The notes under the pieces were generated by a model. The model was not told the origin of the DNA. It was given only the letters and a program-made list of their open reading frames with translations, and searched no databases. 64,000 nucleotides of DNA, from assembly GCA_040382995.1 (NCBI GenBank), contig JBEIEK010000001.1, positions 21,919 through 85,918 of the forward strand, written 5' to 3'. Numbering within the stretch: position 1 is the stretch's first letter; each line of letters starts with the position of its first letter. This document shows positions 1-64,000 of the stretch, piece by piece. Source of the stretch: Planctomycetaceae bacterium. Its GTDB lineage: Bacteria > Planctomycetota > Planctomycetia > Planctomycetales > Planctomycetaceae. The translations under genes were made by a program, and so were the position numbers.

Positions 1-38
1 CCTGCCGAGCCGGCATGTGACCCATTGAGGATCCCGAG

Positions 39-590
39 ATGAGAAGACACTCCCTGCTGAACAAAGTTGTCAGCCTTGCCGTCTGCTGCGGCGTGCTGCT
101 CACACAGTCCGCTTTTGCTTTTGACGGTCCCGGCAGTCAAATCGCTCGAGACGTCGAACTTTCCGGCGCAGGGCACCTGTCCGGCACTGTTTGCACGACC
201 GAAGGGCTGCCACTGGTCGGCAAACAGGTGCAATTGAAGTATCAGGGTGCCGTCGTTGCTGAAACCACCAGCGGACGTGATGGCCAGTTTGCGTTTTCCG
301 GCGTTCGGGGTGGCGTTCACGAATTGTGCGTTGACTCCACAGCGTCTCCCGTCCGTCTCTGGAAGCATGGTACTGCCCCGGCAGGAGCCAATCGGAAACT
401 GGCAGTGGCTGTTGGTGACAACATGGTCCGTGGGCAATTCGGCGGTGGCGTTGTTCCTTTCGCCCCAGGGTACGGCTTCATGACCATGGTCAGCCTTACG
501 TCGGTGGCAGTAGCGACCACGGCCATCATCATTGCGGTGGACGCAGATAACGAGGCTGATGACCTGCGTGCTCAGCTTGCATCTCCGTGA
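39..590 (+). CDS. secreted or membrane-anchored protein with carboxypeptidase-regulatory-like beta-sandwich
   Basis: ATG ORF. Signal peptide LLNKVVSLAVCCGVLLTQSAFA. GTVCTTEGLPLVGKQVQLKYQG...SGRDGQFAFSGV resembles the CarboxypepD_reg fold. Hydrophobic C-terminal helix SVAVATTAIIIAV. Confidence 0.5.
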   Translation: MRRHSLLNKVVSLAVCCGVLLTQSAFAFDGPGSQIARDVELSGAGHLSGTVCTTEGLPLVGKQVQLKYQGAVVAETTSGRDGQFAFSGVRGGVHELCVDSTASPVRLWKHGTAPAGANRKLAVAVGDNMVRGQFGGGVVPFAPGYGFMTMVSLTSVAVATTAIIIAVDADNEADDLRAQLASP

Positions 591-887
591 TCTGCCGATC
601 TCTGCTGTCATTCGTCTGAATCAGGCCCGCGAGTCATCCTCGTGGGCTTTTTTCGTTGGCAAATTGCCCTCTTCCCCCGAATTGGCTAACATCTGATCGC
701 GAGCCCCAGGAAGTTTGACGGCAAAGATTGCGTCTGCCTCCTGACCTCCCACCAGCCCGAGGCCCAACCCGAAAATGGATTGTGTCCCGAGCGGCTCGCC
801 CCATACCGCTCCTGCTCCCAACGGGCCTACCGCTCGTGTTCGCAAAGCGAACTCGCTGCCTGGCGTCCGACCGCCCCGCATACCAAT

Positions 888-3800
888 ATGCCCATCAAAG
901 TCGCTCTGTTCCATCAGACTTCCTATCACTACGACCGGCTGATCAGTCTCGGCCCTCAGGTAATTCGGCTCCGACCAGCCCCACACAGTCGCACTCCAAT
1001 CGACGCCTGGTCGCTCAAAGTCGAACCTGCCGGTCACTTCATCAACTGGCAACAGGACCCGTTCGGCAATTACCTCGCCAGACTCGTCTTCCCAGAGAAA
1101 ACCGACCACCTCATCGTCACCGTTGACGTCGTCGCTGACATGACCGTCATCAATCCCTTCGATTTCTTCCTCGAAGGCGAAGCCACTGATTTCCCGTTCA
1201 GCTACTCCGAAGAACTCGCTCAGGACCTCGAACCGTTCCTGCACCCCTGGTCCGATGCCCCGGAACTCCTGCAGTTCCGCCAGACCGTCGATTGCCGTCC
1301 CCGCCGCACCATCGACTTTCTCGTCAGCCTTAACCAGCTCGTTCAGCAGGCTGTCGGTTACACTATCCGGCTCGAACCCGGGGTCCAGACTCCAGCGCAG
1401 ACGCTGCAGAAACGCAGCGGCTCCTGCCGCGACTCCGCATGGCTGCTCGTCCACCTGCTCCGCAGCTTCGGACTTGCCGCACGCTTCGTCTCCGGCTACC
1501 TCATCCAGCTCACCGCCGACCAGCAGCCGCTCGAAGGCCCCGCCGGACCTGCCAGCGATTTCACGGATCTCCACGCCTGGACTGAGGTCTTCCTCCCCGG
1601 TGCCGGCTGGGTTGGTCTCGACCCCACCTCCGGACTGCTTACCGGCGAAGGCCACATTCCCCTCGCCGCCACTCCCGCTCCCCAGTCCGCCGCTCCCATC
1701 TCCGGCTGCGTCGACCCCGCCGAGGTCAGCTTTGACTTCCGCATGAGCATCACGCGGATTCACGAAGACCCCCGCGTCACCAAACCCTTCTCAGATGCCG
1801 ACTGGGAACGCATCGACCGCCTTGGCAGCGAAGTCGACAAACGACTCGCCGCCAGCGATGTCAGACTCACCATGGGCGGCGAACCCACTTTCGTCTCCAT
1901 CGATGACATGGAAGGTGCAGAATGGAATACGGCGGCCGTCGGACCCGCCAAACAGCGACTCTCCGATCAGCTCATTCGCCGCCTGCGTCAGCGGTTCGCA
2001 CCCGGCGCTCTCCTGCACTACGGACAAGGCAAATGGTACCCCGGCGAATCACTCCCCCGCTGGGCCTACACCTGCCTCTGGCGAACTGATGGACAGCCCA
2101 TCTGGAAGAATCCGGAGCTCCTCGCACCACTCCCGGATGCCGCCAACCAACCTGAGCGTTCCAGCAGCCCTGCCGTTGACGAACATCACGCCGCCGACTT
2201 CATGCTCGAACTCGCCCGCCGACTCGATGTCGACGATCGCTGGATCCGACCCGCGTTCGAGGACATGTTTCATCTGCTTGAACTCGAACAGCGACTGCCG
2301 GTCGATGTCGACCCGCGTAAATTTGATCCCGACACCGACGAAGACCGTCGCCGACTCTGCCGCGCACTCGAACGTGGCGTTCGCCGCCCCGCCGGCTTCG
2401 TGCTCCCGCTCAGCCGCGCGTGGTGGCAGTCCAATGCCCGCTGGACCAGTGGCTTCTGGCCGTTTCGGTCCCATCGCCTGTTCCTGATTCCCGGCGATTC
2501 CCCGATTGGACTGCGACTGCCCCTCGAATCTCTCCCCAGCGCCGCTGTTGACGTCCCGCCACTCGATCCATTCGCTGAACGTCCCAGCCTCCCCGGCTGC
2601 GCCGAAATTCGTCGCGCTCCCCAGGAACGCCTCGCCACGACACCCACAGACCCCTCCGCACCCCGACGCCAGACACAGATCCTGCAGCGTCTGGGACTTA
2701 TCGATGACCCCACCGAATCTTCCGACGATTATCCCGGCGGACCGGCATCCGCAGGACCGGTGATCCGCACCGCACTCTGCGTTGAACCTCGCAACGGTCG
2801 CCTGCATGTCTTCATGCCCCCCGTCGGCACTCTCGAAGACTACCTCGACCTCGTCGCCTCCATCGAAGACACCGCCGATCGCCTGCAACTCCCCGTGATC
2901 CTCGAAGGCTACCTGCCCCCACACGATCCCCGCATTCAGGTACTCAAGGTCACACCCGATCCCGGTGTTATCGAAGTCAACGTCCAGCCCGCCTCCAGCT
3001 GGGAACAATTGAAACACATCACCTGCGGACTCTACGACGACGCCCGCCACTGCCGCCTCGGCACGGAAAAGTTTCAGCTCGATGGACGCCATACCGGAAC
3101 CGGTGGCGGCAATCATCTCGTGCTCGGAGCCGCCACGCCGGCCGACAGCCCGTTCCTCCGACGCCCCGATCTGCTCAGGTCGATCATCGGCTTCTGGAAC
3201 AATCACCCGTCGCTCTCCTACCTCTTCTCCAGCCTGTTCATCGGCCCCACCAGCCAGGCCCCGCGTGTCGATGAAGGTCGCACCGATGCCCTGTCTGAAC
3301 TCGAAATTGCCTTCGACCACGTCCCCGAACCCGGCTGTGGCTGGGTCCCCTCGTGGCTCGTTGACCGAATCTTCCGCAACCTCCTCGTCGATCTCACCGG
3401 CAACACCCACCGCGCAGAAATCTGCATCGACAAACTTTACTCCCCAGACCACTCCGCCGGACGACTTGGACTGGTCGAATTCCGCGGCTTCGAAATGCCG
3501 CCGCACGAACGCATGAGCCTCGCCCAGCAGCTGCTCGTTCGCGCTCTCACCGTCGCCTTCTGGGAACAGCCCTTCCGCGAACCCCTCATTCACTGGAAGC
3601 ACGCCATTCACGACCGCTTCCTGCTCCCACACTGCCTCTGGCAGGACCTCGATCAGGTCGTTGGATACCTGCAAAACGCCGGTATCCCCATGGAAACCAG
3701 CTGGTTCGGAGCCCAGTTCGAATTCCGCTGTCCGCTCATCGGCACCTTCACAGCTGCCGGTGTCCACGTCGAAATCCGCCAGGCCCTTGAACCCTGGTAC

Positions 3801-4268
3801 GTACTCGGCGAAGAACCCGGAGGTGGCGGCACCACCCGCTTCGTCGACTCCTCCGTGGAACGCCTGCAGATCAAAGCCACCGGACTGCATGCCTCGCACC
3901 TCAGCATCGCAGTCAATGGTATTCGCGTCCCGCTGCAGCCCGGAACAGCACCCGGCGAATTCATTGGCGGCGTCCGCTACCGTGCATGGTGCCCACCCAG
4001 CTGCCTGCACCCCAATATCGGGGTGCATTCGCCGCTGATCATCGAAGTTGTCGACCGCGTCGCCCGCAGATCACTCGGTGGCTGCCGCTGCCACGTCGAT
4101 CACCCCGGCGGCAACAATCCCTCCGGCTACCCCATCAACGCACTCGCCGCCGAAAGTCGCCGCGCCGCTCGCTTCTTCCGCTTCGGACACTCCCCCGGAC
4201 AACTGGACCTTCGCGAACCACGCACGTCACAGTTCACCCCGTGGACCCTCGACCTGCGAAGACAATGA
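888..4268 (+). CDS. large transglutaminase-family protein (Bact_transglu_N + transglutaminase core + DUF2126-like C-terminal region)
   Basis: Start trimmed to ATG 888 (MPIKVALFHQTSYHYD, the typical family N-terminus). Core motifs GSCRDSAWLLVHLLRSFGLAARFVSGY and DLHAWTEVFLPGAGWVGLDPT supply the Cys, His and Asp. Long conserved-looking C-terminal region. Confidence 0.85.
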   Translation: MPIKVALFHQTSYHYDRLISLGPQVIRLRPAPHSRTPIDAWSLKVEPAGHFINWQQDPFGNYLARLVFPEKTDHLIVTVDVVADMTVINPFDFFLEGEATDFPFSYSEELAQDLEPFLHPWSDAPELLQFRQTVDCRPRRTIDFLVSLNQLVQQAVGYTIRLEPGVQTPAQTLQKRSGSCRDSAWLLVHLLRSFGLAARFVSGYLIQLTADQQPLEGPAGPASDFTDLHAWTEVFLPGAGWVGLDPTSGLLTGEGHIPLAATPAPQSAAPISGCVDPAEVSFDFRMSITRIHEDPRVTKPFSDADWERIDRLGSEVDKRLAASDVRLTMGGEPTFVSIDDMEGAEWNTAAVGPAKQRLSDQLIRRLRQRFAPGALLHYGQGKWYPGESLPRWAYTCLWRTDGQPIWKNPELLAPLPDAANQPERSSSPAVDEHHAADFMLELARRLDVDDRWIRPAFEDMFHLLELEQRLPVDVDPRKFDPDTDEDRRRLCRALERGVRRPAGFVLPLSRAWWQSNARWTSGFWPFRSHRLFLIPGDSPIGLRLPLESLPSAAVDVPPLDPFAERPSLPGCAEIRRAPQERLATTPTDPSAPRRQTQILQRLGLIDDPTESSDDYPGGPASAGPVIRTALCVEPRNGRLHVFMPPVGTLEDYLDLVASIEDTADRLQLPVILEGYLPPHDPRIQVLKVTPDPGVIEVNVQPASSWEQLKHITCGLYDDARHCRLGTEKFQLDGRHTGTGGGNHLVLGAATPADSPFLRRPDLLRSIIGFWNNHPSLSYLFSSLFIGPTSQAPRVDEGRTDALSELEIAFDHVPEPGCGWVPSWLVDRIFRNLLVDLTGNTHRAEICIDKLYSPDHSAGRLGLVEFRGFEMPPHERMSLAQQLLVRALTVAFWEQPFREPLIHWKHAIHDRFLLPHCLWQDLDQVVGYLQNAGIPMETSWFGAQFEFRCPLIGTFTAAGVHVEIRQALEPWYVLGEEPGGGGTTRFVDSSVERLQIKATGLHASHLSIAVNGIRVPLQPGTAPGEFIGGVRYRAWCPPSCLHPNIGVHSPLIIEVVDRVARRSLGGCRCHVDHPGGNNPSGYPINALAAESRRAARFFRFGHSPGQLDLREPRTSQFTPWTLDLRRQ

Positions 4269-4273
4269 ACTCT

Positions 4274-4300
4274 CCCCTCTCCCCTTCCTCGGGAGAGGGG
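4274..4300. terminator. G/C-tract hairpin just after the transglutaminase stop
   Basis: cccctctccc (4274-4283) pairs with gggagagggg (4291-4300) across a 7-nt loop. It starts 6 nt after TGA 4266-4268. No clear U-tract. Confidence 0.35.
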
Positions 4301-4370
4301 CAGGGGGTGAGGGGTGCAACACCACTGCAAAACGAGAGCACAACGGCCATAGTTGCCCTGTTTCCGCCGC

Positions 4371-4411
4371 TCACTTCGCCGCAAACACCTTCAGCGCCGC
4401 TTTCGCCACGC
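4371..4411. repeat. direct repeat, copy 1 (41 bp, identical to 7438-7478)
   Basis: tcacttcgccgcaaacaccttcagcgccgctttcgccacgc is present verbatim at both coordinates. Confidence 0.95.
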
Positions 4412-4458
4412 CAAGGGTTTTTCTGAATCTGACCGGTCGGGTTCTTTTCGGATTCGTC
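4371..4458 (-). pseudogene. frameshifted remnant of the 3' end of a TIM-barrel sugar-phosphate isomerase gene (paralogous to the end of 7438-8283)
   Basis: The minus strand reads ..DESEKNPTGQIQKNP.. versus ..EENEKNPIADIRECH.. in the intact gene. A 1-nt indel follows, then 41 nt identical to the intact gene end including the stop codon. No upstream gene body is present. Confidence 0.7.
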
Positions 4459-4510
4459 CGGCAGTGTTAACATCCTGTCCGAATCTTTTGATGATTATCG
4501 GGCAGCGAAT

Positions 4511-6355
4511 ATGCATGCAGTGAAGTTTCAACTCAATGCGGTAGACGTCCTTGCACGCTGGGTCCTCGATTTGCCAATCCTCGACTGGCAACCTGATGTT
4601 CAGAGGCTTCCGAGGATCACTGTGGTGCTTGCTGAGGGAGTCGCCACAGCTATTGAAGTAACGGGCATTCTTGGACGAGGTGGATTCGGAGTTGTGCTTG
4701 ACGCCACCGATGGAAACCGGCGCCTGGCCGTCAAGCTTCCGTTGCTGAAGGCCATGCAGCCAGGCTACGCTAAAGGTGTGCCGGCTGAGATCGATGCACT
4801 GCTGCGATCGGGAAATTTCCCTGAAGCAGTCCGTCGATTTCAGTCTGAACTGCAGAGCGTCAGGAGTCAATTGCAGGCCGGCCTGTCCACGCCAACAGCG
4901 ATAGCCTTTACAAAGAAATTCAGAAGAGAGTGCATTGCCCTGCAGAGACTGAAACACCCGAACATAGTGCATTTGAGATTTATAGGCGAAATTGACGCTG
5001 TTTTTTCAGGCCCTCACAGAACACTTCTGCCTTGCCTGGCCATGGACATCGTCGACGGGGCCAATCTGCAACAACGAATCATCGGATGCACCCAATCACT
5101 AAAGCAGGAGCTGCCGACGATCCTGAAAGTCTGCCGCGATACAGCACTCGCACTGGCCGCCTTACACGATATGGAACTCTGTCATCGCGATATCAGCTGG
5201 AACAACATTCTGCTCACGCGAGAGCAGGTCCCCGTTCTGATAGACCTCGGCAATGTCAACGATCCGGACGGGGCCGGAGATACGAGGCTGCAGATGTTTG
5301 AGGGAGTCCCGGGGGCTGCCATAGCATACACGCCGGGATTTGTAGCGCCGGAGGTTGTAGAGTCATGGGCACCCAACGAAGCGTCCGATCAATTCTCCCT
5401 CGGCGTCCTGCTTTATGTCTGGTGCCTCCGAGGAGACGTTTGGCCCTACAATCCGAAGCCTGTCGGAAGCTTCATCACCAATAATCCAAACGATCCCAAC
5501 CAACCCATACCGCTCGCAGACAGATTGAAAGCCGAGATTCGAGGAGTACGCAACAGCCCGGATAAGTGGCAACCGGACGAGCTGCAGGGACTTGGTCGAC
5601 TCTCGTCCATTGTCCAGCGCATGCTTAATAAGCAGCACCAGCATCGCTTCCCCTGCATGCGTGATGTGGCAGCTGAGCTACAGTCTCTGCTGATTGACCT
5701 CAAGGTAGAAAGATATTCTCAGTTCGATGATGTGGAACTTCAGCCGGTAGATGACTTTCTGGAACTTTGCCGACAAGTCAGTTTCCAAAGCCCCGGTGCA
5801 GCGCACGGCTGCCTTTTCCTGCAGCTGATGGTCCATCAGGCAAGGCTTCATCTGTCACGCTCCATCAGCCATATCTGGAAAACTCTGTTCAGCACATTTC
5901 ATGGCAGCGCGGATCTGAGCAGCCTTGCAGGAATGCAGACAGCGGTCGAACAAATTGACAAGATGGTTAATGACCTGAACACGGCATTCAGAGACATTCT
6001 CCTGAGCTTTGATAAAGTTCGAAACGACGCATCACTCACTCCACGCTTCGGTGGGCGACTCCGGCAACTCCTCGGACAGGTGCGGAATCACCTGCAGCCG
6101 CTGGTGACTCACAATCGTGAATGCAAAAGATCGCTGAAGGGTATGGTTGCATACACCCAATCCGTTCGGGGTAATGAAGATGTCGACCCGATTCTGCGAC
6201 AGAACGCTTCAAAACACGTGTCACAGCTTTGGGACATTGTCAGTGAGTTGCAGGCAGCACTTGGCGTGAGCGACTATGAATTGGCGCTGTACACCACGCG
6301 ATTGCGAGCCGTGCTGGCAAAAACTCGCACAGGTCACACAGGGAATGGCCGCTGA
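4511..6355 (+). CDS. atypical soluble Hanks-type Ser/Thr protein kinase with a roughly 210-aa helical C-terminal domain
   Basis: G-loop GRGGFGVV. Lys in LAVKLP. alphaC Glu in FRRECIALQRLKHPNIV. Catalytic loop HRDISWNNILL. DLG in place of DFG. FVAPE. SDQFSLGVLLY. No transmembrane or signal segment seen. Confidence 0.8.
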   Translation: MHAVKFQLNAVDVLARWVLDLPILDWQPDVQRLPRITVVLAEGVATAIEVTGILGRGGFGVVLDATDGNRRLAVKLPLLKAMQPGYAKGVPAEIDALLRSGNFPEAVRRFQSELQSVRSQLQAGLSTPTAIAFTKKFRRECIALQRLKHPNIVHLRFIGEIDAVFSGPHRTLLPCLAMDIVDGANLQQRIIGCTQSLKQELPTILKVCRDTALALAALHDMELCHRDISWNNILLTREQVPVLIDLGNVNDPDGAGDTRLQMFEGVPGAAIAYTPGFVAPEVVESWAPNEASDQFSLGVLLYVWCLRGDVWPYNPKPVGSFITNNPNDPNQPIPLADRLKAEIRGVRNSPDKWQPDELQGLGRLSSIVQRMLNKQHQHRFPCMRDVAAELQSLLIDLKVERYSQFDDVELQPVDDFLELCRQVSFQSPGAAHGCLFLQLMVHQARLHLSRSISHIWKTLFSTFHGSADLSSLAGMQTAVEQIDKMVNDLNTAFRDILLSFDKVRNDASLTPRFGGRLRQLLGQVRNHLQPLVTHNRECKRSLKGMVAYTQSVRGNEDVDPILRQNASKHVSQLWDIVSELQAALGVSDYELALYTTRLRAVLAKTRTGHTGNGR

Positions 6356-6382
6356 CGAGGGCAACCTTGTGCCACTCCCCGC

Positions 6383-6976
6383 TTGACTGTAGAACCACTA
6401 CCGCTAAAATTCCTCCTCCCTTCGCGGCTCCTCTCCTTTCCTCATGCAGCAGAACCCAGCCCAGTGAACCAGTCGATGCAAGATGCTCGAAATGCTGGTG
6501 AGTGCTTCTATTTGAAGGTTTTCCTTCAAATACAGGTCGCTGCTCTGGAGTACCTGATCGAGGATTTGTCGATACGGGCCCGCGAATGTCTCAGAGAGAG
6601 GGATTTTACGTTCGCCAAAGCCAGACGTCATCGTCAGGCTTTCGATGAGGCCATCCAGCGGTACCGGCGAATGATTTGGCCAATCGCGACAAGCGGGTTG
6701 GAGATTTCGGTCACGGAACAGGTGGAAAAATCCATCCGCAGCGTCGTTGTCCTCGTACGAAACGAATGCCCAAATGTTGATCCTGCAGATTCTGCCGACG
6801 GCCCCCTTCTTCCAGCGGACTGGAAAGCCCGTCTGAATAAATGTGCCAGTCTCGCCGATAATTTGGCTCGTGATTTGCGGCATTTATTGGACATCGCCAG
6901 TGATCTGCTTTCTCAAAAGGCCGAAATTTCCCGTCGAATCGAAGCATTCGTGCGAGAGATTTCCGCTTCAAGTTGA
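6383..6976 (+). CDS. hypothetical helical protein (island gene 2)
   Basis: The ORF starts at TTG 6383, with an alternative ATG at 6476 (MQDARNAGE). Same strand as the kinase. Charged, helix-rich composition. No family recognised. Confidence 0.5.
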   Translation: MTVEPLPLKFLLPSRLLSFPHAAEPSPVNQSMQDARNAGECFYLKVFLQIQVAALEYLIEDLSIRARECLRERDFTFAKARRHRQAFDEAIQRYRRMIWPIATSGLEISVTEQVEKSIRSVVVLVRNECPNVDPADSADGPLLPADWKARLNKCASLADNLARDLRHLLDIASDLLSQKAEISRRIEAFVREISASS

Positions 6977-7335
6977 TATCCCCCAAACAGGTTTGGATTA
7001 TGAAAGTACTGGGAGATCCTGTCGTAGATACACTCCTGAATGAGTTCCGTGAGGCTGTCAGTCAGCTGGAAAATCAATACCCGCGGCCAAACTCCAATGG
7101 TCAAACGGCTGTCAACCTTGTCAGACACCTCTGCGAACTTTCGCGCGATGTGATGTTTCATCTCGGCCCACCGCGATACGCCGAACTGCAGCAACTCAGG
7201 GACGCAGCCCTTGAGTTTGACCGCGCGATCAACGTTATTCAGCAATACTCCCCTACACCACTGCCCGATTTTTTGGCGGACTACTGCGATAATTTCAGCC
7301 AGCGTGCCGAACAGTGTCGCCAGGGTCTTCGGTGA
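6973..7335 (+). CDS. hypothetical helical protein (island gene 3)
   Basis: TTG 6973 overlaps the preceding stop (TTGA). Alternative ATG at 7000 (MKVLGDPVV). No family recognised. A hairpin follows at 7399-7423. Confidence 0.5.
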   Translation: MISPKQVWIMKVLGDPVVDTLLNEFREAVSQLENQYPRPNSNGQTAVNLVRHLCELSRDVMFHLGPPRYAELQQLRDAALEFDRAINVIQQYSPTPLPDFLADYCDNFSQRAEQCRQGLR

Positions 7336-7398
7336 CCCCCAGAAGTCTGCTCTCGGTGTTTCTCTGATAACCCGAAAAGCACACCACCAGCACTGGAA

Positions 7399-7423
7399 GC
7401 CGCCGAATCGTTGATTCGGCGGC
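7399..7423. terminator. perfect 11-bp stem / 3-nt loop hairpin between convergent genes
   Basis: gccgccgaatc-gtt-gattcggcggc. It lies between the stop of island gene 3 (7335) and the stop of the isomerase gene (7438). Confidence 0.5.
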
Positions 7424-7437
7424 CCCGTTTGCCTCAA

Positions 7438-7478
7438 TCACTTCGCCGCAAACACCTTCAGCGCCGCTTTCGCCACGC
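7438..7478. repeat. direct repeat, copy 2 (41 bp, identical to 4371-4411)
   Basis: Forms the last 13 codons plus the stop of the isomerase gene. Confidence 0.95.
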
Positions 7479-8283
7479 TATGGCATTCCCGAATGTCAGC
7501 AATCGGGTTCTTTTCGTTCTCTTCATACTCCAGCGACAGCGCTCCGTTGGCCGGGAAACCAGCCTGCTGCAACTCCGTAAACACCGCTTCCACGTCCAGA
7601 TGCCCCTTGCCAAGGATCACTCCCCTGGTCTTGTCCTGCATCTCGGCGAAATCCTTCAGGTGGATGCCGTACAGTCGCCCCTTCAGCAGCCGAATGACCT
7701 CGGGACCGCTTTGTCCCGAACGGATGTAGTGCCCCAGATCCGCACAGGCCCCAATCCGCTCATCACGACGCTCGATCACACGCAGCACGTCAATCGCCTT
7801 GTTGTAACGATGCGTCGGACCATGGTTGTGGATCCCCACGCGAATGTCAAACTCCTTCACCAGCTCATCCAGGCTGTCAAACGAATCGAAATCAGGATCC
7901 GCCGTCAGACAGGCAATCCCCAGCTTCTTCGCGAATTCAAACATCTTCCGATTGGCGGCCGCATCCTTCGTAAAGCGGTTCACACCGTGAGCTGAAATCG
8001 ACAGCCCCAGGTCCGTAACCTGCTTGCGAACGGCAGCGATTTCCTCGTCCGAGGCATTCAGGGGCAGCATGCCGCTGTAAAACTCCACAGACTCAAAACC
8101 CAGCTCGCTGGCATATTTCAGCGCCTCGTCCCGCTTGAAACCACGCAGGGAATACAGCTGGATGCCAAGTCTGGGTCGCTCGGCAGATGCGGCAAGGGAC
8201 AGCCGCGGAAACGTTCCGCAGACCGCCATGGTTCCGACAAGCGATGCAGTGTTCAGGAAGGTACGCCGAGATTGAAGCGACAT
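7438..8283 (-). CDS. Tat-exported sugar phosphate isomerase/epimerase (xylose isomerase-like TIM barrel)
   Basis: ATG 8283. Twin-arginine signal MSLQSRRTFLNTASLVG. LGIQLYSLR, ISAHGV and GIHNHG motifs are typical of the AP_endonuc_2/TIM-barrel family. Confidence 0.8.
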   Translation of the reverse strand: MSLQSRRTFLNTASLVGTMAVCGTFPRLSLAASAERPRLGIQLYSLRGFKRDEALKYASELGFESVEFYSGMLPLNASDEEIAAVRKQVTDLGLSISAHGVNRFTKDAAANRKMFEFAKKLGIACLTADPDFDSFDSLDELVKEFDIRVGIHNHGPTHRYNKAIDVLRVIERRDERIGACADLGHYIRSGQSGPEVIRLLKGRLYGIHLKDFAEMQDKTRGVILGKGHLDVEAVFTELQQAGFPANGALSLEYEENEKNPIADIRECHSVAKAALKVFAAK

Positions 8284-8388
8284 CTCTTACTCCGTGTGGG
8301 TGGGCGGGGAAGGTGGGTGGATAAACCTGACGCTCACGAGTCTACAGGGGCAGGGCTGTCAACACAAACAATCTGTTTGGAACGAGTG

Positions 8389-9801
8389 TCAGTTGGGCTG
8401 CACCACCGCCTCAAGCTGCGTCGGTACCGGGATCACGCCACTTTGGTGCTCAGCCACCGCCCTGCGGATCTGTTCGATCACTTCAGGATGCTGAGCGGCC
8501 ACGTTCCACTTTTCTCCCGGGTCCACTCGCAGTTCAAACAGCAGCGGCGGATCATGAGCATCCGGTTTCGGCGTGTTGTAGCCGGGCCGCGTCAGAAAAT
8601 GGGCCTTCCATGGACCCAGTCGGCAGGCATACAAAGTACTCCCGCGATAGTACATGAAAGCTCCGCGCTGAACGTCACCTGTGCCAAACAGCAGTGGTCG
8701 GATGTCCATTCCATCCAGCTGTGTGTCGGGCAGCGAAGTACCCGTGATGGCCGCGATGGTCGGCAGCAGATCCATGGTGAGCCCCATTTCGTGCTGCACC
8801 CGGCCCGCTGGAATCTTTCCCGGCCACCACATCAGCCCCGGCACACGCATGCCACCCTCCCAGGTGGAGCCCTTGCCGTCTCTGAGCATTCCTGCGGAAC
8901 CGCCGTGGGAATCAAAGATCAGCCACGGACCGTTGTCGCTGCTGAAGACCACCAGCGTCTGCTGGGCAAGTCCTTCATCGCGAAGCGTCTGCAGGATCTG
9001 CCCGACACTCCAGTCCAGCTCTTCCACAACGTCCCCGTAAATGCCAGCCAGACTGCGTCCCCGAAACTCTGCGGATGCAAACAGCGGCACATGCGGAAAG
9101 TTATGGGCCATGTAAAGAAAAAACGGCTTTGATTTGCTGGATTTGATGAAGGAAATCGCTTCTTCGGTGTAACGTTTTGTAAGCTGCCGCTGATCCGGTC
9201 GCTCCTCTGCCACCTCAGCACCCCGAATCAGCTGGGTCTGCCAGAATTCCGTCTGCTCCGCAAAAAACTTCGCTCGATCCTGCGGCGCATCCGGGGCCGG
9301 ACGCATGTCGTTCGAATAGGGCATGCCAAAATAGCTGTCAAACCCGTGCTGCAGCGGCAGATGCTCAGGCAGATGCCCAAGATGCCACTTGCCGATGATC
9401 GCCGTGGAATAGCCGGCCGGCTTGAGCATTTCAGCGATGGTGATTTCCTGCGCGGGCAGGCCACCTATTGAGTTGTTCCGCAGCACGCGAAACTGGTCAT
9501 GACACATTCCGCTGCGAATCGGGTAACGCCCCGTCAGCAAAGCGGTGCGGCTTGGAGTGCACACTTCGGCCGCGGAATAAAACTCCGTAAACCGCATCCC
9601 CTCCGCAGCCATCCGATCCAGATGCGGTGTGCGAATCGACGGATGTCCATAACAGCCCAGATCGCCGTACCCCAGGTCGTCAGCGTAGATGATCACGATG
9701 TTCGGTTGCTCTGCCGCCACCAGCGGATTCAGCAGCAGCAGCGTGATCAGGGTGCAGAACGACAAAACAGAGTTCCAGAAACCAGTCGTCAGAGAAAGCA
9801 T
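8389..9801 (-). CDS. arylsulfatase A-family sulfatase
   Basis: PNIVIIYADDLGYGDLGCYGH plus the formylglycine motif CTPSRTALLTGR. Start trimmed to ATG 9801 ahead of the signal peptide. Confidence 0.9.
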   Translation of the reverse strand: MLSLTTGFWNSVLSFCTLITLLLLNPLVAAEQPNIVIIYADDLGYGDLGCYGHPSIRTPHLDRMAAEGMRFTEFYSAAEVCTPSRTALLTGRYPIRSGMCHDQFRVLRNNSIGGLPAQEITIAEMLKPAGYSTAIIGKWHLGHLPEHLPLQHGFDSYFGMPYSNDMRPAPDAPQDRAKFFAEQTEFWQTQLIRGAEVAEERPDQRQLTKRYTEEAISFIKSSKSKPFFLYMAHNFPHVPLFASAEFRGRSLAGIYGDVVEELDWSVGQILQTLRDEGLAQQTLVVFSSDNGPWLIFDSHGGSAGMLRDGKGSTWEGGMRVPGLMWWPGKIPAGRVQHEMGLTMDLLPTIAAITGTSLPDTQLDGMDIRPLLFGTGDVQRGAFMYYRGSTLYACRLGPWKAHFLTRPGYNTPKPDAHDPPLLFELRVDPGEKWNVAAQHPEVIEQIRRAVAEHQSGVIPVPTQLEAVVQPN

Positions 9802-9866
9802 GTCAGTCGCTTTCGAAAAAGATGATGTCCTCAATATCACAATGGCAGCGTCTCAGGTTTCAGCCG

Positions 9867-11051
9867 TCATTCACCCGCTTCCCGGTGCTCGCTGCTGACA
9901 GTCAATCCGCGGGCGTCCTTTGCTGCCACGTAGTATGCCCGCGCGTTTTCCGGGATCGTGGCTGAGATGGTGCCGTCGGTCAGCGTTGCCGGAAGCGATT
10001 TCCATTCGCGGTTCTGCCATGTGCCATCAGCGGTGGTGTAGTGCAGCTGAACCTCGCGGATTTCCGTGGCGGACTGGACTGTGGCGTTCAGTTGGAAGCC
10101 AGCCTGCTGCAGGGGGCCGATGGTCGCAAGGGCCTGACCGCCCTTCAGCTGGCTGTCGATGAACAGATCCACCTCGGGAAATGTCCAGATATGCCCGTGG
10201 GGCAGACGCGGGATGACGGCAAGTGTCCGCAGGGAGGGCTGCACCAGCCGACAGGATTTGCGATAGCTGTCCAGCGGATAAGCGAAATCATTGGTGCCGT
10301 TCAGGAACAGGATCGGACAGCGGACCTGGGAAAGATAGCTGGAGGGATCAAAGTGCGTCACCCATCGCTCTCGCAGTTCGGGTGACATAGGGGTGAAACG
10401 GGGTTGAGTCCACACGCTGTTGTCTGCCAGAAATCCGCAGCCGTAGACGGGCACTGCGACTTTCAGCCGGTCGTCAAGGCTGGCCACAAGACAGGTCAGA
10501 TAACCGCCCCAGCTGATGCCGGTGATGCCGATGCGACTGGCGTCGACGGCGGGCTGAGCGGCCAGCAGGGAATGACCGCGAATTACGGCCGCCACTGCAT
10601 GATAACTCCACATCTCCCGAGCCTCCGCGTCAGTGAAGGAGCGGAATTTGGTTTCGTCGGACTGATCGGGGCCACCATCAGAAAGTCGTCCATCAGGACC
10701 GTGCCCTGCCAGATCCATGGCCAGGGCTGCATAGCCCCGGTTGGCCCAGTGCAGAGCCCAGTCACGAAATGCCCTGCCACCTCCGCCGTGCACAAGCACC
10801 ACGGCGGGGAAGGGCCCGTCACCAACTGGCTGTGCATACCACGCAAAGACTCGAGTCGGCTTCCCCTGCAGCGGTTCACCCGCGTAGTACACCGGACGTA
10901 CCAACCCGTCCGCCGGACCGAATTCGGCAGGGGGAGTTTGTTTCAGCGCGAGCAGATCCCATGGCCCGGTCCTGTCGGCTGCTGTTGCGTGCAGACTGGT
11001 GACGATTGGCAGAAGAGTGATTGCAAGCAGAAACTGACGACGGCGTATCAT
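9867..11051 (-). CDS. secreted alpha/beta hydrolase (acetyl-xylan-esterase / dienelactone-hydrolase-like)
   Basis: Start trimmed to ATG 11051 (MIRRRQFLLAITLLP). VLVHGGGG oxyanion region. Nucleophile elbow GISWGG. C-terminal beta-rich extension. Confidence 0.75.
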   Translation of the reverse strand: MIRRRQFLLAITLLPIVTSLHATAADRTGPWDLLALKQTPPAEFGPADGLVRPVYYAGEPLQGKPTRVFAWYAQPVGDGPFPAVVLVHGGGGRAFRDWALHWANRGYAALAMDLAGHGPDGRLSDGGPDQSDETKFRSFTDAEAREMWSYHAVAAVIRGHSLLAAQPAVDASRIGITGISWGGYLTCLVASLDDRLKVAVPVYGCGFLADNSVWTQPRFTPMSPELRERWVTHFDPSSYLSQVRCPILFLNGTNDFAYPLDSYRKSCRLVQPSLRTLAVIPRLPHGHIWTFPEVDLFIDSQLKGGQALATIGPLQQAGFQLNATVQSATEIREVQLHYTTADGTWQNREWKSLPATLTDGTISATIPENARAYYVAAKDARGLTVSSEHREAGE

Positions 11052-11491
11052 GGCAGGACAATCTGTTGTGGGGAACGGGAGCGTGGAGCCGGGAGGGCCG
11101 TTATTGTATGACGGACTTCCTGTCCGTCGAGCGGTTTCGCGACGGACTTCCAGTCTGTCGTACGGAAGCACAGGGATGCGGCTCGGCAGGAGCTTCGCCC
11201 TGGGTTGGCGAAACGGTGTCAAAATCGGCGTTGTGGGCTGTTTTTCGCGGGGCCCGTTGACTTGACAACCGATCGCCACTGCTCACGAAACCACAAGAGC
11301 GCGGAGCCGATGTCGGACTCGGCCCAGTCCTGCAGATCCAGCAGGTGCTGCAGGCGCTCCTGCAGTGTCTCAGGGAGTCGCGGCTCCTGCCGATGCTCAG
11401 GTCAGTGGAGTCTGCAGCGTCGTCAGCGAGCGGATCGTCTCCGCCGCGGTTGGTCTCAATCCAGAACTTCTTTCTAATTCCCCAAACAGCT

Positions 11492-11526
11492 GTTGCACTG
11501 TGTGACATATTGTCATACAGTGCAAC
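11492..11526. promoter_or_regulatory. candidate GntR operator: 16-bp inverted repeat with one mismatch and a 3-bp spacer
   Basis: gttgcactgtgtgaca-tat-tgtcatacagtgcaac, about 30 nt upstream of the proposed GntR start. Confidence 0.45.
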
Positions 11527-11555
11527 TGCTGAACAAACAGCAAGGGAGCTGCCTG

Positions 11556-11948
11556 GTGCTGATCAATGTGGACTTTAACAGCGGCGAACCTGTTACTCGA
11601 CAGGTCGTTGCGCAGATCAAGTGGTTGGTTGCCACAGGCCACCTGGCGGTCGGTGAAAAGCTTCCGTCCGTACGAGATCTCGCGGTTCAGCTGAAGGTCA
11701 ACCCAACCACGGTCAGTCGAATTTACTCTGAGTTATCTGCTGAAGACGTGATCGTACTGAGGCAGGGGCAAGGGGCGTTTGTTTCATCACGACCGTCGAT
11801 GATTCATCGCGCTGAAGCGAAGAAGCAGGTTCGTGAGCTGATTCGCAGGATGCTGTCAGAAGCAGTTCGGCTGGGCCTGAGTCATGATGACATCCGGCAA
11901 TTGATTGGAAGTGAATTCGAGAACCTTCCGGAGGCTTCCCATGAATGA
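11556..11948 (+). CDS. GntR-family transcriptional regulator, short YtrA-like subfamily
   Basis: Winged HTH: LPSVRDLAVQLKVNPTTVSRIYSELSAEDVIVLRQGQGAFV. I prefer GTG 11556, which lies 7 nt after GGGAG 11544-11548. The track ORF starts at TTG 11493, inside the palindrome. Confidence 0.8.
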   Translation: MLINVDFNSGEPVTRQVVAQIKWLVATGHLAVGEKLPSVRDLAVQLKVNPTTVSRIYSELSAEDVIVLRQGQGAFVSSRPSMIHRAEAKKQVRELIRRMLSEAVRLGLSHDDIRQLIGSEFENLPEASHE

Positions 11949-12858
11949 TGCCTTGATCACGGTCAGAAACCTCTGCCGGAGGTTTGGCCGAACTGAAGCT
12001 GTAAACAATGTCAGTCTGGAAGTGATTCGCGGTTCAATTCACGGACTTCTCGGAACAAACGGAGCCGGAAAGACGACACTGATTCGATTGCTGATGGGGC
12101 ATTTGTATCCGGACAGTGGCGACGTGCTGGTTCTGGGTCAGCCTCCTCGTCGGCACTGCAGTGAGAGACTGCGTCGAATCGCTTATGTCTCGGACCAAAT
12201 GCAGCTGCCATCTCGGTCCTGTCTGGCCGACATTCTTCGGCTGAATGAGCGTTTCTTTCCCAGCTGGAATTCACGACTGGCGACGCGACTGACAAAGGAA
12301 TTCGACATTGATGCCTCCGCAGTCTTTTCGCGGCTGTCGCTGGGCCAGAAGCGTCGCGTTGTACTGCTTCAGGCGATTTGCCAGGGGGCCGAGCTATTGA
12401 TTCTGGATGAACCTCTTTCGGGGCTGGATGCGATCATTCGTCGGCAATGCCTGGACATGCTGCTGGAAGCGACGGTGGAGCATGGCCAGACAATCGTGGT
12501 GTCGTCGCATCTTCTGCACGACATTGAACGAATTGTCGACACGGTCACCATCATGTCAGCGGGGCGAGTTTTTGCCGAAGGAAATCTCGAAGACTTGAAA
12601 CGCCGAATGCGTCGAATTCGCATCGAGGGATCCGTGTCATCAGACCAGGAACAGGCACTCACTCAATTCAGGATCGTTCGCCGACAAATGAAACATCAGA
12701 TCACGGACCTGATCGTAGACGATTATCAGGAAGCGACTCAGCATTCTCTCGTGAACACTCTGGGCGACAGGATCATTGTTGAGCACATGAACCTTGAAGA
12801 CATCTTCGTCGAACTCAGCCTGAAGACAGCGGAACAATCAAGGAAAACAGCCCTATGA
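11941..12858 (+). CDS. ABC transporter ATP-binding protein
   Basis: Walker A GTNGAGKTT. Signature LSLGQKRR. Walker B LLILDEP. ATG 11941 overlaps the GntR stop by 8 nt. Confidence 0.9.
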   Translation: MNDALITVRNLCRRFGRTEAVNNVSLEVIRGSIHGLLGTNGAGKTTLIRLLMGHLYPDSGDVLVLGQPPRRHCSERLRRIAYVSDQMQLPSRSCLADILRLNERFFPSWNSRLATRLTKEFDIDASAVFSRLSLGQKRRVVLLQAICQGAELLILDEPLSGLDAIIRRQCLDMLLEATVEHGQTIVVSSHLLHDIERIVDTVTIMSAGRVFAEGNLEDLKRRMRRIRIEGSVSSDQEQALTQFRIVRRQMKHQITDLIVDDYQEATQHSLVNTLGDRIIVEHMNLEDIFVELSLKTAEQSRKTAL

Positions 12859-13511
12859 GTTTGCCTCTCATGCGTTACCTGTTATCGGCGATGAAACTCG
12901 AGCTTCTGGCACTGTCCGGATTGCTGACTGCGAGCACGCTCCTGCAGCCCGACCCGATGACAAGTGACCAGACGCTCTACTATGAGGAGCAATTCACCCA
13001 GTTTCTGATCTATCTGTTCGTTGTGTTGGGCCTGTTGTTGCCGGTGCGAGTTTTCGTGAATTCAGTCGGTGTTGCAGACTGGTTAAGTTCACGCGGACTG
13101 ACACGGCGACAGCAGTTTTTCACACGACTGGCAACTGGATTGATCGTCATTGCGTCATCGTTTGTCTGGGTTGGATCTCTTCAGCTGCTCGGAATACGAC
13201 AGTTTGTCCAGCTGGCATTCGAGTCGCCGTGGTTTCCGATGGTTCGGTGGTACGAGCTGCTCGAATTGCCTGCCTTCGCGCCCTACGCCTGCCTTCCCTT
13301 CTTTGTGACAACGCTGGTGTTGACGGCGACCATGTCAGGTCAGTCATTGTTCCCCGCTTTCAGAATTGTGCTGGCGATCATCGCGTCTGCTCTCGTTGTC
13401 ACAGTTCTCAGTGCACCTCATCTCTGGACATGGATGGCCTGGCCAGCCATGGCTTTGTGCGCCGTATTGGCCTGCGGATTGTGGACGCAGAGCGAACATC
13501 ACAGTCAATAA
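12855..13511 (+). CDS. 6-TM membrane protein, probable ABC-2-like permease partner
   Basis: ATGA overlap with the ATPase gene. About six hydrophobic helices by eye. No family recognised. Confidence 0.65.
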   Translation: MSLPLMRYLLSAMKLELLALSGLLTASTLLQPDPMTSDQTLYYEEQFTQFLIYLFVVLGLLLPVRVFVNSVGVADWLSSRGLTRRQQFFTRLATGLIVIASSFVWVGSLQLLGIRQFVQLAFESPWFPMVRWYELLELPAFAPYACLPFFVTTLVLTATMSGQSLFPAFRIVLAIIASALVVTVLSAPHLWTWMAWPAMALCAVLACGLWTQSEHHSQ

Positions 13512-13521
13512 GGAACGTTCC

Positions 13522-15369
13522 ATGCACGCCAAAGCAGAAGGCCGCAGAATACTCACATTTGCCTGCGTCACCATATTGCTCATCCACGTCGCGGCCTTGT
13601 ATCACGAGACCGCAGGTGGATGGTTGGGGCCTCGACAATCGGCGGAGACGCCAACTTTCATCGCCATCACTGTCTGCGCGGGACTGCTGATTGCCGGAAT
13701 GGTGTGGTGGAAAGGAGCCGCCGCCATGCCGGATGTGATCCTGGTCCTGACCGGCAGCTTCCTCATTGATCAGACTGCAGGGTCTTTCAAGCTGCTTCCA
13801 CAACAGGTGGAAACACAGCCAGTCGCCCCTTCACCAGTCGCCATTTCAATTGAGAGCCGGTATGAAGGGACCGAAGTCCGCTGCAACGGCGTCCTGCTTG
13901 GAAAGACCCCGCTCCGAATCACCCTCGACGAATTCGCTGAGCGAGTATTGCCTGCGCAGGAGCCCCCCGTTCAGGAGGCGGCCTTTGAATGGTCCGCATC
14001 TTCATCGCCGGATTCACTGGCTTCGATGAATTGGAGCGCCCTGCCATTTGATCCGTCAAATCCGAAAAAAAACGACAGTGGAACACCCACGAACATGATT
14101 CTGAAACGCATTTCAACCGGCCGATACTTCTGGGATTTCAGGGTCGGTGAATTCAGGGCAGCATCGGACCACATCGATTTTCACAAGAACAACAACGAAA
14201 TTATCGTCAACACCAGGGGATGGGAAACTCTCCGGCGACACGCCGAAGCACTCAGGACGCTGGCAAAAGAGGAATCCGTCGATCCGCTCGTGGCTTATGC
14301 AGATCACATTGACTCACATCCCCCACTCCGTCAGGTACTAACTCCACCAATTCCGCAGAAACGCACGCGGCATGTTTTTCGCATGAGCGAGCTGGAGCGG
14401 TCCTCCAAAGAACCACTCGGGTTTGAAGACGCGGTCATGCGGCGAGATTGGCTGTGGGTTGCCCGATCAAATGATCCAAAATCCGTGCCGTTGCTGAAAT
14501 GGTATCTGGAAAGGCATCGACGGCAGTCAGGGGACGATCGATCTCTGCTGCATTTCAAAGGGCCTGTCCTGTCCCTGCTGATGGAGTCTGAACAGCCCGA
14601 GATTCAGCAGCTGGTTCGGAACATCATGACCTCGGCTGAATGGCCACATTATCAGCTGCTGGAGTACTACATCGAACGGCAATTGGAGGCGGGTGTGAAT
14701 CGCGAAGAGCTGACTTCGTGGCTGGCCGAGGGAAGGAGCGATCTGACGCGTCACTTTCTTCCGCTGCTGATTCGTGTGGCTGGTTCGAACTTTTCAGAAG
14801 TCGTCGGACAGTACTCAGAACCCGACTGGTGGTCCTGCATGGTATCCAGGCCCGAAGTTCCTGAGAGTGTCGTCAACTACCTTGCAAAGCAGTTACGAGA
14901 GGCGCCCACCCCAGCACTTTACCGTGGAATTGCTCAGCTCGACAAACATCCAGTCCTGTATGTCGCCATTTCCGAAACCGATCTCAGCACCGCGGCCCGA
15001 GTGCGGGATTTCGTTCCGTTCATTGGCTCGTGGTCCGGGTGGGTCAATCAGGCGCTGTCTGAAGCCGCAGCAAAGGCCTTTGCGAAGGCCACCGATCAAT
15101 CGCACATCACTGAACTGGCTCAACTTCTGGCATACGTGCCAAATGACATCAGCCTGGCGACGCTGGAAGCATACGCCGGTCCGGAAAACAAAGTCGTCGC
15201 CGAATGCGAACAGCAGGTGCGGAATACCTTAAAGCGTCAACGGGAGTCTCTGGAGGAGCAACTTCAGTTGGCCAGGGACCTGCTGGCCGGAAAAAAGTCC
15301 TCTCAGGATCTGGTGAACCCGATTCGCCTTGAATGGAAACACGGAAAGTACGTAAGAACACAACCCTGA
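13522..15369 (+). CDS. membrane protein with PEGA-like domain and long helical-repeat C-terminal region
   Basis: Start trimmed to ATG 13522, preceded by AAGGAA. Three N-terminal hydrophobic helices. ISIESRYEGTEVRCNGVLLGKTPLRITL is PEGA-like. The rest is helix-rich. Confidence 0.6.
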   Translation: MHAKAEGRRILTFACVTILLIHVAALYHETAGGWLGPRQSAETPTFIAITVCAGLLIAGMVWWKGAAAMPDVILVLTGSFLIDQTAGSFKLLPQQVETQPVAPSPVAISIESRYEGTEVRCNGVLLGKTPLRITLDEFAERVLPAQEPPVQEAAFEWSASSSPDSLASMNWSALPFDPSNPKKNDSGTPTNMILKRISTGRYFWDFRVGEFRAASDHIDFHKNNNEIIVNTRGWETLRRHAEALRTLAKEESVDPLVAYADHIDSHPPLRQVLTPPIPQKRTRHVFRMSELERSSKEPLGFEDAVMRRDWLWVARSNDPKSVPLLKWYLERHRRQSGDDRSLLHFKGPVLSLLMESEQPEIQQLVRNIMTSAEWPHYQLLEYYIERQLEAGVNREELTSWLAEGRSDLTRHFLPLLIRVAGSNFSEVVGQYSEPDWWSCMVSRPEVPESVVNYLAKQLREAPTPALYRGIAQLDKHPVLYVAISETDLSTAARVRDFVPFIGSWSGWVNQALSEAAAKAFAKATDQSHITELAQLLAYVPNDISLATLEAYAGPENKVVAECEQQVRNTLKRQRESLEEQLQLARDLLAGKKSSQDLVNPIRLEWKHGKYVRTQP

Positions 15370-15847
15370 CAGCACAACGCGGCAGAAAGAATCCCGTACT
15401 GGATCATTGCTGCCAGAATTCCCGTTACCCAGGAGTGTGGCCGGACTTGAGGTGTGAGACCAGCGAAAACTGGCAGTGTGGGAAATTGGCCTTCATGCAA
15501 TTTCCTTCGAAAAAGTTAAGTCACCTGAATTTGCTGCTGCGTCACCAGTTGCGGCAAAGGCATTCTGCCAGAGCGGGTGGGGATGTGGTCGGCACGTTCA
15601 CACGAGTTCCGCGGCCGAGCGGAAGCATTGGGTGAAAAACCATTTTTGAAGTCTTCTTCGCCGTAGCCATTCGACATCACCGTCTTTGCCGACAGCGTGG
15701 ACTATGACTTCACATCGAACGGCTATGCCGTTGAATTTGCAATGTTGAATATCGACGCCGCACTTTGCACATGACACGCTCGCATTTTCTCTGACACTTC
15801 GCCAGACTTCCGCGGTCATTTTTCATCATCCGCAGGAAGCAGCCCCC

Positions 15848-16222
15848 ATGATTGCGCTCATTGCTCATGACGCCCAGAAGGACACCATGCTGCATTTTGT
15901 CGGCCGTCGCAGGGATTTCTTTGCGATGCAGCGGCTGGTGGCCACGGGAAACACAGGCCGCATGCTGCAGGAAAAACTGGGGCTGGACGTGGAACGAGTG
16001 GCTCACGGGCCCAGTGGCGGGGACCTGATTATTGGTGGTCGCGTGGCGGAGGGGCAGATTCAGGCGGTGCTGTTTCTCAGGGACCCACTCACCGCTCAGC
16101 CGCACGAACCCGATGTGGCGGCACTCATGCGAGTCTGTGATGTGCACAATGTGCCGCTGGCTACAAATGTCGCCTCCGCCGCGGCAGTCGTTGAACATCT
16201 GATGCGGCAAAAATCCGCCTGA
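15848..16222 (+). CDS. mgsA: methylglyoxal synthase
   Basis: MIALIAHDAQKD..., LVATGNTG, HGPSGGDLIIG and LRDPLTAQPHEPDV are hallmark MGS motifs. Size of 124 aa fits. Confidence 0.9.
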   Translation: MIALIAHDAQKDTMLHFVGRRRDFFAMQRLVATGNTGRMLQEKLGLDVERVAHGPSGGDLIIGGRVAEGQIQAVLFLRDPLTAQPHEPDVAALMRVCDVHNVPLATNVASAAAVVEHLMRQKSA

Positions 16223-16280
16223 ACAGCGAGCAGCCTGGCTGCTCACTTTGTTGCCTTGCGGTCCGCGAAAGGACTTCCGT

Positions 16281-16856
16281 TCAGAGTTCCGCCTGTCGCC
16301 GCAGGGGTGCTGGATCGATCTGCGGTTCAAGATCCGGATCGCTGTCCTGCAGGCTGTGTCGAAGTTCTGCGGCATCGATCATTCGCTGCAGCAGTCGCCA
16401 GTCGACGCGGCCGCGGAAACGCACGCGTCCGTCAATTTCGATGACGGGGATGGATTCACCAAACTGACGGACAAGCTGGGGGTCGTCGTCAATGTTGACC
16501 ACGTCGATGGTGGGGAGCGCGTGCTGGAACTGGAGCAGGGTCTGCAGGGCTTCGTCACAGAGTTTGCATTCGCGGCGAGTGAGCAGTCTGCAGGACCTGA
16601 AAAGCGGACGGCCCTCGCGTTCGGTGAGCCGGTCGGGAATTGGGGATTTGAGCAGCACAGCGGCGGTTAGAAACAGGGCACCGCACAGGAGCAGATGAAT
16701 TCCGCGGCTGGTGTGCCAGATGCGCGGCATATCGAACACGGTCACGCCCGTGCGGTCGCAGAAGATAAGCACGGCGAGAATTGAAGCGACGGTCATCAGG
16801 GCCGTGCCGATCCAGCCCTGAACGCGATGCTGAAACTCTGCACCGGTCGTCGTCAT
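16281..16856 (-). CDS. membrane-anchored glutaredoxin-like protein
   Basis: Three N-terminal hydrophobic helices. The C-terminal thioredoxin-fold segment has a CKLC redox motif and IPVIEIDG. Confidence 0.65.
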   Translation of the reverse strand: MTTTGAEFQHRVQGWIGTALMTVASILAVLIFCDRTGVTVFDMPRIWHTSRGIHLLLCGALFLTAAVLLKSPIPDRLTEREGRPLFRSCRLLTRRECKLCDEALQTLLQFQHALPTIDVVNIDDDPQLVRQFGESIPVIEIDGRVRFRGRVDWRLLQRMIDAAELRHSLQDSDPDLEPQIDPAPLRRQAEL

Positions 16857-17169
16857 GACGAGTGGCTCCGTGGACTACAGAATGATTGAGTGCAGGCGAA
16901 ACGTTCTGGAAAGCATACCGAGGCTTTTGCGGGTGAAAAGTCAGGCAGGCGAATGTTCGGGGAAAATCTGTCGCAGAAGGTGCAGCTGCTGCCTGGGGAA
17001 TGGCAGAAATTGCCGGGGTGCAGGTTTCGCAGCGGTCGCAATCACCAAAGCAGGCCGGGATTCCGGAAAATTGGCTCAGCCATCCACGGCCTCACTCGGC
17101 ATACTCCAGCCCGTATGTCCGTCCCGGTGTTTTGTCGGGTCGGCTGGCTTGAATTGTGAGGATGTTCAG

Positions 17170-18225
17170 ATGTCTGCGAAGCTGTTTCGAACACTTTCCG
17201 CCTGTTTGCTGCTGCTGTCCGTTGTGATGCCATCGGCGTCAGCGGATGTGGAAGCCGTGCGGGGAAAGAAGTATCCGCTCACCAAAAAACATGGTCCGTG
17301 GATGATCATGGTGGCTTCAATTCGCGATGTGGAAGAGGACCGGCGAGTGAAGGACGGGTTGTCAGCGGAAGAGGCGGCTGACGAGCTGGTTTATCAGCTG
17401 CGGCAGCTGGGAATTCCGGCTTACACCTATCAGCTGGAGGAAAAGCTGGGCGAGATTTCGTCTACGGGTGCCAGTAGTTCACGGAAGTTCGTGGCGCAGC
17501 GTGGTTACATTTCTGTACTCGCTGGCAACTTCCCGTCCAACACAGACGCCGAAGCCAAAAAGGTGCTGCAGTACATCAAAACCAAATTCAAGCCGGACTT
17601 TTTGTCGGATCCGAAAAACGGCGGCATTCTGCCCCGCACTCCCGGTCGCCCAAGTCCGCTGAGCCGTGCCTTTCTGACGGCCAATCCGCTGTTCGAGGGA
17701 GAAGTGCGGGATGGCGAGGAAGAAGATTTCCTGGTGGAGCTCAATTCCGGGCAGAAGCATTCGCTGCTGCAGAACAAATCCCGCTACACGCTTGTCGTGG
17801 CCACGTTTTTCGGTGGCAGCGTGATGCAGGTAAACGGGAACGATTCGGCCAGAGCGATGGGGTTCTTTGAACGCAACTTTGGCAAGAGTCTGGATGACTG
17901 TGCCCTGCGTGCGATGCAGCTGGCAGATGCGTTGCGAAATGCCAAAAAGCACGGCTACGACCGCGACTACGAAGCCTGGGTGCTCCACGAAAAATATCGT
18001 TCAATGGTGACGATCGGATCCTTTGAAAGCAAGGACGATCCACGGATCCGACCGCTGATCGCTCAGTTCGGCGGCAAGCCTTCCCGGGATCCGCGCACCG
18101 GCGCCGATGTGATGGTTGGTGAGACCTTCGCCATACCCAAAGTCAGTCGCCGCGGCCAGCTGCCGCAGGATTCGTGGGTCTTTGACGGGACGCCGCAGAT
18201 TCGCGAGGTTCCCCGCGTTCGCTGA
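17170..18225 (+). CDS. secreted hypothetical protein
   Basis: Start trimmed to ATG 17170, giving signal peptide MSAKLFRTLSACLLLLSVVMPSASA. No family recognised. Confidence 0.6.
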   Translation: MSAKLFRTLSACLLLLSVVMPSASADVEAVRGKKYPLTKKHGPWMIMVASIRDVEEDRRVKDGLSAEEAADELVYQLRQLGIPAYTYQLEEKLGEISSTGASSSRKFVAQRGYISVLAGNFPSNTDAEAKKVLQYIKTKFKPDFLSDPKNGGILPRTPGRPSPLSRAFLTANPLFEGEVRDGEEEDFLVELNSGQKHSLLQNKSRYTLVVATFFGGSVMQVNGNDSARAMGFFERNFGKSLDDCALRAMQLADALRNAKKHGYDRDYEAWVLHEKYRSMVTIGSFESKDDPRIRPLIAQFGGKPSRDPRTGADVMVGETFAIPKVSRRGQLPQDSWVFDGTPQIREVPRVR

Positions 18226-18367
18226 ATGCCGTTCTCTGAGCCGTGTCCGCAGAAAAAGTCGTCTCGCTGCGCTTGCCAGCCGTCCCAAACCTCGCCACGA
18301 TGCCGATTCTGCGGGGCAGCCCACGGCTTGCCCAAATTCAGCTCCTTCCGCCAGGCAAGCCAACCCC

Positions 18368-19153
18368 ATGACGACTCAGGTCGAAACGGCCAGCATCTAC
18401 GATTACCCCAAATACTACGATCTGCTGTTCGGCTCAGACGTGGCAGCCGAATTTCGGTTCCTCAAGGACTGTTTCGCCAAACACGCCAAATGCGAAGTGC
18501 GCTCGATCTTCGAACCTGCCTGCGGCACCGGTCGACTGCTGGTGAAGCTTGGTCGCGATGGCTATCAGGTCGCCGGAAATGATCTGAACCCCAACGCCGT
18601 GGAATTCTGCAACAAGCGGCTCCACCGACACCGGCTGCCGCCAACAGTCACGGTGGGCGATATGGCGGACTTCACCGTCAAACGCAAGTTCCACGCGGCG
18701 TTCAACATGATCAACACGTTCAGGCACCTGGCCACCGAAGAACAGGCCCTCGCACACCTCGAATGCATGGCCAGAGGACTCGTTCGGGGTGGGCTCTACG
18801 TGCTCGGGATCCACCTCGAACCCACCATCGGCGTCCCCATGCAGGAAGAAAGCTGGTCGGCCCGCCGCGGGGATCTCGTCGTCAACTCACACATGTGGTC
18901 CAAAGGCATCGATCGGGAAACCAGACTGGAACACCTCGGACTGCACGTCGACGTGTTCACTCCCACCAGCCGACTGCGAATTGTCGATCACATGGAATAT
19001 CGAACCTACAAACACGCGGAATTCCTGTCATTGCTGGCCAAAGTCCCGGCACTGCAGATTGCCGAAACCTACGACTTCCAGTATCGCATCACCAAGCCGC
19101 ACAATGTCACCCCCACAACCGAAGATGTGGTCTTCGTACTCCGCAAACGCTGA
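18368..19153 (+). CDS. class I SAM-dependent methyltransferase
   Basis: Start trimmed to ATG 18368. Motif I FEPACGTGRLLVKL, followed by VAGNDLN. Confidence 0.8.
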   Translation: MTTQVETASIYDYPKYYDLLFGSDVAAEFRFLKDCFAKHAKCEVRSIFEPACGTGRLLVKLGRDGYQVAGNDLNPNAVEFCNKRLHRHRLPPTVTVGDMADFTVKRKFHAAFNMINTFRHLATEEQALAHLECMARGLVRGGLYVLGIHLEPTIGVPMQEESWSARRGDLVVNSHMWSKGIDRETRLEHLGLHVDVFTPTSRLRIVDHMEYRTYKHAEFLSLLAKVPALQIAETYDFQYRITKPHNVTPTTEDVVFVLRKR

Positions 19154-19189
19154 GCCGCATACCACTCCGTCTTCCACCGGATTTCACGG

Positions 19190-20107
19190 ATGAAATCATT
19201 CGCCAACCGCACTGCACTGATTACCGGCGCCGCCAGCGGCATCGGGCTGGCACTCGCCAAAGCGCTCGCCAAAGAACACTGCAGCCTGATTCTGGTCGAC
19301 GTGAATAGTCCGGGCCTCCAGGCTGCCGCCGCCAGCCTGGCAAACGCCCCCCGACCTGTGCACACACTCGTCTGTGATCTTGCCGATCCGGATGCCATCG
19401 TCCCCATGGTTCAGGCCGCCTCCAGACTCGCCGGCGGACCTGATCTGCTCATCAACAACGCCGGCATCGCGCTCTACGGCCCCACCAACGAAATGACTCA
19501 GGAACAATGGGATCGCGTGCTGCAGGTGAACCTGCTGGCACCCGTCCGCATCACCAGCCTGCTGCTCCCGGAACTGCTCCTCAAGGACGATCCGCATATT
19601 GTGAACATGTGCAGCATCTCAGGACTGGTCGCCGGTGGCCGCTTCACGGCCTATCACACCAGCAAGTTCGGGCTGGTGGGCTTCACGGAAGCTCTGCGGG
19701 CGGAATTTGGTCGACGCGGCGTTGGTGTGACGGCCATCTGTCCCGGCCCCGTGCTCACACCGCTCTATCAGACCGCTCAGAATTCTCGCAGCGGGGCGTC
19801 TGTACCGATGCCCCCAGCCTGGCTCTGCGCCACTCCTGAAGCCGTCGCCGCTCGGACGCTCAAAGCCATCCGCCGAAACGAGCGCCAGGTGCTGATCACT
19901 CCCCTCGCGCACCTCCTGCACATGCTCAAACGCTGCTGCCCCTCGCTGATCGACTGGGCCAACCAATTCAGCCGCAACGGCCGCAAACGCCGCCTGGCTG
20001 CTGCTGCGGCGGCAAAGGCCACTGCGGCAACAGGCACTGCGGCAACAGCCACTGCGGCAACGGCAGCGCCGCCGCGAATGGAACACAGCGAAAAACACGC
20101 CGCGTGA
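19190..20107 (+). CDS. SDR-family oxidoreductase with Ala/Thr-rich C-terminal tail
   Basis: TGAASGIGLA cofactor motif. NNAG. Catalytic YHTSK. Confidence 0.9.
   Translation: MKSFANRTALITGAASGIGLALAKALAKEHCSLILVDVNSPGLQAAAASLANAPRPVHTLVCDLADPDAIVPMVQAASRLAGGPDLLINNAGIALYGPTNEMTQEQWDRVLQVNLLAPVRITSLLLPELLLKDDPHIVNMCSISGLVAGGRFTAYHTSKFGLVGFTEALRAEFGRRGVGVTAICPGPVLTPLYQTAQNSRSGASVPMPPAWLCATPEAVAARTLKAIRRNERQVLITPLAHLLHMLKRCCPSLIDWANQFSRNGRKRRLAAAAAAKATAATGTAATATAATAAPPRMEHSEKHAA
20018..20062. repeat. 15-bp tandem repeat x3 inside the SDR 3' end
   Basis: gccactgcggcaaca / ggcactgcggcaaca / gccactgcggcaacg, encoding ATAATGTAATATAATA. Confidence 0.85.
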
Positions 20108-20316
20108 TAAACGCAGATCTCACCAGCCTGCCTGTGGCCATTCTCGCCGACAATCGGCTCCCAGTGGCAGCGATAGCCGAAGACATCTGAACGCTGGACT
20201 GCGGGTTTCCGGGAAAGTCATCGGGGGCAGATAAAGTCTGGCCAGCAGCATTCGCCTGAGCGTTACGCTGCAACCGTGATCTGGTCTTCGAGGTTGCCTG
20301 TCTTCGCCCCACACAG

Positions 20317-21090
20317 ATGTTGAAACGCGAGATCTCCATGAAAGTCATCCGGTTACCGCTGCTGCTTCTTTTGCCGCTGCTGTCGGCCGGCTTTCTGCTG
20401 CCTTCCACGGCCGCGCAGGATTGGCTGCCACAGCAGACGTGGGTGCCGTCCGAGGAGTTTGCGGAATTCGAGGACGAGGACCTTCCGGTAGAACCCGGGC
20501 AACTGGGACGCCACTACCTCGAACTGCAGTACCTGCAGGTGGAGACCCTCAGCCAGGACGTTGATCTCACTGATCCACTCAAAGGGTTCTCATTTATCTT
20601 CAACGTACCGTCCCGCTGGAACGATCGACTCCCGGAATTCATGGGGCAGGATGTGTTCCTGGCTACGCTGGGGCTGCAGGGGAGCGGAGCGGATCCCGGG
20701 GGCCTGGCTTCAGTGGATCTCGAGCTGCGTTCCTTCAGCAGCGGTCTGACCACCTATTTATTCGTCACCGAAAACTTTCGCCCGTTTGTACAGCTGGGCG
20801 TCACCACACAGATGTTTCAGGCCGACCTGAATTTCCTTGGTGCCACGCTTCCGTTCGGTGATCTGGACACGAAATTGATGGCAAATCCAGGCTTTGAGCT
20901 GGACCTTGGAGAACGAGTGGCGTGGAGGAATCTGCTGGAGTCGGAAACAAAGGAGTCTTTCAAGGACTCTGGGTTTCGCTCTGAACTGGTGTTCTGGCCC
21001 GGCAGTCGCTGGTTCCTGAAAGGTGGCATCGCCGGGGACCTGCGTGGCGAGAGCTGGGGCTTTCTGTTGGGTGGCGGATATTCGTGGTAG
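20317..21090 (+). CDS. secreted protein, possible outer-membrane beta-barrel
   Basis: Signal peptide MKVIRLPLLLLLPLLSAGFLLPSTAAQ (alternative ATG at 20338). Alternating hydrophobic pattern. Aromatic C-terminus GGGYSW. Confidence 0.55.
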   Translation: MLKREISMKVIRLPLLLLLPLLSAGFLLPSTAAQDWLPQQTWVPSEEFAEFEDEDLPVEPGQLGRHYLELQYLQVETLSQDVDLTDPLKGFSFIFNVPSRWNDRLPEFMGQDVFLATLGLQGSGADPGGLASVDLELRSFSSGLTTYLFVTENFRPFVQLGVTTQMFQADLNFLGATLPFGDLDTKLMANPGFELDLGERVAWRNLLESETKESFKDSGFRSELVFWPGSRWFLKGGIAGDLRGESWGFLLGGGYSW

Positions 21091-21120
21091 CACTGATTGC
21101 GGTGAAGTGACCACGACTGC

Positions 21121-22497
21121 TCAAATCGATGCGTACGCCACCACGAGGGCTGTCACTGTCAGCGGAATCACCAGCGTGACCACGGCGATATCTGCGTAGC
21201 TTTGACGATGCGTGCAGCGGCAAATGAGCAGCAAAGTAATGACCGCGCCGTTGTGAGGCAGGCTGTCAAGGCCACCGCAGGACAACGCTGCAACGCGATG
21301 CAATAGTTCAGGATCGGTGCCCAGCCGTGCTCCCTGTTCACGCCAGGTTTCACCCAGAGACTCCATCGCGATGCTCAGGCCACCCGATGCAGAACCCGCC
21401 ACTCCCGCCAGCACGTTGACTGCCACGGCTTCGGAAACGAGCGGGCTGGACGGACTCAGCGATCCCAGCAGGGTGCGGATGGAAGCAAATCCGGAGAGCG
21501 CAGCGATCGTGGTGCCATAGCCGAACTCCACAGCCGTATTGAAGACGGGCAGCAGGCTGGCCTGAGCACCTTCAGTGAACCACTGATTCAGGCGTCGGAA
21601 GGAACCGGCGAAAAGCAGTCCGGCAAGGCCGTTGGCAATGAGCAGTGAGAGCAGCGCTGACCAGGTACCGATGACTCGGTCGAGCGATGTGCGGCCAAAA
21701 CGCGGCTCAGCAAGGAAGCTGGCGTCCATCCGCGGCAGGATCAGCAGTGACAGCAGCAGATTGGCAGCGAGAACCGCAGCAATAGGCGCGAAAGCAGCCA
21801 CCGTCGAGGGCAGCTGGATAGCATCCGCTGCAGCGGTGGATTCACCGGCTTCGTCACCGTACCCTTCTTCGCGTCGCTGCGCCGTTCCCGCACGATGTCG
21901 CAGCCAGAGCAGTCCGGAAATGAGGATTGCCAGCGACGCCACCAGCCCAACTTCGGCCGCCGCCCACGGCGTTGTGCCGAAGTAGGGCATCGGTATCAGA
22001 TTGGGCAGCTGAACTGTTCCGGGAAGAGCCGTCATGGTGAAGGTGAAGGAACCCAGTGCAATTGCAGCCGGAATGAGCCGCCGCGGCAGATTGGCTCGAC
22101 GAAAAAGATAATCAGCGATTGGAAAGACCGCGAACACCACCACAAATACCGACACGCCTCCGGCCGTCAGCAGTGCGCAGGTGAGCACCACAGCGGAGAT
22201 GGCCTGAGACGTGCCACAGCAATCCGTCAGCACCAGTGCTATGCGGCGGGCTGCACCGGAGTGCTGCATCTGAGTTCCGAAGATCGAACCCAGAAGAAAC
22301 AGGGGAAAGTAACGGGCGATGAACTGGCCGACACCCGGCATGAAGATTTGTGTGTACGCAGGCAGGAGCGGCGTACCGCCGTCAGCAATCACAGCCACCA
22401 GCACACATAACGGAGCAATGACCAGAACACTGGCTCCGCGCCACGCAAGCAGCATCAACAGAAGCAGGGAAAAAAGGATGCCGGCAACTTCAGGCAT
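21121..22497 (-). CDS. GntP/IT-superfamily permease
   Basis: Polytopic membrane protein. LGSIFGTQMQHSGAARRIA resembles the GntP-family motif. Start trimmed to ATG 22497. Confidence 0.65.
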   Translation of the reverse strand: MPEVAGILFSLLLLMLLAWRGASVLVIAPLCVLVAVIADGGTPLLPAYTQIFMPGVGQFIARYFPLFLLGSIFGTQMQHSGAARRIALVLTDCCGTSQAISAVVLTCALLTAGGVSVFVVVFAVFPIADYLFRRANLPRRLIPAAIALGSFTFTMTALPGTVQLPNLIPMPYFGTTPWAAAEVGLVASLAILISGLLWLRHRAGTAQRREEGYGDEAGESTAAADAIQLPSTVAAFAPIAAVLAANLLLSLLILPRMDASFLAEPRFGRTSLDRVIGTWSALLSLLIANGLAGLLFAGSFRRLNQWFTEGAQASLLPVFNTAVEFGYGTTIAALSGFASIRTLLGSLSPSSPLVSEAVAVNVLAGVAGSASGGLSIAMESLGETWREQGARLGTDPELLHRVAALSCGGLDSLPHNGAVITLLLICRCTHRQSYADIAVVTLVIPLTVTALVVAYASI

Positions 22498-22527
22498 GAC
22501 GGGCCCCGCAGGGACGGGTTGCAACCG

Positions 22528-23148
22528 TCAGTCCATAAAGACGCGCTTCCAGCCCTGATACATGCAGTCGAGGAGTTCTCGACCCGCCTCGGTTGCACGG
22601 TAGCGAATGAAACCTTCGCCTTCCTCTGCTTCCGGTTCGACGATCCGCACATTATCGGCTTCGCTGTACATCCAGGCTTCTTCCTGGAAGAGCTGGAACG
22701 GGCGATGCAGGTCCTTTTCCGAGATGGGCAGGAACACTTCACCATCCAGAAACAGCTGGTAACCGTACTCTTCCAGCTTTGGCCAGGGCAGATTGGAGGA
22801 ACTTCCGCGGTAATAGGGCTGCAGTGCGGATTCCTCGTCCGGCTTCACGTTGGGATTGTGAAGCATATCAATCGCGTTCCACGGACAGATCGTGAGCTGA
22901 TAAAATTCGTTGCTGTCGTTGGGAGAACGGTAGCACATCTGACAGCCGATGCAGCGGCTGGTGTCGATCTGGTGATAGCTTTGGGAAGGGATCGGGCTGA
23001 CCACTTCGTAGATGCAGTCGACAGGGCAGACGGTCGCGCACGAATTGCAGGACGTGCAGCTGTCCTTGTTGATCACGTTGATGTACCGAGTTTCCTTCTT
23101 CCGGTCGGATTTGCGAGTCCGGAAGTAGTCAGTCATGGAAATGGTCAT
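22528..23148 (-). CDS. 4Fe-4S dicluster-domain protein
   Basis: CTSCNSCATVCP and CIGCQMC...ICP cluster motifs. An acidic C-terminal extension of about 100 aa has no recognised family. Confidence 0.75.
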   Translation of the reverse strand: MTISMTDYFRTRKSDRKKETRYINVINKDSCTSCNSCATVCPVDCIYEVVSPIPSQSYHQIDTSRCIGCQMCYRSPNDSNEFYQLTICPWNAIDMLHNPNVKPDEESALQPYYRGSSSNLPWPKLEEYGYQLFLDGEVFLPISEKDLHRPFQLFQEEAWMYSEADNVRIVEPEAEEGEGFIRYRATEAGRELLDCMYQGWKRVFMD

Positions 23149-23398
23149 CGGAACGCTGCCTGTTGAGGAACGTGTGATGGCGGGATGGAAGAAGTTCGGG
23201 AGAGTTGAGCCGTTTGCCCTTAAATCCTACCGCTGTACCCCGCCTGCGGCAGTCGTGATCGGTCGGAATGCTGGTTTGGGAAGAGGATTTCCTGTCGTTG
23301 GGAAGGTCAATTCGGTCAGCAATCGAAAAACTGATCGCCTGCCTGCGGCTAAATGCTGCAATGCTAAAAGCGGACAAACTTGTCCACTTTCGAAGCGG

Positions 23399-23752
23399 TT
23401 ACTTTTCACGCTGCCCATTCTTTTCGTTGACAAGCACGATTTTGGGCAGGTGAGTCAGCCGCTGTTCTTCGCTGAATTCGGCATAGCTGCAGATAATCAC
23501 CAGATCGCCGACCTGGACCAGCCGCGCGGCGGCGCCGTTGAGACAGATGGTTCCGGAACCAGGCTGGCCGGGGATGGCGTAGGTGGTAAGTCGATTACCG
23601 TTATTGATGTCGTAGACGTCCACCTGTTCCCATTCGCAGATGTCGGCGGCCTCCATCAGGAGTGGGTCGATGGTGATGGAACCTTCGTAGTGGAGGCTGG
23701 CATCGGTCACGGTGGCGCGATGGATTTTGGATTTGAGCAGTGTGCGTTTCAT
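23399..23752 (-). CDS. panD: aspartate 1-decarboxylase
   Basis: [29 protein letters not shown] carries the pyruvoyl-forming G-S site. Size of 117 aa fits. Confidence 0.95.
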
Positions 23753-23787
23753 TGGGGGGGAGACGGGGGACAGTGGCTTATGGGGAT

Positions 23788-25827
23788 TCAGGCGCGGAGG
23801 GAGGCTGAGAGTTTGGATTCACAGGCCGCGATAATGCGGCGAACAGATTCGTCAACTTCCTCGGCGGTGAGTGTTCGTTCCGGGGACTGGAAGCGGCAGG
23901 TGATCACGCAGGATTTGTGGTCCGTGGCGATTTGTTTTCCGCGGTAGAGTCCTGCGAATGCGGTTTCCGCCAGCAGGGGACCTGCGTGTTGCTGGACGGT
24001 CTGGCTCAGCTCAGCCCACGACACATGTTCCGGCAGAACGAAATTCAGATCGCGTGAGACAGCCGGGAAGCGAGGTAGTGGAGTGAAGCTGCGGGAGGGC
24101 TGGAAGAGTTGTTCGAGGAGCGGGAGTCGCAGCTCGGCGATGCAAACCTGGTCATGGAGTTCGCTGGCATCGAGCACATTGCGGCTGAGTTCTCCGAGCC
24201 AGCCGAGGAATTCGCCATTGATCCGCAGTTCAGCGCCGCGGCCATTCAGGAATTCCGGGCGACCGGAGGCTGACGACGTGACGGTGGCACCGGGTGCGAG
24301 GCTGGCGACGAGGCTTTCGACGAGGCCGAGAACGGAGGCGAAGGAGCGACCGGTGACGAGACCGACAGTGAGCGGTTCGGCGGTGGCTTCGGGCTGACCA
24401 GTCCCGGCCGCAAGGTAAACTCGGGCGATTTCAAACAGTTCTGCATTCAGCGTTCCGTGGCGTTCATTCTGCCGACGACACTGGAGCAGGCTGGGGATCA
24501 GACTTTGTCGCAGCTGGTTTTCGTGGCTGCGGCTGGAGTGACTGACGGCGACCGGTGCGAGTTCTCCGGCGGGCTGGAAAAGTTGTCGCTGGGCTTCGCT
24601 GACGAAGGACAAAGTGAGTGCTTCGTAGAGGCCGCAGGCGGTGAGGTGAGAGCGAATGGTGTCGAGAATGCGTTCGCGGGGAGTTCGGGCGGTGGCGACC
24701 ACGGGGAGGGGCGCGTTTGTCGGAATATGTTCATAACCATGAATACGAGCGATTTCTTCGATGAGGTCGCATTCGCGGGTCAGATCCAGTCGCCAGCCGG
24801 GAGGACGAAAGGTGGCTTCGGTGGAGGATTGTTCGAGGCAGTGCAGTCCAAGGTTTTGAAGGATTTCGGTGCAGGTATCCGGCGGTATGTCCACTCCAAG
24901 CAGTTGCCGAACTCGTTCGAAGCGAAGTCGCACGGGATCGCGCAGCGGGGGCAGTGGAGTGCCGGCGACCACGGAACCCTGAAGCAATGAGCCACCAGCC
25001 AGTTGCAGAATGAGTTCACAGCAGCGGCGGGAGGCCCAGTCGAGGTTTCGTCGATCGGTGCGGCGCTCGAAGCGATAGGAAGAGGGGCTGTGAAGCCTGA
25101 GAGCGCGAGCGGTGGCGCGCACAGAGAGCGACGAGAATGCAGCGGACTCGATCAGCACGTTGACCGTAGAGTCTGAAATCTCGGTATCGAGCCCGCCCAT
25201 GACGCCGGCGACCGCCACCGGACGTTCGGCATCAGCGATCACGCACATTCCGGCAGCGAGTTCGTAGTCGCGCTGATCGATCGCCTGAATCTTCTCGCCC
25301 TGACGCGCACGGCGAACGAGGATCCGGCCACCTCTGAGCCGATCGAAGTCGAAGGCATGCAGCGGCTGGCCGCATTCGAGCATCACGTAGTTGGTGACGT
25401 CAACAACATTGTTGACGGAGTTGATGCCGACGGCTGCGAGTCTGTCACGAAGCCATGCGGGGCTGGGGCCGATCCGCACACCACGAATCAGCCGGGCATG
25501 GTATTCCGGGCAAAGGTCTTCGCAGTCGATGCTGACGGAGACGCAGCCCGCAACCGGTGGACCGGATGCGGTGACGGAGGCTGGTGGTATCTGTAAGGGC
25601 TGCTGAAAGAGCACCGCTACCTCGCGAGCGACGCCGATGTGCCCAAGACAGTCCGGACGGTTGCTGGTGACCTCGAGGTCGATCGCCACATCTGGCTGAC
25701 TGAGTTCCTGGCAGACGTCGTGGAATTCTTCGAGATTCAGGCCGGAGAGAGTCAGGCGGCGTGTGAGTTCGGCGGTGGAGTCGGGCAGGGCGACGTAGTC
25801 GGCGAGCCAGCGGCGGCTGATGATCAT
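23788..25827 (-). CDS. pheT: phenylalanine--tRNA ligase beta subunit (short form)
   Basis: N-terminus [29 protein letters not shown] (B3_4). B5 and the C-terminal FDX-ACB-like region are present. Confidence 0.9.
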
Positions 25828-25850
25828 TTCAGGGAGATTCCGGTTGTGAG

Positions 25851-25899
25851 TGTTCAGTGTTCAGTGGTCAGTGGTCAGTGGTCAGTGGTCAGTGGTCAG
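25851..25899. repeat. heptanucleotide tandem repeat, 7 units (TGKTCAG)
   Basis: tgttcag x2 then tggtcag x5. It spans the pheT upstream region and the last codons and stop of hisH. Confidence 0.95.
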
Positions 25900-26527
25900 T
25901 TGCCGGGGTCTGGCTGCAACTTACGAAGTTTCGCAGCAGCTGCAGGCCCGTGGACTGGCTTTTCTCGGGGTGAAACTGCACGGCCATGACATTGCTGCGG
26001 GCGACAGCGGACACGAATGGCGTACTGTAGCTGGTGGTCGCAGCAACCCAGGCATGATCGGTGGGGACGCAGTGGTAGCTGTGAACAAAATAGAACCACG
26101 GGTCTTTCGGAAGACCGTGAAAGAGCGGATGGGGCGGGGATTGGGCAGTGCTGAGCTGATTCCAGCCCATGTGAGGAATCTTGAATTCCGGCGGGAGCTG
26201 GAAGCGCTGCACGGTGCCGGGGATGACATCGAGTCCCTGATGGTGTCCATCTTCGAATGAGCTGGAGAAGAGCAGTTGCATGCCGAGGCAAATGCCAAGG
26301 AAGGGGCGGTCGGCGGCAATGGCATCTTTGAGGACATTCACAAGATCGTGCTGATGGAGCGCAGCGATGGCATCACGAAAGGCGCCGACACCCGGCAGCA
26401 CGATGCGGGACGCCCTGGCGAGGGCAGTGGGGGAGGAGCAGATTTCAGCGGGTTCCCCGATGTGTTCAAACGCTTTTTGAACACTGCGCAGGTTGCCCAT
26501 GCCGTAGTCGACGATGAGAGTAGTCAT
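25889..26527 (-). CDS. hisH: imidazole glycerol phosphate synthase, glutaminase subunit
   Basis: IVDYGMGNLRSV. VLPGVGAF. Nucleophile in LGICLGMQLL. The HPE triad is in VQFHPEKS. Confidence 0.95.
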   Translation of the reverse strand: MTTLIVDYGMGNLRSVQKAFEHIGEPAEICSSPTALARASRIVLPGVGAFRDAIAALHQHDLVNVLKDAIAADRPFLGICLGMQLLFSSSFEDGHHQGLDVIPGTVQRFQLPPEFKIPHMGWNQLSTAQSPPHPLFHGLPKDPWFYFVHSYHCVPTDHAWVAATTSYSTPFVSAVARSNVMAVQFHPEKSQSTGLQLLRNFVSCSQTPATDH

Positions 26528-26535
26528 GGATGGTT

Positions 26536-27504
26536 TCAGAAACTGAGCTGGAATTCGTTTTTACCGTCGGGTGTGACAGTTTGGCGGATGAGTTCTTCGG
26601 GAAGGTTGATGGGGATTCCGTTGGAGTTAATGAGTCCCACGATGTATGGACCGGCAGGGGCTCCGTATTGACTGTCGAAGGCTCGGAGTCGAAAGCGGCC
26701 CTGGTCGTCAGTGATTCCGGCCGCTGCGAGCACTTCCTGGCTGGGATCGGGTTCGGCGGGGGCGAATTCAACATTGACACCAGAGAGCGGTTTACCGCCT
26801 TGAATGACGGTTCCGGTGACTTCATACAGCGGAGGACCTTCGTAGATTTCACGGTTCATATACCAGAACCACGCGTAGCCAAGAATCAGGACTGCAGCAA
26901 TGCCCGGGAGACCGCGGGTTTTGAGGAACGTGATTTGTGCTGTGCGTGCTTCGGCCGAGCGGGCGTCTTCTTTGGTGAGTGGCGGGGGGGCGGAGGAAGT
27001 GTCACGTTTTTGCTGGTAGGCGCGGGCCAGCGCGTCAGCGGCGGAGCCTGTGGTTTCGGCGCTGGAAGCGACAGGTCGGGACGCGTCACCGGTTTTGCGA
27101 CCTTTGTCGCGGTCTTTGGACTTTTTGGTGGATTCGAAGTCCTTCATGAGCTCCGCAACGGAGGGTTTGCGGGCGGAAGCGGAGCCAGCAGGTGCGGAAG
27201 TGGCGGCCGAGGAGCGGGCTGGATTCGGGGCGGGGCTGGATGTCAGAAAACTGCCGGCGTCGAAGGGTTCCGGGCTGCTGACTTCGGGGGTGAGTTCGAT
27301 CGGCATATCAACGGGCAGATCGATCGGAAGGTCGGCCGCCGGCACATCCGCAGACGCCTCTTCGATTTCAATGCCGTCGTCGGCGTCCGGTTCGGGGACG
27401 ACAAACGCCCGCTTGCATTTGGGGCACTTCGCATCCGTGCCCGCTTTTTCATCGCGAATTTTGAGCAGGGACTGGCAGCCGGGGCAGGTGTAGCGGATTG
27501 TCAT
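26536..27504 (-). CDS. zinc-ribbon / single-TM / carboxypeptidase-regulatory-like domain protein
   Basis: Start trimmed to ATG 27504. CPGC...CPKC zinc ribbon. Low-complexity linker. TM helix GLPGIAAVLILGYAWFWY. C-terminal VTGTVIQGGKPLSGVNVEF...DDQGRFRL. Confidence 0.6.
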   Translation of the reverse strand: MTIRYTCPGCQSLLKIRDEKAGTDAKCPKCKRAFVVPEPDADDGIEIEEASADVPAADLPIDLPVDMPIELTPEVSSPEPFDAGSFLTSSPAPNPARSSAATSAPAGSASARKPSVAELMKDFESTKKSKDRDKGRKTGDASRPVASSAETTGSAADALARAYQQKRDTSSAPPPLTKEDARSAEARTAQITFLKTRGLPGIAAVLILGYAWFWYMNREIYEGPPLYEVTGTVIQGGKPLSGVNVEFAPAEPDPSQEVLAAAGITDDQGRFRLRAFDSQYGAPAGPYIVGLINSNGIPINLPEELIRQTVTPDGKNEFQLSF

Positions 27505-27660
27505 GGGACGACTTTGCAAAAACCGGACCGGGAGTACAGGTTCGCCGGATTCTAGTGAATAGCGACGCGAAACGCAGGTGAAAACACAAAAACGCCAGGT
27601 GGCCGGAAAACGGCGACACCTGGCGTCAAAGTCTGCAGATTGAATGCTGAGGTTGTTCCG

Positions 27661-28752
27661 TCAGAACGTGGATACCGGAATGCCGGAGGAGATGTTGCCC
27701 AGGTTCTGCCAGATCGGCAGAGAGATTGACTTGCCAACGGTGCGAGCGGAACCATCGGCCAGACCAACCACGCAGATGTCGCGATGAGCCGAACCGGCAG
27801 AACCCCAGAACAGCCGACGATTGGGACCTTCAAGCGTGCTGAACAAAGTTGCCGCACCGCCCCAGGCCCAGCCGTCGCTGGCGATCTGGTCGGATGTCCG
27901 CTGATTCGGAACAACCAATCCCTCGAACCGCTCTGCCTCAGCAATCATGATGGTCTGAGACGTGCCGTCCTTGATGTCAGTCAGCGTGACACTGCTGTTC
28001 ACGGAGAGCACTCCGGCGTTGACAGACAACTGGTTAAAGTTGTTGGCGTTGGTGCGGGGCTGATTCTGGTAGTTGGCGATCTGGTCCGGTGTCAGGTCGA
28101 AGACCGCACGCGTCTGGCGGTTGAAAACCACGCCCGAACCGGAGCAGCCCACGTAGTCATTGCCACCACCACGCACACCGGTCGTGAGTTTTGTGGCTGC
28201 GTCGGTGTCGAGAAACTTGTTGAAGGAAAAGTTCTTGGCCTCGATGTTCGAACGACGCGAGGGGCAGTAGAAGCCAGGGATTTCATACTGAGCGGGAGCG
28301 TTGCCCAGCTGTCGCCAAAGCAGATTGGGTGAGTTGTCGAAGGTAATCTCGGAGTTGCCGAAAACGTTGTAGTCGACACGCCACAGTTCGTAGACGTTAC
28401 CCTGCTCGACATACGGAAGAATCTGAAACATCCAGCTGGTGCCGTGCAGACCCAGCAGCTGGTTGCTTTCAAATGGTTCGCGAGGATCGCGAAATCGCGC
28501 ACCAGTTGGGCTGATGTCACCACCGAAGAGCGACAGAATCGCCCCCGGTGGAAGCACAGAGTGAGCGTCATGGTAGTTGTGCAGCGCCAGAGACAACTGC
28601 TTGACGTTGTTGATGCACTTGGTGCGGTTGGCAGCTTCGCGGGCCTTCTGCACGGCCGGCAACAGGAGCGCCACAAGGATAGCCACGATGGCGATCACTA
28701 CCAACAGTTCGATCAGCGTAAATCCCCTAATGCGCCTATGTCCGGTTCTCAT
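27661..28752 (-). CDS. DUF1559 protein with prepilin-type N-terminal cleavage/methylation segment
   Basis: Start trimmed to ATG 28752. GFTLIELLVVIAIVAILVALLLPAVQKAREAANRTKC is the hallmark N-terminus of this Planctomycetota-expanded family. Confidence 0.9.
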   Translation of the reverse strand: MRTGHRRIRGFTLIELLVVIAIVAILVALLLPAVQKAREAANRTKCINNVKQLSLALHNYHDAHSVLPPGAILSLFGGDISPTGARFRDPREPFESNQLLGLHGTSWMFQILPYVEQGNVYELWRVDYNVFGNSEITFDNSPNLLWRQLGNAPAQYEIPGFYCPSRRSNIEAKNFSFNKFLDTDAATKLTTGVRGGGNDYVGCSGSGVVFNRQTRAVFDLTPDQIANYQNQPRTNANNFNQLSVNAGVLSVNSSVTLTDIKDGTSQTIMIAEAERFEGLVVPNQRTSDQIASDGWAWGGAATLFSTLEGPNRRLFWGSAGSAHRDICVVGLADGSARTVGKSISLPIWQNLGNISSGIPVSTF

Positions 28753-28948
28753 GAAATGCTCCTGAAGGATCTCCTGTCGGCCACCGAAAAGCCCGGCGCC
28801 ATGACCGCTGGGGTATATCATTCCCCGTTTTTGAATTGGAGGCAAGATTTTCCAGCAACTTTCCGCGGTCTTTCGTGGGAAGTGACTGGATTTTCTGAAA
28901 TCGCCCAAAAAAGAATCGGGTCAATGGGGAGTTTTGCTGGCATTCGGG

Positions 28949-30085
28949 TTAGCTGGAGGCTGCCGCGACCGTCGGACCGGCATCAGCCAGTCGACACAAG
29001 ACCTCAGCTCCTTCCCGAATCATCTCGTCGGCAGCTGCGAAGGAAACCCGGAAGTGAGTATCGCGGGCGCTGAAGACGGAGCCCGGGATAATCAGCAGGT
29101 TATTGCGAATGGCTGCCGCAACAAATTCAGAAGCAGTCCCCCAGGGGGCCTTCAGAAACAGGTAGAACGCTCCCTCGCCACCCGTGATTTCAAAGTGGCC
29201 CCGCAGCAGGCCCGCCAGCAGATCCCGCTTGCGACGGTAGTCCTGACGATTGTCCGCAAGATCCAGCTCCCACGCTGTAACCCCGGCCCACTGCACCGGA
29301 TGCGGCGCACACACAAATGTAAACTGCTGCAGCTTGAGCATCTGCTGGATGAGACAGGAGGGGCCATGCATGAATCCCAGACGCAGGCCCGTCATCGAGT
29401 GCGACTTGCTGAAGCCGTCTATCACAATGGTCTCTGGATTCCACGTGACCGGCGAAACGAATTCCTGGTCGTAACAGAATTCGCGGTAGATTTCGTCGCT
29501 GATCAGCGCGATGTTGTGTTGACGGGCAAGCTCGGCAAGCGCCTGCGTTTCGGCCGGAGTGGCCACACTTCCGGTGGGATTTGCAGGGCTGTTGAAGATG
29601 ATCAGCTTCGTGCGAGGCGTGATTGCGGCACGGATGGCCTCTATGGGAATACGAAAATCCGGGTAGTTGGAAACGGGTACAACCGTTCCCCCGGCCAGCG
29701 TCACAAGGTGGCGGTACATCACAAACCACGGATCAAGAATAATCACTTCCTCGCCGGGGTTTATCAGCGAAAGCAGGGCCAGCACCAGCGCCCCGCTGGT
29801 GCCGGAAGTGACAAACACCTTGCGGTCAGGGTCCTCGTAGCGACGGGAAACATCGGCCTGCAGCAGGTTCAGCAAAGGTGCGATGCCCTGAGTCTGACTG
29901 TAGGCGTTTCGACCCTCCTGCACCGCGCGGCAAAGAGCATCCTTCACGGGCTGCGGAGTGTCATAGTGGGGCTGACCAATGCTCAGATTGATCGGTCGCT
30001 GCATGGTCGCTGCAAGGTCGAAGACCTTGCGGATACCTGAGGCATCGATGCGGTGCATGCGTTCGGCAATCCACGATTCGCTCAT
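28949..30085 (-). CDS. PLP-dependent aminotransferase (class I/II)
   Basis: IDASGIRKVFDLA N-terminus. NPTG. PLP-lysine motif FSKSHSMTGLRLG. Confidence 0.9.
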   Translation of the reverse strand: MSESWIAERMHRIDASGIRKVFDLAATMQRPINLSIGQPHYDTPQPVKDALCRAVQEGRNAYSQTQGIAPLLNLLQADVSRRYEDPDRKVFVTSGTSGALVLALLSLINPGEEVIILDPWFVMYRHLVTLAGGTVVPVSNYPDFRIPIEAIRAAITPRTKLIIFNSPANPTGSVATPAETQALAELARQHNIALISDEIYREFCYDQEFVSPVTWNPETIVIDGFSKSHSMTGLRLGFMHGPSCLIQQMLKLQQFTFVCAPHPVQWAGVTAWELDLADNRQDYRRKRDLLAGLLRGHFEITGGEGAFYLFLKAPWGTASEFVAAAIRNNLLIIPGSVFSARDTHFRVSFAAADEMIREGAEVLCRLADAGPTVAAASS

Positions 30086-30151
30086 GCAAAAACTCCCTTT
30101 CAGGACTGCCCCGAAACAGCAGCCGGTGACTCAAATCCCTGCCCACGCGGA

Positions 30152-30781
30152 TCAGCAGTGAACGACCACATCGGAGGGCTGAAAGCGAACTTTGGCCTCT
30201 GCGGCTGAATTATCATCAGAGCTGCGGTAACCCAGGGCACAGGCAACAACACTGGTCCACGGAGTGCCCGAGATCGCCAGAATACCGTCGATACGCTCGG
30301 AAATGATGCCCTCCATCGGGCAGGCATCCACTTTGAGCAGTGCGGCGGTTTCCAGGAGCATTCCCAGGGCGATGTAGCACTGGCGACTGGTCCACGACAA
30401 ATGCTGATCCCCCATGCGGCCGACTTTGCCCAGAATCGCGTCGCGAAGGCCAGCAAGGGATTCAGCCGGAACACCACGGACCGCTGCAATTCGATCGATG
30501 TAAGACTGCACAAACGCCGCATCCACAGTGCGACGAGCCGCAATCACGACGAAGTGAGAACAGTCGCGCGGCTGAGTCTGGCCCCAGGCAGCATCCGGCA
30601 GCAGTTGCTTGATCGCAGGTGAAGTGACAACGAAGAACTTCCATGGCTGCAGCCCGTAGCTGCTGGGGCTGAGCACCAGCGATTGCTGGAGGATCTCCCA
30701 TGTTTCTGCGGGGATGCTGCGAGCAGGGTCAAAATGCTTGACGGCACGACGCCAGAGCAGGGAATCGGTGATGGCTGACAT
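30152..30781 (-). CDS. NAD(P)H nitroreductase-family protein
   Basis: Start trimmed to ATG 30781. RRAVKHFDPARSIP and SSYGLQPWKFFVV are typical nitroreductase motifs. Confidence 0.8.
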   Translation of the reverse strand: MSAITDSLLWRRAVKHFDPARSIPAETWEILQQSLVLSPSSYGLQPWKFFVVTSPAIKQLLPDAAWGQTQPRDCSHFVVIAARRTVDAAFVQSYIDRIAAVRGVPAESLAGLRDAILGKVGRMGDQHLSWTSRQCYIALGMLLETAALLKVDACPMEGIISERIDGILAISGTPWTSVVACALGYRSSDDNSAAEAKVRFQPSDVVVHC

Positions 30782-30846
30782 AAGGCTCGTTGGCTGACAG
30801 GAAGGGGGCTCTGACAAAACGTTTCGCAACAGTGGCCCTGAAACCA

Positions 30847-32190
30847 CTAGGCACGGAAGATTTTGTGCTGATCCTGGGAACTGACATTTCGGGTGGCGTT
30901 ACGCGTGTCGACGATCAGCCGGGAATGTCGGGCGATGAAGGGATAATCAAAGGCACTGTGGTCAGTGGAGATCAGCACGCAGTCCTGGGCAGCAAGGAAT
31001 TCCGGGGTGAGCGGCGTGCTTTGCATGGGGGGCAGATGGTAGTGCCGCATTTTCGGGAGTGCCGGAACGTGCGGGTCACTGTAAGTAAGCACCGCTCCCC
31101 GGTGCAGCAGCAGTTCCAGCAGCTCGAAAGAGGGGCTTTCGCGAGGATCGTCCACGTCCTTCTTATAGGCCATGCCAAGAATGCAGATGCGACTGCCGCG
31201 GACGGGCTTGCCGACATCATTCAGAAAGTCCGCGACGCGGCTGACCACGTATCGCGGCATGAACGTGTTGACCTCGCCCGCAAGCTCGATAAAGCGAGTA
31301 CTCATGCCGTATCGCCTGGCGAGCCAGCTGAGATAGAACGGGTCGATGGGAATGCAGTGTCCGCCAAGCCCTGGTCCCGGATAGAAGGCCTGAAACCCAA
31401 AGGGTTTGGTTTTCGCTGCGTCAACAACTTTCCAAATGTCGATGCCCATGCGGTCAAAGAGCATTTTGAGTTCATTGACGAGGGCGATGTTGACCGCGCG
31501 GTAGGTGTTTTCGAGAATCTTGCAGGCTTCCGCAATCTCCGCATTGTCCACCCGGACTACTTTGACAATCGCATGACTGTATAGATCAGCGGCCAGATCA
31601 CCTGAATGCTGGTCGGTGCCACCCACAACCTTGGGAATCCCGGCGGCCGTGTAGTTCGGGTTACCGGGGTCCTCACGTTCAGGGCTGAAGGCGACGAAGA
31701 AATCCCTGCCGCAGGTCAGGCCGGAGGGGTTCTGATTCAGGATGGGTACGAGCACATCGCGGGTGGTGGTCGGGTAGGTTGTGCTTTCAAGAATCACCAG
31801 TTGTCCCGGGCGAAGGACTTTGGCGATGGCCCGCCCGGTGGATTCGATGTACTGCAGGTCGGGATCGCGAGATTCATTCAGCGGGGTCGGAACACAGATC
31901 AGCAGCGCGTCAGCGTCCTGCAGTCGGGACATATCGCTGGTGGCTTCAAGCACGCCACGCTGGTTCCAGTCCGCGATGGTGGCCGATGGGATGTGTCGGA
32001 TGTAGCTTTGGCCCTGCTGCAGCAGTTGGATTTTCGAGTTATCCACGTCGAAGCCGAGGCAACGGAAGCCGGAGTTCGTGAAGGCACTGATGAGCGGCAG
32101 GCCAACGTAACCCAGTCCAATGATGCCAACACGAGCGGCACGGGTGGAGATTTTTGTGGCGAGTTCGGCGGCAAGCTGGGCAGTCTGCAT
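30847..32190 (-). CDS. nucleotide-sugar (UDP-N-acetyl-hexosamine type) dehydrogenase
   Basis: Start trimmed to ATG 32190. Rossmann motif VGIIGLGYVGLP. Catalytic Cys in GGHCIPIDP. Confidence 0.9.
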   Translation of the reverse strand: MQTAQLAAELATKISTRAARVGIIGLGYVGLPLISAFTNSGFRCLGFDVDNSKIQLLQQGQSYIRHIPSATIADWNQRGVLEATSDMSRLQDADALLICVPTPLNESRDPDLQYIESTGRAIAKVLRPGQLVILESTTYPTTTRDVLVPILNQNPSGLTCGRDFFVAFSPEREDPGNPNYTAAGIPKVVGGTDQHSGDLAADLYSHAIVKVVRVDNAEIAEACKILENTYRAVNIALVNELKMLFDRMGIDIWKVVDAAKTKPFGFQAFYPGPGLGGHCIPIDPFYLSWLARRYGMSTRFIELAGEVNTFMPRYVVSRVADFLNDVGKPVRGSRICILGMAYKKDVDDPRESPSFELLELLLHRGAVLTYSDPHVPALPKMRHYHLPPMQSTPLTPEFLAAQDCVLISTDHSAFDYPFIARHSRLIVDTRNATRNVSSQDQHKIFRA

Positions 32191-32616
32191 AGTGAATGCT
32201 CGTGCGGGAAGATAAGGAAGCGAGGGCAATATTCGACATTGGCTGCTGAATTCATTGAGGACGATGAGGATACGCCGGAGTGGCAGGGATGAATGGCGCC
32301 GAATTTGCGGATTGGGGGTGACCTGGCGGAGGATGTGGGATGTGCGTCGGCGAGATCGTCAGAATCGGGACAGCCGGGCACACACGACGCTCCAGCCACC
32401 ACAACTGGAGGCCGCATGCCGAACGAAACCGACGCAGTTCACTCAAATTTCCCGACTTTCGGACCCACATCACTCGATTCTTCGCATTTCGCCTTATTCT
32501 CGGAAACTCTGCTCCGGTTCCTTCTGATGCTCCTTCTGAATTGTATGCTCCCACAAGGCTGGGCCATCCGCCTCAACTTGCATAGCAGGGACATCACTCC
32601 CTGAACGCTGAATATC

Positions 32617-34584
32617 ATGAACATTGCCGACTGGATTTGTGTAGTGCTGATGACCGTGGCCATGCTGTGGATGGCAGCGGGACCCGCGAAGCGCCAGCTG
32701 CGCCCTGAGGACTACTTTACCGGGGGTCACACCACCAGTCTGCGGCGGTTGATCCTGTTCACCTTCGGGTCAGGCACGTGTACGGATTCAACCTCGTCAG
32801 TCCTCTCAGCCACCTGGCGTTCGGGGCTTTCGGGGCTGTGGTGGCAGTTCATCTGGCTGCCGGTAATTCCTGTGTTCTGGATCGTCGCACCCCTGCTGCG
32901 TCGTCTGCGGGCGACCACAGCGGCGGATTTTTTCAGACTCAGATTCGGTGCCACCACAGGCATGCTCTACGCGATTTACGGTATGGGTATCAGTGTGGTG
33001 GTGATCGCAGGAGTGCTTTTCACGTCAGCGCGCCTGCTGAATATCCTTACTGACCCATTCTTCGACGACGTTGCCGCCAGCCTGCAACTGCGGTTCCCCA
33101 TGATCAATATCCGCACAGCTCTGTCCAGCCCTGAATTTGGTGCCGCACCGCTGTTCTCCATGAGGCCACTTCAGGGGGAAGCCATCGCCGGACTCGCTCT
33201 CGCCCTCCTCGTGCTCATCTGCGGGCTCCCCGGCGGACTTTACGCACAGATTCGCATCGACTGCCTGCAGGGCCTGTTGCGGATCCTGCTCACCACAGCA
33301 TTGCTCCCGCTGGTGCTCGCTAAAACCGGCGGCTTCGGGTCGCTGCACGCTCAACAGCACCTCAAAACGGGGCTCCTTGACTTTGTCGCCGCATCAGAAG
33401 CCAGACTCGACGAATTTCACGAGCCGTTTACGCCCTTCTACCTGCTGATGCTCTGCACGGCCGCCGTGGCCGGAGTCATCGTACAGCCGCATGTCGTCGT
33501 GCTCTGCGGCACCGGTCGACGGGAACTGGATACCCGGGCCGGACTCACCGGCGGCCACCTGCTCAAACGCTTCATGTCCATCCTCTGGGCAATCTTCGGC
33601 ATCGCCTGCGTGGTCTGGTATCTGGGCCCCAACAGTCCGCTTTCCGCAGAAGGCGCTCCTGCTGAGGATTTTCAGGTGCTTCAGGATCTGGTCGTCTCGG
33701 CCACCGCCGAACCGGCAGAACTGCTGCCCGAACAGATCTACCGCGTAAATCGTGTCAGTCAGCAGTTTGCCGATCGGCTGTTTGGTCGCGCTGTTCGCGA
33801 TCTCTGCACTGGGGTGCTGCCTGGACTGACGGGACTGTTCGTGGCCATGGTGATTGCCTCAGCCGTAAGTCATGCGGCCACCCAGATGATCATCGGCAGC
33901 GGCCTGTTTGCTGAACACATTTACCGCAACGGAATCGCGCCTGAACAGACTACCACACACTACCGGACCGTGGGCAGGTTCTGCGGCCCACTCCTGCTCG
34001 CGGCCGCCCTGATTCTGCAAATGAGCTTCAATAACATCGGCGATGTGCTCAGACTGTTCATCAAAACACCGGCGATCATCGGAGTCAGTATGTGGATGGG
34101 GCTGGTGTGGACCCGCTGGAACCATAACTCCGTCTGGGCCGCCACTCTCGGAGGCGCTCTTATCGGCCTCCTGTGCGGCTACTTTCCACAGGAAGTCCAG
34201 CGCACACTGCCAGGACTCTCAGATCGCATGTTCGTGGTGACAAGTGCTGGAACAGTCATGCTGGACGCGTGGAAAATCGCGCTGATTCTGGCAGGCTCGC
34301 TGGGGGCTGGCGTGTTCGTCACGCTGCTCACGGAACCTCAGCCGCCCGGACAGCTGGAATTCTTCTATCGACTCATCCGCACCCCGGTCGCTTCAGGCGA
34401 AGTGCAGCGGCACGTGCGCGATTTCGCGCCATCAGAAGACGACCGCGATCTCCTGCCATGCCTGTCCCTCATGGGGTTCCAGTTTCCAGGCGCGACACGG
34501 GGCGGAGTCATCGGATTTGTGCTCGCCATCGCTGTCGTTGTTGCTATGGTCCTTGGCACCAAAATGCTTTCTCAGCTGATCTGA
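32617..34584 (+). CDS. sodium:solute symporter (SSS) family transporter
   Basis: Polytopic protein with at least 12 hydrophobic helices. The N-terminal region has the SSS-like pattern (DYFTGG...). Confidence 0.75.
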   Translation: MNIADWICVVLMTVAMLWMAAGPAKRQLRPEDYFTGGHTTSLRRLILFTFGSGTCTDSTSSVLSATWRSGLSGLWWQFIWLPVIPVFWIVAPLLRRLRATTAADFFRLRFGATTGMLYAIYGMGISVVVIAGVLFTSARLLNILTDPFFDDVAASLQLRFPMINIRTALSSPEFGAAPLFSMRPLQGEAIAGLALALLVLICGLPGGLYAQIRIDCLQGLLRILLTTALLPLVLAKTGGFGSLHAQQHLKTGLLDFVAASEARLDEFHEPFTPFYLLMLCTAAVAGVIVQPHVVVLCGTGRRELDTRAGLTGGHLLKRFMSILWAIFGIACVVWYLGPNSPLSAEGAPAEDFQVLQDLVVSATAEPAELLPEQIYRVNRVSQQFADRLFGRAVRDLCTGVLPGLTGLFVAMVIASAVSHAATQMIIGSGLFAEHIYRNGIAPEQTTTHYRTVGRFCGPLLLAAALILQMSFNNIGDVLRLFIKTPAIIGVSMWMGLVWTRWNHNSVWAATLGGALIGLLCGYFPQEVQRTLPGLSDRMFVVTSAGTVMLDAWKIALILAGSLGAGVFVTLLTEPQPPGQLEFFYRLIRTPVASGEVQRHVRDFAPSEDDRDLLPCLSLMGFQFPGATRGGVIGFVLAIAVVVAMVLGTKMLSQLI

Positions 34585-35813
34585 ACATCCCACAGCCACA
34601 CGCGAACAGAACTGCCCGCCACCAGCGGCGATTGCCCGGGTTCAAGCAGGACCATGCTGTTGGCCGCAGCTGTCGATCGCAGGTCGGCAGACAATTGCCA
34701 CGGCACAATGCTCACGGTCAAACGGGAATCCTGTATGCAGGCCACGGCAGGCTGACACACCGGACGATCGCCCCGGATCGAAACATCGTGACTGAGCTCT
34801 GCGGAAACTGCAGTTGCCGGAGGACGCCCCAGCATCCGCCGAATCGCCGGACGCACAAAAAGCTCACAACACGCAAGACTGCTCACCGGGTTGCCAGGAA
34901 GCCCAAATACCAGCGTCGAACCCAACGGACTGCCGGACTCATGCACCCCGAACCAGAGTGGCTTGCCAGGCTTCAGCCGAACACCGTGGAACAGTTGTCG
35001 TACGCCGGCTCGCTGCAGGGCAGCAGGCACCAGATCCAGCAGCCCCACGGAAACGCCGCCTGTCAGCAGCAGCAGGTCGGCTTTGAGACCGATGCGGATG
35101 GCCGCATCAAGCTCTTCGGCAGAGTCCATCGCCGACTCCACACTGATCACGTTGGCGCCCATGGTCTGCAGCAGCGCCACCAGCATCGGCTGGCTTGAAT
35201 TTCGCAGCCTGCCCGGCGGAGGAGACTGCTGATACGAGACAAGTTCGTTGCCGGTGCAAATGAGCGCCACCGTGGGAACCCACGAAACGGACAGCGAAGA
35301 TATGCCGAATTCAGCCAGTGCCGCGATGTGGCGAGGCTGCAGCAGCGTGCCGGCTGTGATCAGAGAATCACCGGGACGTCCCAGTGCACCCGCGGACAGA
35401 ACCGAGCCACCCGCGCGACAGGCCGAACCGGGAATCCGAATGGAACCTGGAATATCCGGATCAAGCACCGTCAGTTCCTGAGGAACCACGCAGTCGCAGC
35501 CTTCGGGTAGCATCGCACCCGTCATGATCCGCACGGCCTCGCCAGGCATCACACGGCGGGTCGCCACCTCGCCTGCAGTGATTGTTTCTGTGATGCGGCA
35601 GGAGACGGTGTCGTTGGCGGCCAGGTCAGCCCCGGTGCGACTGTCGAGGGCATAGCCGTCCATCAGGGACCGGGTGAAGGCCGGGTAAAGCTCCGGCACG
35701 CGGATGTCGGCAGCAGCAACGCGATGGAGCGCATCTGCCAGCAGCACGCTCTCAGAACGAGCAGGTGGCGTGTTTGACTGAATCAGGTCTGAAGCAGCAG
35801 CGATGGAGAGCAT
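34572..35813 (-). CDS. moeA: molybdopterin molybdenumtransferase
   Basis: PAFTRSLMDGYAL, LLLTGGVSVG and KPGKPLWFG motifs. Size of 413 aa fits. The 3' end overlaps the convergent transporter gene by 13 nt. Confidence 0.9.
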   Translation of the reverse strand: MLSIAAASDLIQSNTPPARSESVLLADALHRVAAADIRVPELYPAFTRSLMDGYALDSRTGADLAANDTVSCRITETITAGEVATRRVMPGEAVRIMTGAMLPEGCDCVVPQELTVLDPDIPGSIRIPGSACRAGGSVLSAGALGRPGDSLITAGTLLQPRHIAALAEFGISSLSVSWVPTVALICTGNELVSYQQSPPPGRLRNSSQPMLVALLQTMGANVISVESAMDSAEELDAAIRIGLKADLLLLTGGVSVGLLDLVPAALQRAGVRQLFHGVRLKPGKPLWFGVHESGSPLGSTLVFGLPGNPVSSLACCELFVRPAIRRMLGRPPATAVSAELSHDVSIRGDRPVCQPAVACIQDSRLTVSIVPWQLSADLRSTAAANSMVLLEPGQSPLVAGSSVRVWLWDVQIS

Positions 35814-35972
35814 GAAATCGCTTCCGAGGAGGGGGCAGTTCCGGGAATTGCCGCCCGACGCAGGCGTTTAGGGTGGAATTTGAATAGACACTATATAATA
35901 TAGCGTCCATCGCGTTGTGCAAACTGGCTGGTCCGGCAGGCCGTTTTCCCCCGTATCGAACGCCCACATCTC

Positions 35973-36692
35973 GTGACAATCCCCCATCGCTCTCAATTCA
36001 AAGCCGTCGTATTCGATCTGGACGGCACGCTGCTCAACACCGAAGACATTTTCGAGCAGGCGGGATGCCAGCTCATGGCCCGTCGCGGTCTCGAAATGAC
36101 CCCGCAAATCCGCCATGCAATGCTGGGACGCCGTCCGACAGAAGCCTTCACCGCCCTCAAATCGCTCACGGGGATCACCGATTCCATCGAAGACATGATG
36201 CACGAAACCAAAGTGCTCTTCCGTGACATCGCCGAAACTTCCGTGGCCGTGCTTCCCGGTGTCCCTGAAATGCTCGCCATGGCCGATCACTGTGGCCTGC
36301 CACAGGCCGTCGCAACCTCCTCCCCCAGACCCTGGATGACCTGGCTGCTCACCAGGGTCAACCTGCTCCACCGCTTCCAGTTCACACTCACCGCCGAAGA
36401 CGTAACCTTCGGCAAGCCACATCCGGAAATCTACCTCGCTGCCGCCGCCCGTCTCGGCGTCTCCCCCCCGGAAATGCTCGTCTTCGAAGACAGCGAAACC
36501 GGCACCCGTGCCGCCGCCGCCGCTGGCGCCTTCGTGGTGGCCGTTCCCAACCGGCACACCTCCGGCGGAGACTTCAGCGCCTGCAGCCTGCGAGTCACCA
36601 GTCTGCTTGACCCACTCCTGCATCCACTTCTGCCAGCCCGGGATCCAGCGTCTGGCTTCATCGTCCGCTCAGAATGTTCGGGGGCTTCATGA
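35973..36692 (+). CDS. HAD-superfamily hydrolase (beta-phosphoglucomutase-like subfamily IA)
   Basis: GTG start. Motif I VVFDLDGTL. Motif III KPHPEIY. Motif IV FEDSETG. Confidence 0.8.
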   Translation: MTIPHRSQFKAVVFDLDGTLLNTEDIFEQAGCQLMARRGLEMTPQIRHAMLGRRPTEAFTALKSLTGITDSIEDMMHETKVLFRDIAETSVAVLPGVPEMLAMADHCGLPQAVATSSPRPWMTWLLTRVNLLHRFQFTLTAEDVTFGKPHPEIYLAAAARLGVSPPEMLVFEDSETGTRAAAAAGAFVVAVPNRHTSGGDFSACSLRVTSLLDPLLHPLLPARDPASGFIVRSECSGAS

Positions 36693-37609
36693 CCGGGATC
36701 CTCAGCCGTCAGGTCCTCCCCTGGCTGCGACTCCTGCGACTTCCCACCGTGTTCACGGCGCTCTCCAATGTGCTCTGTGGATACTTCCTTGCACAGCGCC
36801 CCCAGCTGACCGATCTGCCCCTGCATTCCTCGCTCTGGCTTCTGCTCACCGCCAGCTCCGGGCTCTATCTTGGCGGTATGGTCCTCAACGATTTCTTCGA
36901 CGCAGCGCTGGATGCCCGGGAACGTCCCGAACGCCCCATTCCCTCCGGCCGCATCACCCGAAAAGCCGCCGGTGTGCTGGGATTCTGCCTGCTGGGCGGT
37001 GGCACCCTGACCGCCGCTGCCGTCGGCCCCCAAAGCTTCCTCACAGCACTGCTCATCGCCGCCTGCGTGCTCAGCTACAACGCCCGTTTCAAAGCGACGG
37101 CGTTCGGCCCCGTCTTCATGGCCAGCTGCCGACTCCTCAATCTGCTGCTTGGCGCCAGCACCCTGACACTCGCCGCACCGGCCGCCCCACCAGTGCTCAC
37201 TGCCGCCTGCAGCCTGTTCGTGTATATCCTCGGTGTCACCTGGTTCTCACGCAGCGAAGCCGGAACCATCAGCCGCCGCGGACTCCTCACCGGACTCACC
37301 CTCGTACTCCTCGCACTGCTGCTCGACGGCTACCTCGTCTCCCGCTACGCCGCCGGTCCCGCAATGCTCCGCGGCAGCGGCATGGGACTGCTCCTGCTCG
37401 GACTCAACCTGTCCATGCGCGCCGCCGCCGCGATCAGCGCCTCCCGGCCAAAACTCCTCCAGCAAACCGTCGGCCTCATGCTGCTCAGCCTCATCTTCCG
37501 CGATGCCATGCTGGTCTTCGCCGTCACCGGCAACGCACAACTGGCCCTCGTTGTCATCAGCCTGCTGATCCCCGCCTCACTGCTCAAACGCATCATCCCG
37601 CTCAGCTGA
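36689..37609 (+). CDS. UbiA-family aromatic/polyprenyl-phosphate prenyltransferase
   Basis: NDFFDAALDARERPERPIPSG contains the NDxxDxxxD motif. About 8 TM helices. ATG 36689 forms an ATGA overlap with the HAD stop. Alternative ATG at 36674. Confidence 0.8.
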   Translation: MTGILSRQVLPWLRLLRLPTVFTALSNVLCGYFLAQRPQLTDLPLHSSLWLLLTASSGLYLGGMVLNDFFDAALDARERPERPIPSGRITRKAAGVLGFCLLGGGTLTAAAVGPQSFLTALLIAACVLSYNARFKATAFGPVFMASCRLLNLLLGASTLTLAAPAAPPVLTAACSLFVYILGVTWFSRSEAGTISRRGLLTGLTLVLLALLLDGYLVSRYAAGPAMLRGSGMGLLLLGLNLSMRAAAAISASRPKLLQQTVGLMLLSLIFRDAMLVFAVTGNAQLALVVISLLIPASLLKRIIPLS

Positions 37610-37775
37610 CCAACCCAGCCCCCTTCCCGCTGCTTTTGAGAAATCCTGATCCCGCAAATGGCCTCCGTGCATCCCCCAGCCTGAACTGCTATTATCGCTA
37701 AGCAGGGCAGCCCCGGAAAGATGCGCAGCTCAACAACCCCGCTGCCCCCCGTTCATTCAAGGATGCAGGCCCCCA

Positions 37776-39299
37776 ATGAAACTCCAGCAATTCCTCGAAC
37801 ACTACGGCGTTCGTCTGAACCCCTTCAGTCAGGAAGACGCACAGTCAGACCACATCTTCCAGCAGCACTGCGCCGAAACCATTCACCATCCCGCGTGGGA
37901 CAAAGTCCTTGGCGACTGCCGCAACCCCAGCACATCCATCGTCTTCGGCGAAAAAGGTGCCGGTAAAACCGCCATCCGCCTGCAGCTCATCAAAGCCCTC
38001 AACGACCACAACCAAAAATTCCCCTCTGAACGCGCGTTCGTCATCAGCTATGACGACCTGAACCCTTTCCTCGACGCCTTCCGCGATCGACTTTCCGGCC
38101 GCCGCAGACATCCCGATAATGCCCTCCGCGAATGGCGACTCTGGGATCACATGGACGCCATTCTTACACTCTGCACCCGCCGCCTCTGCACCGCACTGCT
38201 CGACCAGGCCGCTGCCGACCCCGCCCTCTCTCAGCAAACACTCAAATCAATGCCGCGTCAGCGCAAACGCGACCTGCTGCTGCTCGCTGCCTTCTACGAT
38301 CAGTCCTCCGATCAGGCCCACGCGCGACGCTGGCAATCGCTCCGCAAACACATCGGCTACTCCGCCCCCTTCACCCACTGGAGGTTCTGGCTGGGACTGC
38401 TCCTAACCATCTGCTGCGTCGCCTTCGCCCTCCGCAACGCAGCCACTGATCCCGCTGGCATCGCCAGCCGGCTCAAAACCTGGTGGCTCTGGCTGATCGT
38501 CGCCGCCGCCTGGTTCCCCGCCGCTCGTCGCTCACTCTCACTCTGGTGGCGCGCCCGTCAGACCGCCCGACAAATCCGCATCATCGACCACAGCCCCGCC
38601 GCACTCCGACAAATCCTCAGCAGCTTCCCCGCCAGCGAAATCGACGACCAGCCGATCCCCTCCCGCGATCGCAGCGATGACCGCTACGAACTCCTCGCCA
38701 AACTCCAGCGACTCCTCAAACCACTCGGCTGGTCCAGCATCATCGTCCTCGTCGATCGCGTTGACGAACCCCACCTCATCAATGGCTCCGCCGAACGCAT
38801 GCGCGACTTCCTCTGGTCCATGTTCGACAACAAATTCCTCAAACATCCCGGCATCGGCTTCAAAATGCTGCTCCCCCGCGATGTCGTCTTCTTCCTCAGC
38901 CGCGAAGAAAAAGAATTCTACGAACGCTCCCGGCTCGACAAACAAAACCTCATCAATTCCCTCGAATGGACCGGCGAATCGCTTTTCGACATGGCCACCA
39001 ACCGCATCCGCGCCTGCCTCGCCGAAAATCCCGCACCCGGTTCCGCCGCCCGCTCAGATCTCACTATCCGCGACTTCTTCGCTGACGAAATCTCCCGGGA
39101 TGATCTGATTCGCAAGTTCGCCCGACTCCGCGTCCCCCGACACCTCTTCCGCTTCCTCTACCAACTCCTCACCGCCCACTGCAATCGCGCCACAGAAGAC
39201 CAGCCCTCCTGGAAGATCAGCCGCATCACGCTCGAAACCGTCGCCGAATCCTACGCCCGCGAACTGGAAGCCTTCGACCGCGGACTGGGAACCGGCTGA
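37776..39299 (+). CDS. KAP-like P-loop NTPase with a TM hairpin inserted between Walker A and Walker B
   Basis: Walker A GEKGAGKT (aa 58-65). Hydrophobic helices FWLGLLLTICCVAFAL and WWLWLIVAAAWFPAA (about aa 203-250). Walker B IIVLVDRVDE (aa 322-331). Confidence 0.6.
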   Translation: MKLQQFLEHYGVRLNPFSQEDAQSDHIFQQHCAETIHHPAWDKVLGDCRNPSTSIVFGEKGAGKTAIRLQLIKALNDHNQKFPSERAFVISYDDLNPFLDAFRDRLSGRRRHPDNALREWRLWDHMDAILTLCTRRLCTALLDQAAADPALSQQTLKSMPRQRKRDLLLLAAFYDQSSDQAHARRWQSLRKHIGYSAPFTHWRFWLGLLLTICCVAFALRNAATDPAGIASRLKTWWLWLIVAAAWFPAARRSLSLWWRARQTARQIRIIDHSPAALRQILSSFPASEIDDQPIPSRDRSDDRYELLAKLQRLLKPLGWSSIIVLVDRVDEPHLINGSAERMRDFLWSMFDNKFLKHPGIGFKMLLPRDVVFFLSREEKEFYERSRLDKQNLINSLEWTGESLFDMATNRIRACLAENPAPGSAARSDLTIRDFFADEISRDDLIRKFARLRVPRHLFRFLYQLLTAHCNRATEDQPSWKISRITLETVAESYARELEAFDRGLGTG

Positions 39300-39306
39300 A
39301 CCCGCG

Positions 39307-40431
39307 TCAGGTCTCCCCGAACAGCCCCGGCTGCTCCGGCCCCGGACTCCTGATACGCCCACCGCGGATCGACGATCCCATCGACTCCAGATGCGCCAGC
39401 GCCCGCGAAGTAATCGTGCGGCCACGCGGCGTTCGCTGAATAAAACCCTCGCGCAACAAATACGGCTCGACCTCATCCTCCAGCGTATCCGCCGGAATAT
39501 TCATCGTGTGACCGATCGCCTGCACGCCCGCAGGTCCGCCACCAAACACCCGAATGATCGTCTCCAGATACCTCCGGTCCTGCTCCTCAAGCCCCGCAAT
39601 GTCCACGCCTTTCATCCGCAGCGCGGCACGCGCCACCTCCAGCGTAATCCGACCGTCAGCACGCGCGTCAGCAAAGTCTCGAGTCCAGCGAAGCCAGTTG
39701 TTGGCCTTTCGGGGTGTTCCGCGGGCCCTCAACGCAATCTCGTGGGCCGCCTCATCCTCAATCACAGACCGCAGCTTGCCGGCATTCCTCCGCACAATCG
39801 TCGCCAGCTCTTCCGTCGTGTAAAAGTCCAGATGCTCCCGATTCACAAATCGATCCCGCAGGGGCGCAGTGAGCATTCCGCTGCGCGTGGTCGCACCAAT
39901 CACGGTGAACTGCTGCAGCTTCATATTGATCGTACGGGCGTTGAGCCCATCACCCAACGTAATGTCGACCCGAAAGTCCTCCATCGCTGGGTAGATAAAC
40001 TCTTCCACTGCCGGCGGCATGCGGTGGATTTCATCAATGAACAGCACACTGCCATGACTGGCATTCGTCAGGTACGGCAGCAGATCCTTGGGCGCACTCA
40101 GGGATGGACCTGCCGTAATCTGCAGCTCCGTTCCAAGCTCACGGGGGATCACGGTCGCCAGCGTCGTCTTGCCGAGGCCCGGAGGACCATCCAGCAACAG
40201 ATGGCCCAGTGGCTCGCGACGCTTTTTGGTGGCCTCCAGCAAAATGGATAATCGCTCCACCACAGCTCGCTGGCCGACAACATCCTCCAGCCGCGAAGGC
40301 CGCAGTTCGTCGTCCATCCGATCCTGTTCCCGCGGCACGCCCGTGGCACCGCCTGGCATCGCCTCGCGATCCTCACGATCACCTGCGCCCTCGTCGTCGT
40401 CATCCTGACGGATCGTCGTTTTCCGTGCCAT
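39307..40431 (-). CDS. ruvB: Holliday junction branch-migration helicase RuvB
   Basis: [12 protein letters not shown]. Walker [19 protein letters not shown]. Winged-helix C-terminus with PRGR. Confidence 0.95.
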
Positions 40432-40448
40432 GATTGTCCTGCGGCCAA

Positions 40449-42812
40449 CTAGCGGGAAGCTGGCTTGAGTTTGCCTTCGAGCCGTTCAATGACTGTTTTG
40501 TCCGGTCGCTTGTCCTTCTGCTCCAGCTCAAGCGCCTGCTGCCAGAGTTTTCGGGCTTCATCCGGCTGCTTGAGCGCCTCGTGGATGTCACCCTGGTGTT
40601 CCAGCAGCGTTGAGTCGTCGTGGTCGGGAATGGCGACCGCCTTCTTCTGGAATTCGAGCGCTTCTTCCAGACGCCCGAGCTTGAAGAGCACCCAGCCAAG
40701 ACTGTCCAGATAAGACGGGTTATCGCCCTCAGCGGCCACCGCAATCCGGATCATCTTCTCTGCCTGCTCCAGATTCTTGCCCTGATCCGCGTAGAGGTAT
40801 CCGAGATCGTTGTTGACGCCCGGATCATTCGGGTCCTCCTTGTAAACCTCCTCAAGGATCGCTTCACCCTTCGCCATTTCGCCGCTCTGAGTCCACACGT
40901 TGGACAAGCCCATGCGGGCCAGCCTGCGAGTGGGTTTAGGCAGATCTTCCATCTCCAGCACCGTTTCGTACTGTTCTGCTGCACTGTCCCAGCGCTGCAT
41001 CATGAAATAAATGCCGGCCAGCCGAATGCGGGTTTCAATGAGCATTTCAGTGTTGCCTGTCTGCTGCAACGCACCGATGGCCTGAATCAGAATCGCTTCA
41101 GCCTGATCGAATCGACCTTCTTCAGCCTCGATCAGTGCCAGCCGCGCCAGCAGTTGTGGTTCGTTGGGAACCATCTTCAACGCTTCATTCAGAGCTCTGC
41201 GGGCAGACTTGAGATCATCATTCATGCCGTAGGCGATGGAGAGCCGGAGGAGTGTGTTGATGCGGGCTCCGGGCGCCAAGCCTGGCTGTGCCAGGAGCTG
41301 TTCAAAGATTCGCACTGCCAGCTTACCCTCACCCAGCTGCAGCTGGCTCACACCGTACTTATCAAGCGTGTCCAGCAGCAGTTCGCCGTCTGGTTCAAGT
41401 TCAAGTGTGGCCTTGAGCAGTTCGGCCTGTTCCTTTTCGAGTTCAAGTTCCCCGGCCACCTGAGAACAGAACCACGTCACGCCAGGTTCCAGATCCCCCG
41501 GCTGGTCATTGAATGTCTTGAGACATTCGCTGACAGTGGCTTTGCCGAAATCATCGACGGTCGTCAGGCCAGCGATCAGAGGAGTGAATTCCGCTGGAGT
41601 AATTCGGGCTCGGGCGGCGCGGTTGAGTGCTGCAATGACGCCGTCGGCATCGCGGCGAGCAATTTCGACACGCACCATGCCCAGATTGGCATCGGCCTCA
41701 CCCGTTGTGTCCAGGACGAGCTGGAAAACTTCCGCTGCCTCACTGGGTTTGCCTTCATCCAGCAGCAACTGGCCAAGGAACAGCCGGACCTGACCGGGCT
41801 GATCCGCATTTTCCGCCAGCTCTTCAAGTCGTTTTGCCAGCTTTCCACGGCGGTCACTGTTCTCGAATAAATCGCGGAGCAGTGTCAGGGATTCAGGACT
41901 GCGACGACCAGTTTCAAAGTATTTATTGAGGTTTGTTTCACAGTCTGCAAGTTTGTCCTGCTGAAACAGGGCCCGGGCAAGGAGCAGATTGTGTTCGCCC
42001 GGCACATCCTTCTGCAGACGGCTCATTGCATTGAAGGCCGTGATCGCGGGCACAAGGCGACCCGATTCAAGCAGCACACGGCCGACAGTCTCGTAGCTGG
42101 TGCCACGGTTTTTCAGCATCCGCCGATGCTCTTCATTCGACAGCCCGAATTCCTCTGGTTTCTCCAGCGCCGCCAGCAGAATCTCAAAGCTTTCCACCGC
42201 CGCATTCTGATTTCGCAGCTGCAGCATCACCGCTCCGCGAACCTGATGCACACGCACAAAATCACTCGACTCACGCTTCAATCGATTACTTTTCACAGCC
42301 TGTTCGATCAGCGCGGCCGCGTCAGGCAGACGACCGTTTGACCCCAGCAGCACTGCGAGTTCCAGGCGAGTCAGAAAGTCGTCCTGATCCATTCCGATCG
42401 CCTTATTGGCGGTCCGCAATGCTTCTTCAACGCTGCCCTGACGAAACAACACCGTTGCCAGGGCGCGGACCGGAACTGCTGATTTGGGATCAGCCTCGGA
42501 TGACTTCTTGAATGCCTCCACAGCTTCGTCCAGTTGCCCGCCCCGGAGTGCCTTCTGGCCGGCCATGTACCAGGCAATCGCATCCTTGTTGCCTGGATCC
42601 AGCTGATCAGACTCGTCTCGGAGTCCACCGTCGGCCGGCTGCGGTTCGTCAGCCGCTGCCGGTGGCTCGTCGGCCCCTTTGGCCGCAGCCAGTGCCCCGG
42701 CGGAACCAGACACCAGGAATGCGATTGTCAGGATGCAGCAAACAGTCGGGGCCGCGGAGATGCGGGCAAAAGCAGCCCGGAGGATGGCGGGGAGCTGGAT
42801 CGGGGATTTCAT
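40449..42812 (-). CDS. secreted tetratricopeptide-repeat protein
   Basis: Signal peptide. Many TPR-like A..A...Y/L..P repeats along 787 aa. Confidence 0.8.
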
Positions 42813-43073
42813 GGCGCCTTGCCTGACTGTGGACGGTTAAGGGTGGGGAAAATGCGGGACTGAGAATATTATTGGCAGATCGTGCATTGTGTCGAGTTCG
42901 GTTTACCCAGGAGCGTCTGGGGGTGGGGGAATCGAGCACATTCTTTGCCGTTCAAGCCGTCTGATGGCTGAACAAATCACTCTCAATCGTTATTCTGCAC
43001 GCTTCCCGCCCCGTTCTTTTCGCCCCGGTGATCCTCTCGGCAGGCCACAGGCAGGCCCCGCAGAAAGCCCTCC

Positions 43074-44732
43074 ATGTCTCCTCGCTCCAAAGCCCGGCTC
43101 GCGTTCCTCATCAGTTTCTCTCTGCTGCTGTTTTCCCAGTCAGCGGCGTTCACTGACGAACCTGTGACCGCACCCGAGTCCGCAGAAATGGCCGGCTACC
43201 TGCTTGTGCCGCACTCCAAAGTGCCACAGACCTTCAATGCCGGTTTTTCCATGTATGTCACCGCCTGGCCACTCCTCCAGAACTATCCCGGAAATCGTTT
43301 TCAAACCGGGCTCTTTGGCACATGGATGCATGCCCAGTACGATGGTCCCGACCCAAAGGACATGTATTCCGACATCGAAGGCGGACTGGGGTGGTGGCGA
43401 GATACGCGGTTTGCAACCGAAACTCCCAAGTTCATCATGGGCGGTGTCGCTCGCAATTTCTCGGAATGGGCCAACGGTCCGGGCGCTGGCAAAGGACGCG
43501 ACTGGCAAAAGCCACAGGGAAAATATGGCATTGCCCAACTCAGCCCCTGGGTGCTCTGGCCACCCGACGGCCTGAATCTCAAACAGGGCACCTCAGGACA
43601 ACTCTTCGGTTACGGATACCTGCCCCTGCCGCTGATTCCCGCCAGGCCCACGACGCTGGGTGCCCCGGTGCCGACCGGAGATCAGTCGTGGACCCTGTTT
43701 CTGAACACGGACAATTTCCGAGGCCCGGTCGCCTTCTTTACACCGTGCTTCTGGTCACGTGCCGCAATCGCGGATCCCGCAGTCAGCGGCATGTTCCTCG
43801 ATACTCGTGGCTCGCAGCCCAACAAAGCGGTGCAGATGGAGACACAGTACATCCCCGCATGGCAGGCTCGGGATGCGCAGGGGCAATTGTTCGCACGTGT
43901 GGCACCGACGGCTTTTCCCCGCAACCCGGACGGCACCTCCACCACCGTGCATCGCATCACAGCCTACGACCGCAAAGCGCTCTGGGATGACGTTGTCGCC
44001 TGGTTTGCCGGAGGTGCACCAGCCAGTGGTCGCATTGACCCACAGCACTCCGCCGTGCACCAGTTCACGGGTCAGGGCGGAGCCACCTGGCAGATCTACA
44101 AACCTCCTGTTCCCCGCGATCAGAAGGTCCGCATTGCGTGGTCAGACTTCGCCAAACCCGAAGCAATTGACGCGGAAACGTTCGGGTACCGCTGGGACCC
44201 GAACTTCACCAGTCAGACCGGGACCGATTCACAGGCACTCGTCCAGCTGCCCGAATACTATCGACTGACCACCGGCGACAAAGGTCAGCCTCGCTGGGAG
44301 CCAGTGGCTCCTGCCAAAGTGCCGGCGGAAACACAGCTGCAGCAAGTCCGCTTCGAGCGTGCGGCCCGACCACAAACGGAACCCTACGTCACACCAGAAG
44401 AACCCGACAGCTGCTGGAAAAAACCTGGCCCGGCCGCCGGCCCCTTCCAGGCATTTCCCGGCGATGGCAGCGTGATCACCTGGTACTGGTATCGGTTCGC
44501 AGATCAGCCCGCTCTGCAGAATGCCGACCTCACCGATGAGGAACGTGAGGCACTGCAGCGACGCGTCGAGCTCCTTCACAAAACCTGGACCAAAGACCGT
44601 GAATACCTCCCGCCACCCGCACGCGGTTCCGTCGCTGAACTTGATCCGGCTCTCCTCGTCACTCCCCCGCCCGGCATGGAAGCAGGCTACGTTCCCATCG
44701 TCACCAGGCAGGCTCAAAAAGAACAGCAATAG
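43074..44732 (+). CDS. secreted hypothetical protein
   Basis: Signal peptide MSPRSKARLAFLISFSLLLFSQSAA. Trp/Pro-rich. No family recognised. Confidence 0.6.
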   Translation: MSPRSKARLAFLISFSLLLFSQSAAFTDEPVTAPESAEMAGYLLVPHSKVPQTFNAGFSMYVTAWPLLQNYPGNRFQTGLFGTWMHAQYDGPDPKDMYSDIEGGLGWWRDTRFATETPKFIMGGVARNFSEWANGPGAGKGRDWQKPQGKYGIAQLSPWVLWPPDGLNLKQGTSGQLFGYGYLPLPLIPARPTTLGAPVPTGDQSWTLFLNTDNFRGPVAFFTPCFWSRAAIADPAVSGMFLDTRGSQPNKAVQMETQYIPAWQARDAQGQLFARVAPTAFPRNPDGTSTTVHRITAYDRKALWDDVVAWFAGGAPASGRIDPQHSAVHQFTGQGGATWQIYKPPVPRDQKVRIAWSDFAKPEAIDAETFGYRWDPNFTSQTGTDSQALVQLPEYYRLTTGDKGQPRWEPVAPAKVPAETQLQQVRFERAARPQTEPYVTPEEPDSCWKKPGPAAGPFQAFPGDGSVITWYWYRFADQPALQNADLTDEEREALQRRVELLHKTWTKDREYLPPPARGSVAELDPALLVTPPPGMEAGYVPIVTRQAQKEQQ

Positions 44733-45050
44733 CAGAACCAGAACCAGAGCCAGACGTTTCCCAGCATGTGCCTGATGTTTGCAAAGCCCGGTGCGATAAC
44801 CAGTCGGCCGCAAAAATGTTGCAAACCGGGACGTGGGTATGGAGCATTGATCGAGAAACTCGCGTATTGCGATGCGTACGCGCTGGTGAGGCTCTTCTGC
44901 CTTGACGAATTCGGTGCCGCCACTGTGCGGCAGCGCTGATTCGGTATTCTAAGTTCACTGCCCCCTTGTTTGGAGCATGGTAACATTCAGCCTCCCGCGT
45001 TGTCGAACGCCAGCACTGCTGTTGTGTCCCGCCGCATTCAGGTTCCCGGC

Positions 45051-46202
45051 ATGCATCCGCTCACCATCCTGCAGCTGATCCCCGCCCTCGAAAGTGGCGG
45101 CGCAGAACGCTGTGTTGTCGATGTCAGCCAGGCACTCGTGCAGTCCGGCCATCGCTCCATCGTGGCCTCGGCAGGAGGGCGTTTTGCAGAACTCGTTACA
45201 GCCGCTGGCGGTGAGCACGTTCAGATCGCAGCCGGCCGCAAGTCTCCCAAAGTGCTCGCCGCCCTTCCGCCCCTGCGAAAACTGCTGCTCCGTGAACGTG
45301 TGGACGTCGTGGATGTGCATTCACGCCTGCCAGCCTGGCTCATGCAGCTCGTGCTGAAGACTCTGCCAACTCAACATCGCCCGGCACTCGTATCCACCGT
45401 TCACGGACTCAATTCTCCCGGGCTTTACAGTCAGGTGATGCTGCGGGCAGACACAGTCGTCGCGGTCTCAGAATGTGTGCGGCAGCACTTGCTGAGGCTG
45501 GCGCCCGGGAAGGATCAGAGACATGTGCGAGTGATCGCGCGGGGCGTGGATACAACGGAGTTTCCCTACGGCTGGCGCCCCACCTCTGCCTGGCACGACG
45601 CATTCCAGCGGCAATTCCCAAATCTTCGCGGCCGGCAATGGCTCACACTACCCGGCCGGCTCGTGCGCACCAAAGGCCACGCTGACCTGCTGCGACTTAC
45701 CGCCGCCCTGCTCCGGGACGGTCGGCCTGTACACGCACTCATCGTCGGGGACACTCACGGCCGCAGCGAATACGTGGCCGACTTACAGCGGCTCGCCAAA
45801 TCGCTCGGCGTCGGCGATCAACTCACCTTCACCGGTCATCGCACTGATATGCGGGATATCTATGCTGCATCCGCCGTTGTGTTCACCCTCTCGCACAAAC
45901 CTGAATCCTTCGGCCTCGCAGCAGCAGAAGCACTCAGTCTTGGGATTCCGGTGGCGGGTTACGCGCACGGCGGCACCGCGGAACTCTTCGCAGCCTGTTT
46001 TCCGGAGGGCGCGGTGAACCCGGGAAATGAGGCCGAACTGGCGATCGTCGCTCAGCGGCTCCTCGCAGCCCGTACGGCTGCGCCAGAAACCGGCATGCCG
46101 CCACGGCCGTTTCCATTTGACCGGACCAGCATGCTGGAACGCACACTGCAGCTGTATGTGGAACTGGCCTCGATTCGCCGGAATGCCGCGGGAACACCCT
46201 GA
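45051..46202 (+). CDS. glycosyltransferase family 4
   Basis: Start trimmed to ATG 45051 (ILQLIPALESGGAE). E-x7-E region PESFGLAAAEALSLGIPV. Confidence 0.85.
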   Translation: MHPLTILQLIPALESGGAERCVVDVSQALVQSGHRSIVASAGGRFAELVTAAGGEHVQIAAGRKSPKVLAALPPLRKLLLRERVDVVDVHSRLPAWLMQLVLKTLPTQHRPALVSTVHGLNSPGLYSQVMLRADTVVAVSECVRQHLLRLAPGKDQRHVRVIARGVDTTEFPYGWRPTSAWHDAFQRQFPNLRGRQWLTLPGRLVRTKGHADLLRLTAALLRDGRPVHALIVGDTHGRSEYVADLQRLAKSLGVGDQLTFTGHRTDMRDIYAASAVVFTLSHKPESFGLAAAEALSLGIPVAGYAHGGTAELFAACFPEGAVNPGNEAELAIVAQRLLAARTAAPETGMPPRPFPFDRTSMLERTLQLYVELASIRRNAAGTP

Positions 46203-46328
46203 TTTCCCCGCAGAATTCCGGTGCATCCCCCGCGCCGTCCTGCTATCATCCCCGGATTTCCTCGCCAGCTCAGCCTGTCTGCTGATCAGCCGTTTTCGTT
46301 ATCCCCCCCCCCTGCATTTCATCAGACT

Positions 46329-49388
<3,060 letters not shown>

Positions 49389-49502
49389 CCTCACTGCCGA
49401 TCACGCTGGCTGACGACGCCCTCCCGGCAGTCACTGGCGCTTTGGCCGTTCTGTCGCTAAACTCTTCGACTCACTGAGACTCTCTCAATCGAAGGGCCGG
49501 CC

Positions 49503-51854
49503 ATGAGACTTTGCGGAACACGTTTCACTCGAATCCTGGCAGTCCTGCTGCCATTGCAGTTCGCACTCGTTGCTGCTGCTCAGTCACCCGAGCCGATTCC
49601 GGTACTGTCTCCGGCCAGTGCGGGAATGAATCCGCAGCGGCTGCAGGTGATCGACGAGATTGTCCGCGAAGGACTCAGCCAGTCCAAAATGCCCGGCTGT
49701 GTCGTGGTGGTGGGACGCAGCAACGGGATTGTGCTGAAACAGGCGTGGGGCTTTCGCCAAACTGTACCAGTTCAGGTGCCCATGACGATCGATACAGTAT
49801 TCGATCTGGCATCGCTTACCAAACCAATTGCAACCGCCACCAGCATCCTCATTCTGGCAGGACAGGGCCGACTCGATGTAGAGACGCCGGTCTCCCGCTA
49901 CTGGCCCGAATTTGCTCAAAACGGCAAAGACCAGGTGACCATCCGCCACCTGCTGACTCATACCAGTGGTCTGATTGCCGATAACTCCATCAATGACTAT
50001 TCCGGCACACCGGAAGAAAGTCTGCAGAAGATCGCCGCACTGAAGCTGACCGCAGAACTCGGAACGGAATTCATTTACAGCGACGTCGGCTTTATTGTCC
50101 TCGGACACCTTGTGCAGCGAATCAGCGGAAAGGATGTGAACGAATTTTCGCGGCAGGCGATTTTCCAGCCTCTCGGGATGCTGGAGACCGGCTATCTTCC
50201 GCCGGAACCGCTGAGGGTCCGGGCCGCGGTGACGGAACAGCGTGACGAACGCTGGATGCAGGGTGAGGTACACGATCCCCGCGCGTGGCGACTGGGCGGA
50301 ATCGCGGGGCACGCCGGACTGTTTTCCACTGCCGATGATCTGGCTCGATACGCTGTCATGATGCTCCGCCGCGGCACTGCCGCAAATGTTCGGGTCCTCG
50401 ACGAGAACACCTGGAAACTCATGACCACGTCGGTTGAAGTTCCTCGGGGGCGTCGAGCACTTGGCTGGGACGCTCGCACTGGCTACTCGTCAAATCGGGG
50501 TGATCTGATGTCCGCGGCGGCCTTCGGACACGGTGGCTTCACCGGGACCGGTATCTGGATCGATCCGGTGCGAGATCTGTTCGTGATTTTTTTGAGCAAC
50601 CGCGTGCACCCGGACGGCAAGGGGCTCGTCAATCCGCTGATTGGTCGCGTTGGTACAATCGCAGCTGCATCACTTGAGGACCATCCGGGCGAACAGGATC
50701 CCCCACCATCGGCTCCACCGGGAAATGTGCTCAACGGGATCGATGTGCTGGAACGCGACGGATTTGATCGGCTCCAGGGTAGAAAAGTGGGCCTGATCAC
50801 CAACCAGACCGGTCTGAATCGGGCCGGAAAGGGCACGATTCGGCTGCTGGCTGAGGCCCGTGGTGTGGAGCTGCGAGCGTTGTTCAGCCCTGAGCATGGG
50901 CTGGAGGGAAAGCTGGACATACCCAAAATCGGCGACCAGCAGGATTCAGCCACCGGGCTCAAAGTCTTCAGCCTCTATGGCGAAACTCGCACACCCACGA
51001 AAGAAAGTCTCGCGGAGGTGGATACCCTCGTCTTCGACATTCAGGACATCGGCTGCCGCTTCTACACCTATCTGTCGACAATGCAGAACGCCATGCAGGC
51101 CGCGTCAGAACACGGCCTGCGGTTCGTGGTGCTGGACCGAGTCAACCCGGTGGGAGGTTTGGCAGTTTCCGGTCCGGTCCTCGAACAGGGCCTGCAGTCC
51201 TTCGTGGGCTGTCACACCATTCCAGTTCGGCACGGGATGACCGCCGGAGAGCTCGCGCTGATGTTTCGCCAGGAACTCTTTCCCGGGCTGGATTTGCAGG
51301 TCATCGCCTGCGAAGGCTGGACGCGGTCGCAGCTTTTCGACCAAACAGGACTGACCTGGGTCAATCCGTCTCCGAATATGCGGAATCTGAATCAGGCGCT
51401 GCTGTACCCCGGCGTGGGTCTGGTGGAGCTCACCAATGTCTCAGTTGGACGCGGTACAGACACACCATTTGAAATTCTGGGGGCACCGTGGATCCGGGAG
51501 CGTGAACTGGCTGCCGCACTCAATGCTGCAGGTCTGCCGGGTATTCGCTTCGTGCCCGTTCGATTTGTTCCGTCAGCCACCAGGTTTTCCGGAGAATCCT
51601 GCGGCGGAGTGCAGTTGATCATCACCAGTCGCACAGAGGTGGAGCCGATCGAGCTGGGCATTCAGCTGATGTGTACCCTCAGAAACCTCTATCCGCAGGA
51701 CTGGGACGTGAAGAATCTAAATAAGCTGCTGGCCAGCAGTCGCGTTCACGACGCGGTGCTGGCCGGACAGTCAAGGCAGGAAATCTTCACGATCTGGCAG
51801 GAGGAGCTGCGGAGATTTGTGGATCGCCGCAGCCGTTTTCTGCTGTATCCCTGA
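49503..51854 (+). CDS. fusion protein: beta-lactamase-fold serine hydrolase (AmiE-like) + DUF1343 (NamZ-like exo-muramidase)
   Basis: N-terminal half: signal peptide, SLTKPIA (SxxK), YSDVG, HGGFTG. C-terminal half: GIDVLERDGFDRLQGRKVGLITNQTG...ALFSPEHG, typical of DUF1343. Confidence 0.8.
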   Translation: MRLCGTRFTRILAVLLPLQFALVAAAQSPEPIPVLSPASAGMNPQRLQVIDEIVREGLSQSKMPGCVVVVGRSNGIVLKQAWGFRQTVPVQVPMTIDTVFDLASLTKPIATATSILILAGQGRLDVETPVSRYWPEFAQNGKDQVTIRHLLTHTSGLIADNSINDYSGTPEESLQKIAALKLTAELGTEFIYSDVGFIVLGHLVQRISGKDVNEFSRQAIFQPLGMLETGYLPPEPLRVRAAVTEQRDERWMQGEVHDPRAWRLGGIAGHAGLFSTADDLARYAVMMLRRGTAANVRVLDENTWKLMTTSVEVPRGRRALGWDARTGYSSNRGDLMSAAAFGHGGFTGTGIWIDPVRDLFVIFLSNRVHPDGKGLVNPLIGRVGTIAAASLEDHPGEQDPPPSAPPGNVLNGIDVLERDGFDRLQGRKVGLITNQTGLNRAGKGTIRLLAEARGVELRALFSPEHGLEGKLDIPKIGDQQDSATGLKVFSLYGETRTPTKESLAEVDTLVFDIQDIGCRFYTYLSTMQNAMQAASEHGLRFVVLDRVNPVGGLAVSGPVLEQGLQSFVGCHTIPVRHGMTAGELALMFRQELFPGLDLQVIACEGWTRSQLFDQTGLTWVNPSPNMRNLNQALLYPGVGLVELTNVSVGRGTDTPFEILGAPWIRERELAAALNAAGLPGIRFVPVRFVPSATRFSGESCGGVQLIITSRTEVEPIELGIQLMCTLRNLYPQDWDVKNLNKLLASSRVHDAVLAGQSRQEIFTIWQEELRRFVDRRSRFLLYP

Positions 51855-51856
51855 AC

Positions 51857-52633
51857 TCAGCCAAACTCCGGCCGACGACGATCCAGTTGCTCTTTGAGAC
51901 GAGAGACGATGCTGGAATGCATCTGGCTGACACGGGACTCCGACAGCCCAAGCGTGCTGCCGATTTCCTTCATCGTTAGTTCTTCATAGTAATACAGGAT
52001 GATAATCAATCGCTCGTTGCGGTTCAGTCCCTTGGTCACAAGCTTCATCAGATCCGTTCGCTGAATGCCGTCCGTCGGATCTTCGCAGCGAACATCCTCT
52101 ACCACGTCCACTTCGCGGACGTCCTTGTAGCTGTCCGTCTCGTACCATTTCTTTTCGAGGCTCACCAGATTCACAGCGCTCGCCTCTGACCGCAAACGCT
52201 CGAACTCGTGGATCGAAAGACTCATCTGCTCCGCAATCTCAGCTTCTGTCGCCGGCCTGCCGACGCGAGCTTCCACAGCCTTACGGGCAGCCTCGACTTT
52301 GCTCGCCTTACTGCGCACCAGACGTGGAACCCAGTCCATTGTGCGCAGTTCATCGAGCATCGCGCCCCGGATTCGAGGCACGCAATACGTCTCGAACTTC
52401 ACTCCGCGATCCATGTCGAATGCCTCAATGGCATCCATCAGGCCGAACACTCCGGCCGACATCAGGTCATTCAGGTCAACGCCTTCCGGCAGTTTGGCCC
52501 AGACCCTTTCGGCGTTGTATCTGACCAGCGGCAGATACCGCTCCATGAGGCGGTTCCGCAGTTCCTGATTTGTCTGGTCCTTCTTGTAGGCAATCCAGAC
52601 GTCAGAAACGTCTTCACTGACCCTAGTAGCCAT
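51857..52633 (-). CDS. fliA: FliA/WhiG-family RNA polymerase sigma factor (sigma-28)
   Basis: Region 2 motif DLMSAGVFGLMDAIEAFD...FETYCVPRIRGAMLDELR. Region 4 HTH LTMKEIGSTLGLSESRVSQ. Confidence 0.85.
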   Translation of the reverse strand: MATRVSEDVSDVWIAYKKDQTNQELRNRLMERYLPLVRYNAERVWAKLPEGVDLNDLMSAGVFGLMDAIEAFDMDRGVKFETYCVPRIRGAMLDELRTMDWVPRLVRSKASKVEAARKAVEARVGRPATEAEIAEQMSLSIHEFERLRSEASAVNLVSLEKKWYETDSYKDVREVDVVEDVRCEDPTDGIQRTDLMKLVTKGLNRNERLIIILYYYEELTMKEIGSTLGLSESRVSQMHSSIVSRLKEQLDRRRPEFG

Positions 52634-52754
52634 TCAATCCTCCGTGACGAACAGCAGTTGCGTCTGCAGCGATATAACCGGTAACAGCGAATATCGGCAG
52701 AGTCGGCCCGTCGACATCAGCACAATCAGCACAAAGCTCAGAGTCACCGCGAAT

Positions 52755-53087
52755 TTACCGGCAGCTGGATTGCTGCCCTGCCAAACCCACAGGAATACGC
52801 TTCAAAATGTCCTGACTTTGCAGATGCCGCTGTGCGAGCACCGCAATGATGTTCGTTGCTTCCTTTGTTGCGTTGTGATGACGGTTCCGTCCTCTGACCG
52901 CTCTGAGTTCAAACATCGATACTCCGGCGAATTTCGCCGCAGCCCGCTTTCGATCCTCTGCTCCCAGTGCGGACAAGCCCCTGTATTCACGTTCTGATTC
53001 TCCAATAAAACGGAGCAGCAGACCGCAGATACCTGGCTCGAATGGAACCGGTGACGATGAAACTTCAAGCCCCTCCACAACAGCCAA
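52755..53087 (-). CDS. doubtful small ORF or possible gene remnant upstream of fliA
   Basis: TTG-start ORF of 110 aa. The same frame is stop-free for 170 codons (53264 to 52755) with no earlier ATG/GTG/TTG. No family recognised. Confidence 0.2.
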   Translation of the reverse strand: MAVVEGLEVSSSPVPFEPGICGLLLRFIGESEREYRGLSALGAEDRKRAAAKFAGVSMFELRAVRGRNRHHNATKEATNIIAVLAQRHLQSQDILKRIPVGLAGQQSSCR

Positions 53088-53406
53088 CCCGCTTCCTGAC
53101 GGGCCATCGCTGCTTCGGGACGGGCGGTTGATATCGAAGGCGCGTTTCCAAAGTCCAGATGGATGAAACGCAGAAATCTGATGATTCCATGGCTTCAGGA
53201 CGCGTTCGGCATTTTCAACCGAACCCGCTGCGATTGGTCGGCAGAAAACCCCACTCGCCCGGACTCATCGCTGCAGAACTCATCAGCAAATTGCAGTTTC
53301 TGCAGAAGTAACCAACGGAGTCCCCTGACCTGCAGCCTCTCACAGCGTCCCGTTCCGCCTCCCGGAGCTACACCCGTCGGAAGCAGGACACACGCTCCGC
53401 TCCACC

Positions 53407-53451
53407 AAAAAAAAGGCACTCCGGAAGAGTGAGAAGTTCTCCCGGAGTGCC
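53407..53451 (-). terminator. canonical intrinsic terminator (10-bp GC stem + U8) on the minus strand
   Basis: ggcactccgg (53415-53424) pairs with ccggagtgcc (53442-53451). A8 on the plus strand (53407-53414) gives U8 on the minus transcript. It lies 41 nt downstream of the 53492 stop. Confidence 0.75.
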
Positions 53452-53491
53452 AAAGCCCGACCCAACGTCGTTTTCAGTGTCAGCGTTCAAT

Positions 53492-53983
53492 TCACCGCGT
53501 TTCGTAGAACACCCCGTCCGTCCGCAGATGCAGGCCCGGCCGAACCACCTCCGGCGGCACGCCAAGAATCTCCAGACGAACCGTACCACCTCCCGCTACC
53601 TCACCATGCACTGAAACCAGCGAACGCAGCCCCCGTGCACCTGCCCCAGTGATGTCACCAGTCGATGCTACTGAGTACCACTCAAGCCGTGTCAGCTTCG
53701 AAAACATCGCCTGCAAACGCAGCAGGTCCAGACAAAAACTCACATGGTCCACCTGCCCGTCCCGAGGACCACCCACAATTTCTGTCGTCCCCAAATACAG
53801 GCTCACCAGCCAGCCGCGTTCGTCCAGCTGACAGTCGTAGCCCGCACGGCCCACGGATATCAGCGGTTCAAACAGCAGCGCAGCACCCTCTATGAACCGT
53901 CTCAACCATTCAGGACGGTAGTCCCGCTGTTCCCTGCGCAATCGATACTGCTCCATCTGCTCAAGCAGCTCTTCAATCGACAT
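53492..53983 (-). CDS. hypothetical protein
   Basis: ATG ORF of 163 aa, followed by the intrinsic terminator. Codon third positions are G/C-rich like neighbouring genes. No family recognised. Confidence 0.5.
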   Translation of the reverse strand: MSIEELLEQMEQYRLRREQRDYRPEWLRRFIEGAALLFEPLISVGRAGYDCQLDERGWLVSLYLGTTEIVGGPRDGQVDHVSFCLDLLRLQAMFSKLTRLEWYSVASTGDITGAGARGLRSLVSVHGEVAGGGTVRLEILGVPPEVVRPGLHLRTDGVFYETR

Positions 53984-54047
53984 CGGGTAACCCTGACAAA
54001 TGACCGGCAGGTCACAGCAACCGCATCCATGACTTCCAAACGCAGCC

Positions 54048-54275
54048 TCAGTCTGCGGCAGCCAGTTCCCGACTGCAGACAGCCGAAATATCGAAAGATA
54101 ACTTCCACTGGCTGAGCACTTTTTTGCTCATCAGCCAGGGAACCACAGGCGGCAGTCCTGTCCTTCCATCCACGACCTGCAACGCCTGTTGAAACTGTTT
54201 ATCCATTCGTGCCGAATGCTCCGACTCTGCAGATGGTTCACACACAACCGTCGCCAACTGCTCCAATTCCGCCAC
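54048..54275 (-). CDS. possible small protein between hemB and the 163-aa ORF
   Basis: GTG-start ORF of 75 aa that fills the gap in a same-strand gene string. No family recognised. Confidence 0.25.
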   Translation of the reverse strand: MAELEQLATVVCEPSAESEHSARMDKQFQQALQVVDGRTGLPPVVPWLMSKKVLSQWKLSFDISAVCSRELAAAD

Positions 54276-54290
54276 TCCGTCCGAAAAACG

Positions 54291-55313
<1,023 letters not shown>

Positions 55314-55349
55314 TCAACACCCAACAAATATGTCACGCACAAAATACCT

Positions 55350-56024
55350 TCAGACACCACTCAGACGACGGATTCGCACCCCGCGGTAATGCGCCTCACC
55401 CGGACCGCCTCCGTGAATCTGCAGTGCCAGCAACCCCCGCTGCTCAATCGCCACATCCTCCTCCAGATAGTTCACCGTCTGATAATCGTTGATCCAAAGC
55501 TGGATCCGACGACCCTCACAATGTATCCGGTAGCGATTCCAGTCGTTCAGCCTGAGCACCTTCGCGAGCTCAGCCTTGTCAGGCGATGCAAGAATCCGAT
55601 TCCGCCGCGATTCATCGTAGAGTGCCCCCCAGTAGTTCTGGCCGAGATCCGCCTGATAGCCAATCATCTCATGATGATTCGGGATCCGGCGACTGCGTAA
55701 CTGAATTCCTGCATTCGTTGATTCTCCCAGCAGTCGAAACTCCAGCTGCAGCTCGAAATCACCATACTCATGCTGAGAAGACAGAAAGAAATTGTGCGGT
55801 ATCCTGTCGGTCAGCCGACCACCCACAATCGCTCCACCCTCCACCCGAAACCACGCAGCATCACCCTCCCAGCCCCGCAGTGACTTGCCGTCAAAAAGAT
55901 CCTGCCAGCCATCCGCAGCAGGCTGCTTTTCGTCCGCTGCCCGCAACAGCCCGGCACCCGCTGATAACACCGCACCGCACAGCACACCCCGACGACTCAA
56001 TATCCCCGGAACGTCGTTCAACAT
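55350..56024 (-). CDS. DUF1080 (3-keto-disaccharide hydrolase-like) secreted protein
   Basis: Start trimmed to ATG 56024. WQDLFDGKSLRGWEG..., NAGIQLRS and LALQIHGG...YRGVRIRRL are typical of DUF1080. Confidence 0.85.
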   Translation of the reverse strand: MLNDVPGILSRRGVLCGAVLSAGAGLLRAADEKQPAADGWQDLFDGKSLRGWEGDAAWFRVEGGAIVGGRLTDRIPHNFFLSSQHEYGDFELQLEFRLLGESTNAGIQLRSRRIPNHHEMIGYQADLGQNYWGALYDESRRNRILASPDKAELAKVLRLNDWNRYRIHCEGRRIQLWINDYQTVNYLEEDVAIEQRGLLALQIHGGGPGEAHYRGVRIRRLSGV

Positions 56025-56263
56025 CTGAATGCTCCCTGAAAATCTGCCTGCAGCTGCACTCCGGTCACAAACCACTGCATAATACCGATTCCGGAAACGG
56101 GAACAACAAACCGCTGCCGACAGCGCACTGCCGGGTGACAGACCAATCCCATCAACCGTCCTCGCATGAAGCTTCGACTGTGCGTACGAACACGTAATCG
56201 GGCAAAATCAAGAAAATTCCGCAGCGATTTTCAGGGCACCTGCAGTGGCGGATTTACCGTTGC

Positions 56264-58033
56264 CTAAATGTTGATGCTCTGCGGAATGCTCGCAGGAAGC
56301 AGCGTTCTGTACGGACGCTTCCGCGCAGCGTTCCGGTTTGCAATCTGAACCCCGACATCCGCCAGTCGCCGCTGGAATTGCCGCAGCGGCTCCTGAACCC
56401 GCGGATCCACAAAATGACCGGTCGCATATTGTCCCAACTGCGTGTAGTGCACACTCCCCAGCAGATCGCAGACCTCAAGCTGCAACTCCGCCATGTCCAG
56501 CGTCGGCAGCATGGCCAGATAATCCGCTTCTGTCGCCCCCTGCGTTGACCTGGGGGCCGATCCATACAACGCCAGCGGCATCGCGGGGCACCACGTCATG
56601 TAGTCGGCCTGAGGAAAATTTACGGCAGCATGCTGCACACTGCAGGTGTAAAGCACAAAAGTGAGCGTCTCCACCACATCATCCACAACCTGAAACGCAC
56701 CGCCGTTCGGGAGTCCCTGCAGGCGACCACCGTCCTGAGCTGCCAGCTCGCGGCCCCACGCCTGCAACTCCGTGTCCTCAAGCACATCTGCCGCCCCTTC
56801 ATAATACAGCCTCACATACAACTCAACCCATTCCCGAATCGCGTCCCAGTACAGCCGCGAATCATCCCGATATGGGTAGTCAGGCAACGTTTCCCGATCA
56901 TCCACACCCCGCCTCCTGAACGTCAGTGGCAGTCTGTCATTCATCACATGCAGTGCCCGCAGGCCCTGCACGGCAAGATTTCGTGATGTGCCGATCGTCC
57001 CCGCCAGCAGTCGATCCACCGCGCCACCGTCCGACACCAGATGCTTCCATGCGGAATCGTTGATTGCCAGCGTCCCCTCGAAGTGCGGCTGCAGCAGAAT
57101 TCGCAGTGGGTGATCAGTCGCCAGCTGTCGAAAGGTGGCCATAATGAAGGCCTCCATGGCGAGGTGCGTGCGGGCTAGGTGAGTCGAGCCTTCGTGAAGA
57201 TTGCCGTCGGCTGATTCCACAATGGCCTTGGCAATCAGCCAGTTTTGGCCGTTCCGGGGCGTCAGCAGCGGATTGTCAACCGCAGGTATCTGCCTGCACT
57301 GAATGGCCACCGGTCGCAATTCCCGCCCCGGAACACTGCTCACAAACAACGCCAGCGGAGCGAACAGTCGCTTGCGCCCCCCTGGTCCAACGCCCGTTTC
57401 CGCACCGTCCAGAACCGCGTAATCCGCGAGGTAAAGGCGTCCCTCAGCGAGCGCCGCTGCAAATGAATCTCCAGGCACCACCTCCCTGAAGAGCTCTTCA
57501 GTCATCGGCAAACGCAGGTCCGGTTCACGCAGCCGCTGCAGCATTATCGGATTCGGGCCAGCTGTTCGCATCGACGCAAAGACCGCATCACTGCGATACT
57601 CCCGCGCAACAGGAGGCAGTCCATAAGCTCTGAATATGTTCTCAAACTCCTCCATCGACGCAGCCGATCGCTGCGGTGCCGTGCGACGCCCCTCAAATCG
57701 CAATGCCTCATGCACCCGCAGACGAATCTCACCGACCGCGTCAAGCCCCCGCCGCAGCAATCCGGTCAGGACACCATGCTGTCGATTGTGCTGCTCCAAC
57801 AACTCCTGATCCCCGTCCAGCTCGCACCGGTTGCGAATTCCGGCCAACACACGCTCGGTAACCAGTTCCAGCCAGCCGAAGGAGAATTCGTCGTGGATCG
57901 GCAGATGATCCAGCATGGCTGCCCCTGGGATGTGCGTGTAGTTGTATTCATACACCTTCCGCTGCAGCTTCAATTCCAGCGTTCTTGCTGCTCGACGCAA
58001 TGAGGACGCGTGCTGGGGAAGAAAAGCCGTCAT
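56264..58033 (-). CDS. lipoxygenase (no PLAT domain, no signal peptide)
   Basis: NWLIAKAIVESADGNLHEGSTHLARTHL contains the His-x4-His iron ligands. VQHAAVNFPQ supplies the His and Asn ligands. C-terminal ...IPQSINI ends in Ile. Confidence 0.85.
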   Translation of the reverse strand: MTAFLPQHASSLRRAARTLELKLQRKVYEYNYTHIPGAAMLDHLPIHDEFSFGWLELVTERVLAGIRNRCELDGDQELLEQHNRQHGVLTGLLRRGLDAVGEIRLRVHEALRFEGRRTAPQRSAASMEEFENIFRAYGLPPVAREYRSDAVFASMRTAGPNPIMLQRLREPDLRLPMTEELFREVVPGDSFAAALAEGRLYLADYAVLDGAETGVGPGGRKRLFAPLALFVSSVPGRELRPVAIQCRQIPAVDNPLLTPRNGQNWLIAKAIVESADGNLHEGSTHLARTHLAMEAFIMATFRQLATDHPLRILLQPHFEGTLAINDSAWKHLVSDGGAVDRLLAGTIGTSRNLAVQGLRALHVMNDRLPLTFRRRGVDDRETLPDYPYRDDSRLYWDAIREWVELYVRLYYEGAADVLEDTELQAWGRELAAQDGGRLQGLPNGGAFQVVDDVVETLTFVLYTCSVQHAAVNFPQADYMTWCPAMPLALYGSAPRSTQGATEADYLAMLPTLDMAELQLEVCDLLGSVHYTQLGQYATGHFVDPRVQEPLRQFQRRLADVGVQIANRNAARKRPYRTLLPASIPQSINI

Positions 58034-58056
58034 TGGTCCTGCCTTTTGTCAAGTGA

Positions 58057-59319
58057 CTAAAAATCTGAGGGCAGCGGATGCTGCCATCGCAACACACGAC
58101 GAACGCCCCGCAAATGCCGACTCACCGGATACACCCAATACCGCGCACAGGCCAGCGAACGATAATCAACCGGCGAATAACACGCGGTCAGTCCCAGCGA
58201 TGGTGGCTGATGGCCAAGCCAGAATCCCATGCGGTCGGTGACGGCATCCGGCAGAGTCGCTGTGATGGACACGTCTGCCAGATCCAGCCATGGCCACCGC
58301 CCCGAATCCCACACCCGCGCACTGTTGAAGAACTGCCATGTGTCACTGTCCTCATCAAATTCCCGCAATTGTATCTGCAGCAGATAATTCACCGGCCCTG
58401 ACAGCAGCCGACGCCCGTACTCCTCCGCCAGATACTCCCGCGGACCGTCGTCACCCGCCTCGCGACTCTGAACCCAGGGCTGCAACTGCTGAGCTGGTGA
58501 GAGCAACCCGGATTCCCGCGCCAGACCACGTGGCACCAAACGGTATTTCGCCCAAAGCTGCCGCCCCTCCGCAGTACGAAATGGATAGACAATCGATGTG
58601 TGATACAGCATCTCCGCCCATGAAGATGGACGCGATCGTGCCGATTCAATAATCCCCACAAAACAACCAGGCCACTGCCGCAGCCACTCCCGCTGTGCCT
58701 CCCAGGAGTGTTCACGGGAGTGCACTCGGCCGTTCACAAACGCCATGAAACTGCGAAAATTCCAAAACGCCTGAATCACTCCCGTGTTCATCACAAGATC
58801 CAGCGGACTTGCAAAATCACTGTCGGCAAACTTCAGCGAACAGGCGCGAACCTGACTGGATGCGTCGTCATAGAACGAAGCATTCGCGTGCCGCATCCGA
58901 CACGCAAACTCCCGCCCCGCCTGAAAAAACTCATGACGCGGGAACTCCGGATTACTCACCACCCGAATCACACCCTTCAGTCCCAGCCCACGCATGTGAG
59001 TCGCCCGGCGACCCGTCATCAGAGCCTTCAGACCAAACATCAGCTTCGCCTTCCCCAGCAATACCCGCTGACGAAAACGCTCCGAAAATCCGTCCTCCGG
59101 CATCGGGAACGGCATATCACGACGCACATTCGCCGCATACTGCTCGAGGCCGTAGACCTCTCGGTATGCCTTCGTTCCCAAATTGATCCAGTCACCACGG
59201 GTCGGGTGCGGGTCCAGCGGCGCCTCTATCGGTACGTATTCCGCCTCCGCACATCGCACTCGCTGATCAACAAAGACCCCGACCATGCTCCCACTCCTGA
59301 TCTGCCCGCCATGAATCAA
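58057..59319 (-). CDS. catalase-related haemoprotein, allene-oxide-synthase-like
   Basis: RRATHMRG has Thr-His where catalases have Val-His. FPRHEFFQAGREFACRMRHAN, KFADSD, LVMNTG and GPVNYLLQIQ are present. Candidate proximal ligand in ARYWVY (Arg at -4 from Tyr). TTG 59319 overlaps the upstream stop by 4 nt. Alternative ATG at 59286. Confidence 0.7.
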   Translation of the reverse strand: MIHGGQIRSGSMVGVFVDQRVRCAEAEYVPIEAPLDPHPTRGDWINLGTKAYREVYGLEQYAANVRRDMPFPMPEDGFSERFRQRVLLGKAKLMFGLKALMTGRRATHMRGLGLKGVIRVVSNPEFPRHEFFQAGREFACRMRHANASFYDDASSQVRACSLKFADSDFASPLDLVMNTGVIQAFWNFRSFMAFVNGRVHSREHSWEAQREWLRQWPGCFVGIIESARSRPSSWAEMLYHTSIVYPFRTAEGRQLWAKYRLVPRGLARESGLLSPAQQLQPWVQSREAGDDGPREYLAEEYGRRLLSGPVNYLLQIQLREFDEDSDTWQFFNSARVWDSGRWPWLDLADVSITATLPDAVTDRMGFWLGHQPPSLGLTACYSPVDYRSLACARYWVYPVSRHLRGVRRVLRWQHPLPSDF

Positions 59320-62300
59320 AACAAACGCTGCACCTCACGAATTCGCTCCAGCCAGACAACAGCCCCCTGACTGTCGGCCGTTGCCAGAGCCGCCTCCAGC
59401 GATCGCTGTGCCTTTTCCCGCCGGCCCATCCGCAGATGCAACAGCGATTCCAGTCGCTGCAGTTCCGCCAGACAGAAGCGTTCACCCGTACGCTCCGCGT
59501 GAGCCAGTCCCTGCTGCAGCGGGCCGGAAGCCTCGTTGAATCGCTCGAGCCGATACAGAGCCTCGGCAGTGAGCAGATACATCTTCGATAGAAAAACTCC
59601 ACTGCCTGCGGCAAGATGCGCCTGAACTGCTGCCTGAATGGTCCCCACAAATCCTTCAAGATCCTTTGCGGTGGCTGCAGGGTTGAGCAGTGCGGCGGCG
59701 GACACATTGAATTCCTGCGTTACCGCATAAAAGTAAAAGGACATCTCCCTGCATAACCGCAGACCCTCCTCCGACAATTCCCGCAACTCGTCCTCCAAAC
59801 CCGCCCACAACCGCAGCCATGCTCCGTGATACAACGCCATCGCCAGACTGAATGGGTCCCGATGCTCCCGTGACAGAGCCACCGCATCACGCGAATGCGG
59901 CAATGCCTCGTCCAGCCGCCCAAGACAGTACAAACTCAACGCCAAATAGGCGCGCTCACACGTCGCCGCACTCTGACCCGCCACCGCCGCAAACGGTCTC
60001 CAGCAATCCGGATGCGCATCGTGAATCCGAATTCCCTCCCGAGCATACTCGGCCGCTTCCGCGAATCGACCCAGATAAAAGAGTGTGCAGGTCATCGCCC
60101 AGCATGCTTCACCCCGCAGACCCGGGTCCCCAAGCTCTTCTCCCAGACGCACCTGATTTTCCGCCAGCCTCAGAGCCTCCGCGTACTCGGCTCGCACCAG
60201 CGTCCAACCCCACATCCCGGCCAAAACCAAACCCAGCTCCTCGCGACGGCCCAACGACTCACAGATGCTCCTCGCCCGTGCAAACACCAAACCCGGCTCC
60301 GCTGCCCCATAACCCTTTGCCTGGACCAGCACCCCGCCAAGCGGCAGTTGATACGACAACTCCAGCTCGTCCCGACGCGACGATTCCGGAAGCAACCGCA
60401 CCAAATGCAGACCGCGGTCAAACTGCTCAATCGCCTCCGGTACCGCACACGTCGCCGCAGAATGTCGCCCCGCCCGCAGCCAATACTCAATCGCTCGCTC
60501 GATGTTGCCAGCTTCCGTAAAGTGTTGAGCCAGCAGGGCGGGCTGAGCTGCCGTGATTTCCGGGAATTCCGCTTCAAGCACCTGCGCGATCCGCAGGTGA
60601 CAAGCCTGCCGACGGCGACTTAGCATGGCCCCGTGAGCAGCATCCTGCAGTAACGCATGCTTGAAAATGAAGGCCGACTCAGTGCCCCGCCCCTTCTGAA
60701 ACAGAATCTCCGCCTGCACCAGCTTCTCCAGCTCCCGACGCAACTGCTCGTCCGGAAGTCCACAGGCCACCGCCAGAAGCCGATACGAAAACTCACGGCC
60801 AATCGTCGCCGCCAGCTGAATCACCTCCTGATTCGCCTCCATGCGATCCAGCCGGGACAGCAACAGGTCATTCAGCGTCGCCGGGATCAGCCGCGGCAAC
60901 GAAGCCACAATACGCGACGCCTCGCTCTGATCCAGCAGTCCTGACTCCACAACACTATTGGAAAACTCCTCGATAAACAGCGGTATCCCGTCAGTTCGGT
61001 CCACAATCTGCTCAATCACCGCCTCGGGTATCTCGGTCCGTCGTGTGCACTTCCGCATCATCTGCCCGATCTGACGCTTCGTCAGTCGATTCAAAGCCAC
61101 CGCTGTCTGGTGCGGCTTGCTCTTCCACGAAGTTTCAAACTCCGGGCGGAAGGTGAGCACTGTCAGGGAACGGTCGCACTCGAAGAGCTCCACATGCCGC
61201 TCCACAAGTGCCAGTGTGGAAGGATCAATCCAGTGCAGGTCCTCCACAATAAACAAAACCGGACTCCGCTGCACCAGACGCCGCAGCCACGTCAGCAGCA
61301 GCTCTTCCGTCTGCTCCTTGATTCGCTGCGGCGGAAGCGACAGCGGCGGGAAGCGATCATCCACCGGAACACCCATCACGCGACAGAAAAGCCAAACGCT
61401 GGCTGCCGAATCAAGCCCCAGCGGCCGGAGATACTGCAGCACCCGCTCCAGCCGCTCAGCGGCCGACACATGCTCCAGCTGCAGCAGGCGTCCAAGATAC
61501 TCGGCCAGGGGGAACCACGCCGCATTCTGATGATACTGCGAACATCGCAGCTCAATCACCGAAGCGTGGTCCTCACCGCCCGACCGCACGTGCTCACGCA
61601 GCTCACGAATCAGACGTGATTTTCCAAGTCCCGCGTCCCCGATGAGCAGCACAATCTGACCAAGACCCTCCAGCGATTGCTCCCAGCGGTCCCGCAGAAC
61701 TCCCAGCTCCGTGTCACGCCCGATGAGCGGCGTCAGATTGCCCGGATCCACCAGCTCCACGCGATTTCGTGACCCGGCCTCCCGCAGCACTTCGTACAGC
61801 TCGAGCGGCTGAACAGCTCCACGGAGCCGCTGACTGCCAAGTGAACGACACTCGAAGTACAAGCCCACTCGCTGATGCACAGGAGCCGTGAGAGTGATCG
61901 TGCCGGGAACCGCCACAGCACTCAGACGCGAAGCCAGATTCACCGCGTCGCCTGAGATCGAAATCGTCGTGCCCGACTCTGTAACCGCTGCCTCCACAAC
62001 CGCTTCACCAAAATGAATGGTGATCAAACTCTGCGCGGTGTCGGGGCGGTACTCGCCGGATTCCAACGCCTTTCTCACGTCACCACCATGGCTGCCCTCC
62101 AGATCCCGTCGCACTGCCAGTGCCGCCCGAACCGCACGCTGCGGCGCATCCTCCCACGCACGCGGATAGCCAAAACACACCGTGACATCTTCACCCACAG
62201 CCGACAAAAGCGTTCCTCCATGCTCCTGTACGTGGCGATTAACCAACGCCATGAAGCCACGGCGACAGGCATGCAGCAGTTCCGTGTGGCGCTGACCGGC

Positions 62301-64000: not shown

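Follow-up and report, generated by a model that had tools for sequence, protein, structure and literature searches.

A putative three-gene islet without its own recombinase in the tail of an isomerase-like gene of a Planctomycetaceae bacterium

Results

The window analysed in this study is a 64,000-nt stretch of a Planctomycetaceae bacterium (assembly GCA_040382995.1, contig JBEIEK010000001.1, positions 21,919–85,918, forward strand). The host is a freshwater, uncultured member of the Planctomycetota. Between a transglutaminase-like gene and an isomerase-like gene, whose C-terminal sequence (EYEENEKNPIADIRECH.VAKAALKVFAAK) is kept in close relatives, lie three genes bracketed by a direct repeat (Table 1). 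This segment appears to be an islet of ~3 kb that sits in the tail of the isomerase-like gene and carries no recombinase of its own.

Table 1. Features of the locus in window coordinates; the attachment-site names are those of the proposed integration model.
Feature	Position	Strand	Remarks
Left flanking host gene, transglutaminase-like/DUF2126 protein	780–4268	+	Pfam DUF2126, Bact_transglu_N, Transglut_core
Native host spacer (predicted attB right arm) with G/C-rich hairpin 4274–4300	4269–4370	.	Unchanged in L107, L111 and L113
Copy A of the 41-mer (putative attL core); displaced last 38 nt and stop codon of the isomerase-like gene	4371–4411	-	
Putative left arm of attP carried by the element; decayed copy of isomerase codons ~255–268 with a frameshift	4412–4450	-	Absent from empty sites
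Cargo gene 1, 614-aa Hanks-type Ser/Thr protein kinase	4511–6355	+	Pfam Pkinase, 1.4e-22
Cargo gene 2, 166-aa all-helical protein	6476–6976	+	AlphaFold pLDDT 85.6, long helices
Cargo gene 3, 111-aa four-helix-bundle protein	7000–7335	+	AlphaFold pLDDT 89.9
Putative element-borne right arm of attP; 15 nt and 14-bp-stem hairpin 7399–7423	7393–7437	-	Absent from same-species empty sites
Copy B of the 41-mer (putative attR core); functional 3′ end (last 38 nt and stop codon) of the isomerase-like gene	7438–7478	-	
Target gene, 281-aa xylose-isomerase-like TIM-barrel (AP_endonuc_2) protein	7438–8283	-	Pfam, 1.3e-23

The cargo is a rare conserved module of a Hanks-type Ser/Thr kinase and two helical-bundle proteins. 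The kinase contains the motifs GRGGFG, LAVK, HRD, DLG and APE; PknB-like PDB matches span residues 132–345 only, and the C-terminal half (~270 aa) is uncharacterised. Only five full-length homologues of the kinase were found among 5.8 billion proteins. Cargo gene 2 is conserved and adjoins the kinase gene in every context, and its product had no match in Pfam, PADLOC or NCBIfam and none in Foldseek at E ≤ 0.001. The third protein belongs to a family of 26 members, the alignments of which show an invariant LCELSR motif and conserved cysteines; it gave no Foldseek match at E ≤ 0.001 and falls in no known family. The three-gene module was found in about nine other genomic contexts, in which only these three genes recur together, and the cassettes have no conserved ends in common.

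The base composition of the islet differs from that of its surroundings. Its G+C content (53.6%) is the lowest of any 3 kb in the window, where all 3-kb segments average 59.2% (sd 2.1%), its genes have GC3 values of 0.52–0.58 versus 0.66–0.72 for the neighbours, and its tetranucleotide distance is within the top 3%. An earlier note on this DNA had proposed a low-GC insertion from spot counts of 52% (4511–4570) and 47% (6901–6960) versus 65% in the transglutaminase gene (3961–4020). The shift stands and lies outside the normal range of the window, but it is smaller than those counts suggested.

The two copies of the 41-mer are identical at 41 of 41 positions. With up to three mismatches allowed, the sequence occurs exactly twice in 64 kb (0 expected in shuffles), so that within the window it is not a dispersed multi-copy repeat, and the pair is the sole substantial direct repeat there. 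Homology extends on both sides of the core: 4412–4450 aligns to 7479–7516 with one indel and ends in the conserved 13-mer CGGGTTCTTTTCG (4438–4450 and 7504–7516), and beyond the stop codon a further 16 nt match at 10/16 (4355–4370 versus 7422–7437). The full imperfect repeat is 96 nt long (4355–4450 versus 7422–7516; Smith–Waterman z = 38 versus shuffles), and identity falls to chance level outside its two ends (6/20 and 4/20). The earlier description of the repeat, namely a perfect 41-bp duplication of the gene's 3′ end with its stop codon, a decayed continuation with a perfect 13-mer and a frameshifted distal copy of the same coding end, was thus reproduced in full.

The two sides of the repeat carry different hairpins. 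The native spacer hairpin (4274–4300) has a fold energy of -32 kcal/mol, and the spacer is homologous to the DNA that follows the isomerase-like gene in L002 (p < 0.001). The strong 14-bp hairpin at 7399–7423 starts where the repeat stops (-28 kcal/mol, z = -3.9) and in filled strains follows the isomerase stop codon as a terminator-like structure. As a correction to the earlier note, this hairpin lies within the islet and is part of the element. The arm that contains it is conserved in L003 and matches the native hairpin that follows the isomerase-like gene in the empty-site species L001 (26/32, p < 0.001). From these alignments, the element-borne arm looks like a gene end and terminator captured from a relative.

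Empty and filled alleles coexist in one species on near-identical backgrounds. Among same-species metagenome contigs (98.6–99.9% identical), seven are filled like the window, and L107, L111 and L113 are empty: the isomerase end is followed by one 41-mer, the spacer read from 4370 to 4269 and the transglutaminase-like gene. The isomerase side of these junctions is the flank of copy B and the transglutaminase side that of copy A. Since a crossover inside the 41-mer gives exactly these junctions, the empty sites correspond to the predicted attB. On the isomerase side, empty L113 shows no difference from filled L104–L106 in 1322 nt; on the transglutaminase side, empty L107 differs from filled L104 and L106 at 2–4 positions in 2569 nt. 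The filled structure was seen in more than 20 independent assemblies, among them Logan unitigs of 3086 nt that overlap at their ends by 19 nt, exactly as a 41-nt repeat predicts at k = 31, and all 21 contigs that encode an identical ORF3 have it at the isomerase-end locus.

The islet is also less diverged than its flanks. A comparison of the two filled sequences of the window and L104 gave 4 SNPs within the repeat-bounded 3108 nt and 93 within the 9738 nt beyond it (0.13% versus 0.96%, a 7-fold difference; Fisher p = 1.4e-7), and the contrast holds when only the adjacent 3 kb are taken (p = 1.4e-4). The tract poor in SNPs spans 4293–7593, from copy A to copy B. The low SNP density therefore shows that the islet is much younger than its flanks and has moved as a unit.

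No integrase, transposase or terminal inverted repeats were found in the islet, and Pfam scans of all long ORFs found no integrase or transposase in the 64 kb, which extends what the earlier note had said of the islet. AlphaFold models of ORF2 and ORF3 compared by Foldseek gave no recombinase. A helper element was found at this site in none of 80 isomerase loci with the conserved C-terminus; the core is common to L001–L004 only, and all four are without an integrase-bearing insert. Neither the att core nor the cassette was found in IMG/VR, and neither dyad symmetry nor a notable fold was seen in the 41-mer.

In the more distant species L001 and L004, the two genes are convergent, 173–192 nt apart, with no cassette; the transglutaminase-like gene adjoins the isomerase-like gene there as in L107 and L111, and is convergent with it in the empty-site genomes. 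L004, the window and L003 are about equally close to one another. In the sister species L003 the islet occupies the same position as in the window, with flank-like protein divergence (90–94% aa identity) and a copy A that lacks a perfect core (78% over 65 nt), and these two features indicate that the insertion is old in that lineage. Its hairpin arm is conserved with the islet and its other arm (19 nt) is wholly different. A 12-mer of the arm 4412–4450 is unchanged in every A and B copy of the window and L003. Across ~2760–8120, a region broader than the islet, these two have raised identity at four-fold sites. Both copies in the window carry a derived dinucleotide ('GC') at the 41-mer edge (HSVAK in the protein versus HAVAK in all relatives), which points to exchange of sequence between copies A and B. 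Read in this way, the 41-nt identity of the window could be a later gene-conversion patch and not an integration scar.

A homologous cassette in L083, whose kinase is 37% identical to that of the window, is bracketed by a ~95-nt duplication (80–83% identical) from the 3′ end of a CDP-alcohol phosphatidyltransferase gene in convergent orientation, with the same geometry as in the window. Six other cassette contexts showed no flanking duplication.

Discussion

We propose, with a probability of about 60%, that positions 4412–7437 together with one 41-mer constitute a small non-autonomous integrative islet that moves by means of a captured gene end. The islet would carry the terminal ~80 nt of the isomerase-like gene together with the stop codon and a hairpin that resembles a terminator, a segment (attP) that presumably originated in a related host, where imprecise excision took it from the gene end; the match of the hairpin arm to L001, and of the host arm 4269–4370 to DNA downstream of the gene in L002, argue for such a capture. 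The excised attP would read 4450 to 4412, 41-mer, 7437 to 7393. One reciprocal (Campbell-type) crossover, probably catalysed in trans, would take place inside the 41 nt common to attP and the chromosomal gene end. The element would then provide the stop codon region and hairpin of the intact gene, and the host's downstream spacer would be shifted 3 kb away, behind the decayed pseudo-end. The opposite crossover would yield the empty site.

The junctions, the near-identical backgrounds, the SNP tract, the single site, the composition, the absence of a recombinase from islet and window, the recurrence in L083 and the precedent of the H47 island (below) support this integrative reading. The attL/attR-type integration into a gene end put forward in the earlier note is largely borne out by the empty sites: relatives with a single 41-mer exist, not all relatives are filled, and in the same-species empty sites the two genes are convergent, as predicted for removal of the segment. 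Of the three options that it left open, mobilisation in trans fits the window species, because divergence between strains is 7-fold lower in the islet than in its flanks and the islet is polymorphic on near-identical backgrounds, and a decayed island fits L003, where the distal copy has no perfect core. Against the integrative reading stand the old insertion in L003, the exchange between copies A and B and the six contexts without duplication. All data are, moreover, assembled chromosome states, among which neither an excised circle nor an attP junction was seen, so that deletion alone would yield the same empty site. Homologous recombination in the flanking genes can also shuffle alleles into the same presence/absence pattern. 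Finally, a 41-nt stretch is short for a circle to integrate efficiently by way of RecA.

A site-specific recombinase would account for these data, but so does host recombination through the 96-nt homology, and we slightly favour the latter, on 41–96 nt of homology, over an unlinked enzyme. It is possible, though rather unlikely, that the same anatomy arose by a tyrosine or serine recombinase encoded elsewhere (in a helper prophage, ICE or IME with the same att site), the islet being a CIME-like or pseudo-SCC-like, att-flanked segment mobilised in trans or cis. A core at a gene 3′ end that restores the gene is the classic signature of integrase-driven islands, and here the core is exactly the gene 3′ end with its stop codon and the gene is restored. 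The clean reciprocal products in 3/3 empty sites, the strictly single site in 21 contigs and the convergent orientation of cassette and target gene in both the window and L083 agree with such an enzyme. However, there is no recombinase in the islet or the window, no helper element among the 80 loci, no att core or cassette in IMG/VR and no symmetry or fold in the 41-mer. The target gene in L083 is unrelated, so that a different helper would be needed there, and long host-like attP arms (96 nt, 85%) are needed by homology-driven recombination and not by a recombinase.

We regard as improbable a single old entry in an ancestor common with L003, in which gene conversion re-homogenised the 41 nt, only recurrent deletion (by RecA or replication slippage) now occurs, and a local sweep or recombination accounts for the low islet diversity. 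Deletion between the 41-mers gives exactly the observed junction. The L003 islet, with its uniformly decayed distal copy and flank-like protein divergence, the derived dinucleotide at the tract edge in both window copies and the raised four-fold-site identity, which points to flank-mediated homologous exchange between lineages, fit this account. In contrast, between two filled strains the ends of the SNP-poor tract coincide with the two repeat copies and do not fall at random points of the flanks. The retained spacer is homologous to native DNA of L002, as predicted for an original attB arm; L003 keeps the hairpin arm and differs in the other, which fits one element arm and one host arm; and L004, about as close to the window and L003 as they are to each other, is empty.

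A long target-site duplication (from transposition-like or end-joining insertion) or an assembly artefact is very improbable and already contradicted by the junction anatomy: the similar repeat lengths (~95–96 nt) in two independent cassettes, the window and L083, would suit a duplication, but the copies are reciprocal chimeras of host and element arms, the empty site is a hybrid that equals neither copy, there are no transposase, terminal inverted repeats or conserved cassette ends across contexts, and the structure recurs in >20 independent assemblies with the expected Logan unitig overlaps.

The closest known counterpart of the integrative islet is the H47 island (microcin H47) of E. coli, which excises and integrates via identity stretches in imperfect repeats, even without RecA (Azpiroz et al. 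2011, PMC3191183; Azpiroz and Lavina 2017, PMC5426353). Both are small, have no integrase or excisionase (PMC3191183, PMC5426353), lie between long imperfect direct repeats with perfect-identity stretches, which are the crossover site in H47 and the proposed one in the islet, have hybrid empty sites (“attC” in H47) in other strains and rely, in the islet presumably, on host functions, a “parasitic strategy”. In contrast, the H47 island is 13 kb long, is found in Enterobacteria and has repeats that are not described as a gene 3′ end; the islet is 3 kb long, in Planctomycetota, and in its case the repeat corresponds to the end of the target gene's coding sequence, for which the element would provide the stop codon region and terminator-like hairpin. 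Excision and integration of H47 were demonstrated by experiment, also in a recA-deficient host, whereas mobility of the islet is inferred from population genomics.

Other systems share parts of this anatomy. Integrase-less SCC-like elements, which are att-flanked and mobilised by a related recombinase, are comparable to CIMEs. CIMEs (cis-mobilizable elements) are remnants between att sites that a related ICE, IME or recombinase mobilises (PMC5704250). Like the islet, such elements have attL/attR-like repeats at a protein gene 3′ end, contain no recombination or transfer genes and vary in presence among strains. Unlike them, the islet has no helper or recombinase for its site in the window, the 80 related loci or IMG/VR, and is not an obvious deletion remnant, since only the same three genes occur in about ten unrelated contexts. 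Integrase-encoding islands and prophages target the 3′ ends of tRNA, tmRNA and protein genes, e.g. SGI1 at trmE (PMC8409611). They too integrate in a gene 3′ end, carry its copy so that the gene stays intact, leave a displaced partial copy at the far border and have atypical base composition; however, the islet is far smaller, encodes no integrase beside att and has no excisionase, replication or mobilisation genes.

Gene ends are also displaced in the orphan effector–immunity arrays of the Vibrio cholerae T6SS, by homologous and illegitimate recombination (PMC5361080). As proposed for the islet, an incoming conserved 3′ part recombines and the resident 3′ fragment is stranded downstream. In these arrays, which grow stepwise, what is displaced is a toxin tip with another function, and reciprocal empty/filled polymorphism through the repeat is not described (PMC5361080). 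In contrast, both ends encode the same sequence at the islet, and under the integrative reading the event would be reversible.

Results

The 41-mer TCACTTCGCCGCAAACACCTTCAGCGCCGCTTTCGCCACGC occurs twice in the 64-kb window (0 expected by chance); no third copy was found when three mismatches were allowed, and the pair is the sole substantial direct repeat of the window. The earlier note had described this perfect repeat and had read its distal copy as a frameshifted fragment of a coding end, and our analysis bore out both points. Copy B consists of the final 38 nt and the stop codon of a xylose-isomerase-like TIM-barrel gene, and copy A, on the side of the convergent transglutaminase-like gene, is a frameshifted pseudo-end. 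Homology extends on both sides of the 41-mer, for 16 nt past the stop codon (10/16 identical) and for approximately 39 nt into the gene, with one indel and closing in a perfect 13-mer. The full repeat is therefore a 96-nt unit, approximately 85% identical, in which two stretches, of 41 and 13 nt, match perfectly (z = 38 versus shuffles), and identity is at chance level directly outside. A self-tblastx search for decayed repeats was set aside, since its output was noise, dominated by sum statistics.

The segment between the repeats, hereafter the islet, is low in G+C as the earlier note had claimed, by a smaller margin than its spot counts had suggested: 53.6% versus 59.2 ± 2.1% for all 3-kb windows, which makes it the lowest 3-kb stretch of the window. 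GC3 was 0.52–0.58 in the islet versus 0.66–0.72 in the neighboring genes, and the tetranucleotide distance of the islet ranked in the top 3% in the window. A second low-GC stretch (53–55%) is not obviously an island, because it is kept beside the locus in same-species contigs.

Three genes on one strand lie between the repeats, and no further ORF of plausible size was found in 4412-7437. AlphaFold models of ORF2 and ORF3 were confident (pLDDT 86–90) and showed simple helical bundles, for which Foldseek returned no PDB structure at E<=0.001, and a recombinase-like fold was therefore rejected. The segment contains neither an integrase or transposase nor terminal inverted repeats, as previously noted; integrases and transposases were also absent from all long ORFs of the window, among which housekeeping RuvB was the sole recombination protein. 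No tRNA or tmRNA gene was detected in the window and no Rfam match in 3500-8500, which places the att core outside any tRNA or tmRNA gene. The islet kinase matched PD-T4-6 in PADLOC at 5e-30 and scored 55.6 bits against the NCBIfam MAD6 model, the cutoff of which is 460. An unrelated chromosomal kinase of the same window, serving as a control, matched PD-T4-6 far better (6e-86), so that these matches are generic; ORF2 and ORF3 match nothing, and the assignment of the islet kinase to a PD-T4-6 or MADS mad6 anti-phage system was rejected.

Table. Coordinates of the islet, its flanks and related features (window positions unless a contig is named)
Feature	Position (strand)	Length	Description
Transglutaminase-like gene	780-4268 (+)		Convergent with the isomerase-like gene
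Host arm	4269-4370	102 nt	Spacer, copy A stop to transglutaminase-like stop
Hairpin element	4274-4316		G/C-rich; single occurrence in the window
Distal repeat unit	4355-4450		
Copy A of the 41-mer	4371-4411	41 nt	Frameshifted pseudo-end
Cargo kinase	4511-6355 (+)	614 aa	Hanks-type Ser/Thr kinase, full set of catalytic motifs; C-terminal half without assignment
ORF2	6476-6976 (+)	166 aa	No Pfam, NCBIfam, PADLOC or PDB relative
ORF3	7000-7335 (+)	111 aa	No Pfam, NCBIfam, PADLOC or PDB relative
Second spacer	7336-7437	102 nt	Isomerase-like stop to ORF3 stop
Hairpin arm	7393-7437		Element-borne
Proximal repeat unit	7422-7516		
Copy B of the 41-mer	7438-7478	41 nt	3' end of the isomerase-like gene
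Isomerase-like gene	7438-8283 (-)	281 aa	Xylose-isomerase-like TIM barrel
Ser-268 site	7476-7481		HSVAK in the window's species
Second low-GC stretch	11500-15500		GntR regulator, ABC ATPase, 667-aa ORF without Pfam match
Lipoxygenase homologue	56264-58033 (-)		Bacterial type; Pfam 7e-51
Chromosomal kinase (control)	59316-63440 (-)	1374 aa	Ser/Thr kinase fused to AAA_16 ATPase and TPR repeats
Related hairpins in L002	~10990-11190		Two copies, both orientations
Duplication in L083	1250-1344, 4894-4988	~95 nt	Across the stop codon of a CDP-alcohol phosphatidyltransferase gene
Palindrome pair in L087	6-46, 6774-6814	41 nt	Copies 95% identical
Degraded cassette in L089	650-1960		Internal deletion joins kinase start to ORF2 end
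Repeat copies in L095	2686-2719, 6074-6105, 6174-6207, 7645-7678, 13641-13663	34 nt	Multi-copy repeat, not a gene end
Contig end of L115	1-47	47 nt	Left of window 4296; wholly unlike the transglutaminase end

An exact-sequence look-up of the isomerase-like protein retrieved same-species contigs from many lake metagenomes, 98.6–99.9% identical to the window. The earlier note had suggested that the repeats are the scar of an integration, under which relatives with an empty site and a single 41-mer are expected. Such sites were found within the species: five contigs (L104, L105, L106, L109 and L110) are filled like the window, and three (L107, L111 and L113) are empty. The empty junction opens with the 3' end of the isomerase gene, which matches the left flank of copy B without differences, and continues with a single 41-mer, the host arm (4370->4269) and the transglutaminase-like gene. 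This is exactly the attB predicted from a reciprocal crossover inside the 41-mer. The attP of the excised islet can therefore be reconstructed as a decayed pseudo-coding arm (4450->4412), the core and a second arm (7437->7393), which forms a hairpin with a 14-bp stem (-28 kcal/mol).

Filled and empty alleles lie on nearly identical backgrounds. On the isomerase side, the empty L113 and the filled L104–L106 showed 0 differences in 1322 nt, and on the transglutaminase side, the empty L107 and the filled L104 and L106 showed 2–4 differences in 2569 nt. When the window was compared with L104, both being filled, 4 SNPs fell within the 3108-nt repeat-bounded segment and 93 within the 9738 nt beyond it (p = 1.4e-7); with only the adjacent 3 kb as reference, p was 1.4e-4. 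This SNP-poor tract begins after 4292 and stops before 7594, i.e., at both repeat copies. Thus, the islet is much younger than the surrounding chromosome and moved as a repeat-bounded unit. All of the 21 contigs that encode an identical ORF3 carry it at this site. Samples with the filled allele include JGI 3300037541, 3300035689 and 3300035663 and Logan ERR14789966, SRR27423419 and DRR783858. Several independent 3086-nt Logan unitigs cover 4382-7467 with a terminal overlap of 19 nt, as expected for a 41-nt repeat at 31-mers, so the repeat cannot be ascribed to faulty assembly of a single data set; the 31-mer unitigs (L086, L121 and L122) do not themselves resolve a repeat of 41 nt.

Two same-species contigs (L108 and L112) terminate precisely at the stop codon of the isomerase-like gene, where the 41-mer has its outer edge. 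Such ends are expected where an assembly graph forks into filled and empty paths, and both alleles may coexist in those samples. For the terminal 47 nt of the filled contig L115, either a chimeric contig end or rearrangement at the hairpin could be responsible.

The isomerase-like protein was also used to scan species-representative genomes, and four close relatives (L001–L004) emerged. The empty site was also found in other species: in L001 (~82% nt identity) and L004 (~85%), the transglutaminase-like and isomerase-like genes are convergent, 173–192 nt apart, with no cassette between them. L003 (~88%) carries the entire cassette at the same place, and its distal repeat copy is decayed throughout (78% over 65 nt, longest identity 12 nt) and lies only 19 nt from the transglutaminase stop codon. 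Protein identity between the window and L003 was 90–94% for the cargo and 93–94% for the flanks. At four-fold-degenerate sites, the window, L003 and L004 are approximately equidistant and form a mosaic around the locus: within 780-8900, the window pairs with L003 in the 3' half of the transglutaminase-like gene (0.73), and L003 pairs with L004 in a middle segment (0.72). The mosaic indicates recombination among species-level lineages around the locus.

The two spacers of the window are of exactly the same length, which is probably a coincidence; in L003, the counterpart of the second is also 102 nt and that of the first is the 19-nt interval. At Ser-268 of the isomerase-like protein, HSVAK in the window's species stands against HAVAK in every close relative. 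The changed bases coincide exactly with the inner edge of the 41-mer, and the pseudo-copy has them too; this derived dinucleotide may be the trace of an earlier exchange between the element and host copies.

The hairpin arm of the islet is homologous to the DNA that natively follows the isomerase-like gene in the empty-site L001 (26/32, p<0.001), and this homology ends at approximately 7393. The host arm is homologous to the native downstream sequence of L002 (p<0.001). In L003, the hairpin arm is conserved along with the islet, and the other arm is unrelated. The simplest reading of these alignments is that the islet carries a fragment of approximately 124 nt, a coding end of ~80 nt with its stop codon and terminator, which would have been picked up at the isomerase locus of some related host; the non-functional part would then have decayed, and the part that becomes the working gene end on integration would have been kept.

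A secondary gene conversion with a right border at approximately 7392 had first been suspected as the source of the 41-mer, because L003 lacks a perfect core, the native hairpin of L001 matches 7393-7437, and the two copies of the window have the derived dinucleotide in common. This explanation was rejected, since the same-species empty sites show that the hairpin arm is element-borne. The match to L001 more probably marks the source from which the attP was captured. A separate G/C-rich hairpin, CCCCTCTCCCC..GGGAGAGGGG..GGGGTGAGGGG, lies within the host arm; judging by its appearance, it is an intergenic, REP-like element of the clade, and related copies lie downstream of the isomerase-like gene in L002.

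The cassette is rare. Only five full-length homologues of the kinase were found among 5.8 billion proteins, and the ORF3 family has 26 members. In seven other contexts (L081, L083, L084, L087, L094, L095 and L101), the three genes stay together in the same order in differing neighborhoods, most of which hold planctomycete-typical genes. In L083 (ENA ERZ25070530), with a kinase 37% identical to that of the islet, a stretch across the stop codon of a convergent gene is duplicated upstream of the kinase (80–83% identity, z = 35), with length and geometry almost as in the window. Flanking duplications above shuffled controls were not found in L081, L084, L087, L094 or L101, and no conserved cassette termini or inverted repeats were found across nine contexts. 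A metagenome scan with the ORF3 profile yielded solely degraded or repeat-ridden copies (L089–L093); L091–L093 retain ORF2 and ORF3 amid dense short repeats, with a truncated kinase.

In L095, the cassette homologue is flanked by the multi-copy repeat, at which most assemblies of that locus break (seventeen contigs, 2–5 kb). The palindrome pair of L087, near both ends of a 6.96-kb contig, brackets the cassette homologue together with NADAR and HNH genes.

Discussion

Our analysis revealed a discrete islet that lies inserted in the end of a gene. The two hybrid junctions and the reciprocal empty site were all observed, filled and empty states occur within one population, the islet is younger than its flanks, and no recombinase is encoded in cis. 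The population-genomic evidence for its mobility is unusually clean.

Most small variable bacterial islets have no recognizable mobility genes, and their arrival at precise sites is usually unexplained. The present locus offers an unusually complete natural data set. Alleles with and without the islet occur on near-identical backgrounds, the two hybrid junctions are represented, and the att site inferred for the element can plainly be recognized as a captured host gene end together with its terminator; a sister species holds a fossilized copy, and another gene provides a second, independent instance.

Among known elements, a transposon or insertion sequence was rejected, since transposase and terminal inverted repeats are absent and the copies are reciprocal chimeras rather than a duplication; a tRNA- or tmRNA-targeting island was rejected because the window holds no such gene. 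The islet resembles self-mobile integrative genomic islands in its att-core-like direct repeats at both borders and in its empty sites, with a single core within the species and without the cassette in two related species. It works like an integrase island of gene 3' ends but lacks the integrase that defines that family, encoding a kinase and two helical bundles instead. It fits the att-flanked, non-autonomous class, as it shares with CIMEs and other trans-mobilized elements the flanking attL and attR and the lack of recombination or transfer genes. It fits the “parasitic” small island H47 of E. coli more closely, which excises and integrates without a recombinase of its own by crossing over where its long imperfect repeats are identical (PMC3191183, PMC5426353). 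Shared features are long imperfect direct repeats with internal identity stretches and hybrid attC-type sites in strains without the islet. In contrast to H47, the islet is smaller and belongs to another phylum, a captured coding end and terminator serve as its attachment site, and its architecture recurs at a second, unrelated gene in L083.

Integration and excision would each proceed by a single crossover inside the 41-nt identity, within 96 nt of 85% homology, presumably catalyzed in trans. As catalyst, we lean toward host recombination over an unlinked site-specific recombinase, although the present data fit either. We do so because the arms are long host-like homology that a site-specific recombinase does not need, because no helper was seen at the site, because the target gene in L083 is unrelated, and because H47 provides an experimental precedent. 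No autonomous ICE, IME or prophage was found at the same att site in L001–L004 or in 30 same-species contigs, and both the cassette and the att core were absent from IMG/VR.

It is also possible that the locus reflects loss only, i.e., an old insertion, a conversion patch and then recurrent deletion; gene conversion is retained solely as a component of this explanation. Deletion between the repeats yields the identical empty site, but loss accounts more poorly for the repeat-bounded young tract and for the host-like identity of the retained arm.

We tentatively propose, with a probability of roughly 0.3, that the kinase/ORF2/ORF3 cassette exemplifies a class of mobile islets that are minimal, encode no recombinase and spread via “gene-end capture”. 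An imprecise excision would take the last ~80–100 nt and the terminator of a neighboring convergent host gene, and the captured fragment would give the islet a homology-based att site to carry along. The host's ordinary recombination would then place the islet in the same gene of naive relatives while leaving that gene active. Under gene-end capture, the near-equal duplication length at the unrelated gene in L083 would be no coincidence but the mark of a process that recurs and that the cassette itself may promote. Should the host supply the recombination, capture of ~100 nt of a conserved neighboring gene could be enough to make any small cassette mobile in a site-specific manner. The only experimental precedent that we found is the E. 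coli island, and with the present locus the concept would reach a distant phylum and a coding-end target.

The locus, which lies in an uncultured host organism, also flags a rare, conserved three-gene Ser/Thr-kinase module, found so far mostly in planctomycete-like genomes. The module behaves like accessory conflict or defense cargo, and it could be a new kinase-based module of that type. The chromosomal kinase that served as the control in the PADLOC comparison lies elsewhere in the window and is adjoined by the lipoxygenase homologue.

Follow-up and report, generated by a model that had tools for sequence, protein, structure and literature searches.

Does a kinase gene followed by two small open reading frames in a Planctomycetaceae genome form a functional system, and if so, what might that system do? 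The segment in question lies at positions 4511-7335 of the window, by which we mean the whole stretch of 64,000 nt that was analysed, and carries genes for a Hanks-type kinase of 614 aa and for two small proteins, both conserved, of 166 aa (ORF2) and 111 aa (ORF3), with all three reading frames located where the original prediction had placed them. Our analysis identifies the trio as a real and very rare unit whose members are always found together in Planctomycetota. From these traits, and from its frequent position among anti-phage genes, we infer that the unit is probably a kinase-based module, not described before, for defence or of the toxin–antidote type. Full-text literature searches on Planctomycetes with kinase-based defence, on DISARM with a kinase and on Hanks-type kinase toxins returned no description of this trio.

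The first gene (4511..6355, forward strand) encodes a soluble Hanks-type Ser/Thr kinase, an assignment supported by Pfam, the AF2 model, Foldseek and invariant catalytic residues. The protein opens with an N-terminal extension peculiar to this family (aa 1-45), continues with the kinase core (about aa 48-396) and ends in a C-terminal four-helix domain. It matches Pfam Pkinase (PF00069) with an E value of 1.4e-22 (80.8 bits, cut-off 31.7), its AF2 model has a pTM of 0.79, and PknB is its best PDB relative both by sequence (E about 5e-23) and by fold (Foldseek, 3ori, E 4e-10). All of the catalytic elements initially reported are present: GRGGFG (aa 55-60), AVK (K75), the alphaC Glu (E140), HRDISWNN (225-232), DLG (245-247) and APE (279-281), to which the alphaF Asp can be added. 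None of the residues G55/G57/G60, K75, E140, H225-R226-D227, N232, D245 and A279-P280-E281 varies among the 14 family members, and the kinase is predicted to be catalytically competent. The replacement of DFG by DLG, also noted earlier, is likewise invariant in these members. The catalytic loop reads HRD[LI][ST]WxN in all 14: Ser or Thr occupies the Lys position, and the Trp beside it never varies. The canonical Lys of HRDxKxxN, which is typical of Ser/Thr-specific kinases, is therefore absent; this is an atypical feature of the subfamily that does not affect superfamily membership, and with this Lys missing from HRDISWNN the chemistry or substrate could differ from ordinary protein phosphorylation. 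Compared with a close relative the kinase has a dN/dS of 0.14, and an exact look-up of the window's kinase sequence returned no record.

A helical insert (4736..4927, forward strand) separates K75, the beta3 Lys of the kinase, from E140, its alphaC Glu, and is evident in the alignment of 14 members and in the AF2 model. This spacing had been flagged as unusually long, and at 65 aa it is about three times the usual length; across the 14 family members it ranges from 63 to 78 aa. Modeled helices at aa 90-99 and 103-125 precede alphaC (128-146). No transmembrane segment is predicted, and the kinase domain is the sole family detected by Pfam, in agreement with the reported lack of a recognizable sensor domain. 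The protein ends in a family-specific domain of four long helices (5729..6331, forward strand), modeled by AF2 at aa 430-465, 472-498, 515-551 and 558-607 and detected by an exhaustive profile search in only 15 representative proteins. All full-length carriers of this domain are kinases with the domain at the C-terminal end; they measure ~600 aa, apart from one of 879 aa. It belongs to no Pfam family, a weak hit to ATG17_like (E 0.017) being the sole match, and Foldseek matches to the whole kinase model are confined to kinase cores, so the domain cannot be placed by sequence or fold search, just as the original prediction could not place it.

Both small ORFs are real genes under purifying selection, with dN/dS values against a close relative of 0.19 (ORF2) and 0.06 (ORF3), and both are conserved in every related locus; the doubt as to whether they are coding can thus be set aside. 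ORF2 (6476..6976, forward strand) encodes a helix-rich protein of a new family, defined by homologue alignments and dN/dS, with two Cys and a D-E-A motif among its invariant residues. A profile search with ORF2 identified at least three proteins, and local HMMs recovered further homologues from the loci. ORF3 (7000..7335, forward strand) encodes a four-helix bundle, also of a new family, supported by homologue clusters, AF2 and dN/dS. Its AF2 model is all-helical (pLDDT 88.8, pTM 0.83), and the family is marked by the motifs LCELSRD, FHLGPPxYA and YCxNIxxRAxRCR, with C45 and C96 invariant and C106 shared by 90% or more of the members. Neither protein has a significant match in Pfam, NCBIfam, PHROGs, PADLOC or PDB sequence profiles, and a Foldseek search of PDB and BFVD with the ORF3 model returned nothing at E <= 0.001, which bears out the view that they belong to no recognized family.

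Two details of the small genes had to be corrected. They were at first given alternative lengths of 197 or 166 aa (ORF2) and 120 or 111 aa (ORF3). Homologues begin with MQDARN at ATG 6476 and with MKVLGDP at ATG 7000, confirming the short forms, and the long forms are contradicted by homologue alignments and by promoter position, the candidate start codon TTG 6383 forming the -35 box of a promoter-like site that is itself conserved. With these starts the proposed TTGA overlap between the ORF2 stop and the ORF3 start disappears, and the two genes are separated by 23 nt. The suggestion that ORF2 and ORF3 are distant paralogs, drawn from the resemblance of AFDEAIQRY to EFDRAINVIQQY, also finds no support, as the motif is not conserved in the ORF3 family and the profile-profile homology probability is 0.5%. 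A wider paralogy that would take in the C-terminal domain of the kinase along with the two small proteins was rejected as well, with hhalign probabilities below 3%.

The trio is predicted to form two transcription units, the kinase alone and a separately promoted ORF2-ORF3 pair, all promoter calls being consensus matches. A weak promoter-like site (4467..4495, forward strand; TTAACA-17-GATGAT, 9/12) found by consensus scan lies 16 nt 5' of the kinase start, and consensus matches of similar 9/12 quality occur upstream of the kinase in five of 10 loci (related loci are referred to below by L numbers). ORF2 and ORF3 would be served by a sigma-70-like internal promoter (6383..6410, forward strand; TTGACT-16-TAAAAT, 10/12), identified by the same kind of scan, with both boxes conserved in the close relative L008. 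A comparable site is found in the kinase-ORF2 gap of eight of 12 loci (the window, L008, L004, L006, L010, L018, L022 and L023), where a background of 1.9e-4 per nt per strand predicts about 0.4 over all such gaps. A terminator between the kinase and ORF2 was considered and rejected, as no consistent hairpin is seen across loci. The perfect hairpin said to close the gene string is present downstream, with an 11-bp stem (GCCGCCGAATC-GTT-GATTCGGCGGC; 7399..7423, no strand assigned) and a folding z-score of -3.4. It sits between ORF3 and a convergent TIM-barrel gene and is likely a bidirectional terminator; it has no T-run and was for this reason not called by a simple terminator scan.

The trio constitutes an accessory cassette of ~3 kb that was horizontally acquired and is so far restricted to Planctomycetota. 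The claim of a horizontal insertion rests on two observations. First, of all 3-kb tiles of the window the cassette has the lowest GC, with a GC3 of 0.52-0.58 versus 0.66-0.72 in the flanking genes. Second, it lies between direct repeats, one of which is a relic copy of the neighboring gene's 3' end. The left repeat, R1 (4355..4450, reverse strand), is a frameshifted remnant of a xylose-isomerase-like TIM-barrel gene that takes in its ~27 final codons, its stop and 16 nt beyond, and the right repeat, R2 (7422..7516, reverse strand), is by comparison of the repeats the functional 3' end of that gene (7438-8283, minus strand). R1 and R2 are 87% and 77% identical in two blocks, and R1 translates as GVAKAALKVFAAK before its stop, versus SVAKAALKVFAAK before the stop at the real end of the TIM-barrel gene. 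R1 is also present in L008, where it is more decayed. The cassette of L003 is, independently, flanked by a relic copy of its neighboring gene's 3' end; among the other loci flanking repeats were found only there, plus REP-like repeats in L010. No shared terminal sequences were apparent when the cassette ends of the window and L003 were read side by side by eye, and the cassette encodes no recombinase able to carry out such an insertion. A circular form behind a 3086-nt Logan contig was considered and rejected, since that length corresponds to a unitig bounded by exact 40-nt repeat cores. A hairpin-containing insert of about 85 nt just past the DUF2126 stop codon (4271..4355, no strand assigned), revealed by alignment with L008, lies outside the cassette proper; it is absent from L008, single-copy in the window and found in no other fetched locus.

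The distribution of the trio is extremely narrow. ORF3 falls into about 25 clusters among 5.8 billion proteins and occurs in one of 185,579 species-representative genomes (one MAG), so that no empty-site genome was retrieved by which to date the insertion directly. The kinase C-terminal domain occurs in 15 representative proteins among 1.84 billion, and the kinase is thus far from being a core-genome ortholog. Named family members are few and all from Planctomycetota, and searches of IMG/VR viral contigs, INPHARED phages and PLSDB plasmids yielded no relatives. Within these limits the trio is an obligate unit of three co-evolving proteins. Homologues of both partners follow 11 of 11 intact kinases examined, down to about 27% kinase identity, and no locus was found with an intact kinase and no partners; the identity matrices of the three proteins correlate with each other (Mantel r 0.74-0.88, permutation p <= 0.0005). 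The unit also relocates between genomic sites: nearly every lineage has different genes flanking the trio, and related lineages hold it in different chromosomal contexts (L010 vs. L021, L004 vs. L025).

On balance we favor, by a modest measure, a kinase-based abortive-infection or toxin–antidote system in which the kinase is an effector restrained by ORF2 and ORF3. A toxin-like asymmetry in decay, the separate ORF2-ORF3 promoter and the defence-gene neighbors speak for such a role. The kinase would be the toxic effector, and ORF2 and ORF3 would bind it and keep its activity off, with the alphaC-proximal insert and the four-helix domain as likely contact surfaces, since alphaC is the usual lever of kinase control. 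A stronger promoter of their own could make ORF2 and ORF3 outnumber the kinase. The restraint might then be removed or altered by phage infection or when the cassette is lost, and the freed kinase would phosphorylate host or phage proteins, stopping growth or phage replication. Several observations count against this reading. Most type II antitoxins carry a DNA-binding domain, and no DNA-binding or HTH domain is recognizable by Pfam in either ORF2 or ORF3; the kinase gene also comes first in the gene order. The independent contexts are few (about 11), the DISARM-linked ones share a lineage, and the promoter calls and the missing catalytic-loop Lys call for the same caution. L006, L010 and L023 have no clear defence genes nearby, and the window and L008 have metabolic neighbors.

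Those metabolic neighborhoods also suit an alternative in which the trio serves lineage-specific signalling, with the kinase sensing an intracellular cue via its helical domains, ORF2 and ORF3 acting as substrates or adaptors, and no role in conflict. In the window and L008 the cassette lies among ordinary metabolic genes and is stable there (dS about 0.3-0.5), kept at the same site under purifying selection. Planctomycetota are moreover rich in Hanks-type kinases, generic kinase matches dominate searches beyond the family, and a redox or metal sensor could be built from the conserved Cys of the two small proteins. We nevertheless regard this alternative as unlikely given the extreme rarity and patchy distribution of the trio, its atypical GC and flanking duplication, its differing contexts in the related lineages named above, the frequent decay of its loci, and its repeated placement in defence islands. 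Clear PADLOC defence genes are found within about 3 kb in five of 11 distinct contexts, a raw count over contexts that are few and not all independent. Aside from DISARM, the neighbors include IetA/IetS (Ietis) at 2.4 kb in L021, an HNH nuclease and a NADAR protein matching PDC-M42C in L004, and mad3- and mad1-like (MADS-like) genes in L027. The resemblance to defence or toxin-antitoxin layouts pointed out in the original prediction now has contextual evidence (DISARM, Ietis, HNH nuclease, PDC-S02/NsnC and MADS-like neighbors), and the function itself we infer.

Decaying loci lose their kinase first and retain ORF3: the kinase core is gone from L017, repeats break up the kinase in L019-21, and ORF3 alone remains in L027. 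This asymmetry, the separate promoter of the small genes and the mobility of the trio as a compact unit would also suit a pure addiction (toxin-antitoxin) module that stabilizes any DNA in which it resides and confers no anti-phage benefit. Addiction modules are common on plasmids, phages and viral contigs, where the searches met no relatives of the trio, and an antitoxin-type DNA-binding domain is not detectable; we consider this explanation quite improbable, with the qualification that it does not separate cleanly from the main one, as many toxin-antitoxin systems also act in defence.

Another association is with DISARM, in whose known classes DrmD or DrmE accompany the core genes. The trio lies directly 5' of drmA in two contexts, on the same strand and about 320-340 nt upstream, in the order DrmMI, trio, DrmA, DrmB in L001 and NsnC, PDC-S02, trio, DrmA in L025; L017 is a deleted derivative of the L025-type arrangement. 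These loci share one DISARM lineage (DrmA 85% identical) and are therefore not fully independent, and, at the same position, their closely related operons carry trio variants that share only 33% identity. These three loci are the only ones with DISARM genes beside the trio, with none in the available sequence of the window/L008, L003, L004, L006, L009, L010, L021 or L023 and no match to PADLOC DISARM models among the window's immediate neighbors. That the trio is a DISARM accessory, acting as sensor, regulator or extra effector with DrmA/B/C, is accordingly very unlikely, since a trio complete with its own predicted promoters where DISARM is absent argues for autonomy. In a tentative extension of the restrained-effector reading, ORF2 and ORF3 may be a dedicated clamp or sensor on the atypical kinase, possibly with a Cys metal or redox site, in a self-contained immune module that spreads without an integrase as a ~3-kb unit into gene 3' ends, leaving a substitute copy, and whose divergent trio variants are exchanged at a fixed DISARM position.

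If the restrained-effector reading is correct, a kinase-effector immune or toxin–antidote system would be added from Planctomycetota, a phylum that to our knowledge is almost absent from experimental defence screens. It would also provide two new protein families that regulate a Hanks-type kinase, and the alphaC-adjacent insert with the four-helix domain would represent a new bacterial mode of kinase control. As the family is tiny, any general importance would come from its mechanism rather than its prevalence.

A comparison of the cassette with known systems shows both likenesses and clear disparities. The kinase resembles the Hanks-type kinases PknB, PknA and StkP in the sequence and fold of its core. 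Unlike these proteins, it has no transmembrane segment or PASTA domain, possesses the alphaC-proximal insert, DLG and a catalytic loop without Lys, ends in a private four-helix domain, and is an accessory rather than core protein that is always accompanied by two partner genes. The TerY-P triad (TerY vWA, PP2C and a Ser/Thr kinase) similarly groups three genes around a Hanks-type kinase and is associated with defence, but the cassette has two small helical partners in place of vWA or PP2C proteins, neither of which was detected by Pfam or PADLOC. HipBST/HipBA likewise has a tripartite layout of a kinase with two small proteins, and the idea proposed for the cassette, of a kinase toxin held by small partners, is common to both. 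However, HipA and HipT belong to another kinase family, to which the cassette kinase has no Pfam match, and HipB is an HTH protein encoded first, whereas the cassette begins with its Hanks-type kinase and has no detectable HTH. A looser analogy may be drawn with the eukaryotic necroptosis effector MLKL, in which a four-helix bundle is joined to a kinase-like domain, a pseudokinase, in a setting of cell death and immunity; the Foldseek matches of the cassette kinase cover the kinase core only, with none to the MLKL bundle, and its domain order is reversed and all catalytic residues are kept.

Accessory eukaryotic-like kinases in defence contexts are also known from Stk2, PD-T4-6, MADS (mad6) and BREX/Pgl (PglW). 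The PADLOC PD-T4-6 and mad6 profiles match the cassette kinase domain at E 5e-30 through the generic kinase core only; the best PD-T4-6 match (E 5e-30) spans just aa 132-398, including neither the N-terminal extension nor the C-terminal domain, and PADLOC models carry no curated cut-off. Scores against NCBIfam MAD6 (NF047741; 55.6 bits, cut-off 460) and PglW (NF033442; 13.2 bits, cut-off 990) are below threshold. PD-T4-6 and Stk2 each consist of a single gene, and MADS and BREX are large and comprise many genes, methyltransferases among them; we know of no partners resembling ORF2 or ORF3 in any of them. Stk2, whose kinase is reportedly an abortive-infection effector, would nonetheless provide the model for the logic proposed here for the cassette.

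The three same-strand ORFs described in the original prediction are present on the plus strand of the window, and we rate the cassette they form (kinase, ORF2, and ORF3) as a putative conflict system in which the kinase is the effector and both partner families are new. The 614-aa product of the first ORF (4511-6355) is a protein kinase by Pfam (Pkinase, 80.8 bits against a cut-off of 31.7); its nearest solved relatives, in sequence as well as in fold (3ori in Foldseek, E 4e-10), are mycobacterial PknB and PknA. The full set of catalytic elements expected of it is invariant in an alignment of 14 family members, comprising G55, G57, and G60 of the glycine loop, K75, E140, H225-R226-D227, N232, D245-L246-G247, A279-P280-E281, the alphaF motif DQFSLGV, and R379/R384. 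The three unusual features noted earlier are real, and are traits of the whole family rather than quirks of the window copy: 63-78 residues separate the beta3 Lys from the alphaC Glu in every member, DLG constantly replaces DFG, and, in line with the claimed absence of a transmembrane or sensor domain, Pfam reports the kinase domain alone and no hydrophobic segment was found. The catalytic loop, usually of the form HRDxKxxN, supplies a fourth oddity, reading HRD[LI][ST]WxN in the same 14-member alignment, with the Trp invariant and the Lys absent. The kinase belongs to the Hanks superfamily, where it makes up a separate, atypical subfamily; it looks active, though atypical, and with no Lys in the catalytic loop its substrate or chemistry may be non-standard. 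In the AlphaFold2 model (mean pLDDT 73.6, pTM 0.79), the insert forms two helices (90-99 and 103-125) immediately ahead of alphaC (128-146), and the C-terminal part forms four long helices (430-465, 472-498, 515-551, and 558-607).

The kinase is not a common core-genome gene, as very few relatives were recovered in protein and genome searches. A word-indexed search of 5.8 billion proteins returned five or six full-length kinase relatives, and ORF3 falls into 25 clusters when grouped at 90% identity. When 1.84 billion representatives were searched exhaustively by HMM, the C-terminal domain was found in 15 proteins; those that are full-length are all kinases of ~600 aa (one of 879 aa) with the domain at the C-terminal end. 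Among 185,579 species scanned, one genome each, a single MAG was positive (Planctomycetota bacterium JBJTOM01), and its cassette occupies the same site as that of the window. The few named sources are all Planctomycetota or Planctomyces sp., and no cassette relatives were present among the viral contigs, phage genomes, or plasmids searched.

Both small ORFs are genes, in the shorter of the forms proposed for them. The ORF2 homologues of every related locus align from MQDARN, and those of ORF3 from M-x-x-L-x-DP, indicating that the true products are of 166 aa (6476-6976, from ATG 6476) and 111 aa (7000-7335, from ATG 7000). A 197-aa reading of ORF2 was rejected, as its TTG at 6383 forms part of a promoter-like -35 hexamer. 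The supposed TTGA overlap between the ORF2 stop and the ORF3 start falls away: TTG 6973 is used by no homologue, and the two genes are separated by 23 nt. Compared with the close relative of the window locus (L008, ~87% nucleotide identity), dN/dS is 0.14 for the kinase, 0.19 for ORF2, and 0.06 for ORF3, against 0.05-0.07 for flanking housekeeping genes. As anticipated, neither small protein belongs to a recognizable family; searches of Pfam, NCBIfam, PHROGs, PADLOC (a set of defense-gene profiles), and PDB sequence profiles returned nothing significant for either, and for the ORF3 model, a high-confidence four-helix bundle (pLDDT 88.8, pTM 0.83), Foldseek returned no match at E <= 0.001 from the PDB or a viral structure library. 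The suggested paralogy of ORF2 and ORF3 is not borne out, as their shared motif is not kept in the ORF3 family and the profile-profile probability is 0.5%. Profile-profile comparisons were likewise negative for kinship of the kinase C-terminal domain with ORF2 or ORF3. Conserved Cys residues (three in ORF3, two in ORF2) may constitute a metal or redox site. Each small protein also has an invariant Ser that may accept phosphate, S48 within LCELSRD of ORF3 and S78 of the 166-aa ORF2. The window ORF3 and its close relative are the most divergent of the ORF3 family (31-43% identical to the remaining members, whose identities to one another are 38-80%), and the helix-3 Cys of the CFE motif, found in about two thirds of ORF3 members, is absent from the window ORF3.

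The proposed co-occurrence of the three genes holds throughout: both partners lie downstream on the same strand wherever the kinase is intact, namely in the window, L008, and the related loci L001, L003, L004, L006, L009, L010, L022, L023, and L025. This linkage persists at kinase identities as low as 25-30%, and both partners also accompany the 879-aa kinase variant, which is extended at the N-terminus and preceded by two additional genes. The matrices of pairwise identity correlate among the three proteins (r 0.74-0.88, permutation p <= 0.0005); the genes are therefore jointly inherited and co-evolve. Where the trio has decayed, it is the kinase that is lost: an in-frame deletion in L017 fuses kinase residue ~175 to ORF2 residue ~30, removing the catalytic core and leaving ORF3 intact, the kinase of L019-L021 is disrupted by repeat elements while ORF2 and ORF3 are intact, and ORF3 is the sole survivor in L027. 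No intact kinase with a missing partner was seen among the loci examined. This asymmetry, in a small sample, is what would be expected of a kinase that does harm when its partners are missing.

The most divergent family member (L023, 187-5481; also L024) encodes a kinase with an N-terminal extension of ~260 aa, preceded on the same strand by genes for proteins of 169 aa and of 292 aa, the latter having a Cys-rich N-terminus and abutting the kinase start. Neither the extension nor the two extra genes matched Pfam or PADLOC, and this type may represent a form of the system with five genes.

Kinase and ORF2 are ~120 nt apart in several distant loci, and in the window the gap contains a promoter-like site at 6383-6410 (TTGACT-16-TAAAAT). 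A consensus scan identified sigma-70-like matches (TTGAC-N16/17-TAnAAT) in this gap in eight of 12 loci, scoring 10/12 in the window, L008, L006, L022, and L023 and 9/12 in L004, L010, and L018; the background under the same criteria over all fetched DNA is 1.9e-4 positions per nt per strand, or ~0.4 sites expected across the gaps. Both hexamers are preserved between the window and L008, and the match recurs in loci without any other nucleotide similarity. A further pointer to the MQDARN-type start comes from L006, whose -10 box overlaps with the annotated ATG. These matches suggest that ORF2 and ORF3 are transcribed apart from the kinase; since the sites are consensus matches, we infer a separate and probably stronger promoter for the pair. 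The perfect hairpin predicted to close the gene string was found at 7399-7423.

Foreign composition and a flanking duplication both support the reading of the cassette as a horizontal insertion. The segment 4451-7421 has a GC content of 53.6%, below all 245 same-size tiles of the window (mean 59.2%, sd 2.1), and GC3 is 0.52-0.58 in the cassette genes versus 0.66-0.72 in flanking genes. An imperfect direct repeat of 95 nt flanks it on both sides (4355-4450 and 7422-7516); the right copy is the genuine 3' end of a convergent TIM-barrel gene and the left copy a frameshifted relic still reading GVAKAALKVFAAK-stop. L008 has the relic too, in a more decayed state, so the insertion is older than the split of the two. 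L003 provides an independent case with another target gene: its trio is bracketed by a 95-132-nt repeat of 74-80% identity (1250-1375 and 4894-5022) that duplicates the 3' terminus of the convergent gene lying downstream; the right copy is the end of this CDP-alcohol-phosphatidyltransferase-like gene, and the left is a relic in which frame and stop codon persist and the substitutions are conservative. This architecture resembles that of elements that enter gene 3' ends and supply a replacement end, but the cassette encodes no recombinase. Close trio lineages also occur in differing contexts (L004 versus L025; L010 versus L021).

Several further observations concern the surroundings of the cassette. 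The L010 trio is flanked by REP-like 34-nt palindromic repeats (2686-2719, 6075-6108, and 6175-6208), explaining why many assemblies break there; in Planctomyces-type loci such repeats coincide with many short-contig ends (L013-L015), and in L019-L021 similar clusters replace the N-terminal half of the kinase gene (about 1400-2300 in L020). Between the window (4511-7335) and L008 (7521-10336), dS is lower for the cassette genes (0.26-0.48) than for flanking genes (0.53-0.62), a gap that may stem from differences in codon usage or from the two lineages having exchanged the cassette later. Just 3' of the DUF2126 stop codon, at 4271-4355, is an insert of ~85 nt that contains a G/C-rich inverted repeat (CTCTCCCCTCTCCCC...GGGAGAGGGGCAGGGGGTGAGGGG); it is single-copy in the window and absent from L008 and the other fetched loci. 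The upstream neighbor itself (780-4268; 1162 aa), which combines a transglutaminase-like N-terminal part with a putative amidoligase domain, DUF2126 (Pfam E = 0), is 93% identical to the relative's copy and is ordinary context outside the cassette.

Scanning of the neighboring genes with PADLOC profiles placed the trio beside clear defense genes, within ~3 kb, in five of 11 distinct contexts as a raw count, two of these five being directly 5' of drmA. In L001 (1-7196) the trio lies between the C-terminal part of DrmMI and DrmA (E 5e-284) with DrmB, and in L025 (1-7351) between NsnC with PDC-S02 (a DUF1016 nuclease) and DrmA; L017 (640-2640) derives from the L025 arrangement by two deletions, one giving its kinase-ORF2 fusion and the other joining the DrmA N-terminus to a DrmC C-terminus. 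IetA/IetS lie 2.4 kb downstream in L021, an HNH restriction-like nuclease and a NADAR protein matching PDC-M42C are found in L004, and mad3- and mad1-like genes in L027. Matches are weak or ambiguous in L003 and L009, neighbors are metabolic or unannotated in the window/L008, L006, and L010, and those of L023 have no family match. The trio is a mobile, accessory unit, often inside defense islands. A plain signaling module would fit the metabolic neighborhood of the window and the stable retention of the cassette there, but not its rarity, foreign composition, and shifting contexts, nor the defense islands and the pattern of decay. Three loci would fit an accessory of DISARM (drmA, drmB, drmC, and drmMI), but the majority have no DISARM gene nearby. 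The DISARM-linked cases represent one DISARM lineage, in which L001 and L025 share 85% identity in the core of DrmA and 65% in its N-terminal part whereas the adjacent kinases share only 33%, pointing either to fast evolution of the trio or to one cassette variant being swapped for another at a fixed position. A pure addiction module, hard to tell from a conflict system, is weakened by the finding of none on the plasmids or phages searched.

For a kinase-effector conflict system, ORF2 and ORF3 would bind the kinase and keep it inactive. As alphaC positioning is a general control point of the kinase fold, the insert beside alphaC (residues 76-139), together with the four-helix domain, would be a plausible contact surface. 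Their own promoter would hold ORF2 and ORF3 in excess, and infection or loss of the cassette would lift the restraint, allowing kinase activity to arrest the cell or the phage.

New candidate defense systems are now common, and the comparative evidence for this one is unusually clean for a family so rare. The cassette falls outside MADS, BREX/Pgl, TerY-P, and HipBST. Its kinase matches the PD-T4-6 and mad6 PADLOC profiles (E about 5e-30) in the generic kinase core only and scores far under the curated cut-offs of MAD6 and PglW in NCBIfam, and its proteins contain neither the vWA or PP2C domains of TerY-P nor the HipA-family or HTH domains of HipBST. The closest likeness is in its proposed mode of working, to the kinase-based defenses Stk2, PD-T4-6, MADS, and TerY-P or to the kinase toxin-antitoxin HipBST.
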